DNA of 57,262 nt, filler included, from Squatina squatina (Eukaryota), in assembly GCA_031763465.1 (NCBI GenBank). It is 3 parts of 3 records of this genome, joined end to end, with 100 filler letters (N's around TTAATTAATTAA, not from the genome) between each part and the next. Parts side by side here need not be neighbours in the genome. Positions count along the whole stretch, not along the records: positions 1 to 18,545 come from JARFOE010000100.1; 2 more parts are not named here. One strand, written 5' to 3'. How positions within the stretch are numbered: position 1 is the first letter of the stretch; each line of letters starts with the position of its first letter. A model generated the notes under the pieces. That model was given only the letters and a program-made list of their open reading frames with translations, was not told where the DNA came from and ran no database searches. Below, in pieces: positions 1 through 57,262 of the stretch. The position numbers were made by a program, and so were the translations under genes.

Positions 1-366
1 TTATCTTCATGTTCAAAAACTTCCGTGGCCTCGCCCCTCCCGATCTCTGTAACCTCCTGCGGCCCTACAGCCCTCGAAGAATTCTATGTCCCTCCAGCTC
101 TTGTGCATCCCCTACTTCCTTCATCCCAACAATGGTGGCCATGCCTTCTGCCGTCTAGGCCCCAAGCTCTGGAATTCCCTCCCTAAACCTCTCCACCTCT
201 CGCTTCTACTTTAAGACGCTCTTTAAAATCTAGCTTTGTGACCAAGCATTTGGTTACCTATCCTAATATCTCCTTTTATGGCTCGGTGCCAATTTTTATC
301 TGATTATGCTACTGTGAAGCGCCTAGGGACGTTTTACGACATTAAAGGCGCTATAGAAATACAAGT
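1..366 (+). mobile_element. L2-type LINE 3' end
   Basis: Degenerate end of ORF2 followed by a tail ending ctgtgaagcgcctagggacgttttacgacattaaaggcgctatagaaatacaagt, resembling L2 and L2-dependent SINE 3' ends; the SINE at 5665 has a similar tail in reverse. Confidence 0.65.
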
Positions 367-2155
367 ACAGAGATGAGGGAAGGCCCTAGGAAGCCTTCGT
401 TCTTCATTTCCCGAGCGTCCTGCCCTAGACCAGCTACAAACCTTATTGTTTGGAAAGTGGAACTTTGAGGGTTAATTATAAACCTTCTCCTGGGTAAGTC
501 CAGCAATACTGGATGTGGAGAAAGGAAATGGTTTGGGTTTTTTAAAGTGGTTGATATCTAACAGGCATGCACTCACATGAAATGCACTGTTTATAGTAAA
601 TACAACTGAATGGCGAGGGGAGCAGTTGGCTTTAATTTCAATCAGCCAGGTGCGCGCCGCCCGAGAAGCACAGATGTTTCCATGTGAAGGCTACTTTGTA
701 GTTAATGAGATTGAGTAGAGCCGGGCAGACGGGGAAGGGGTTCAAATTTCAACCTCTTCTGGGAGACAGGTTCACTGAATAAAGGTAATGAGGTTGACTA
801 GAAGGTGACAGCTCAGCTTATTCCGTTTACTTCAGGGGTCTGGCAGGTTGCCGCTGCTCAATAGCACAGTAGGAAAGTGAACTCGAGTCCCATGGAGCCC
901 TCTGGAGGACCCGAGACGGGTATATGGGAGTGGAAGAAAGCAGGTGGGGGGTTGGGGGGGAATGTTTTGCCTCTAATGATGCCCGTCCTTGTTGATGGCT
1001 TGACCAAGAAAAACTGTTAAATTAAAAGGAANNNNNNNNNNNNNNNNNNNNNNNNNNNNNNNNNNNNNNNNNNNNNNNNNNNNNNNNNNNNNNNNNNNNN
1101 NNNNNNNNNNNNNNNNNNNNNNNNNNNNNNNAGTTTCAGTCTCAACACTAGAAGCTGATCAAAGCTCTTGACTTTATTCTCGAATTAAATATCTGCTTTT
1201 ACCTTTGAGATGTCTTGGCCATCAATTTTAATGCAGCCTCCCTTGACGTCATAAAATCGGAAGAGCAGACGGATGATGGTGCTTTTCCCTGACCCAGAGG
1301 GCCCAACCTAGAACAAATTACAAGTAACAGAATCGTTAATCCAATGGGCCGAATGGCCTCCTGTGCTGTAAACGTCTACAGTTCCACAGCATGGTTATGA
1401 GATGTGAAAACCGGTCGCTGCAGAACAAAGGTTTGAGAAAGGCCTTCAATGTCCTATTGGTTCGTACTTTTGATTTAAAATACATGTTTCAGCCTCTTCA
1501 AATGTACACAAATGGCACATTCATGCCCTATCTCGCTCACACTTGCTCCCCAACTCAAAAAAAAACTCTTGTCTCAACTCTTTAAAGGACAATAGCTCCC
1601 TCAATGGAGGAAGTAACTGGTCCAGTTGTGGCAGCATGGTGAAGACTGACTGGGAGGAGGGAAGGGAAGGGGCAATGCAGTGATAGTAGGGGTGGGGACA
1701 GAGGGCCATCACGGTGATTGCAGCATTTGGTGGCGAGGAGAGGGGCAATTTGATAATAGGTCTAGATGAGAAGGTCAACTTATAAAACGTCTGCTAGCAC
1801 GGAGGAGAATAGGCTGGGAACTTTATAACTGACTAGAAATGTGTGTTCAATTGCAGGACCCAACCTTGTCGATGAACATTTACTACAGTTCTTTTTAAAA
1901 AAAATAATTCTCTGTATGTGGCTGTCACTGGCAAGGCGGCATTTATCGCTCATTTCTAGTTGCCTGGAGAAAGTGAGCCACGACAGCCCTTGTGGTGATA
2001 GTGCTTCCCCCAACAATGGGCGTTGCCCAGAAAGCCTCAGATCATTACTCGCTGANNNNNNNNNNNNNNNNNNNNNNNNNNNNNNNNNNNNNNNNNNNNN
2101 NNNNNNNNNNNNNNNNNNNNNNNNNNNNNNNNNNNNNNNNNNNNNNNNNNNNNNN

Positions 2156-2296
2156 GCCACTCGCCTATCAAATACCACCTGCCCCACCTGTGGTCGAGTT
2201 TGCAGATCCAGTATAGGACTATTTAGTCACCTCAAAACCCACAACTACAGAGTGGTAGCAAGTCATCCTCGGCCCTGAGGGACTGCCTAAGAAGAG
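2156..2296 (+). mobile_element. RTE-clade LINE 3' fragment with C-terminal C2H2 motif
   Basis: Translates TCPTCGRVCRSSIGLFSHLKTH, followed by a short 3' UTR and an AAG-like tail; a second copy lies at 16300-16615 on the opposite strand. Confidence 0.65.
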
Positions 2297-2574
2297 GAAT
2301 TGGATTGAGACTGCCCAATCTCATTTCATGGAAGATTCTTATTGACAGAGATATTTAACCTCTCTACCAAACATATGTTTCTCTGCAGATTTTTTTAAGA
2401 ACATGCATAAAATGCATTCACTTAATACAGATAACCAGTATGTTTACAATATCATTCTCCTCCTCTGGTCTCGGGCCTTCCCTCGCCACTGCTTTTGTTC
2501 CCACTCTGGTCTGCTCCTCCTCTGGTCTCAGGCCTGCTCTCGCTGTTGCTTTTGTTCTCGCTCTGGTTCTCCAT

Positions 2575-3136
2575 TCAGGAGAACTTTCTTAGCCAGTACG
2601 TAGTAAGTCCAACAAGAGAGGGGGTGGCTCTGGACTTAGTTTTAAGGAATTAATCTGGGCAGGTGGATGGTGCATTAGTTGGGGAGCACTTTGGTGGGAG
2701 TGCTCATAATTCAATTAGATTTAGGGCAATTATGGAATTTGACAAGGATAGACCCGGGATAAAAGTTCTAAATTGGGCAAAAGCTCATTTTACTAAGCGA
2801 AGATGTGGTTTGGCTAACGTGGACTGGAATCAGCTACTTGAAGGTAAATCAGCGTCAGAACAGTGGGAGGCCTTCAAGGAGGAGATACTGAGGGTTCAGA
2901 GCAAGTATGTTCCCTTAAAGGAAAAGGGTGGGACTAACAAATCCAGAGCCCCCTGGATGTCAAAGGGCTTACAGGGGAGGATAAAGAAAAAAAGGAAAAT
3001 ATATAACAGATACCGAGGGCTCAATATTGCAGAAAACCTACAGCAATATAAAAAGTGTAGGGGTGAAATTAAAAAGGAAATTAGGAAAGCAAAGAAAGGG
3101 CATGAAAAATATTGGCATGTAAAATCAAGGAAAACC
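2575..3136 (+). mobile_element. CR1 LINE ORF2 fragment (endonuclease end and tether)
   Basis: Translation VGEHFGGSAHNSIRF...LNWAKAHF...QWEAFKEEILRVQSKYVP...PWMSK matches the CR1 SDH, W..FK and PW motifs. Confidence 0.8.
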
Positions 3137-3236
3137 NNNNNNNNNNNNNNNNNNNNNNNNNNNNNNNNNNNNNNNNNNNNNNNNNNNNNNNNNNNNNNNN
3201 NNNNNNNNNNNNNNNNNNNNNNNNNNNNNNNNNNNN

Positions 3237-3420
3237 GGGTTACAGTGAGGGAACACACGGCAGTAAGGGGGTTACAGTGAGGGAACACACGGCAGTAAGG
3301 GGGTTACAGTGAGAGAACACACGGCAGTAAGGGGGTTACACTGAGGGACATATAGCAGTGATAAAGGATTACCCGCAAGGAAGCAGATGGCAGGAGGAAA
3401 GGGTTACAGTGAAGGAGGCA
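3237..3420. repeat. 32-bp minisatellite (gggttacagtgagggaacacacggcagtaagg)
   Basis: Units recur at 3241, 3273, 3305 and 3337 and then decay; the array abuts a gap. Confidence 0.9.
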
Positions 3421-3445
3421 AACAGCAATATCAGAAGCCACTAAC

Positions 3446-3522
3446 CTGTAATAGGTTCCAAACCAGTTGAGGGGTGTGTAAAGCTGAATAATGTAAGTGC
3501 CAAACAGGACATAGTCACCAAC
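3446..3522 (-). CDS. ABCB6: ABCB6 internal exon (77 nt)
   Basis: ctag|...|gttag boundaries; encodes [26 protein letters not shown], almost identical to vertebrate ABCB6 TM6. Confidence 0.95.
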
Positions 3523-3782
3523 CTAGGCAGAAACAAGGATACGCATTCAATTACACTTTAGAGATTTTCAATAACGTGATCCACGGGACAGGGAACAGAT
3601 CGAAGGGACAGGGCCGGAGGTAGACGGGACGGGCCGTCAGTTGGAGAGAACTCATTGTAAGATCTATGGGACAAGGTGCAAAGCACACAAAATGGGGTGA
3701 AATACACAGAAGTTGCATCTACTGAAAATGGAAACTTTGGTTTGAATTTCAGCACTGGCCCAGAGTGTGAGAAGCCACTTAC

Positions 3783-3908
3783 TTTAAACTTTTTCTCTGT
3801 GACAAAGTAGGCACAGAGCAGTGATCCAGCAAGAAGCCCGAGCCCAATGATCACGTTCTGTGATTGGTTTAGAAGCGCGAGACTGGCACTCGTTTTCCAT
3901 TCTGCCAC
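3783..3908 (-). CDS. ABCB6: ABCB6 internal exon (126 nt)
   Basis: tttag|...|gtaagt boundaries; encodes [42 protein letters not shown]; phase 0 to 0, in frame with its neighbours. Confidence 0.95.
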
Positions 3909-4913
3909 CTAAACAGAAGTAATATTGAGAGGCGTGAGCAACAGATCCTGCTCCAGGAACCAGTGTGAATGAACCAAGGATATCAATCCACCTAATGCTC
4001 AACTTCACAAGAATGGTCTGGCACTTGGTGAGTGTTTCGTACATCCTTGTCTGCCAAAAGCTGCTTTTATACTGGTTGGCATGAGGCTTGGATTAACACT
4101 GTGCATACCGAGACCCCAAACTCACTTCATGTAGGACCCTTACAACCGCCGGAGAGAGAGGAGACATTTCTCTGTGGGAACTGCATTCTCCTCGCCATAT
4201 CCCACGGACAACTGCACCATCACAAATTCCTCAGCTGCCAATGGCACTTCAACGCTGCACCTCATACAGTGCAACAGACGGACAACACCGCAAAAAGGGA
4301 CAGAATGCAACAAAAAAGGAGCTGAACTTGGCATTTTACTGTGACAGGAAAAGGGCATTTTTTTTTCATTTGTGTCACGTTCTTTCAGACACAGTACAGA
4401 CGGGGTCAAAAATCAGTTTAACCCCACTGATTTATCCCATCGCCTTCTCAAGTTAGGAAAGGTCATGAGGGCGCCAGGAAGCTAATATACACGAGGTTAG
4501 GGGTTTCTGTGCGACCCCTGGGTTAGCTGCGAATGTCCTAGCTATGGTGGCAAATAAAGACACACTGCGGCTCAATGCAAGTAAAGGGCTCACCCGCGAG
4601 AGTGCTCCGTGATGCTGAGCCCGAGAAAAATATCTGGAGTAAAACTCCAACAAGTTACATTNNNNNNNNNNNNNNNNNNNNNNNNNNNNNNNNNNNNNNN
4701 NNNNNNNNNNNNNNNNNNNNNNNNNNNNNNNNNNNNNNNNNNNNNNNNNNNNNNNNNNNNNNNNNNNNNNNNNNNNNNNNNNNNNNNNNNNNNNNNNNNN
4801 NNNNNNNNNNNNNNNNNNNNNNNNNNNNNNNNNNNNNNNNNNNNNNNNNNNNNNNNNNNNNNNNNNNNNNNNNNNNNNNNNNNNNNNNNNNNNNNNNNNN
4901 NNNNNNNNNNNNN

Positions 4914-4992
4914 GGAGCTGGAGGAGGCGCAGACGCAGACCCATGTGCCGGGAGCCAGCGGAGGCGCAGACCCATATGCCGGGAGCCGGTGG
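4914..4992. repeat. About 31-bp GC-rich tandem repeat at a gap edge
   Basis: ggaggcgcagacccatrtgccgggagcc units; agacccat occurs at 4937 and 4968. Confidence 0.7.
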
Positions 4993-5081
4993 CACGGCTG
5001 TGGAGTTAAACCAATGTAGAAGGAGCTCAGCCATTCCGCAGATTTGTCAAGATTCAGAAGTCCTTCTCCGGACGCTCTTAC

Positions 5082-5147
5082 CTGATACTTCAGTATGGCA
5101 TCATTGAAACGGTTCACCTCATAACCCTCAGCATTGTAATACTTCAC
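5082..5147 (-). CDS. ABCB6: ABCB6 internal exon (66 nt)
   Basis: ttcag|...|gtaag boundaries; encodes VKYYNAEGYEVNRFNDAILKYQ. Confidence 0.95.
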
Positions 5148-5664
5148 CTGAAGGGAAAGAAAAGTGAGGTCAGTTTTGTGACGCCAGCAATACACAAATG
5201 AGAAATACGACACTTGGGTTCTCACCAGCAAACAAGTGGATCCATATGCACTTTGACTGAAGCAGTCAGATGGATCTTCAATTGGTGCACTGCCAACAGA
5301 CAGGCTTTGCATACACAATAATTTATTGTACTCCAAAATTTCATTGTGTAGGTCTCTAGGTGGAGAGCGAGGAAAAGAAAAACAGGCCTTATCCCACTAT
5401 TGTACTGCGTCCAAGTACTTCAAACAGTGAACTATTCTTGGAGTACAGCAACTGTTATGTAGGTAATGAGTTGACTGACCAGTTAATCTGATTTGGTGAT
5501 GTTGGTTCAGGGAGGACTGTTGGCCAGGATATTCGAGGGATGATTCAACGCTCTTAGGCAAAGCTACACCGGACAGAAGCACAAGTCATGAAAATTGAAC
5601 CTACATCTTTGTCCTGCATTCCCTTCAAATGCTGCTCCCCACTGGGAGCGCAGGACCACTCTTG

Positions 5665-6105
5665 ACAAAAAGACTTGTATTTCGATAGCGCCTTTTACCA
5701 CCTCAGGATGACCCAAAGCATTTTACAGCCAATGAAGCACATCTGAAGTATAGTTATTGTTGTAATGTAGGAAACACAGCAACCAATTAGCAAACAGCAA
5801 GATGATAATGTTGAGTTAATCTGTTTTGGCGATGCTGGTTGAGGGATAAATATTGGCTAGGACACCAGGAAGAACTCCCCTGCTCTTCTTCAAAATAGTG
5901 CCTTGGGATCTTTTATGCCCACTTGATTGGCTGACAGGGCATCGCTGTAACATCTCACCCGAAAGATGGCACCTCCGACAGTGCAGGACTCCCTCAGCTC
6001 TGCACTGGGTGTGTCAACCTGAATTTTGTACTCAAGTCGCTGGAGTGGAACTTGAACCCACCCACCTTTTGACTCATAGGCTACCCACTGAGGCACAGCT
6101 AACAC
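5665..6105 (-). mobile_element. Near full-length Deu-domain SINE (SacSINE1-like)
   Basis: The minus strand shows a tRNA-like head with B box (ggttcaagttc), a central conserved body and an L2-like tail; partial copies lie at about 10940-11180, 25610-25840, 36225-36345 and 41125-41260. Confidence 0.7.
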
Positions 6106-7526
6106 CCTATTCTTCTTCAGTTAGTGCCAAGGGATCTTCAACATCCACCTGAACCAACAGATCAGGCAGAAAGGATCTCAAAGAAGCATCACGTCTGAAA
6201 GGATAATAAGCAGACAAACGGATGTGCAGAACGCCTTGGGAGTTTATTCAACTTCTGTCCCTCAGAGCTTCGACAGGAAGTGAATTGATCCTTTTCATTC
6301 ACTTTGTACTGTACATGTGCAGGAGTTGACAGGGAGCCACTTAGAATACCAGGCAGATGCGAATAATTCTGTTTTACCTGATCAGTACCATTTTGTATTC
6401 AAATATGCTTTGAAGTCCATTTGATCCCAGTAGCAAAGCAGAAAGTTTCTGGGGAAAGAATCAGGAATAAGTGGGAAATGTTAAAACCTTTGATGGCCTT
6501 CCAGAATGCTGCGAGGCACAGATTGTAGTTTGAGAGCTAAAAGCATGTGTGCATCTTTTACGTCTCATCATGTTCTGCGGCTTACGGAGCAGAAAGTGCA
6601 ATCCTGTGTTGTTAAACATGTCGCTAATTCACTTCCTTCCAGCACCAAAGCAGTAATTAGATCAAAGGTAATTTAGGAGAGCCTTGATTCACTAAATCCA
6701 GCGAAAGCCACAAGGGAAGGAAGAATTTGTCTCACCCTTTACATTTGGATATTTTCATTAAAACATCATGGGCTAGAAATTGCATAGCGCCCGGTTTGAG
6801 GCGATAACTTTTCAGGGAGCACTAAAGTATCGCCAGGTGCAAAAGACTTTTTTCCTCCCGGGAACTTCCGCTTTAGCGCTCCAAGAGGGAAGAGTAGCAC
6901 TAAATGAAGTGCTATCACTTCCCTCAAAGCGCTAGTGACTGAGAGAGGCGGTGGCGGCACAGCGCTGAACAATGTTCCGGGCAGCTAATGTCTTTGGAAG
7001 CTCCTTCCCTCACTAAAAGGGAAGGGCCAATGATGGGTTGACACATCCTGTGGGGCCGTGGNNNNNNNNNNNNNNNNNNNNNNNNNNNNNNNNNNNNNNN
7101 NNNNNNNNNNNNNNNNNNNNNNNNNNNNNNNNNNNNNNNNNNNNNNNNNNNNNNNNNNNNNTATCATTTCCATTTCCTAAAGGGACAGGTGCCCTCACAG
7201 TCTCAGAGGAGACTAACAATCTGGTCCCAATTACTGCCGTGTTATGGGCTGTGGATCAGCGCCCATTAGGAACTGGGCTTTTTCAGTAAGTGTCTGATTC
7301 TGTCCCCATAGTTGTGTTGCAGTAAACCTATGATGCACTAAGGCAGAGGCCGTGTTAAAATGTTGGAGATTTTTTAGCTGCTACAGTTGGGCTTGGCCGG
7401 GAATGGCGTCGTGAAGCATTTAGCCACTCTCAGCCCATGTTTTAAAGAGCGTGATGCTTCTTATCGTGAGCACTTAGACGCAAATTTAGCACAAAGAATA
7501 ATTTACTTGTTGGTCAGGATACTTAC

Positions 7527-7648
7527 TTAAGTACAGCACCATGCAAACAAAGACAATGAGTCCGAACCAGGCATTAAAGTTGGAGGTGAAGTAAACAATG
7601 GCGATGATGATATCTGCGATCGTCGGGAAGATGCTGAAAACAATGTAG
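7527..7648 (-). CDS. ABCB6: ABCB6 internal exon (122 nt)
   Basis: ttccag|...|gtaagt boundaries; encodes [40 protein letters not shown], matching ABCB6 TM3-4. The ORF track does not show this frame. Confidence 0.93.
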
Positions 7649-8249
7649 CTGGAAAATAAAGTTTATTTATCACTGAATGAAGCAAAATTACAATCTTTAA
7701 GCTTTTGAGTGCAAATTTTCTCACTGCAATTAAAAGTTTCAGGGGCCCTGTTACTGAACAGATGCGACTTTTAAAGTCGCAGATACAACCATTTCTTAGG
7801 CGATCAGAGTATTGCCCCAGTCACCAGGCAATGTGAGGGTCAGGACCCTCTGTGTGACAGTCTCTGAAACAGCTACATTACTGACAGCACAGGAGAGCCT
7901 TACGGCAGTGAGTCAGAAGGGGATGCGTGTAGAGTGACAATATTTTGTTCATTACAGCAAAGTCTGCTTTCACAGAAGTCCAGCTCCACCACAGAAACAC
8001 TGCACACAAAGGGGCCAGATTGTGAGTACCCAAAACCCCCTTGGGATCGTTCAATTAGCATGTCTGGATCAATCTCGCTCTCTTTCCGCCTCTCCCACAC
8101 ATTGACTATTTGCTTACGTCCTCTTCTAAACCACCAAACCCCCACCCCCATTCTTTTCTTTCCTCTGATCTCTGGCCACAGAGTTTCCGAGCTCTCTCCC
8201 GAAGCACGTTGCCTTTGACTCACGCGGATCAGGATTAGAAATTTTTTTT

Positions 8250-8559
8250 CTTATTCATTCATGTAGGGGCTGTTGGCAAGGCCAGCATTTATTGCCCATC
8301 CCTAATTGCCCTTGAGAAGCCACCTTCCTAAACCGCTGCAGTCCGTGCGGTGAAGGTGCTCCCACAGTGCTGCTAGAGAGGGAGTTCCAGGAGTTTGACC
8401 CAGCGACAATGAAAGAACAGCAATATATTTCCAAGTCAGGATGGTGTGTGACTTGGAGGTGGTAGTGTCCCCATGCGCCTGCTGCCCTTGTCCTTCTAGG
8501 TGGTAGAGGTCGCGGGTTTGGGAGGTGCTGTTGAAGAAGCCTTGGCAAGTTGCTGCAGT
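8250..8559 (-). mobile_element. CR1-like LINE 3' end
   Basis: The motif ggccagcatttattgcccatccctaattgcccttgagaag recurs near 34365; the minus translation contains FIVAGSNSWNSL, a LINE C-terminal WNSL motif. Confidence 0.6.
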
Positions 8560-8937
8560 NNNNNNNNNNNNNNNNNNNNNNNNNNNNNNNNNNNNNNNNN
8601 NNNNNNNNNNNNNNNNNNNNNNNNNNNNNNNNNNNNNNNNNNNNNNNNNNNNNNNNNNNTATTTTGTAATGAAAAATAGGCGAGAACACAAACACAGGAA
8701 TAAGCAGGCTGGCCTGTAATAAAGCAAAGTAAAATAAAATAAAATAAAATACAGCTAAAAGAAGCTAGTGCATTGGGTTTTAAATTGCATTAAGCTCCAA
8801 CTGGTAAGTTGCAGTTACAAAGAATGAAGCTGCACTGAGCTTGTTTGCTCTGCATTATTCCACAGGACAGTCAGGTTCCTGCAAGTAGGGGTGGTCAGCA
8901 TTGATCTTGCTGTCAAGGAGGGGAAAAAAAATCAGGC

Positions 8938-9009
8938 TGCGTCAGTTTTCTTTGGGGCTGCTGTTTGGTATAAATAGGACTCTGCAGCCCAGGTTCCGCA
9001 CACAGCCAT
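8938..9009 (+). promoter_or_regulatory. NEFL: NEFL-like core promoter: CRE-like TGCGTCA (8938-8944), TATAAATA (8969-8976), 5' UTR start ccgcacacagccat
   Basis: The motifs are seen directly, immediately upstream of an NEFL-like head. The TATAAATAGG...ccgcacacagccat arrangement resembles the mammalian NEFL promoter as I recall it (not verified). Confidence 0.7.
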
Positions 9010-9019
9010 NNNNNNNNNN

Positions 9020-9477
9020 TACGGGGACAGTCCTGTGCCCAGGAGCTACGGAACTGTCCAGCATTTCAGGAGCAACTATGGAGGCAGCCTCAAGCCTGCC
9101 TACAGCGCCTACTCTTCGCCCACCTTCTCGGCCAGGAAAGCCCACAGCGTCTCGTCCGCCTTGCTGTCCTCGCTGGACACCTTCGACCTGAGCCAAGCCA
9201 GCGCGGTGAGCAGCGAGTTCAAGGCGGTGCGGACCCAGGAGAAAGCCCAGCTCCAGGACCTCAACGACCGCTTCGCCAAGTACATCAACAACACCATCCT
9301 CAGCCTCATGCGCAAGAACAAGGAGCTGCTGGCCGAGCTCAAGCAGGCGGAGAAGGAGGAGACCGGCCGCGTCGAGGCCATCTTCCAGAAGGCCAGGAAC
9401 GACCTGAAGGCGCGGCTCGAGGAGCAGCAGAAGGAGCTCAATTGCCTCAAGGCGGATAAAGAAAAGTACAAGAAAAG
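9020..9477 (+). CDS. Intermediate filament exon 1 (5' truncated by gap): NEFL-like head and coil 1A start, followed by a divergent coil 1A/L1/1B
   Basis: Open frame YGDSP...FDLSQASAVSSEFKAVRTQEKAQLQDLNDRFA is NEFL-like and continues as KYINNTILSLMRKNKELLAELKQ...YKKR; phase-2 donor AAAAG|gtgggg; strong GC3 bias. Confidence 0.85.
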
Positions 9478-9574
9478 GTGGGGCCTGGGGAGAAGGCGAA
9501 GGAGCTGGAGGAAGAGAGGAGAGAGATTGGGTAGAGGTTTCTGACATTAACAACGCGCTGGCAATAGTGGTTTC

Positions 9575-9700
9575 TAACCCTAACTTCTGACCCCGAATCC
9601 CAACTCTGACCCCGAATCCCAACCCTAACCTCTGACCCCGAATCCCAACCCTAACCTCTGACCCCTAATCCCCAACACGTAACCTCTGACTGCAAATCCT
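9575..9700. repeat. 26-bp minisatellite containing CCCTAA (aaccctaacctctgaccccgaatccc)
   Basis: Units start at 9621 and 9647, with degenerate flanking copies to about 9800. Confidence 0.85.
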
Positions 9701-10654
9701 GGCCCCCTGATTGCTATCCCAAACCTCTAACCCGTGATTGCTACCCGAAACCTCTGACAGCTATTCCCAGCCCCTAAGCTCTGACCCATAATCACAACTC
9801 CTCATCTCAGCCCCAGGACATCGCTGCAGGAATTCCGCAAATCCAAGGATGAGGGGCGACTTGATAGAGGTTTATAAGANNNNNNNNNNNNNNNNNNNNN
9901 NNNNNNNNNNNNNNNNNNNNNNNNNNNNNNNNNNNNNNNNNNNNNNNNNNNNNNNNNNNNNNNNNNNNNNNNNNNNNNNTAGTTTCCTTGATTTAGATTC
10001 AGGATGCTCGTCTCAGAATCAACTACATCACTCTCCATCTTAATAAAGAATTCTATCATATTATGGCCCCAGTGGGCCTCGCACAACAAGACTGTAAAGC
10101 AACTTGGGATGTCCTGAGGTTATGAAAGATGCTATTTAAATGCAATCTTTCTGCTTTTTTTCTGAAAATTGGCAGTTGGAGACATTCAGGAAATTGATAT
10201 TTTGTACAGGATTGCCCTGCTGTATTCCTAAATGGAGGCTGCCCCATTATCCCTTTTCATTAAATCACAACAGGGGACTTCTGGAAAAAACGTCTGTCCT
10301 CTGACTGCCTCTCTACAATTATTTTAAAGCTTTCGACAAGCATAACAAGTAACTGCTGAGAGACACATCTCTCCTTGTACCATCTATGATCCAGGTCCAA
10401 ACACTCTTTTAATGTTTAATATGGAATGCTTTTAGGTAACATAAGTATAACAATTATTATACTGTCTTGTACATTAGCACATTTAGACAAGATGTCAGTG
10501 TTCACCATTTTAACGTATATATAAGCAAAAACTGCTGTAAAAACTCAGCAGGTCNNNNNNNNNNNNNNNNNNNNNNNNNNNNNNNNNNNNNNNNNNNNNN
10601 NNNNNNNNNNNNNNNNNNNNNNNNNNNNNNNNNNNNNNNNNNNNNNNNNNNNNN

Positions 10655-10930
10655 CAAGCCGTCATCAATACTCTGCCGTGATCTATTTAAATGTGCCGGT
10701 TCTCCCACAATCCTCTGCTTTGTTCTATTTAAATGTGCCGGTTCTCCCACAATCCTCTGCCGTGGTCTATTTAAATGTGCCGGTTCTCCCACAATACTCT
10801 GCCGTGGTCTATTTAAATGTGCCGGTTCTCCCACAATCCTCTGCAATGGTCTATTTAAATGTACCAGTTCTCCCACAATCCTCTGCCTCACTCTGTTTCA
10901 ATGTGCCGGTGCTCCCGCGATGCTCTGCCA
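10655..10930. repeat. 42-bp minisatellite (ctatttaaatgtgccggttctcccacaatcctctgccgtggt), about 6 copies
   Basis: Period 42 (10683, 10725, 10767...); explains the 14-aa repeat ORFs on both strands. Confidence 0.95.
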
Positions 10931-11341
10931 ATTTGTTGAGGTAAAACTGTTGGCCAGGACACTGAGGGAGCTATGAAATATTCTTTGAATAGTTTCATGG
11001 GATCTTTAACATCCAAGTGAGCCAAAGCAGATAGAGAGGGCCTTAGTTTAACATCTCCAAAGGAAACGCCTCCGATAATGCTGCAGACCAGCAGCACTGC
11101 TCTGGAGTGTTAGCCTAGATTGATCTGAATTCTTCGATCTATAACTTTCTGATCAGAAGCTACTAAGCCAACCTGACACATATCTATGCTGCTTTCTTTT
11201 CGTCAGCCATGTTCAGTTAACAAAACAGTTTAGTGAAACTGGTGTCACAGTTTTGCCACAATATTTGGTTGGATGTAATAAAAGCAAAGTTCTAATATAT
11301 GTAACACATCTGTAATTGGTGTATTTGGTGTCTTCCGAAAG

Positions 11342-11535
11342 GATGAATTAATGAAGAACTCACTGCTTGAAAAGGACAAAGACATAAACAGACAGAGAGA
11401 ATGCAGTAAAGTACTGGAAAAGAGGATTGTGCGGCACACGAATGAATATCAGGAGCTATTAAATGTAAAGACACAACTTGAGCAAGAGATTGCTGCTTAC
11501 AAAAACTTACTGGGTCAAGTGGAAAAGAAAGCAAG
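11342..11535 (+). CDS. Divergent intermediate filament coil-2B-end exon (194 nt, phase 0 to 2)
   Basis: gaaag|GATGAA...GCAAG|gttagt; encodes DELMKNSLLEKDKDINRQRECSKVLEKRIVRHTNEYQELLNVKTQLEQEIAAYKNLLGQVEKKAR, a variant of the IF helix-termination motif [29 protein letters not shown]. Confidence 0.8.
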
Positions 11536-11714
11536 GTTAGTATTGTCTTAAGCAGATCTAGGAAATGTCATCACGTGGACTTTATTTGTGGCTTTTTAAA
11601 TGGTTGTTTTCTTATGAAATTGTGGAAGTAGACTCTGTGGTGTGAAACACATATACAAGGAACAGTGCAGTGACTGTTGAACAGCCTGTAATGTGATGGG
11701 ACCAACTGACAGGT

Positions 11715-12233
11715 GAGTGTGACGACCTTTGAGCTTAAGGCAACACGCAACCAAGTGTGGCACTTAGGAGCCCCAGTAAATCTAAAGTCAATGGGGATCA
11801 GGGGAAAACCCTTCAGCTGCTGGAGGCATGCACAAAGGTTGTGGTCGTTGGAGGCCAATCGTCTCAGTCCCAGAACATTGCTGCAAGAGATCCTCAGGGC
11901 AGCGCCCTAGGTCCTTCTACCTTCAGCTGCTTCATCAATGACCTTCGCTCCTCATAAGGTCAGAAGTGGGGATGTTTGCTGATGATTGCACAGTATTCAG
12001 CTCCATTTGCAATTCCACAAATAATGAAGCAGCCCATGCCTACAATCTGCCATTACCTGAACACCATCTAGGCTTGGGCTGATAAGTGGTAAGTAACATT
12101 CGTGCCAGGCAATGACTATCTCCAACAACAGAAAGTCTAACCACCTCCCCATGACATTACCATCAACATCTTGGAGGTCACCATTGACCAGAAACTCAAC
12201 TGGAGCAGCCAAATAATAGCTGAGGCAACTGGA
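11715..12233 (+). mobile_element. Degenerate CR1-like RT fragment
   Basis: PQGSALGPSTFSCFINDL followed by mFADDct, the RT motifs of CR1/L2 elements, with frameshifts. Confidence 0.8.
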
Positions 12234-14194
12234 NNNNNNNNNNNNNNNNNNNNNNNNNNNNNNNNNNNNNNNNNNNNNNNNNNNNNNNNNNNNNNNNNNN
12301 NNNNNNNNNNNNNNNNNNNNNNNNNNNNNNNNNAAGTTTGGCGCTCGATTGAATCGAACATGTGAAGGTTGAGCGTAAATGTCAGACTTTCGTTAATTAA
12401 TTTTATGGTCTTGGTCAATGATGCCACTTAGAAGATATTTCCTTCTACCTTGACTGACGGCGACGAACTACGATCACATAATTTTTGCCACGTACGTATC
12501 ACCATACCATAATTTAAGTATTATTACATATTTGAAATGACTCCGTGCAGTGATATTTAAATCCATTTTATTGATTTGATGGGTTGGTTTTATGTGTTTT
12601 CCTCATTTGTGATTGGTAGCATTTTCTACCCATTGGATAACAAATTAGCAGATGGTTATTTAAACCAATCAGAAAGGTGTATATAACTTTTTATAATTCT
12701 GCATATGTGTGAAGCATGCAATTGATATGCTATATGCAAGTATTTCTTTTAAATTATGTGAGTATTTAGCTTTAAACATTACATTCAAGGAGAAAATTAT
12801 TGTGGGGAGGGAGTAATTTGTATTAAATGTGGTCTTCAATCAAGTGCAGAAGTGGTATGTTGTCATTTTAACGTCCTCAAAGATGAGGGTCTGATTTGTA
12901 CTTGTGTGAATGCAGTAAATTTTATAGTACTTTACAATGTCCAACTCCACGATAATCTTTCATTCATTACTTAACACTGATCTCTGTTGTGTTGTTCTGC
13001 AAGGTTGCATATATAGTCAAGTTACTAGGTTTCAAGAAATAATTCAATGAAGGACAAGATTTGAGTGATTTTGACCCACATTGATATAACCACAGCACGT
13101 CATGGGAAGGGAAGGGGCATTTCTTGAGATTCAAAACCGTAGCCTCAAATCCTTTGTGTTTGGACTTTACAGTTATAATGGTCATAAGAACAAAATCATT
13201 AATTTGATAGGCTACTGTAAGCCAAGTTCTGAAGTAGCTGAGTCAGAGGATGGCATTTTAACAATCAATAAATAACTATATTTGTAAGCCATCGGAGCTC
13301 CTCTGGGTTATTAGTGATAATCCACATTTTAAAGCAACAGACTAAAAATAATTTCAAATCCAAAGCACAATTTTTGTTGCATCAAGTAAAAGAAAGCTTT
13401 CTGTTAATAAAATGACAATGTAAATCCATGTGAACTAGTCCTTTTTCTTGATGTCATCAATGGATAACCTATCCATGAGACAATAACCTGGATATTAAAG
13501 GAAAAGAATTAAGATTAATGTCTTGTATCCTGTCTGTAGTTTTAAAAACATTAGCAAATTATGTCTTGTTTCCTGTACAATGCCTATTCTGGGCGGGAAA
13601 CACAGCACTATTACATTAAGGAGTGCACCTCGCAACATACAGGGAGGTCCAATCCCCATATTGACATGACCAGCTGACGGCTAAATGCAGCCTTTCACTC
13701 TGGAACCTCGTTGAAAATCACCCCATTTCTAAACTTACTTGAAATTAATTTACACTACTGCCTGCTTCTCCAAAGATTTAAATTTCACCCATCGTACAGA
13801 CAGGTCTGCCCTTGCGTGGACAGAATTGAAGTTCAGCAGATATAGGTAGCAAAAGGTTTAAGAATTGCTAGTGTTAAAAATTAAATCAATGCAGTGTCAG
13901 ATCCAAATGGTGTTATTTTCCATTCCTTTTTGTCACATCGCTCCATTTAATATGACAAAACCTCTTCTGACAAAGTCAATACGTTTTGGGTCCAAACTGA
14001 GCAGGGAGAACTTTAATGGAATGGTTTCTTACAATTCCCAACAGCGGAGTGCAATGTATGATATAGTTTCAGATTATTGACACTGATGCACGGACTACTG
14101 ACAGAGAAAATGTCAGGAAAAATTCATGTTGAGAGTTACACTCCACCAAATAATTTATATAACGTGTCGGTTTAATTTTCTTTGGAGTCTTCAT

Positions 14195-14307
14195 GTTGTT
14201 TCTGCTTTTTCTCTAGGTAAGTTGTGACGCTGGAGCTCTCTCGTCCTGGAGGAGTAGAATTTGAGACGGGTCGGTGCTCTTGCTTTGTACAGCCAAGTAT
14301 CGTAAGA
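14195..14307 (+). other. Candidate recursive splice site (polypyrimidine-AG|GTAAGT) with an 85-nt stop-containing exon at 14217-14301
   Basis: ttgtttctgctttttctctag|gtaagt; downstream donor c|gtaaga at 14302; stops in all three frames. Confidence 0.35.
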
Positions 14308-15020
14308 GTGATCAACATGTTCAAATTGACATTTGAAAATTTGTAAATTAATGTTTTTTAATTCCAAATATACGTTTGTTGATTGTTACATTGTGCACTA
14401 TTATAATGGCAGGTACATTGTCACAGACTAAGTCCAGACTAAATGCAGTTCAGTTGCATGGAGGGTAGCACCGTCTGTGCACCCTCAAATGTCAAAGCTG
14501 TAACTTGCTCAAATTAGGGATCGGATTTTGGATCATGCAGAGTTATCCACAGTGTTCAGTTATGAGTAATATCTGGCATTTAAAAAATATTTAAAAATAA
14601 TTATCTGAAGGAACTAATCGGAATCTGAATGATTTGCAGGGAGATTTTTTTTTCTTTAACTGTACAGATGGTTTGGGTTTACACAAGGTGAAGGGAAGAA
14701 ACACTAACTTTAATATACATGGAAAGGTACTATGTACTGAATAGCAGATAGTCCTTCAGAGTATTAAAATGGTTATCTTCCTGTTTTGTCCCAGTTGTGA
14801 CTAGCTTTTTGCTGTGTATTTTGCATTGTACTAACTGTAAACCCTTAGCCTGTATGACATGTGAAGCAAAATGACAGTACATCTAGTACAATTGCTGGGG
14901 TGAAAGCAAAGTGAAACTGAACTATTCTGGTTACATTTAATAAATGTACTATGAATTACACATCTTGAGTATAGTAAATGTATTTAAAACTTCAAAATTA
15001 ACTATTTTATTGCTTTCTAG

Positions 15021-15055
15021 GGACTACTCTACTCAGCCATCAATAACTGATAAAG
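15021..15055 (+). CDS. Candidate 35-nt micro-exon (phase 2 to 1; DYSTQPSITDK), possibly the IF tail
   Basis: ttttattgctttctag|...AAAG|gtgtgt; its phase fits the 11342-11535 exon. Confidence 0.35.
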
Positions 15056-15699
15056 GTGTGTATAACTTTAAAGTCAGTTTGATATTAAACTAATGTTCTG
15101 AATTGTATTAACATTTTATTTTTCTTTGTCCAACACATTCATCAGATATCTCTGAGTTACCCCAAATACCAGTTAAATTGTGGGGGGTGGGGGTGACTTG
15201 CAAGGGATGATGTCACATCAAGATAATTTGATGGTGATGACGTCCAGAACAAGGGGTGTTGCCCACATGAACACTTCCTTGCTATGTTGCGTATGATCCC
15301 AAGTGTAAGTTCAGCTTTTACCCCTGCAACAGAAGCCTTTCTTTGTCCTCTTTGCTCAAATTCTTCCAATCTAAACTCAATTTTTTCAAGTAAGACATGT
15401 CTGGAAAGTCTATGATATTTGCTTCTTTTAACTTTCTTCTTCCTTCTATACGCTGTCCTACGTTCTCTTCGTCCTCACTGTGTTGCAATCCAAACATAGC
15501 GCATTTTTTCTTGCTCTAACTTATTCTCAGGATTTAATTTAAAATGTTTACCACCTTCAGTCTTTTCTTCATCATACAGTCTACAAGGTTTTGAAATGCA
15601 TGTTTGGCTCCACCTAGTTACTTTGTTTTCATCATCCATTGCCTTACTCCATATTGTCTTCCAGAATGACATACAAGGCGTTCTCCATCCACAACGTCA

Positions 15700-16300
15700 T
15701 AATGCAGTTAACCTCTCCTGGCCCTGAAAGAAATCTGCCTCAATAGTGAATCCTTTCCCGTTACTGAAGCCACCCTGTGGATAAGTATTTTGCATACGGC
15801 AATGGCATCACTGTCATCACCAAATTCCATCTTGCTCTCTTGCCCTATTCCTTTGGTATCATTTCCTCCTTCAAGTATCTTAGCCTCCTCCATCTTTCCC
15901 AACTGTCTTTCAAAGTATTCATCATTTACAAGCCTCCCAAGTTTCGTAGTAATTTCCTCACTGAGATTTTCTCTCTGAACCTTGGCTTCTCATCCTTTGC
16001 AATTCCAACCTACATCTAAGTTCCCTGCTACTCTACTGTAGCTTCTCTGCCTTCCTCTTTGCACTGGAAGCTCAACCTTCACTTAAACTTCCTACCTATA
16101 TCCTTCCGACCCACTTGATCTCATCTTTGCAAATGGCCTCTCCAGCTCCTATGTCTCAAGCAATAAAGCTATCGCTAAGCACTTCTTTATTGTTCTTACC
16201 ACTTACATTTTCTTGCTACCTTCCAACCCCATCACGTTGGTCTTCACCCCTGGAAAAAACTTTGTGCAGCTCTCTCATCAGCTCAAGTTCAAACTTCTTC
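15700..16300 (-). mobile_element. Possible degenerate Ty3/Gypsy gag remnant
   Basis: Fragmented minus-strand frames (EKEKKFELELMRE, KEVLSDSFIA, CKEEGREA) weakly resemble fish Gypsy gag; many stops. Confidence 0.3.
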
Positions 16301-16615
16301 TCCTTCTCTTCGGCAGTCCCTCGAGGTCGAGGATGACTTGCTTCCGCTCCGGAGTTGTGGGTTCTGAGGTGACTAAGTAGTCCTATACTGGATCCACAAA
16401 CCATACCATAGGTAGGGCAGGTGGTATTTGATTGGCCGAGAGGATGGGATGCACGGGTTTCCGTACGCTCCTTCCGCTGCCTGTGCTTGGCCTCCAAGTG
16501 TTCCCGCTGGAGAACCTCGAAGTGGTTGGCGCCTTCACGGATGCTTCTCCTCCAGTTCGGGTGGTCTTGGGCCAGAGATTCCCATGAGTCGGTGGGGATG
16601 TTACATTTTTTCAGG
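16300..16615 (-). mobile_element. RTE-clade LINE 3' fragment
   Basis: EAKHRQRKER...NTTCPTYGMVCGSSIGLLSHLRTH...SHPRP; same family as 2156-2296. Confidence 0.7.
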
Positions 16616-17579
16616 NNNNNNNNNNNNNNNNNNNNNNNNNNNNNNNNNNNNNNNNNNNNNNNNNNNNNNNNNNNNNNNNNNNNNNNNNNNNNNNNNNNNN
16701 NNNNNNNNNNNNNNNCATCTCGGTCCTAAACGACTTCCCCCTTATCCTTAAACTGTGCCCCCTGGTTCTGGACTTCCCCAACATCGGGAACATTTATCAC
16801 CATTGCGAGTTTTCACTAATTATGCCTGTTCGTAGGCCTTCAAGGAGGCTCTGAAAATTAAGCAGGAGTTTTGGGGTGCAAGGACGCTAATAGAAACATT
16901 TTAAAAGGTTTGGAATGTTTTTTTTCAAACTGAGAAATTGACTACTGTACCCCAATATAACTAGAAAATAGTTTTGTATATATTTTAAAAGTTATTTTCA
17001 GTCATTTCAAATTGAGCTACTCGCAAGTGGTGGAGTGACACTGTGGTTAAAGATGCTTATTTTTTGTGATAAACCCATTTACAGCTGTATTAATCAAACT
17101 TCACCAAGTTACCACTCTTAAATATATCACAGAATTTTTTTTAAAGCAAATGTTTTTTTAAAAAAACGCCTGTTTGTACTGGTTCATGGCAGATTTCACG
17201 TTCAGTGATATGCAAATGAGCTTGAGCAGAAACTCAAGAAAAAATTTTTTTCCAAATGGGTGGGATTTGCGCCCGGATCACTGATTGCACACAAAGCAGG
17301 CGCTCTGCCCCAAGGTCCCAGTATTGAGCTGGAAAGCCCAGACCCAAACAGGAAGACTGGGCCCAATGTGCTGATTGTGTGTCAGAGCCCAGGGCCGCCG
17401 ACACCTCCCCTGCTTTAGTTCTGTAAAGCTGCCGTCAAGGTTCGCACGTGGGCGATGGAGACTTGGCCGAGATAACCGGGCAAAAGGCAGACCATGAACC
17501 AACACTCCGGCACGGGTAAATGAAGGGCGGAAAATCATTCTGGAAGTTTACTTTGAATTCCAATATCTGAGTTGCATCA

Positions 17580-17985
17580 AAGGGTGATCTAATCGAGGTG
17601 TTTAAGATGATTAAAGGATGTGATCGAGTAGATAAGAGGGAAATTATTTCTTTGGGTGGGGGGAGTCCAGAACAAGGGGGCATGACCTTAAAATTAGAGC
17701 CAGGCCGTTCAGGGGTGATGTCAGGAAGCACTTCTTCACACAAAGGGGACTGGGAATCTGGAACTCTCCCCCACCACCACCTCCCCCCCCCAAAAAAAAC
17801 CTGTTGAAACCAGGGTGGGGTCAACTGAAAATTTCAAAACTGAAATTGCTAAGATTTTTGTTGGGTGAGGATATTAAGGGTTGTGGAACCAAGGCGGGTA
17901 GATGGGAGTTAAGATCAGCCACGATCTCAATGAATGGTGGAACAGACTGGAGGGGCCGAACGGCCTCCTCCTGTTCTCTGTGCTG
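17580..17985 (+). mobile_element. CR1 LINE 3' end
   Basis: GDLIEVFKMIKG.DRVD motif followed by a 3' UTR ending ggggccgaacggcctcctcctgttc. Confidence 0.85.
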
Positions 17986-18545
17986 ACAGTCGATGCGAAC
18001 AAGATTTTTGTTAAACCTCGGGTTCAAAAGAAAAACGCCCAGAAATCAAATGGACGGAGCTGTGAAATAAATAGTTTTATTGACGCTCTGCAAAGTGCTG
18101 AATACCATGGACTCTCTTTGATCCCCAGAAGGGTTCCAGTTCAGAGCTGTAACCTGCGCACTTTGAGCAACAGCACAAACTAACAGAAAAGGCAATCTCC
18201 TGTGTACTAGTCCCAGTGAACTCATGCAGAATCGGATCGGAACAAGAATGCGTACCACCAATATACAGATTTCATAGAAACAAGATTATTGGTAACAAAC
18301 CGAATATAAACATGGCTTTCTTTTACAATAGATACAAAGAACAGATAAAAGCAGTGAAGGTAAATACATCGGGAATAATTACAAATAAAAATCCCAGACA
18401 TTTTATACACCTGTACAATTAAGAAATGTAATACAGTCATCATGTACAACCAGCAGAGGTTTGTGGTCTACACTGTGAACGGAGTTTAAACAGAGAGTGG
18501 CGTTTGACAGCCGGTCACGCATTGCATTCAATCCCACCCTGTATC

Positions 18546-18645
18546 NNNNNNNNNNNNNNNNNNNNNNNNNNNNNNNNNNNNNNNNNNNNTTAATTAATTA
18601 ANNNNNNNNNNNNNNNNNNNNNNNNNNNNNNNNNNNNNNNNNNNN
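18546..18645. other. Artificial scaffold linker N44-TTAATTAATTAA-N44
   Basis: A 12-mer with stops in all six frames (18590-18601) is centred in an exactly 100-nt spacer; an identical structure lies at 39741-39840. Confidence 0.95.
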
Positions 18646-19197
18646 GGTACAGATCAACTTTCCCACTCTCTCCTCATGTTGGGGGTCCAGATCCAGAAAT
18701 GCCATCCTGCCTTCATCTGTCTCGTCCAAGTAGCCATTCTGCATGTATATGCCTAGATAGAGATTGCTGGCGGGTTATTCAGCTGTAGAGGTGCACCACA
18801 GTCACGCCTGAGTGTGATCCTGTCCTTACCCAGTGGGAGTCAGTGAATCGTGGTTAGGAAGGGGAACTCTGGCTGATTTTTCCCCTCACTAAACCAGGGG
18901 CACGCAAGTCAATTGTAGAGTCCCCCACCCCACTGTCATGGTTGATGTTAGCACAGACTGACTATTGGGCCTGCGATTTTCCTTGTCTGTCTCACACCAG
19001 GCTGTTAGCAAGCTGGGGGATCCCAGGAATTTTGTTTCCTAAATGGGGCATCCCAACAGGATAATTAATTTTTCATCAATGTCTGGATCATTTTATTGTG
19101 TGTGGAAAGGAGTGGGGGGGTGGGGGAAGGATCATAACTACACTATCTGGTGCATGAGAAGGCTATGAGATTGGAGATAATTTCTATAATTACAGTG

Positions 19198-19301
19198 CTG
19201 CCAAACAGATCTTGCGGAGCTTAGTAAACAGCTGTAGTACAAATGAGCTGATTTATTTGTATTACAGCTGTTTGCTAAGCCCCGCATGATCTGCCTGGCA
19301 G
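19198..19301. repeat. About 104-bp imperfect palindrome (hairpin or MITE)
   Basis: Left arm ctgccaaacagatcttgcggagcttagtaaacagctgtagtacaaat pairs with right arm atttgtattacagctgtttgctaagccccgcatgatctgcctggcag. Confidence 0.9.
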
Positions 19302-19379
19302 GAATAATCTAGATGGCAATCGCAACAAGGCCTTACCTACAGGTGGTTGATATATGGGCATGATAAATCTTCAGTTGGC

Positions 19380-19555
19380 AGACACAGAGCTGGTTAGAGG
19401 GATAGATTCTGTTCTCTGCAGCCAAGTGCGAGAGTCCCGAAGGTTGTGTTGCCTGCCCGGTGCCAGGGTTAAGGACATCTCCTCAGGGCTGAAGAGGAAC
19501 TTGGAACGGGAGGGGAGGGATCCAGTTGTCGTCGTCCACGTTGGTACCAACGACA
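19380..19555 (+). mobile_element. CR1 ORF1 esterase (SGNH/GDSL) fragment
   Basis: VRGIDSVLC...CCLPGARVKDI...DPVVVVHVGTND is the CR1 ORF1 esterase signature. Confidence 0.85.
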
Positions 19556-21173
19556 NNNNNNNNNNNNNNNNNNNNNNNNNNNNNNNNNNNNNNNNNNNNN
19601 NNNNNNNNNNNNNNNNNNNNNNNNNNNNNNNNNNNNNNNNNNNNNNNNNNNNNNNNNNNNNNNNNNNNNNNNNNNNNNNNNNNNNNNNNNNNNNNNNNNN
19701 NNNNNNNNNNNNNNNNNNNNNNNNNNNNNNNNNNNNNNNNNNNNNNNNNNNNNNNNNNNNNNNNNNNNNNNNNNNNNNNNNNNNNNNNNNNNNNNNNNNN
19801 NNNNNNNNNNNNNNNNNNNNNNNNNNNNNNNNNNNNNNNNNNNNNNNNNNNNNNNNNNNNNNNNNNNNNNNNNNNNNNNNNNNNNNNNNNNNNNNNNNNN
19901 NNNNNNNNNNNNNNNNNNNNNNNNNNNNNNNNNNNNNNNNNNNNNNNNNNNNNNNNNNNNNNNNNNNNNNNNNNNNNNNNNNNNNNNNNNNNNNNNNNNN
20001 NNNNNNNNNNNNNNNNNNNNNNNNNNNNNNNNNNNNNNNNNNNNNNNNNNNNNNNNNNNNNNNNNNNNNNNNNNNNNNNNNNNNNNNNNNNNNNNNNNNN
20101 NNNNNNNNNNNNNNNNNNNNNNNNNNNNNNNNNNNNNNNNNNNNNNNNNNNNNNNNNNNNNNNNNNNNNNNNNNNNNNNNNNNNNNNNNNNNNNNNNNNN
20201 NNNNNNNNNNNNNNNNNNNNNNNNNNNNNNNNNNNNNNNNNNNNNNNNNNNNNNNNNNNNNNNNNNNNNNNNNNNNNNNNNNNNNNNNNNNNNNNNNNNN
20301 NNNNNNNNNNNNNNNNNNNNNNNNNNNNNNNNNNNNNNNNNNNNNNNNNNNNNNNNNNNNNNNNNNNNNNNNNNNNNNNNNNNNNNNNNNNNNNNNNNNN
20401 NNNNNNNNNNNNNNNNNNNNNNNNNNNNNNNNNNNNNNNNNNNNNNNNNNNNNNNNNNNNNNNNNNNNNNNNNNNNNNNNNNNNNNNNNNNNNNNNNNNN
20501 NNNNNNNNNNNNNNNNNNNNNNNNNNNNNNNNNNNNNNNNNNNNNNNNNNNNGCAGAGAGGAGGAAGAATGTGTTCCATAGTGTACTTGCAGTGTAGGGA
20601 CCATAGAAGCTTATAGCACAGAAGGGGGCAATTCAGCCCCTCTTCGTTGGAGAAATCCACAACTAATCCCGCTGCCCAACTCTCTTCCTATTTACCTGTA
20701 TCATCCTCTGCTTCAAATGTTTATCTACTCTTCCTCTCTTGCTCCTCCATCGCACCTTTTAAGGGAACGCTCCAAGTACTGGCTACAGTAGTATCGTCAG
20801 TATAGAGAGAGGCAGCAGAGAGATTCTCAGGCTACAAGTGAGAGCAGGATCACCAATCTGACTGGGGGCTATTGTTGTATTCTGTGAGAACAGCTCCAGA
20901 GAAGTTGCCGACATATAGAAGCAGTATCTGGACCTTTGAAAGATTTGGGCTCAATACAGAGTTGGGAATTGCTCACGGAGAAAGAGTTTGGGACAGAAAA
21001 GAGACTGAAAGATAGAAAATCTATTGTCTACATTTTCTGATTGGTGTCCCTCTAGCATTAAGTTAAGAAGAAAAGCTCTACCTGCGCCCCTCCCCCTTCA
21101 CAGACTGTCCAAGTAGGTCTGAGTCGGTACGTGGAGAGAGGGATTACATTGCATTTTGGAAATGTCCACTCAC

Positions 21174-21360
21174 CATCGTTGAAGTCTCTGCCAAGCTCGT
21201 GATTGGGGCAGCGTTTCACCACTTCAGTCACGTGTTCAGCCTTTTTGTAGACTGGCATTGCACGCACCACGCTGCCTGGAGGTGGTGGCGAGGTCAGTTT
21301 TACCTGGATTGGACATGTCTTTGCAATCTGACAGTAAAGTTTCTTCAGCAGTGGAGAATA
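21174..21360 (-). CDS. TP73: TP73 DNA-binding-domain exon (exon 5 equivalent, 187 nt)
   Basis: ttatag|TATTCT...GATG|gtgagt; encodes [72 protein letters not shown] and ELGRDFN are p73 states; p63 has YSTEL, PPPQG and ELSREFN. Confidence 0.95.
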
Positions 21361-21399
21361 CTATAAAATAAAACACAGACCATTTCAAAAGCAAAGTAC

Positions 21400-21655
21400 C
21401 TTGAAAATGATCCATCGGTTTCTGTAAACATTGGGCTCGCCCAACTTCTTCTGTTATCTTCATTCTTTTCCGCTCGCTTTTTCCTCAGCGGAGCTGGGAC
21501 ATAGGTTGCAGGTTTGCTTTTACTTGGCAGGAATTGGTTGTAGGGCACAACAGGCTTATATTCAGAAGTGGAGGCCCTGCGAAGCGACATGTCATCTTTG
21601 GGTCCGTCCATCATCTTGCTGTTTGGATATTCTGACTCGATATCACTCCCGCCGC
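21400..21655 (-). CDS. LMO7: LMO7 internal exon (256 nt)
   Basis: gtttag|GCGGC...TCAAG|gtactt; encodes [26 protein letters not shown]...[59 protein letters not shown] favours LMO7 over LIMCH1. Confidence 0.85.
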
Positions 21656-22063
21656 CTAAACCGAAACAGAGTTGAAGGAAAACATCATTTCAATATTGCT
21701 TCTTTGCAAATTAATTCACGTAGTTCTTNNNNNNNNNNNNNNNNNNNNNNNNNNNNNNNNNNNNNNNNNNNNNNNNNNNNNNNNNNNNNNNNNNNNNNNN
21801 NNNNNNNNNNNNNNNNNNNNNNNNNNNNAAATATTTCCACTGGAGCAGAGAAGGCCAAGAGGAAATTTAATGGAGGCTTATACAAATTGTAAGGGTTTTC
21901 ATAGAGTGAATAGGAAAATAATGGTGTTTAAAACTGTTGCTAACAGAATGTTATAATGAGAGCTTCAGAGAAATTTCTTGACACAGTGGGTTGTTGGAGC
22001 ATTGTATGCTTTGGCACGCAGTGGGTTTATTTAGAGATCATTGCATCTTTTAAGGGAAAATTA

Positions 22064-22814
22064 GGGTGGTCTAATTGGTGTGCTTTCACGCTCAGCTAGC
22101 GCCGATTAGTGCTGCTACTCGGGTGTGAAATCAGCTTAGAGTGGAAAATGAGAAAATGTGGAATTGGGCCTGGCGCCCTGGCAGCGTATAGGACTCGCCG
22201 CCGGAGACGACGTTTGCGCCAGCGTCGGACACACGACATCATTACATTGCGCACCAACCCCTCTGCGCCCCCCTGTGAATTGGAGGCCGGCTGCCCCGCA
22301 ACGCCATTGGCGTTGGCAACAGCAGGTTCGCCTGTCGTTGCCAAGGGCCATTAAAGGCATGTGTCCTGTGCTGGTGGCTGCCATCTTTAAACACTGGCCG
22401 ACTATATTGTTGGCTGATGTGTGGTGGCCAATCATCCCTTCAGAAACCTTGACCCCCTTTGCCGGCACGCTCTCTGGTGTGCCAGCACATTTTCCCACCG
22501 GCTCCAGGGTCCCTGGTGGTCCAGTGGCCCTGGATCCCTATCCCAGCGGCAAGCCAGCGGCCCTTGCCTTGTGCATGCGCGGTTGCGCTGGCAGCGTGGC
22601 TAATACCACGCCGCTGGTGTAACCCAGCAGTGACGCGGCATTGGCCAGGTCAGTGCCATGGCAACGGTGATTTAGTGTTGCCACATTACGCTGACCCGGA
22701 ACAGTGACTAAGTCACCAAGGCCGCAAAACAGTGCATCGCTGGTGGCACAGCGCACTTCCGGCTGTGGGGCCCCGAATAATGCGGCCCGTGTAGGCGCAG
22801 CCAAATTGGGGCCC
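22064..22814. mobile_element. GC-rich non-autonomous DNA transposon (probably PIF/Harbinger-like)
   Basis: Abrupt GC/CpG-rich block with loose GGG...AATT / AATT...CCC ends; similar ends occur near 6770, 45891 and 54650. Confidence 0.45.
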
Positions 22815-25609
22815 CTAAATATTTGAAGCAGATGGAGAGAGCTGAGCAGTGGGATTAGTTTTGGATTGCTGTAGCAATGAGCTGGCACAGACATGAAGGG
22901 ACAAATTACTTCCTTCTGCGCTGTAAACTTCTATGATTCTGAGAGGTAGAGACAGAAGCAGCAATGCTGCAACGGAGCAAGAGACAGACACAAACACGCA
23001 GACAGACAGACTCATCTACAACACACTGCACTTATAGCACTTTTAACATAGCAAAACATCCCAAAATGGAGCACAAAAATTGAAATACAAAGAAGCTTAG
23101 CAGAAATGCCTGAAGGTGTGGCTGAAGAGGTAGGTTTTGAGAAGGCTACTGAAGACGGGGAGAAATGCAGCATGATGGAGGGGATCTGAAAGAGGCTTCC
23201 GCAGTGTCGGACTACAACAGCCAAAGGCTCTGCCATAGCAGTGGGGAACATATATTCCAGACACTGAATAGCATTGGGTGTGACACAGTCAGCGATGGCT
23301 AAATTATCTATGACTGGCAAGTCACCCATGAGGCTAACAAGCTAACCTTTCTCATTATCGAAGAGATCACCGTTCTTTTTTTATCTAACAGCGTCACTTT
23401 TTTAATGACTAGTTGTGGCATGTCTTGCTCACTGTCATTTCTTCACATGAAGCACTCACGGCTGTAATCAACTTATTATTTCAGTCAGATATAACTGCCT
23501 TTGTAACTCAACAATAAATGCCAAATCCCTACAGAAGCACGCCAAGGGGCTGGTGTATTTGTAGAAGGCATCCTTTTTATTAGAGTGAGGGCTTGTAGTT
23601 TTTACACAGTGCTTGCCTTTTTTTTAGGGCGCAGTTGACAAGTGGGAAGAAGAGGAATCCTCCTCCCTGTGTTGGAAGCATCTCCATTAACATTGTGGCT
23701 TTGATAAACAATCCATTGACTTTGTGTATATCAAGGAGGCCAAGTAATTTTAATGTGTTGTAGCAGACATGCTTCTAGATTGTTCAGACTCTTATAATAA
23801 AAGACTTTAATCCCCCCAACACCTGGATATCCTTGAGGCTCTGAAGAGTGAAAGCCCAGACCCCCCAGATGAGCTTTGTCAAGGCTCTTCTNNNNNNNNN
23901 NNNNNNNNNNNNNNNNNNNNNNNNNNNNNNNNNNNNNNNNNNNNNNNNNNNNNNNNNNNNNNNNNNNNNNNNNNNNNNNNNNNNNNNNNNNTGTTTCCCT
24001 TGCAACATCCTTTCCCTGAGCAGATCCTCAAATAAGATCATTCTGTCAAACTCCAATGTAACACTGTGATGCGGGCAGATTTTCATCAGGGGGAGATGGC
24101 TGGGTGTGGCTGGAACGCCCGGGGTGCTAGCCTGCTGTCTGTTGATGCAAATGGAAATCATGTATTGTGTAAAGGATTTGTCAAAGAACAATGGATATCC
24201 AGACCCAAGTCAAAATCCAAAGGAGGATTCCACTTAGGCGATTGTGAGGTCTGGCAGGATGGGGCATTTGATCACAAGAGAAGTACAGATAAGGGAGGCC
24301 AGTTGATCCATCTTGGCTCATCCATCCAAAAAAAACTATACAATGCTTGGATTCATTCACCTCTATCTTAAAAGGATCTGAAGTTTTCACCTCATGGAAG
24401 ACCGCTCCAAGTCTTGATCACTCTTTACATGAAGAAAGTCTTCCTGACATCTGTCCTAAATTCACCAGTTTTAGCTTATGCCTCCTTGTTGGCTTGCCCT
24501 GAAGTATTGCTCTCGATTAACCCAATCTAAGCCATTTAATATCTTGTATACTTCTATAAGGTGGCCTCTCAGTTGCCTCCTTCCAAGGGCGAAGGGTCCC
24601 TGTTTCTCCAGCCCTTTATCTGCTGCAGTAGTGGCAGAGTCTGTGTGTGCTGCCCCTGCAATGCTGGTGGGCAAGGAAGTTGCTCGCATCAAATATCTGG
24701 AGGCACATTCTGTGCAGTAGTGAATTATGCATCTGCTCAGCTCAAATATATGGTGGTCAGGATGTGTTTGGGTTCATTTACTCCCCTCAGAGCTCAGATG
24801 TTCTGAATATCTGAATCTTGGATCTCTAAAGCCAAATGCCAAAGAAAATCCGTTTATTTTTCTGCTAATTTCTCTGATTTCTCCCCATCCCTCTTCTCAT
24901 CTGTAGCCACACTAATAAATGCGAATGGGCAATGTTTGAATTACATTTTTGGAGTAAATTTTACTACTTAGCTCTCCTGGTGCAGCACTCTGTGCAATGA
25001 GAATACACATTGGGAATTCAAGTGCAGAGGTCCAAGGTCGATGACAAATTGTATGGGACATGAAACAGTCACAAAATTACTCAATCATATGGCCACCATA
25101 ACTTATGGGAGACAGAATTTAGCGAATGTTACCACATAGAAGCCAGCCATTTAGCTCATCAAATCTGTGCAGGTCTTTTTCTTCATGATTCACTTAATCT
25201 AAGTCCACTCTCCTGCTCACTCCCATACCCTTTATTATTTGTACTGATGTCCCTCACTGGTTTAAAGTGCAGAAACTGCTGGTCCTGAAGTTTCTACATG
25301 CCAAAGAAGAAAAGGAGTTTTAGAAACAGGAAAGGTAATTAAAACAACAAGCTAATCCCTTTTTGACAATATCAAATTCAACCATACTCCCAACCTCGCT
25401 TCTATAATGTCAATCCCTGTCCTCTTCAGAAACACACCCATTTGTCCCTTAAACCCATTTGTGTTGTCTGCTTCAGTAGGCCTTTCCTGGGAATTTATTC
25501 CAGAACTCCAATACCCTTTGGGTGCAAAAGATTCCCTTGACTTCCCTTCTCACTCCTAACATCCTTATTTTGAACTCATATTCCCTAGTCTTTGAACCCT
25601 TCAAAGAAA

Positions 25610-25840
25610 GGAAGAAAGACTTGCATTTGTATAGTGCCTTTCACAACCTCAGGACATCCCAAAGTGCTTTACAACCAATGAATTACTTTTTGAAGTGTAA
25701 TCACTGTTGTAATGTAGGAAATGCAACAGTCAATTTGCACACAGCAACGTCCTGCAAATGGCAATGTGACAATGCCCAGATAATCTGTTTATTTTTAACT
25801 GATGTTGGTTGAGGAATAAATGTTGGCCAGGACACAGTGA
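25610..25840 (-). mobile_element. Partial Deu-domain SINE (3' half)
   Basis: Similar to 5665-5880 (aaagacttgcatttgtatagtgcctttcacaacctcagg...). Confidence 0.7.
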
Positions 25841-28461
25841 ACAATTTACTTGGATCACTTTTGTTAGCTCAGCTTCAGGCAAATGCCTCAGCTTCCCTCC
25901 CCTGTCTGTGGTTGCAGGTAAGATCTTTGTCACGACTGAATCTTATCTGTGATGTGTAGCAGAAAGAGTAAACAAACAACTGAACGAAGACCAACTGCTA
26001 ACAGATTATACATCCTCCTCTTCTCTCTCACAAAGGAACTATATTCAGACTACAGATATTGATATTTCCAGGCTTTAATTTCCTAGGGTAGAATTCCCAC
26101 ATTATTTTTAAACAAACCGCTTCAAGATGTTAATTTATTTAAAATAGGAGCAAGAGTAGGTCTTTTGGTTTATTGAACTGGCTCCAATATTTTGCTAGCT
26201 GAGGTAGCTCTTTTCAAATTGTGACACCTGTCCTTTTTCCAGATTCTTTAATACCCCTACTTCCCAAGTAAGGATCGCTCTCCTTTTTCAACACCTCGAT
26301 TAATTCTGCACCTATGGCCTTCTGGGGCACTCCACCTTCACACAGCCCTTTGAATGCAGAAATATTTTCTGGATTTACTTTTAGCTGGCCGAGTTTGAAT
26401 TTTCAGATTTTGTCGATTTGCTCTGGATTGCCCTGATGGAGGGGAGGTGTTGTTCACCAAATATCTCTATCAGATCACCCTATAACCTCCTGACCAATGG
26501 GAAATATAACTCAAGTTTACTCAACCTCTCATCATAAATCAGTTCCTTCGTTGCAACTATCATCCTGGTGAATCAACACTCTATTTTCTCCAAAGACCAA
26601 TACGTCATTCCTAAAGTGGGAATCCCAAAAATGAACACAACAGGGGCAACTGGATTAAGAACGGCCAGCGTCAATGGGACTGTTTGCCAATAAGAACCTT
26701 GAGCTTTTATGAGAGCAAGGGGAATAAAGTCAATGTAAACAGATACTGTCCATATTTAGAAGTGCCTTGGAGACACTTTTTTGTTTTTTTACCTAACTTT
26801 GTGAGGGGAAGACTTGATTTGTGTCAAAATACATTATTGCATATTAATGTCATCACATTGCTTGCAGGCAACACGACTGGGGTCACTCAGCAGCTTGCAG
26901 AAAGCTGTACCATTGGTTCCAAACACTGAAGCCGGTATGTTATCCTACACGTGTGGCAGTGCAGCCTATGTGCTTTTCTGTGACTCTCCAAAGGTAACTT
27001 GACTCTAAAAGGGTAGTTGGATGAAGAATGATTTTCTTAGCAGAATTTATCCAAAACATGCTTGAGGAGGAGTGTAGTGGACATGCTCTATTTGTGCTGT
27101 AAAGTCATCACTTAGATGTGAAGTCAGTTTTTTTTCCGTTAGCAATTTTGAAACTTTCTTAAATGCAGCTGTCACTTCCGAGCAGTTCAGACTTGTTCTT
27201 CGGAGATTATATCCATCAACTTCTTTGTTTTTAAAGAACGTAAAAGGATCTGACCAATAAATGCCTTATGCCTCCTGTCTCTTGCATTCCTTACTCCGCT
27301 CAGGAGCATGCATGAGACGTGCCTGGGACAGACGCTCAACGGTTCCTAATAAACCGCTAGTTCTACTGGCCAGGAGGAGATGGGAGCCACAGGCACATCT
27401 GTGCCAAACAGCTGCCGACTCACATCTCGGGGACAGGTTGGGACAGGCTCTCAGAGTGAGAGTGGTAATGATCTACATCCCTCGTCACTAGGCAAGTACT
27501 ATCTTGCAAACCACATATACCGTTAACTGCCTTGCCCCTCCACTGCTTCAATCTTCAAAGGCAAGCTTTTATGGGGAATATATTCACTAAAATATAAAGT
27601 TTAACCCTCTCAATGCTTCATCTCCTTAGCAGCTCTCTAAATACTCCAGATGACTAGTAACAGGGTAGATTTTCCCTTTTGTTTGCACCTGGGTGTGTTG
27701 ATCGTCTGGCGACAGAACACAGAGGAAAACTGGATCGAGAGGATTGTGTGTTGGTCAAGGAGCCCACCCGATGTCTTATCTATTTAGGGTGTGCGATCCG
27801 CCCCATGCCACTTCCCTTTATGCGCTGCGCTCAGGCATAGGTGTAGCAACAGGAAAATCTTTTTATTGGCAAACCAAGGTTAAGGGCCAAAGCCCACAGC
27901 ACGAACTATTGCGCCTGGGAGGTCAGGGGGGGTTAAATTGGGAAGCAGTGATTAGGTAATGTCAAGCTCAGTTTTTTAAAAACCTGAGGATTGTAGGAGG
28001 AAGGGAAGACCGAGAAAGGTGACGACCTCCACAGCTTTGAAGGCCTATGAAAGGATGAGCCAGAATACGAGATTATGAGGTGAGTCTTGATTTCAACACA
28101 GTGAAGACATAAAGCATTCAGTGCTTCAAAATTGCAATGAGGTGAAAATCACAGGAATATACAGGATGCCTCTCCTCCACAACACTCTGTGATGCACCCA
28201 TAATTCAGTACATAACACACATAGTACGGATATAAACTTTTATTAAAAACTAGCTGATCTCCCGTGGTGGTGTTCACAGATGGTCTGGGATCTGGTACAA
28301 TGGTTGGGGTGCCTAACTGCTTTGGGGAAGTGGTTAAAATAGGCACATTCTCAATCAATTGGAGGGTAATTGACAGGGGCCATGTTATCAAGATCAGAAA
28401 AAAAGCAGGAAATGATTAGTTTTCCTTCTCTTTGATACATTCACACTTTGAAGTGTAACAT

Positions 28462-28535
28462 CTATACATACATACAAGCGCACATATGAATATATATAAA
28501 CACATATACATATATGCATACACACACATATATAG
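28462..28535. repeat. Mixed TA/CA microsatellite
   Basis: tatacatacatacaagcgcacatatgaatatatataaacacatatacatatatgcatacacacacatatatag. Confidence 0.75.
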
Positions 28536-30570
28536 ACCACCAATCTCCCGAGGAATGTGTTATACTGCACACAGTACTGATTATGTGATGCAATTTATTT
28601 TCAAGATCTCCATCCCTATCAGATTATTAAAAATTTCATTTTTCCAAAGGGTGATTTTCAAGGCAGGTTTGCCACCTTTCTTTCGTAATTTTTATTTTTT
28701 TCTCTCTTTATCCCTCTGGCCTGACACTTTGCAGATGAGAAGTAGGGCTCACAGCCACTGCCAACAAGGCCCTATAATGGGCCGAGGTGAGAGTGCAATC
28801 TGACTCCCTTCCTCTCTGATGGGGGATGATTCACCCTTTGCGCAGGCCCCTCCCTGGTCAATGCCGGTCAGAACAGGGACTGAGCAGTGCTACCAATCTG
28901 GGCCCTTCTCCGCTCAGCAGCATTAGCAAGTGAGCAAACAGCAGCAACAACACTTCCTATCAGTTTCATTAACCTTTCATCTGTGCAACACCATGGTTTG
29001 TGCTTCTAGCAGTCCACTATAAAACAGGAAGAAAGGTAGAAATTAAACTCAAAGGGGCACTAATTTTGTTACCAGTGGGAGAATAGCTGCAATGGCGACA
29101 CATTATGTTTATCCTGACAGCCAACATCTGCAAATTGTTTTTAGTTATATAAAAAAAAATTATAATGTGCACNNNNNNNNNNNNNNNNNNNNNNNNNNNN
29201 NNNNNNNNNNNNNNNNNNNNNNNNNNNNNNNNNNNNNNNNNNNNNNNNNNNNNNNNNNNNNNNNNNNNNNNNGGGAGGAGGCTGAGCTTGCAGTTCACCA
29301 GTATGGACCAGCCATGCCATTTTCCTGTATGGAACCTTCCCCGAACCCAGCAGCTAGAAATGGTTCAAGCGTTGCCTCGTGCCCCGTTCTTTTCCTGTCG
29401 CGCTGGTGCTGTGGGAACCGCAGTGCATGAGGGGGGAAAACTGTACAGCAACCAGAGCCCCGGTGTGGTACAGAACCAACTCTTGGCGCAATGCTATAGC
29501 ATACAGAGGATGCCACTGCAAACTGTAGCCTTGGTTTGTACCCAAACCCAGGGCAAATGCAATAAGCCCAGGGCTGAAACAGTTAAATTATGGATGTCGT
29601 TCCAAATTTAATGAAAGGTCGGCATCGTCAATTTCAGCCAGAGTTAACCGCTGTCACTCGCAACAACCCAATCAACAGCCCGCCCTTCACATCGCGGCGA
29701 GTCTTTGCACAGACAAGGACGAGCAGCACATTTGACATTGCTCTTGAGAAAAACACTAATTATCCCGACGGTTACCAGCAGACAGGGAGCCGCGCTTCTC
29801 CTACTGTTGGACAGGANNNNNNNNNNNNNNNNNNNNNNNNNNNNNNNNNNNNNNNNNNNNNNNNNNNNNNNNNNNNNNNNNNNNNNNNNNNNNNNNNNNN
29901 NNNNNNNNNNNNNNNNNNNNNNNNNNNNNNNNNNNNNNNNNNNNNNNNNNNNNNNNNNNNNNNNNNNNNNNNNNNNNNNNNNNNNNNNNNNNNNNNNNNN
30001 NNNNNNNNNNNNNNNNNNNNNNNNNNNNNNNNNNNNNNNNNNNNNNNNNNNNNNNNNNNNNNNNNNNNNNNNNNNNNNNNNNNNNNNNNNNNNNNNNNNN
30101 NNNNNNNNNNNNNNNNNNNNNNNNNNNNNNNNNNNNNNNNNNNNNNNNNNNNNNNNNNNNNNNNNNNNNNNNNNNNNNNNNNNNNNNNNNNNNNNNNNNN
30201 NNNNNNNNNNNNNNNNNNNNNNNNNNNNNNNNNNNNNNNNNNNNNNNNNNNNNNNNNNNNNNNNNNNNNNNNNNNNNNNNNNNNNNNNNNNNNNNNNNNN
30301 NNNNNNNNNNNNNNNNNNNNNNNNNNNNNNNNNNNNNNNNNNNNNNNNNNNNNNNNNNNNNNNNNNNNNNNNNNNNNNNNNNNNNNNNNNNNNNNNNNNN
30401 NNNNNNNNNNNNNNNNNNNNNNNNNNNNNNNNNNNNNNNNNNNNNNNNNNNNNNNNNNNNNNNNNNNNNNNNNNNNNNNNNNNNNNNNNNNNNNNNNNNN
30501 NNNNNNNNNNNNNNNNNNNNNNNNNNNNNNNNNNNNNNNNNNNNNNNNNNNNNNNNNNNNNNNNNNNNNN

Positions 30571-30715
30571 ACATAGTGTCAAACGTGGAGCTTGGCTGCG
30601 AGTAGGGAGACGGCGTTGGGACATTCGAGGCGTGCTCCGAGTTGTAAGGGCTGGCGGAGGATGCACGGTTGGTGATACTCTGATCCATGCTGCTGTTTAG
30701 CAAATTAAACTGGGA
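30571..30715 (-). CDS. TP73: TP73 exon 4 equivalent (3' part lost in gap)
   Basis: ccctctctag|TCCCAGTTT; encodes [48 protein letters not shown], matching the p73 proline-rich region. Confidence 0.93.
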
Positions 30716-33376
30716 CTAGAGAGGGAAAGGGGTGGGGATAAGAAGAGAAACGACCAGGTAAGGACTTGCAACATCCACTTATTTCAGACTATTAAGAAAA
30801 CACACACATCAGACAGCTGTCACTACAGTTCAGCTCCTGGAATCCTTTTTTTTTCCTGTTGCCCCATGTAAAGACTTGTCAAATAATTAATCGTAAATAT
30901 ATCATTCAGACAAATATGAAGAAAAAAAATGTCAGATTGAAGCTTGTTTTTCCCTCTTGTTCCTTTCTCCGACTGCTGATCGCTGAAGGTTATTTTTTTG
31001 GAGTATAGTTTTTGGCCATCAGTTTACTTCTAACTGTTTGGCAGTTGTGGCAGAAATCCGGCTGAATTACTCTCGCTGTTTTTTTGTTTCATTCACTTAA
31101 CTCCANNNNNNNNNNNNNNNNNNNNNNNNNNNNNNNNNNNNNNNNNNNNNNNNNNNNNNNNNNNNNNNNNNNNNNNNNNNNNNNNNNNNNNNNNNNNNNN
31201 NNNNNNNNNNNNNNNNNNNNNNNNNNNNNNNNNNNNNNNNNNNNNNNNNNNNNNNNNNNNNNNNNNNNNNNNNNNNNNNNNNNNNNNNNNNNNNNNNNNN
31301 NNNNNNNNNNNNNNNNNNNNNNNNNNNNNNNNNNNNNNNNNNNNNNNNNNNNNNNNNNNNNNNNNNNNNNNNNNNNNNNNNNNNNNNNNNNNNNNNNNNN
31401 NNNNNNNNNNNNNNNNNNNNNNNNNNNNNNNNNNNNNNNNNNNNNNNNNNNNNNNNNNNNNNNNNNNNNNNNNNNNNNNNNNNNNNNNNNNNNNNNNNNN
31501 NNNNNNNNNNNNNNNNNNNNNNNNNNNNNNNNNNNNNNNNNNNNNNNNNNNNNNNNNNNNNNNNNNNNNNNNNNNNNNNNNNNNNNNNNNNNNNNNNNNN
31601 NNNNNNNNNNNNNNNNNNNNNNNNNNNNNNNNNNNNNNNNNNNNNNNNNNNNNNNNNNNNNNNNNNNNNNNNNNNNNNNNNNNNNNNNNNNNNNNNNNNN
31701 NNNNNNNNNNNNNNNNNNNNNNNNNNNNNNNNNNNNNNNNNNNNNNNNNNNNNNNNNNNNNNNNNNNNNNNNNNNNNNNNNNNNNNNNNNNNNNNNNNNN
31801 NNNNNNNNNNNNNNNNNNNNNNNNNNNNNNNNNNNNNNNNNNNNNNNNNNNNNNNNNNNNNNNNNNNNNNNNNNNNNNNNNNNNNNNNNNNNNNNNNNNN
31901 NNNNNNNNNNNNNNNNNNNNNNNNNNNNNNNNNNNNNNNNNNNNNNNNNNNNNNNNNNNNNNNNNNNNNNNNNNNNNNNNNNNNNNNNNNNNNNNNNNNN
32001 NNNNNNNNNNNNNNNNNNNNNNNNNNNNNNNNNNNNNNNNNNNNNNNNNNNNNNNNNNNNNNNNNNNNNNNNNNNNNNNNNNNNNNAATCTTAGCCAGTC
32101 TGTCATGAACAGGCAAGGATCATGAGGCTAGGTACCCACCCAATAGGAAGGTAAAAAATCTAGCGACTTGTTACATTGCAGTGTTGATGGGGACTCTCTG
32201 TCAGACGGAGGTGGTAAACCAGAAGACCTGAGAAAGGCTCGAAAGTACCGAAGTCGAGAACAAAGAGGCAGGTGTAGTGCCTTTGTGGTGAAGTGTGCCA
32301 CACTCCCTTCAACAGGGCACAGCAATGCAATCTGTAACCCAACCTCCAATCCCAACTTGCACTGTGAATTTATTTGTTTTAATTTTTAAAAAGCCACATT
32401 AAGAGTACAAAGACTGCATTGTAAAAGCTCTGTTACAACAATGTCTGCGGCCCCGGCAGTTTTCTGCGACAACTAACATAGGGGTCTCTCGGAATGTGGT
32501 CTTGCCAGGTGATCCAGGAGGTGGGACAGGGTCCATTNNNNNNNNNNGATGGCTCTTTCAAAGAACTGGCACAGGCACAATGGGCCGAATGGCCTCCTTC
32601 TGTGCTGTTTGATTCTATTACTGAATTCAGCCAAATGTCTCGGGTTCTGCGTTACATGGTATTTACATAATCGGTACAAGTAGTGGATTTTGCGATCGAA
32701 TGCTTTTAGCTACATTCGTGTGTCGAGCTAGCCCTGCAGAAAAAGTTTTAGTGTGAAACTGATTAAGTTGTTTTTCAAGTTAGAGCTGCCAGCGGGGAGC
32801 CTGACCCGTTAGCTGCACATATTGGGAAAAGGCGGGCAGCAGATCTCGGAAAGCTGNNNNNNNNNNNNNNNNNNNNNNNNNNNNNNNNNNNNNNNNNNNN
32901 NNNNNNNNNNNNNNNNNNNNNNNNNNNNNNNNNNNNNNNNNNNNNNNNNNNNNNNNGGTTTCTCAATTAAAAAGGAATTTGTATCAATTATAGGGTTCCT
33001 GTTGGAGACCCAGCAGAGTTGTCCAGCGCTATATAAGATGAATTGATATCTACTAAATAAGATCCCATGTACCGAAAAGTCCTTGGAATCCAATAGGATT
33101 CTTTAGTACAGGATATAGCAGCACTAAAAGGCAATGTTGACCTGGACCAGCACCACTGCAAACCCCTCCCTGTGATCGGAGTCATATTAGGTCAGCATAG
33201 CAGTAAATAATAACATTAATATCAGGCATGGTGTCTAATTACCTGGCAACAAGGCTAAAGGAAATGAGAACAGTATCAAACTATTCCGTTACAAATCAGC
33301 AACAGGTACAGATCGTGACATGAATATAATTTTTTTAATGTATATATACGTAACAGGTAAATTTGTAGCCACCTAC

Positions 33377-33415
33377 CGTGGTGCAGTGCTGGGCTGCGTC
33401 ACTTATGTAAAGCAT
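33377..33415 (-). CDS. TP73: DeltaNp73 alternative first coding exon (exon 3'/3B equivalent)
   Basis: aaaATGCTTTACATAAGTGACGCAGCCCAGCACTGCACCACG|gtaggt gives MLYISDAAQHCTT, 13 codons, phase 0. Human DeltaNp73 starts MLYVGDPARHLAT. It splices in frame to the exon starting at 30715. Confidence 0.88.
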
Positions 33416-34519
33416 TTTAGTATTCCCGAAATGTGGGTGCAGCTGGGATTGTTCCCACCTCAGGTGTCATCGGAGAGAGGAGGGATCTTTTCTCTGTCTT
33501 AAACAAACATGGTGCAGGGTCTACGACAGACCTTACTGGCATTTACTGACCAAGGCTCCGAGACTGTGAAACAGGTAAACNNNNNNNNNNNNNNNNNNNN
33601 NNNNNNNNNNNNNNNNNNNNNNNNNNNNNNNNNNNNNNNNNNNNNNNNNNNNNNNNNNNNNNNNNNNNNNNNNNNNNNNNTTAAAAAGAGCGTCAATTGC
33701 TTATTACTGTACCTGAAGTATTTTTTTAACTCCACAGGGATCTGGTGAGCAGCAGTGGCCTGCTATTGTGAAACCACATTATTTACTGCAGCCCAGCATG
33801 TAGCGTCCCTGTCTCCAAGGCAACGGCATCTGGTGCCGGGGAGACGATTAGGTGGAAGTGTGGCGGAGGCTTTTCCGGGCATGGAGGCTGGGCTTTGGGT
33901 GGAGACTCTGCAAACTTGAAAAGAAAAGCATTCACAAACACAAGTCAGTTGGGCCAGTAGCAGACAAGCATGATTTAAAGGGGATGGGTCATTGCCAAAG
34001 TGCTTGGTAGACCTGCCAACCATGGTTTGGACTGACGGTGGGGCAACAATATCGTTTGCAACTCAATGAGGTCACTCTCGGCCACACAGAAAAATAATTT
34101 ATAGCTGTACTGCAGCTTCCCCCAATATATCAGTTGTTTGAGGGATTGAGTATCTGAACTATACAGGCCAGGAATGTCCCAGTTTTGATTTCTGATCTGT
34201 GCTAAGTTAGCTGGTCTCAGCCAGAGTGCTACAATCGGCTTCAGTGCCCTCAAGTTATGTAAGGGGGAAAAATCTACAGAGATTCCTACTCCTGATTGCT
34301 ATCCAGCGACTCCTGCTAGAAGTGCATTTTTTTTTAGTCGTTCGTGGGATGTGGACGTCGCTGGCAAGGCCAGCATTTATTGCTCATCCCTAATAGCCCG
34401 TGAGAAGATGATGGTGAGCCGCCTTCTTGAACCACTTCTTTGTTGCAACTAAGTGACTTGCGAGGCCATTTCAGAGGGCAGTTAAGAGTCAACCACATTA
34501 CTGTGGTTGGTGTGGGGTA

Positions 34520-34619
34520 AAACATAGAAACATAGAAAATACGTGCAGGAGTAGGCCATTCGGCCCTTCGAGCCTGCACCGCCATTCAATATGATCATGG
34601 CTGATCATGCAACTCAGTA
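34520..34619 (-). mobile_element. CR1/HE1-type 3' tail with (TTTCTATG)n
   Basis: aaacatagaaacatagaaaat...aggagtaggccattcggcccttcgagcctgc. Confidence 0.8.
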
Positions 34620-48590: not shown

Positions 48591-51098
48591 GAACGTGACA
48601 TTGCGTACCCCCNNNNNNNNNNNNNNNNNNNNNNNNNNNNNNNNNNNNNNNNNNNNNNNNNNNNNNNNNNNNNNNNNNNNNNNNNNNNNNNNNNNNNNNN
48701 NNNNNNNNNNNNGGGGCACTTCCTGGTCGATTCTGAGGATCAAGGTGAGATAGCATGAGTGGTACCCATGTTGATGTAATAGATGGCAGGTCAAGTAGAG
48801 ATGAGAGAAGCAATCTGTCAATATTGTGATAGTTAATAGCAATGTGGTGAGAGTGGCTTCCGAGGTTGCACAAAAGACTTGCAAACTGTAGACACCTAAA
48901 TCTATGTTCAAAATGGAGTCAGCAAGAGCCTTTCCCTTAGGCAAGTAATGAGCCATCCTGTGGGAGCATTTATATGGATTTCCATGCTCTGCATTAATAA
49001 CCTCGACCAATGGCCACTGAGCTTCTGCCTCAGGTTGCTAATACGCTTGTATTTTCTGCAACTTTTACTGCCGACCCGCCTCCAAACCCGCACACATGGC
49101 AGTGGGAAAATTCCAGCCAATGTCAGGATTCAATTCAAGGGTTGATAATGGAACACAAGATAAAGTACCCAACAGTATATGCTGACGAATGGTATTAGAC
49201 ATTATACAGAGGACCAGCAGGAGGTGAAATACTCATGTCGCTGATGCTGGAGCACACCATCTGTTCACTGCTGGGATCAAAGTGTATCGCCACAATTCAG
49301 GGCAATGCAAGTATTTAGCTTGACAATCAACTAACCTGACTCATATTTATATGTTTCTTTTCAAACATGAATAAAAATAATGACCTTTGAATAAAAAGAG
49401 CTTAGATTTCTATGCTGCTCATCATGTAAAGAAAATAACCTAGATTTTCTGCTGGCACTTCATCGAGTATCCGGCATAACTCCAGCAGAATGCAGTTGGA
49501 AATGCAGTCGGATCAGATCTGCCAGCTTCTTGATTGCTCCAGTCAGTTCCAGGATTCCTCACTGGAAGTGGCAAGCAGTATACAATATGCCCGACCATAT
49601 GTTGGCGCCCATATTGAAATGCAGTGCATCTGATATATTCTGTTGTTTGTACCATCGGGATGCTGGGCACAAGGGCTGCCAGTTCACCTTGGCATTCAGC
49701 AGTGCTCTCCTGCTGAACGGGTCTTTTACAGAGCATGGACTTTGAAGCCATTTTTAAAAAGGGTTTTTTAAAATTTAAACCAGCAGCATAAAGACTGCCA
49801 GCCATGTTATGCAGCAACACACACACTGCGGGTAATCTCTGCCCTTCCTCCTCCCAGTCTCCTCAAGATAGACTTCCTGGGAGCTTGCCAAAATGATGTA
49901 AATGATTCTCAGGCTGGAAATTTGTCTAGGGTCAGAGGTTAATCCATGTATTGGGCACATGCCTTGCCACATCACACTGCTGCTGAGATAACAACAACAT
50001 GGAAGATCCAGGCTATTGTCTCAGAGCTTTTTAAGAGGTCGGGGGGGAAACAAAGTGGATACTGAGTAGGATGAAACAGATGAAACTGGATGCTCAAAGC
50101 ACAAGAGTAGAGTTTTTGAGGAGGTTTGGGAAGGCAGGGAAGGGAGTGACATTGCACATGGACTTTTTGAGCCTTTTGGCTGATTCAGGGAACCCAAAGA
50201 AACAGCTGCATTGAAATTGCTGCGGAGCAGGAGTGAAGTGGATAATTGACCCTCTCCATTTTAACTCACTCTGCCCATTTTCTGCGGGGTGTGGGCAGTT
50301 AAAATTCCAAACCAAGTTGCTGAGAAATCCACAGAGGGAGAGATTCTGTTTGCTTGATGCAGAATGCACTTTCCCTCCCTTTAAAGACACACCTCACTTA
50401 TCTAAAGTCCCAGAGAGTTTTGGTGTATTTTGGCAAGAGCCACAGATCGGGGCAAAACTGACACTTAACCAAACAAAATCATGCAGGTTACCAGCAAAGA
50501 CCAGTAATAAACATCCTGCAACTTGTCCAGTCAGAACACACTACCTATTGGGAGATCAACTTTCGGGGATATCTGGAACAGAGGGGTCCATCCCCTTCAC
50601 ATTCCACTAGTGAGCCTGACTGGCTGGTCACTCATCAACAAAGCCCTGGAGCACTGAAAACCTGCCTGGTAATGTATCGAATAACTGACTCTGCCATAGA
50701 GGGATGGCTTAATTCTGAACATTGACGGCAGTTGTGCCATCTTGGGTCCAGGTTAGCTCCAAAGCTTATCTTCCCCCAGAGGATAGTCACAAGATTTAGC
50801 ACAGATACAGTGAAACTTTCTGCAATTATTCAGGATCTCAGTGCCCATGGACAGTAGGATAGCAATAGATGTTTCTTTTTGTTCATCATAAATGGAAAGA
50901 AGCATCAAGAATTAGCTCCAGGTATTGCCTTTCTGTAACTTCAGGGAGAATTACAAAACAAGTATAATTGATAGAAATGAGAAAATTGTGTTAGCTCTNN
51001 NNNNNNNNNNNNNNNNNNNNNNNNNNNNNNNNNNNNNNNNNNNNNNNNNNNNNNNNNNNNNNNNNNNNNNNNNNNNNNNNNNNNNNNNNNNNNNNNNN

Positions 51099-51398
51099 TC
51101 ATGCGGGCTTCGGCCTAACACCTTGGTCAAGGTCAAACCACTGAGGTGGACCCCCCATGCTGGTTTGGCCTAACACCTCGACTAGCTCGGGATCTGTTCA
51201 GACTACCATTCTGCCTCAACATCTGTCCGTTTCGTTCCGGGGCCATAGATTGCTCTCATCTGTCACGGGTTGTATGTCTACTCTATCTATCTCAATCGCA
51301 TGTAATATCTGATTGTACTTAAAACTGTAGCTCTTCAATAAAACACCTAAGACCATTTGGGTAATCTGTGTGTGACCTGTGATCCAAATTTTACAACA
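51099..51398 (+). mobile_element. Possible LTR 3' portion (solo LTR)
   Basis: AATAAA at 51337, terminal ...ttacaaca, internal repeat ggcctaacacct; the 5' end is lost in a gap. Confidence 0.4.
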
Positions 51399-52314
51399 CA
51401 GTACAAAAATTAAAAAATAATTAACTGTGTAAGATTAACATGAGGCACTTGCCACTGGGCATTTGAGAAAATTAACCAAACTACACATTTTCATTGGACA
51501 AAATATTAATTCACATTTCAATCTGCTCCATCCTTCACACTCTGAACTCCTGTTAATAGTGTTTATTTCCTAGATGAAGGGAGCAAAAATAATGGAGCCC
51601 CTACAACTCACATTAATTTTTCCAAGGTTCAGTGGGCCTTTTGTTGATTCTTCTATATTTGTTTTCTTGCCCCCCAAATTGTTCCACTTTTTTTCCAGAC
51701 AGCATGGATTTGTGTCATTAAAAATGTATTCTTCTAGGGAGAAAATATATGGAGAAGTATTCTTTAGCTTCCTTTGTGTTCATTTTTTTAAATTATGTTT
51801 ATGAGATCTTCGCTTCAGTCGAGTTATTGATTGGTATTTATTTTTTTCATTTTGCTTTGACTATTTTTACTATGAATTTTTTCATTAAATTTAGCATTTG
51901 AAGTATTAGCCAATAGAGTGTAAAGTTCATAACACAAGTCCCCAACACCACCATACTTAGCTCTGAACATGATCTATTACAATGCTCAGCCTTTGTTTCA
52001 TACGTTGCGCCAGAGGATCATTTATGGATGGTTTGCACCTTTGTACATCAGAAACTGATAAAGTGGAACATGCGTGATGCAAATTTACATTTTTATTGCT
52101 CATAACACTTCTTGAATTACAAATTATGCGGCATTTCCAGTCCAGGTACTACTCCTTGAAGGACAATATTATGCAATTATCAGACGTGAGCCAGATATGT
52201 TTCCTACTTGGTTTNNNNNNNNNNNNNNNNNNNNNNNNNNNNNNNNNNNNNNNNNNNNNNNNNNNNNNNNNNNNNNNNNNNNNNNNNNNNNNNNNNNNNN
52301 NNNNNNNNNNNNNN

Positions 52315-52640
52315 GTGATTAAGGCCATGGCTAGCAGTGGCACTGACGGCCTTGAAGATGACGGTATGATCATACCTAATCCTCCTTCTCACATCGCACT
52401 TGCCCCTCATCCCACAATCTCATCTGACTTACAAGCTGCAGATGGTGTAAGCAGCATCTCTAGCTTTCCCCTGGACTCCCCCTCATCACAAGCCCACACT
52501 TTCTGATTTCAAAGACCCAAAAAATCCAACCAGGCCAGGCACTGGTGCAAGAGAAAGAGAAGAGTGATGATGAAGAAGAAACACCGACACTCAATCCGAC
52601 ATGCGCAAACACCAGCTTAGATACTGGCAATGTGGGTACG
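52315..52640 (+). mobile_element. Possible Harbinger Myb/SANT-ORF remnant
   Basis: Acidic EKEKSDDEEETPTLNPTCANTSLDTG segment resembles the low-complexity part of such ORFs; no catalytic motif seen. Confidence 0.25.
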
Positions 52641-55600
52641 TTAGACATTTGTTCTTTTCCTTTTCTTCTGTTGCTGAGCCAATTTTGTAAAATACATCAC
52701 TGCCACTGCACAAGGGGCATCTTGTAAAACATCCTTGTAATCTTGCTCTGAAATGAAAAGGACGTCGGTGCTTTGGTAGTTTGTTTTCACCCTTTGCCTA
52801 TTTGTCTCCGCGTATTGTATTAGGATCAGTTGTAATAATTAGAAAGAGGAGATACTAGTTATGTGGATATAGATTATTATTTTAAAGATAACTATCAAAT
52901 AACTGGCATATATTTCAAGGTGCTACATATTCCCCCTTCCTTTACGCTGTGCAAACAGGCTTCTATGCTGTAAAATCTTCCTGTGTAATTGCTGGGCAGT
53001 TGGTGGGAAATTAGCCCAACTCTGCGCCAGCAATAAGGATTTCACAGTCGGAGCATATGATCTGTCAAGTCGAAACTTGGCAGATCGCAAGTTCAGGATT
53101 AGCTTGCTGTCCATTTCAAAGGCAGTATGACGACGTACTCTGAGATTACAGCGTCTCACCAACCGCAAATTCTGTTCCATTGTGTTTTACAGTGTAACTA
53201 AATAAATGAAGGAATCTTTTCCCATACATGCTCTGATCTGCATTTTGATATTCTTTCTACTGACTGAAGCAAATGCATGGGACAAGCCTACATTACTTCC
53301 AGTATACAGCTACTGCAAATAAGGACAACTGTTTAATGGTATAGACTGCCAGGACAGACTATTAAAATGTATGTTTTTAAGATTGTGAGGGACAAGTTCA
53401 GCTCACAGAAACTGTGGTTAAACTGTTGCCAAAGATAAGAGTGCTTTAAAAACCTGAATTCTATCAATTTAAGTTTAGTATGGACATGGTTCAGTCAAGC
53501 TGGTCAAGATTAGATGTCCCTTTCACTGTTCATTTTCAACCTAGTGCTGTGCTGACATCCCTCCTCAGCCACATAAAGGCATTTGCACAGTACCTTGTCT
53601 TGGTGTCTGCTATGTACCCACAGGAGGGGGATTAGAATAAGTGTTTGCACATCGTTCAGTGACCAGGATTTTAAACTGCTACCACATTTACTGAAATGTT
53701 AATCACTCTCGGAGCCCCCGGCGGCGTTGGGTGTTTGCTCGTGTGACTTGAACTCTCATCAATTTCTCCTATCTTTCATTATTGGAAGTTGTCTTGTATT
53801 TCTTCCTGACATCTTTGACACTTTCATTTTAGCTGTGTATTATATGGCTCAGTGTCATTTTAAAAGAATCACTCAGCAGCTGGTCTGATTTGTCTGTTCG
53901 TGGTTACTCAGTCTATAATATACAGTTTATTTTGTTTTGTTTTGCACGTTACTTTGCCCTTGAACATGAAGAGGACTCAGCAACTCAATCAAAATTTAGA
54001 AAAGAATCCACATGAAAAAATTAAGGTGACGCTTTCCTCTTCTAGCAGATTACGGGTTAATAGCCAGAATGCAAATCCACTGGTTTTCTGCTCACTGAAT
54101 AAATAAAATCCTGTTTTTATTGCATGATGTTCTGGAATTTTTAAATGGTGTATTCAGATCACATTCCAAGATTTTGCCCGTTTATAATTGCGGTCACTAG
54201 TTTTTGGCATTAAGTGAAGAAAAATTCTACTTTAATGACATGGGTTTCTGGGAAATGTAACACTTTTGTGGTTCTCTTCATTTTTCTGTGAAATCTGCAA
54301 ATACAGGCCTTGTAGAAATTAACACAGCATTTTAAAAGGCCAATCAGGCCCATTTTGTTTGTGTAATCTGCGGTTTAAAAACCTGCTCGTGCCAACAAAA
54401 CTGTGCCAGCCAATGAGAACCCGCCTGTAATAAAGTTGTTTTCANNNNNNNNNNNNNNNNNNNNNNNNNNNNNNNNNNNNNNNNNNNNNNNNNNNNNNNN
54501 NNNNNNNNNNNNNNNNNNNNNNNNNNNNNNNNNNNNNNNNNNNNAGTTTGCGCCGTCACAAACGGGACTCGAATTTTGCGCCCACGTATTAGCACCAAAA
54601 GTGGCTTAATGCTAATTTTGCGCCGATTTCTCGCCAGAAGTTTTACCACGAATTGGCCGCCCCAAATCTTTCTTATTATTATTATTGTAATGCTAATAAA
54701 ATGTATCATTCAAATAACATATTAAAAGCCTCTTATCTCTTTATTCTCTCTTAGCTTTCCCTTCTCTAATCTCTTCTGCTTCTAAATTTAACATTTTAAC
54801 TTCTATTTTATGTCATCAATTTTACTTATACTATCTATTTTATTTATTTTTAAATTTATGGTTAAACCTAAAAACTTGACCTATATTTTCTCCTGCATCT
54901 CCATCAAGCCACACTCGACTCTGGAGTAGAGACTCGCATCTCTTAAATTTGGCTCAGTTTCAAAGGTTGGTTGTCAGCCAATTAGGCGAATGGATCAACC
55001 AGGTCAAACGTTCATGTCTTTTCAGGTCACCCTTCACAATTATGATGTCCCTGATGAAACAACTTGTCAGTAGCCCCGAGGAGCAGGAGTGCCAAAATGA
55101 GTTATCTTGTTGGCGGCTGCCCAGGAGTTATAACTTGTGTCTGATGCCTCAGGAGGTGGCGGATGGTACAGGGGTACTTGTGAGAGGGGAATAAAATCCT
55201 GTCGGCGGGGAAGATCATGGAATGTTGAATGTTTGAATCATCCAGCAAATATTAAAATAGTTTGTAAAAAAGGAAGGTGATGGTACAGGTTCTCTTCAGT
55301 ATCTACTTAACAAATAATTAGCTCATTGAAACCAATTCACACCAGAGTGAGTGGTTCTAGTATATTGCTCATTATTTTACTTCAAGCAACTGTCATTTCA
55401 GCATCTTTATTCATGAACATATCCTGTCAGTTTTTAAAGTCAACTTGCAAACACAGGGTAGAAACAGGTTTTAAATACTGTCCCATGCACTGTGACAAAC
55501 TACATATTTTTAAGCACCAATTATGAAGCAGATTTTAGTTTTGTGTGCAGCCTCTCATATGTACATCTGAGTTGTTTCTATCAGAACAGGAATCTTCTAT

Positions 55601-57262
55601 TATATTACAATGAACCATGCATCATAGCCTGTGTNNNNNNNNNNNNNNNNNNNNNNNNNNNNNNNNNNNNNNNNNNNNNNNNNNNNNNNNNNNNNNNNNN
55701 NNNNNNNNNNNNNNNNNNNNNNNNNNNNNNNNNNTGTGCTGATTCTCAAGTTAACCAGCTTATGGGTTTGTGCATCGGTGTGTGAAAAAGACAGCAATAA
55801 GTGCCCTGTTCGATTTATGCAAACCAGTGTGAAAGGCCACATTTATTTAGCCACAAAGTTTATGTGCTGACATAAATTTTCTATACTTCCTCTACTTTAT
55901 GTGTCATTTGACGTTATGATATCTGTAGTGTTAAATTTTAATGAATAAATTGAAATTGGGTGGCCAAGCTGGCACTATTTTGCACCACTAATGTAGTATT
56001 CAGATGAACTAAAAATGATGATCATTTTTAAAGTAAAATTAACCAAGATAATTATCGTACAATCTCTGGTTCACAATGACCTTCCTGTCTCAGACACATT
56101 TAACAATCCTTCAAATATCTTTTGTAACCAGTTACTTTCAAATCTTTTAAGCTCCAATGATAACACTTAATCATTTTTAAGTTTGTATGGTACTTTACTG
56201 GAGATTGAATAAAACAAATATAAATGTATTTGCTTCTCAGCAGAAAAAGTATAAATGTACTTTAGCTTTTGATACAGCTGTTGGCCAATAGTAAATTTCC
56301 AAACCTATAGCTGCCAACTAAACTCTTGAGTGAATGGGTTAATCTGCAAAAAAGTGCTTCCACTGGAGTATGCTGCTCACAGAGAGTGAATTCTGAACAA
56401 TCATAGGGACTATTTCCATCGAATTGAAGTGGTAGTCACAGGGAGCATTTTTTTGGGGATAATCACAGGTACACAGTTGTGATTTTCTATCCATTCTGTG
56501 TGGAGAATCATTGCCCGTATGCCTACGATTATCTNNNNNNNNNNNNNNNNNNNNNNNNNNNNNNNNNNNNNNNNNNNNNNNNNNNNNNNNNNNNNNNNNN
56601 NNNNNNNNNNNNNNNNNNNNNNNNNNNNNNNNNNTGAGATGCACTCCCTTGTGAGCGTCACTCCCTGCTGGGGGCACTGGATTACCCTTTTCATGTAATG
56701 AGGTTCCAGGCTCACAAACATTGCATTTGGTTTCGTGCCAGAGTTTGAAGTCTTCAGTTACGTCTATGAAACCTGGCTGTACCAGGAACTCATCAAAGCA
56801 ATTGCAATCAGCACAGTGAGTGATGCGGATGAAATAGTTCAGAGGCTGGTGGACTGAATTAATGTCACTGGGCAAGTGCAGTGTGTGCAATTGTGAAAAA
56901 AGCTTGTTTGGAATTTTCTTTAAATAAACTTAATTTGAATGGTGTGAAATCCTTTGTTTAGTTTATCTAACAGTGCAGATTAACTCTGGAGCTGTAGAGT
57001 TGGAAGGAATGTCTGGTGTAATTGGCTTATCCTCCAAAATGTTGGAAAATGTACCAAATAAAATGATTTTTTGGGGAATATTGACCCAAGTCATCCTCGA
57101 TAATGATCTCTCTATTGCGCATATGCCCATTCAGAAGTATTTACATGTGTTCTACTGGTTGATTACTCTTAAAGTAGAACAGAAAATTATTGCCAAATCA
57201 CTTAAACAATAATCTCTTCCTATTTTTCCTTTATTTTGCTTTTCTCATCCTCTCCCAGAGTT

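Follow-up and report, generated by a model that had tools for sequence, protein, structure and literature searches.

The filament exon of the window, by which we mean the whole stretch of 57,262 nucleotides of Squatina squatina DNA analysed here, reads as a mosaic of two genes: the head of NEFL runs in frame into the rod of another IF gene, and the switch falls within a motif, DLNDRFA, that both parents share. We consider the join as a whole to be very probably an artefact, and a genuine hybrid gene is accordingly improbable. As judged by its sequence, the exon is not NEFL, since its rod and intron fail to fit, and it is not an intact copy of the rod gene either (hereafter the host gene), since its head fails. 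The features on which the argument turns are as follows.

1197 to 7650, minus strand: five internal ABCB6 exons (7650-7525, from 5147, from 3908, from 3522, 1307-1197), placed by a tblastn map
8660 to 9009, plus strand: small contig with promoter-like motifs (gap map, motifs), with a 100-N gap, 8560-8659, at its left edge
8938 to 8944, plus strand: putative CRE-like motif TGCGTCA, two copies in the window over both strands
8969 to 8977, plus strand: putative TATA box TATAAATAG, one copy in the window
9010 to 9019, no strand: placeholder gap of 10 N (gap map), concealing the NEFL start, about 16 codons, and perhaps also UTR
9020 to 9256, plus strand: NEFL head, equivalent to shark NEFL residues 17-95, apparently a foreign piece; 70-89% identical to 10 named elasmobranch NEFLs
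9257 to 9277, plus strand: shared DLNDRFA motif of 21 nt, the junction, the longest identical run of both parents
9278 to 9477, plus strand: 3' part of host-gene exon 1; 76-97% identical to 17 proteins of 11 species
11342 to 11535, plus strand: host-gene exon encoding the end of coil 2 (equivalent of type III exon 6), matching P0001 at 64 of 65 residues, with AG and GT at its ends
15021 to 15055, plus strand: short host-gene tail exon DYSTQPSITDK (equivalent of exon 7), phase-compatible with the preceding exon

Two parents of one reading frame

A single open frame extends from 9020 to 9541. Translated from 9020, it matches the Pfam models Filament_head (residues 7-72) and Filament (residues 73-151), and because the Filament match spans these residues the part beyond the switch is predicted to be still IF coil 1A-1B. 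The two parts have different closest relatives. Residues 1-79 are 89% identical to NEFL of the sawshark Pristiophorus japonicus, against 5% for the host protein of that species, whereas residues 87-153 are 97% identical to the P. japonicus host protein and only 22% to its NEFL, matches that go far beyond chance (search E values of 1e-35 for the head and 4e-29 for the rod). A first-pass annotation of this DNA had described an NEFL-like head on a non-NEFL rod, and both descriptions hold. Searched alone, the head retrieved 20 proteins among 154 candidates, with 10 elasmobranch NEFLs on top, and its identity to the 17 named host-gene proteins is 4-9%. With the rod alone (residues 87-153), 179 candidates yielded 17 proteins at 76-97% identity, which represent 11 species of sharks and rays; past LNDRFA, it is 19-27% identical to 20 NEFL-type proteins.

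No protein combines the two halves among those compared. Identity above 50% in both halves was found in none of 38 proteins, a set made up of 36 of the 37 matches of the head and rod searches (one unnamed match was excluded) together with P0038 and P0039. A scan of 1.84 billion representatives yielded 127 matches, none of them close to both halves, although such a scan shows one protein per 50% cluster and a hybrid could sit behind a representative; its top three matches were two rod-only proteins and one NEFL-type protein at 48%. The same fusion was thus absent from an independent protein set (38 compared, 127 scan matches at 50% clusters). The suggestion, also made in the first-pass annotation, of a genuine chimera driven by a neuronal promoter finds no positive support, with 0 of 38 proteins carrying both halves.

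The switch, originally placed in the LNDR motif at about 9255-9280, can be narrowed to DLNDRFA at 9257-9277. In each of 100 pairings of 10 host proteins with 10 NEFLs, the longest stretch of identity is this motif, and the overall identity of the parents is 29% over 304 aligned residues. Extrapolating from the proteins, the common DNA may cover 9255-9279 (25 nt), provided that the codons on either side of the motif also have bases in common. The GC content at third codon positions is 0.95-1.0 across the junction, and no sequence change marks the position of the switch. Under the codon use of the exon, the chance of two genes sharing all 7 codons is about 4%. At its other end the exon closes with a phase-2 GT donor (9478-9479) that splits the R codon following YKK, in agreement with the earlier reading of a phase-2 donor after YKKR, presumably at the position of type III intron 1. 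A related protein, P0038, continues past this donor at 9478 into a similar intron start, and for this reason we assign intron 1, on present sequence, to the host gene.

The TATA and CRE-like motifs reported earlier are indeed present, with TGCGTCA at 8938 and TATAAATAG at 8969. The contig that holds them (8660-9009) probably represents the NEFL promoter and the start of the 5' UTR, since scaffolding links it with the NEFL head and it presumably resembles the core promoter of mammalian NEFL. Between promoter and head the sequence is interrupted by a gap of 10 N, and scaffolding alone ties them together. This gap must conceal at least about 46 nt, because elasmobranch NEFLs carry 14-16 residues ahead of YGD (16 in 8 of 10, 14 in 2 of 10). 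A literature search returned no paper on NEFL promoter motifs, and the 5' extension of P0038 did not match the promoter contig, which is a weak test.

The host locus and the state of the assembly

The host gene encodes a protein of about 353 aa with an acidic tail and is conserved in 11 shark and ray species (P0001-P0017). All its proteins start with a head of their own, 35-37 residues long, which is followed by LNDRFAKYIN, and isoforms omit blocks of 32 and 53 residues. Automatic annotation has named it vimentin-like, desmin-like, GFAP-like or peripherin-like, or left it uncharacterized. The first-pass annotation had spoken of a new rod; that the rod is non-NEFL stands, but its novelty does not, given that it comes from this conserved gene and that two later exons follow downstream in order. 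Missing from the window are the 36-residue host head ending in KERFK (best tblastn match, E 1.1) and any credible match to host exons 2-5 or the last tail exons. Besides the head piece, no other NEFL sequence was found in the window.

Beyond elasmobranchs, a word-limited search with 67 residues produced no match to the host gene, which is weak evidence of absence, and an Atlas search with the host protein returned general Filament clusters only. The open-access literature, to which our search was confined, yielded no paper on the gene. Zebrafish ngs is a candidate orthologue. We regard the host gene as a lead toward a putative divergent type III-like filament with a short rod.

Intron 1 contains a degenerate tandem array at 9569-9800 (plus strand), with 8 copies of a unit of about 26-27 nt at 63-100% identity and an abundance of CCCTAA-like words. 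A second, short array with a unit of about 42 nt is seen at 10655-10930. On the minus strand, a broken coding-like stretch rich in lysine and glutamate occupies 15160-16000. It has a weak match to HMG_box_2 (E 0.009), under the cut-off, and no match in the PDB; it may be the relic of a pseudogene or of a mobile element.

Linkage indicates which of the two halves is native. The ABCB6 exons, whose best match is ABCB6 of Heptranchias perlo (93%), and the IF gene are oriented head to head. The window lacks ABCB6 residues 1-376, and the exon for the NBD had no match in the PDB at E 1e-6. Host gene and ABCB6 occur on a contig of equal size in every one of the five species represented in both sets, taking the best 120 of 315 ABCB6 matches; contig sizes are those per 90% cluster and indicate linkage at the level of chromosomes, not adjacency. 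The sizes of the shared contigs are 101,158,274 in Heptranchias, 76,236,291 in Rhinoraja, 321,486,706 in Narcine, 108,378,507 in Stegostoma and 99,305,088 in Rhincodon. Host gene and NEFL, on the other hand, are on contigs of different size in 6 of 6 species, and ABCB6 and NEFL are on a common contig in 0 of 4 species among the ABCB6 matches listed. Because the host gene is linked to ABCB6 in all five species and lies apart from NEFL in all six, the NEFL sequence appears to be the foreign piece in a host locus. Residence of the two halves in separate genes of related genomes had been named in advance as evidence against a fusion, and in each of the 6 species compared we find them in intact genes on separate contigs. 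The NEFL island measures about 620 bases and extends from a 100-N gap at its left edge as far as the shared motif at its right edge.

The assembly itself is fragmented. The gap map counts 39 N gaps in the window, 6432 bases in total, and the window contigs (n = 38) have an N50 of 1830 and a median of 1006. The exon has a GC content of 56-67%, compared with about 44% in most window contigs. Two of the gaps, 18546-18645 and 39741-39840, consist of 44 N, TTAATTAATTAA and 44 N. In PMC3019230, TTAATTAATTAA is the core of a six-frame-stop linker for the concatenation of scaffolds. Since these two gaps carry the spacer, the window probably comprises three units (1-18545, 18646-39740 and 39841-57262), with the filament exon in the first. 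We had considered the proximity of TP73 to ABCB6 as proof of mis-scaffolding and rejected it, as the spacers split the window and only joins within a unit count. The closest named proteins to the genes of the window are those of P. japonicus and H. perlo.

One join within a unit does count, though in another unit of the window than the filament exon:

21172 to 21656, minus strand: DUF4757 exon and TP73 exon 39 nt apart (Pfam, PDB), with the donor at 21399 and the acceptor at 21361

Both exons lie inside the gap-free contig 20553-21728, the DUF4757 exon with the donor being the upstream one and the TP73 exon with the acceptor following it. The DUF4757 match has a Pfam E value of 2e-12 and is of LMO7/LIMCH1 type according to an Atlas lead; the TP73 exon has p73 as its best PDB match, and what we take to be the preceding TP73-like exon is located at about 30571-30715 (minus strand). 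Unrelated exons on the same strand cannot plausibly sit 39 bases apart, and on this reading of the sequence the join at 21361-21399 is probably a second assembly chimera. It follows from this spacing that seamless false joins probably exist elsewhere in the assembly. Among 300 of the 306 stop-to-stop frames of at least 55 aa that were scanned with Pfam, only Filament, Filament_head, P53 and DUF4757 matched strongly, in a scan that missed the ABCB6 exons and hence cannot count exons.

Origin of the join

Most probably, the NEFL head was joined to the host rod at DLNDRFA by an error of the assembler. Both GC-rich first exons would have to spell DLNDRFA with the same 21-25 bases, an exact DNA overlap that we infer from the proteins and assume. 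In a thinly covered short-read assembly, a path could enter on NEFL, cross at the shared word and leave on the host gene. The resulting chimeric contig would then have been scaffolded into the locus of the rod gene, displacing the promoter and 36-residue head that belong there. False overlaps are described as arising from short k-mers (PMC3861042), and coverage is likely thin in GC-rich exons. The first-pass annotation had rated an assembler chimera at least as likely as a real gene; the mosaic at a shared word, the N50 of 1830 and the second, probably false join argue in the same direction. A counterpoint is that a real event guided by microhomology would also break at the motif and stay in frame.

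An error could alternatively have arisen in the library, by PCR template switching at the shared motif, with the chimera retained because GC-rich exons are thinly covered. Such switching predicts the same junction and does not require a perfect overlap, since one or two mismatches are tolerated; this would ease the problem posed by the low chance of a complete codon match, and the high GC content of the exon relative to most contigs suits it as well. We nevertheless hold it to be unlikely: a rare molecule would have to outvote both true paths, and the join at 21361-21399 suggests a general fault of the assembly.

Slightly less probable still, in our estimate, is a real fusion, in which a microhomology of 21-25 bases in the coil 1A motif would have placed the NEFL promoter and head onto an unlinked, 29%-identical type III-like gene and given rise to a neuron-expressed hybrid. 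Were it fixed in the lineage, through microhomology-guided repair or ectopic conversion, the product would be a short-rod filament expressed in neurons. The frame is kept without a stop, the donor is intact and the later exons are compatible; the break is at the sole homologous word, as homology-guided repair would leave it, and the left breakpoint could lie within the 8560-8659 gap. Against this, none of the 11 species that carry the host gene shows the fusion, the two best matches, Pristiophorus and Heptranchias, among them, and the parents are just 29% identical and on different contigs. Efficient ectopic recombination in yeast and rodents is stated to require about 200 bp, and the overlap here is about one-tenth of that length, although conversion at a very low rate is reported with as little as 26 bp (PMC3924818). 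Replicative microhomologies, for their part, are given as mostly shorter than 10 bp (PMC9851044). Moreover, the junction is unmarked by sequence change and the same assembly contains another implausible join, and we consider fixation in the lineage highly improbable. A rearrangement private to the one sequenced animal, such as a heterozygous or somatic translocation, has in our judgment the same very small probability. It would account for the absence from other species, yet a rare event would have to be sampled and preferred over two normal alleles, and it explains nothing beyond what the artefact does. That no chimera exists and that this is a single divergent IF gene with an NEFL-looking head has practically no probability left, for although the Pfam Filament match and the vimentin alignment both cross the junction, 17 of 17 named rod orthologues bear a different short head, the head here is 89% NEFL, and the half-by-half identities refute the idea, no protein among the 38 having both halves.

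If the hybrid were true, it would carry an NEFL head on a rod shortened by 31 residues, with halves still near-identical to their parents, and it would amount to a swap of promoter and head between IF types on different chromosomes; new genes could then arise by such swapping among distant IF types. As the artefact that we favor, it would illustrate how chimeras that are in frame and splice-compatible can form at conserved family motifs of fragmented assemblies and pass every check based on sequence only, and gene models from the present assembly would require read support. The lasting lead would be the host gene, with its shortened rod, its presence in 11 sharks and rays and its four automatic names.

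Comparison with known filament systems

The exon resembles elasmobranch NEFL (type IV), for instance P0018 of P. japonicus, over frame residues 1-86, with 89% identity before the motif and an identical motif. After the motif NEFL continues as NFIEKVHELEQQNKVLEAEL, whereas the rod here is 22% identical to it; the NEFL sequence to the right of the motif is FIEKVHELEQQNK. The exon also has an intron within coil 1B (donor 9478), against the type IV pattern, and the NEFL exon layout is one that we take to be without any intron in coil 1B. Intron positions are described as differing between type IV and types I-III (PMC2075511), and donor 9478 is, to judge from the sequence, of the types I-III kind.

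With the elasmobranch IF gene of about 353 aa (P0001-P0017), the locus shares the rod at 97%, the later exon at 64 of 65 residues, the tail exon, the donor of intron 1 and the linkage to ABCB6. It differs in that the 36-residue head of this gene, its exons 2-5 and its last tail exons are lacking from the window.

Among solved structures, vimentin is the best relative of the host protein (E 3e-20). In the alignment the rod spans 280 residues in the host and 311 in vimentin; relative to vimentin, the host rod has lost 7 residues, a heptad, in coil 1B and further residues in coil 2, has gained one residue in coil 1A and ends in a degenerate motif. With 280 aligned residues, the host protein thus lacks the complete type III rod, which is about 310 residues long and conserved at its ends. 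The three donors in the window, like the skipped blocks of 32 and 53 aa, can be aligned to vimentin segments, given the vimentin intron positions that we assume, and these blocks presumably fit vimentin exons 3 and 4, on exon sizes that we likewise take as given.

In its probable mode of origin, the closest likeness is with chimeras produced by false overlap at a shared k-mer (PMC3861042), which likewise show a sharp switch between paralogues at the longest word common to them, in assemblies of low contiguity.

Follow-up and report, generated by a model that had tools for sequence, protein, structure and literature searches.

A short-rod intermediate filament family of cartilaginous fishes, likely with assembly rules of its own

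Three exons present in a window of 57,262 nucleotides from Squatina squatina (GCA_031763465.1; the whole stretch of DNA analysed, three parts joined end to end with filler) represent, judging from their sequence, paralogue A in a family of intermediate filament (IF) proteins of cartilaginous fishes that has no name so far. The reading favoured here, to which we assign a probability of about 0.6, is that these proteins hold a stutter-free, near-neutral rod of 279 residues and a short, non-basic head, that they descend from a type III-like protein, that they would form short coiled-coil dimers and polymers of their own instead of pairing in register with vimentin or desmin, and that the NEFL head found in front of exon 1 is a likely misjoin. 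Their assembly rules are thus likely to be different from those of ordinary filament proteins.

Three exons of one gene and the family to which they belong

All three exons lie on the plus strand. The 3' part of exon 1 (9255..9477) encodes coil 1A with a one-residue insertion, L1, and a coil 1B shorter by one heptad, and it ends in phase 2 at a GT donor at 9478. Exon 6 (11342..11535; 194 nt, phase 0 to 2, AG/GT flanked) encodes late coil 2, from which the 11 stutter-bearing residues are missing, and carries the end motif AYKNLLGQVEKKAR. Exon 7 (15021..15055; 35 nt, phase 2 to 1, AG/GT flanked) reads DYSTQPSITDK, the start of the tail. The first-pass annotation had already described the lengths and phases of these last two exons, together with the altered rod end AYKNLLGQVE, and all of this is present. 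The insertion that it had reported in coil 1A (YINNTILSL, at 9281) is seen in all 13 family rows as 12 residues enclosed by two anchors, versus 11 in all three type III rows compared (desmin-, vimentin- and peripherin-like), and the stretch from LLAEL to the exon end is indeed 51 residues, with a desmin counterpart of 58 (59 if counted one residue earlier).

These pieces are not chance matches, because they are nearly identical to the sawshark protein P0014: 65 of 67 residues in the rod part of exon 1 that follows the shared motif, 64 of 65 in exon 6, and 11 of 11 in exon 7, where P0016, P0021 and P0033 are equally identical. The tblastn E values are 5e-41, 7e-35 and 0.004 for exons 1, 6 and 7, respectively. 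Full-length predicted orthologues carry all three exons, so that the earlier joining of the pieces into one gene holds. When 3,399 six-frame open reading frames (ORFs) of the window were searched with a profile, only exons 1, 6 and 7 were returned; exons 2-5 and 8-9, which the window lacks, presumably sit in N gaps, of which it has 39. Scans of two sets of its ORFs (16 and 107) with Pfam gave P53, DUF4757 and a few weak matches under the cut-off, with no further genes. The synteny evidence consists of ABCB6 alone and was left out of the argument.

The lack of six of the nine exons in the window could also be explained by a decaying pseudogene, or by unrelated fragments lying side by side. This explanation is extremely improbable and largely refuted by the open frames, the canonical splice sites, the match of 97-100% to a predicted protein that is itself intact, and the existence of intact full-length models in sharks, skates and rays alike. 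Moreover, pairwise dN/dS is 0.054 and 0.153 in two comparisons, far from the value near 1 expected of a disabled gene, and the short-rod gene is under purifying selection. The previous description of the gene as fast-evolving applies to its stem branch only (1.2 changes per site), and not to its evolution today (dN/dS of 0.05-0.15). Between sawshark and skate, identity is 85% for the family rod and 90% for NEFL.

The matching predicted proteins are about 353 residues long. Orthologues of paralogue A occur in 20 elasmobranch species and paralogue B in 19, while the elephant shark, Callorhinchus milii, has four family copies; all of them form one clade (support 100/100) on a long stem of 1.18 changes per site. 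Full-length members score at least 378 bits with the family profile, and the best other IF scores 103. No members were found outside cartilaginous fishes in the databases searched, which agrees with the restriction to sharks, rays and chimaeras suggested before. Likewise, the gene is neither VIM, DES, GFAP or PRPH nor a neurofilament, rod identity to each being 30-35%.

RefSeq and UniRef predictions such as XP_078260468.1, XP_048455500.1, XP_055487932.1 and XP_007908309.1 are orthologues and paralogues of the window gene. The automatic names of family predictions conflict (vimentin-, desmin-, GFAP- and peripherin-like, neuronal IF, uncharacterized), which hides the family and could mislead expression studies. 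Among known IFs, ngs of the zebrafish notochord was weighed as well, and the literature search on it listed unrelated papers. A literature search on six family accessions (four RefSeq, one GenBank and one UniProt) returned no paper, and a search for the family by titles and starts of abstracts, with supplementary tables and most subscription journals outside its scope, returned no description. A term search of PMC8733776 and PMC11266302 did not find the family there.

With the Pfam Filament model (PF00038, cut-off 40), P0014 scores 110 bits, P0127 85, P0123 88 and P0325 79; single exons of the window reach 31 and 39 bits, under the cut-off. The only PDB match for a family protein is vimentin (E 1.8e-18). 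An AlphaFold monomer (mean pLDDT 81, pTM 0.29), uninformative on the linkers, shows one helix from 17 to 309 with disordered ends, and an ESM Atlas feature search returned generic IF clusters only, with keratin I clusters on top.

Rod, charge and descent

Rod length and charge were tabulated for 343 proteins, of which 108 partial ones were excluded, leaving 47 family rows and 188 other IFs. All 47 full-length family rows have a rod of 278-280 residues, and desmin has one of 310 by the same ruler. The changes relative to desmin are +1 in coil 1A, -7 in coil 1B, -7 in early coil 2 and -18 in late coil 2 (-25 for coil 2 in total), which leaves 279 residues, 31 short. The shortened rod first reported is therefore real, but its extent was understated, given that 31 residues are lost, the stutter is gone, the rod is neutral and the head is short.

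The loss of residues in coil 2 leaves the family without a stutter and with an unbroken heptad phase. The spacing of two late coil-2 anchors is 63 residues (nine heptads) in 13 of 13 family rows, versus 81 in 211 of 233 other IFs, and the best hydrophobic phase is unchanged across the deletion (0.60, 0.75), while it shifts by 4 in eight canonical IFs. A stutter-free spacing also appears in three other IFs (P0186, P0245 and P0196), whose models are possibly faulty. The a/d core is kept in the family heptads. Pairs at e/g positions of a sawshark A-A dimer count 8 attractive and 0 repulsive in coil 1B, and 8 and 2 in coil 2; by this crude proxy, A-A is at least equal to A-B in eight of eight pairs, with no sign of an obligate heterodimer.

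The net charge of the family rod ranges from -3 to +3, compared with a median of -16 in the 188 other IFs. Six of these 188 also have a rod charge of -4 or above. The head motif of the SSYRRTFGG type is absent from all 47 family rows, and heads have 24-41 residues and a charge of -4 to +2 in 44 of them; the remaining three are models extended far upstream. Instead of TYRKLLEGEE, the rod ends in YK.LL.QVE[KR]K, which keeps Y and LL; this end motif is similar to that of type I keratins. The tail has 30-49 residues.

When compared with type III IFs, the family shares the intron positions and phases through the rod, the lengths of exons 2 and 3, the LNDRFA start of coil 1A and the a/d register of coils 1B and 2. 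By contrast, type III proteins have a rod of 310 residues, a stutter, no extra residue in coil 1A and a rod charge of -14 to -19 in most rows, whereas the short-rod protein A has a charge of about 0, a head of 25 residues lacking SSYRRTFGG, the end YKNLLGQVEKK and a rod identity of 32-35%. The gene has nine exons, with the rod encoded in six. Exons 2 and 3 encode 20 and 32 residues, the same as in desmin, and both the splice sites of the window and the exon-skipping or read-through models agree with desmin- and vimentin-like boundaries, in accordance with the type III pattern proposed earlier; textbook exon sizes served as a cross-check on this match.

A type III-like gene is the likely ancestor of the family, but sequence alone leaves its IF class unfixed. 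In the tree, the family groups with type III proteins with support of 84/60 and 82, while AU tests reject neither a type IV grouping (p 0.48) nor a keratin one (p 0.43). Segment scores of exons 1 and 6 are slightly higher against type IV than against type III. Type IV genes are without some of the introns of the short-rod gene, their coil 2B intron is absent here (read-through in P0035), and, despite the shared DLNDRFA, the rod after 9280 matches NEFL at best in 14 of 53 residues. The hagfish 'vimentin-like' protein P0248 adjoins the family with support of 81/87, a placement taken as long-branch attraction because its indels differ (spacing of 74) and its identity is 31-33%.

An origin from a keratin or from a chordate IF preceding type III, with A and B as an obligate pair in the manner of keratins I and II, is improbable. 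It would fit the AU test that does not reject keratins, the fact that type I keratins are the only non-family matches in two family database searches and the top of the feature search, and the location of the extra residue at the site of the type II keratin coil-1A intron (seen in P0249, P0288 and P0301). Exon 8 of type II keratins is also 35 nt long, as is the tail exon here, which counts for the same origin. Nevertheless, exon 1 (in the window and in record 2 of contig X2 from a relative) runs without a break past the places where type II keratins have their coil-1A intron and type I keratins their coil-1B intron, so that these class-specific introns of keratins, whose sites are seen in P0237, P0249, P0288 and P0301, are absent from it. 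Type I keratins are not known to have an intron between exons 2 and 3, and the family has one, as revealed by exon-3 skipping in P0022 and P0031. In addition, the exon-1 rod of A and B scores higher against type III (82-100) than against keratins (60-73), and the e/g charges, which favour A-A at least as much as A-B in the eight pairs, do not point to obligate pairing.

NEFL sequence in front of exon 1

The reading frame of exon 1 runs upstream to 9020, into an NEFL part that the first-pass annotation overlooked. On the plus strand, the window reads an NEFL promoter and 5' UTR (8660..9009, with a TATA box at 8969), foreign to the short-rod gene and likely misjoined to it, followed by the coding sequence of an NEFL head (9020..9254; Pfam Filament_head 39 bits), also foreign, which is in frame with the short-rod exon. 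Its product is identical to sawshark NEFL (P0003) in 70 of 79 residues and to P0004 in 66 of 79, while the best local match of P0014 is 9 of 32. Both parts meet at a junction stretch of 25 nt (9255..9279, plus strand) that codes for DLNDRFA, a motif common to the NEFL and short-rod protein sets, and the crossover lies inside it; the identity of the NEFL DNA over all 25 nt is deduced from the protein.

This junction is very probably an error of the assembler, which would have joined two IF genes at a 25-nt word present in both. The NEFL head is probably misassembled because, in the DNA of a relative, the gene has its own head at that place: record 2 of contig X2 aligns from 9255 on, and its upstream loose end reads as this own head, DGLEDGKERF. 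Conversely, record 12 of contig X9 matches 8793-9009 (two differences, one gap) and then reads MSTASY, the NEFL start in P0003-P0006. In four of four species with single-member NEFL clusters, NEFL and gene A are on records of different length.

A real fusion in Squatina squatina, in which ectopic recombination at the coil-1A motif would have given the gene an NEFL promoter and a basic head, is very improbable. The join is in frame and without a stop, the TATA promoter is intact, and recombination between paralogues would likewise favour the longest shared stretch, that is, the 25 nt. But the relative's own head upstream of 9255 argues against it, and so does the lack of a junction-spanning contig in four runs (X1 gave no contig on the window, X2, X8 and X9 do not cover 9020-9247, and some contigs were filtered out). 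None like it appears among the 120 matches listed. The assembly is, besides, fragmented (39 gaps in the window), and another of its joins, at 21361-21399, is implausible, a DUF4757 exon lying there 39 nt from a TP73 exon with incompatible phases. The misjoin calls for caution, as this assembly probably fuses paralogues at short shared words.

Predicted assembly and its meaning

According to the favoured reading, the protein would quite probably form parallel coiled-coil dimers, either homodimers or A/B heterodimers, that fall about 4.6 nm short of the usual 45 nm. A further step, for which the chances are about even, is that loss of the rod's acidic charge made the arginine-rich head dispensable, with assembly driven by rod-rod contacts. 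Without a stutter, the polymer may not be a regular long 10-nm filament but a short or laterally bundled one, and its network separate from canonical IFs, a step held slightly more tentatively.

Alternatively, the protein could be an accessory subunit unable to polymerise alone, which co-assembles with a canonical IF, as in the filensin/phakinin and nestin/vimentin systems, and caps or spaces the filaments. This is unlikely, although it agrees with the absence of both SSYRRTFGG (47 of 47 rows) and the stutter, each of which vimentin assembly needs according to the available parts of PMC11121635 and PMC3087291. Filensin, with a 279-residue rod and a 38-residue head, is described in the accessible text of PMC2119801 and PMC2290875 as failing to form regular filaments and co-assembling with phakinin (rod of 311). 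A mismatch in rod length, then, does not exclude co-polymers. On the other hand, the known accessory IFs owe their role to long tails (438 residues in filensin; type VI, PMC2075511, in part), here of 49; the neutral rod could compensate for the lost head; and the rod length of all paralogues agrees to within one residue, which is what would be expected if they paired with one another.

Filensin (BFSP1), compared by its published description as none was recognised among the 343 proteins, resembles the family in its rod, its short head and its diverged consensus motifs, but its 29-residue loss falls in coil 2 only, instead of the +1/-7/-25 found here (PMC2119801, in part). The type VI proteins nestin and synemin have the rod in three exons and a long tail, in contrast to six exons and 30-49 residues here (PMC2075511, in the part available). 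Engineered stutterless vimentin and crescentin (SAT insertion) share with the family continuous heptads through coil 2B; in them three residues were inserted and the proteins are defective, as stated in the accessible part of PMC3087291, while here 11 residues are deleted, a state conserved from chimaera to rays.

A broader proposal, rather unlikely, is that of an unrecognised class of vertebrate cytoplasmic IFs. The four elephant-shark copies (A1, A2, B1 and B2) would be whole-genome-duplication paralogues, which would make the class older than jawed vertebrates and lost in bony vertebrates; owing to a charge-neutral rod, its polymers would need neither stutter nor basic head, and a conserved isoform that skips exon 4, and with it linker L12, would have a still shorter rod.

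To our knowledge, four features of vertebrate cytoplasmic IFs have been treated as near-invariant: the length of the rod, its acidic charge, the stutter in coil 2B and a basic head. Vimentin assembly is crippled by loss of the stutter or of the head motif (PMC11121635 and PMC3087291, in the parts available). The short-rod family, which brings to the cartilaginous-fish genome a family of cytoskeletal genes so far overlooked, has lost all four features together and keeps this state under purifying selection in sharks, rays and chimaeras. It therefore offers a natural way to test which features are required for filament elongation, and whether the charge of the head merely offsets that of the rod.

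Gene A and the neurofilament head joined to it

Three exons of an intermediate filament (IF) gene, gene A, lie in a window whose assembly is fragmented (39 N gaps, 6,432 N). The first exon holds the coil-1A stretch YINNTILSL at 9281 and closes in phase 2, with a GT donor at 9478, both on the plus strand, and it measures 51 aa from LLAEL to its end, as the first-pass annotation had read. This annotation also described a 194-nt exon with 0-to-2 phases, a 35-nt exon with 2-to-1 phases, and AYKNLLGQVE in place of TYRKLLEGEE, which are present at 11342-11535, at 15021-15055 (both exons with AG/GT ends), and at 11495 (plus strand), respectively. Tandem repeats with periods of 19-27 and 42 are found inside the introns (9586-9755 and 10666-10929).

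The exon-1 frame (153 residues), used as a query, brought up two sets of cartilaginous-fish proteins: NEFL, matching 91-97% of the query with 51-65% identity, and a protein of 300-355 residues (named vimentin-, desmin-, GFAP- or peripherin-like, or uncharacterized, in the databases), matching only 52-59% with 67-92% identity. When the frame is cut at the shared motif DLNDRFA, 70/79 residues ahead of it are identical to sawshark NEFL, and 65/67 residues past it to the short sawshark protein P0014. As P0014 also matches the window's second (64/65) and third (11/11) exons, the three belong to one gene, which bears out a link previously only supposed. A profile search of 3,399 six-frame ORFs of the window recovered these three pieces only, and neither the gene's own head nor exons 2-5 or 8-9.

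The NEFL head coding sequence occupies 9020..9254, and its junction with gene A was surveyed in Logan contigs of four sequencing runs (likeness 82). One contig (run X2, record 2) aligns from 9255 on through the intron, and its loose upstream end translates as DGLEDGKERF, residues 26-35 of P0014. Another (run X9, record 12) agrees with 8793-9009 apart from 2 differences and 1 gap, and past 9009 it reads MSTASY, the NEFL start. The loose ends of further X2 and X8 contigs read as paralogue B, the relative of gene A. No joint or piece across the junction was found in the four runs, whose contigs did not cover the NEFL head. NEFL and gene A are on records of different length in all four species that have both a single-member NEFL cluster and an A record among those listed (Rhinoraja, Rhincodon, Narcine, Heterodontus). 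We consider the NEFL head joined to gene A a misjoin (probability about 0.88), and a fusion that is real in Squatina squatina very improbable. Elsewhere, a DUF4757 exon (21655-21400, minus, ending in phase 2), of LMO7/LIMCH1 type, stands only 39 nt ahead of a TP73 DNA-binding-domain exon (21360-21174, minus, starting in phase 0); their phases are incompatible, and this join is likely a second assembly chimera.

ABCB6 exons are located at about 3430-5160 on the minus strand, the one near 3783-3911 with a PDB match (E 7e-16). ABCB6 lies near DES in human; in this assembly, it is only a possible neighbour of gene A. On the minus strand at 15160-16300, lysine/glutamate-rich reading frames broken by stops, with no Pfam match, may be what is left of a retrocopy or mobile element; beside them, 16219-16614 is a LINE-like fragment.

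Distribution and conservation of the short-rod family

Gene A and paralogue B form a family, hereafter the short-rod family. Two profile searches, each capped at 8,000 scored candidates, gave 33 and 38 matches. Family members make up 30 and 36 of these, and all that are named come from cartilaginous fishes, in agreement with the chondrichthyan-specific IF proposed earlier; type I keratins or keratin-like IFs (E 7e-10 or weaker) account for the remaining 3 and 2. With cluster look-ups, gene A was found in 20 elasmobranch species and paralogue B in 19. Callorhinchus milii holds four copies in an (A1,A2)(B1,B2) pattern (A1, fragments P0134, P0168, and P0332; A2, P0123; B1, P0125; B2, P0325), three of them with known records, of 31, 7.6, and 81 Mb. 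A HMMER search of 1.84 billion cluster representatives, behind which relatives more than 50% identical could sit hidden, returned 336 matches; 8 of the best 150 are family pieces, and among the matches listed a full-length member scored 719 bits and the best other protein 78.5. With a wider profile, no full-length member falls below 378 bits, and no other IF exceeds 103. In the suggested IF phylogeny (64 rows), the family is a single clade (support 100/100) whose stem measures 1.18 changes per site.

Possible extra copies include a degenerate family-like contig (run X2, record 3, window 9299-9334), a damaged gene-A copy on another record in Hypanus (P0154), and two gene-A copies that share a record in Mobula birostris (P0027/P0151). 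The annotation of paralogue B as a LACTB isoform in two bamboo sharks (P0162, P0163) suggests that B adjoins LACTB and was wrongly merged with it.

The gene had been described as fast-evolving; its divergence is instead confined to the stem, and gene A is now conserved. In exon 1, 73 codons compared with a first relative contig hold 8 synonymous and 2 non-synonymous changes (dN/dS 0.054), and 54 codons compared with a second hold 7 and 5 (0.153), below the value near 1 of a disabled gene. Sawshark and skate share 85% identity in the gene A rod and, with Amblyraja as the skate, 90% in NEFL. Logan contigs of sequencing runs also contain the skate proteins of both genes (A, P0140; B, P0330). For genes with several exons, this implies spliced RNA, and we infer that both are transcribed. 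Isoforms lacking exon 4, of 53 aa and in the region of linker L12, are predicted for gene A in seven species of sharks, skates, and rays (P0017, P0019, P0020, P0025, P0028, P0030, P0032), and isoforms lacking the 32-aa exon 3 in two species (P0022, P0031); this is possibly conserved alternative splicing yielding even shorter rods.

The family proteins are already in databases as automatic predictions. Literature searches aimed at the family, with supplements and subscription journals outside their scope, found no description of it and no paper mentioning six of its accessions. Gene A is a real and conserved IF variant that cartilaginous fishes carry and that apparently has not been described, viewed here through a faulty assembly.

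Rod architecture and IF class

The reference P0172 is a desmin sequence, so named from its likeness to desmin. Exon 1 of gene A has 73 rod residues versus 79 in this reference; the residue counts of the further exons are 20 versus 20 in exon 2, 32 versus 32 in exon 3, 53 versus 54 in exon 4, 29 versus 42 in exon 5, 65 versus 74 in exon 6, and 11 versus 14 in exon 7. Between anchors, coil 1A is one residue longer than in desmin, coil 1B 7 shorter, early coil 2 shorter by 7 (A) or 8 (B), and late coil 2 by 18. The rod is indeed shortened, as first noted, to 278-280 residues in 47/47 full-length family rows versus 310 in desmin with the same ruler (108/343 proteins were excluded from this length and charge survey as partial or isoforms). 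The late coil-2 anchor spacing is 63, nine whole heptads, in 13/13 aligned members, and 81 (eleven heptads plus four) in 211/233 other IFs; among the 22 exceptions, three (P0186, P0245, P0196) likewise have spacings divisible by seven, and these three could be faulty models. The best a/d phase is unchanged across this deletion in the family and shifts by four in 8 canonical IFs. Because the spacing is a whole number of heptads and the phase does not shift, the coil-2 stutter is absent from the family.

Rod net charge lies between -3 and +3 in the family; the median over 188 other IFs is -16, and six of these have -4 or above. The heads are near neutral. In A they span 24-27 residues and in B 34-41, except in three models extended far upstream, and no SSYRRTFGG-like motif appears in the 47 full-length rows. 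AlphaFold predicts a single helix at residues 17-309 with disordered ends.

The gene-A exon boundaries, read from window splice sites, exon-skipping models (P0017, P0020, P0022, P0031), and read-through fragments (P0166, P0167, P0169, P0291), match those visible in type III models (P0206, P0177, P0175, P0182, P0190, P0214, P0234). Exon 1 is uninterrupted at the intron sites of keratin models of type II (P0249, P0288, P0301) and type I (P0237), and exon 6 at the site where the type IV model P0035 reads through; the gene structure is therefore that of type III. Trees group the family with type III at supports of 84/60 and 82, and AU tests reject neither a type IV (p 0.48) nor a keratin (p 0.43) grouping, sequence by itself not being decisive for class. 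Since the family lacks four defining type III features in these tests, the earlier label "type III-like" holds for gene structure and does not extend to membership of type III.

Further divergent type III-like IFs carry automatic names in killifish, newt, axolotl, skate, Xenopus, and hagfish (P0194, P0195, P0222, P0191, P0181, the P0211 clade, P0248); P0194 has a short (288) near-neutral rod, yet keeps a stutter-type spacing (67).

Predicted assembly

The hydrophobic a/d core is retained across each deletion of the family. In sawshark, attractive to repulsive e/g pairs of an A-A dimer number 8:0 (coil 1B) and 8:2 (coil 2), and those of A-B 8:0 and 7:2; A-A scores equal to or better than A-B in 8/8 pairs. 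With this core kept and most e/g pairs attractive, a parallel dimer is likely, either a homodimer or one of A with B. Using the rise per residue, a gene-A dimer would be about 4.6 nm shorter than the cytoplasmic one, and could not match the register of a 310-residue rod. The review PMC8466517 gives 45 nm for the cytoplasmic dimer, and positively charged heads against mainly acidic rods. While canonical IFs combine a basic head with an acidic rod, both charges are gone in the short-rod family, and their joint loss suggests that the head became dispensable as the rod turned neutral.

The chief alternative is an accessory role resembling that of filensin, which, according to PMC2119801 and PMC2290875, has a 279-residue rod and a 38-residue head, forms no regular filaments alone, and co-assembles with phakinin; by this analogy such a role is possible for gene A, and in our view rather unlikely. 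According to PMC3087291 (citing Herrmann 1999), stutter removal blocks vimentin elongation and promotes bundling in crescentin. Since stutterless vimentin fails to elongate and stutterless crescentin bundles, short or bundled polymers would be expected for the short-rod family, by analogy, and these would form a separate network of their own.
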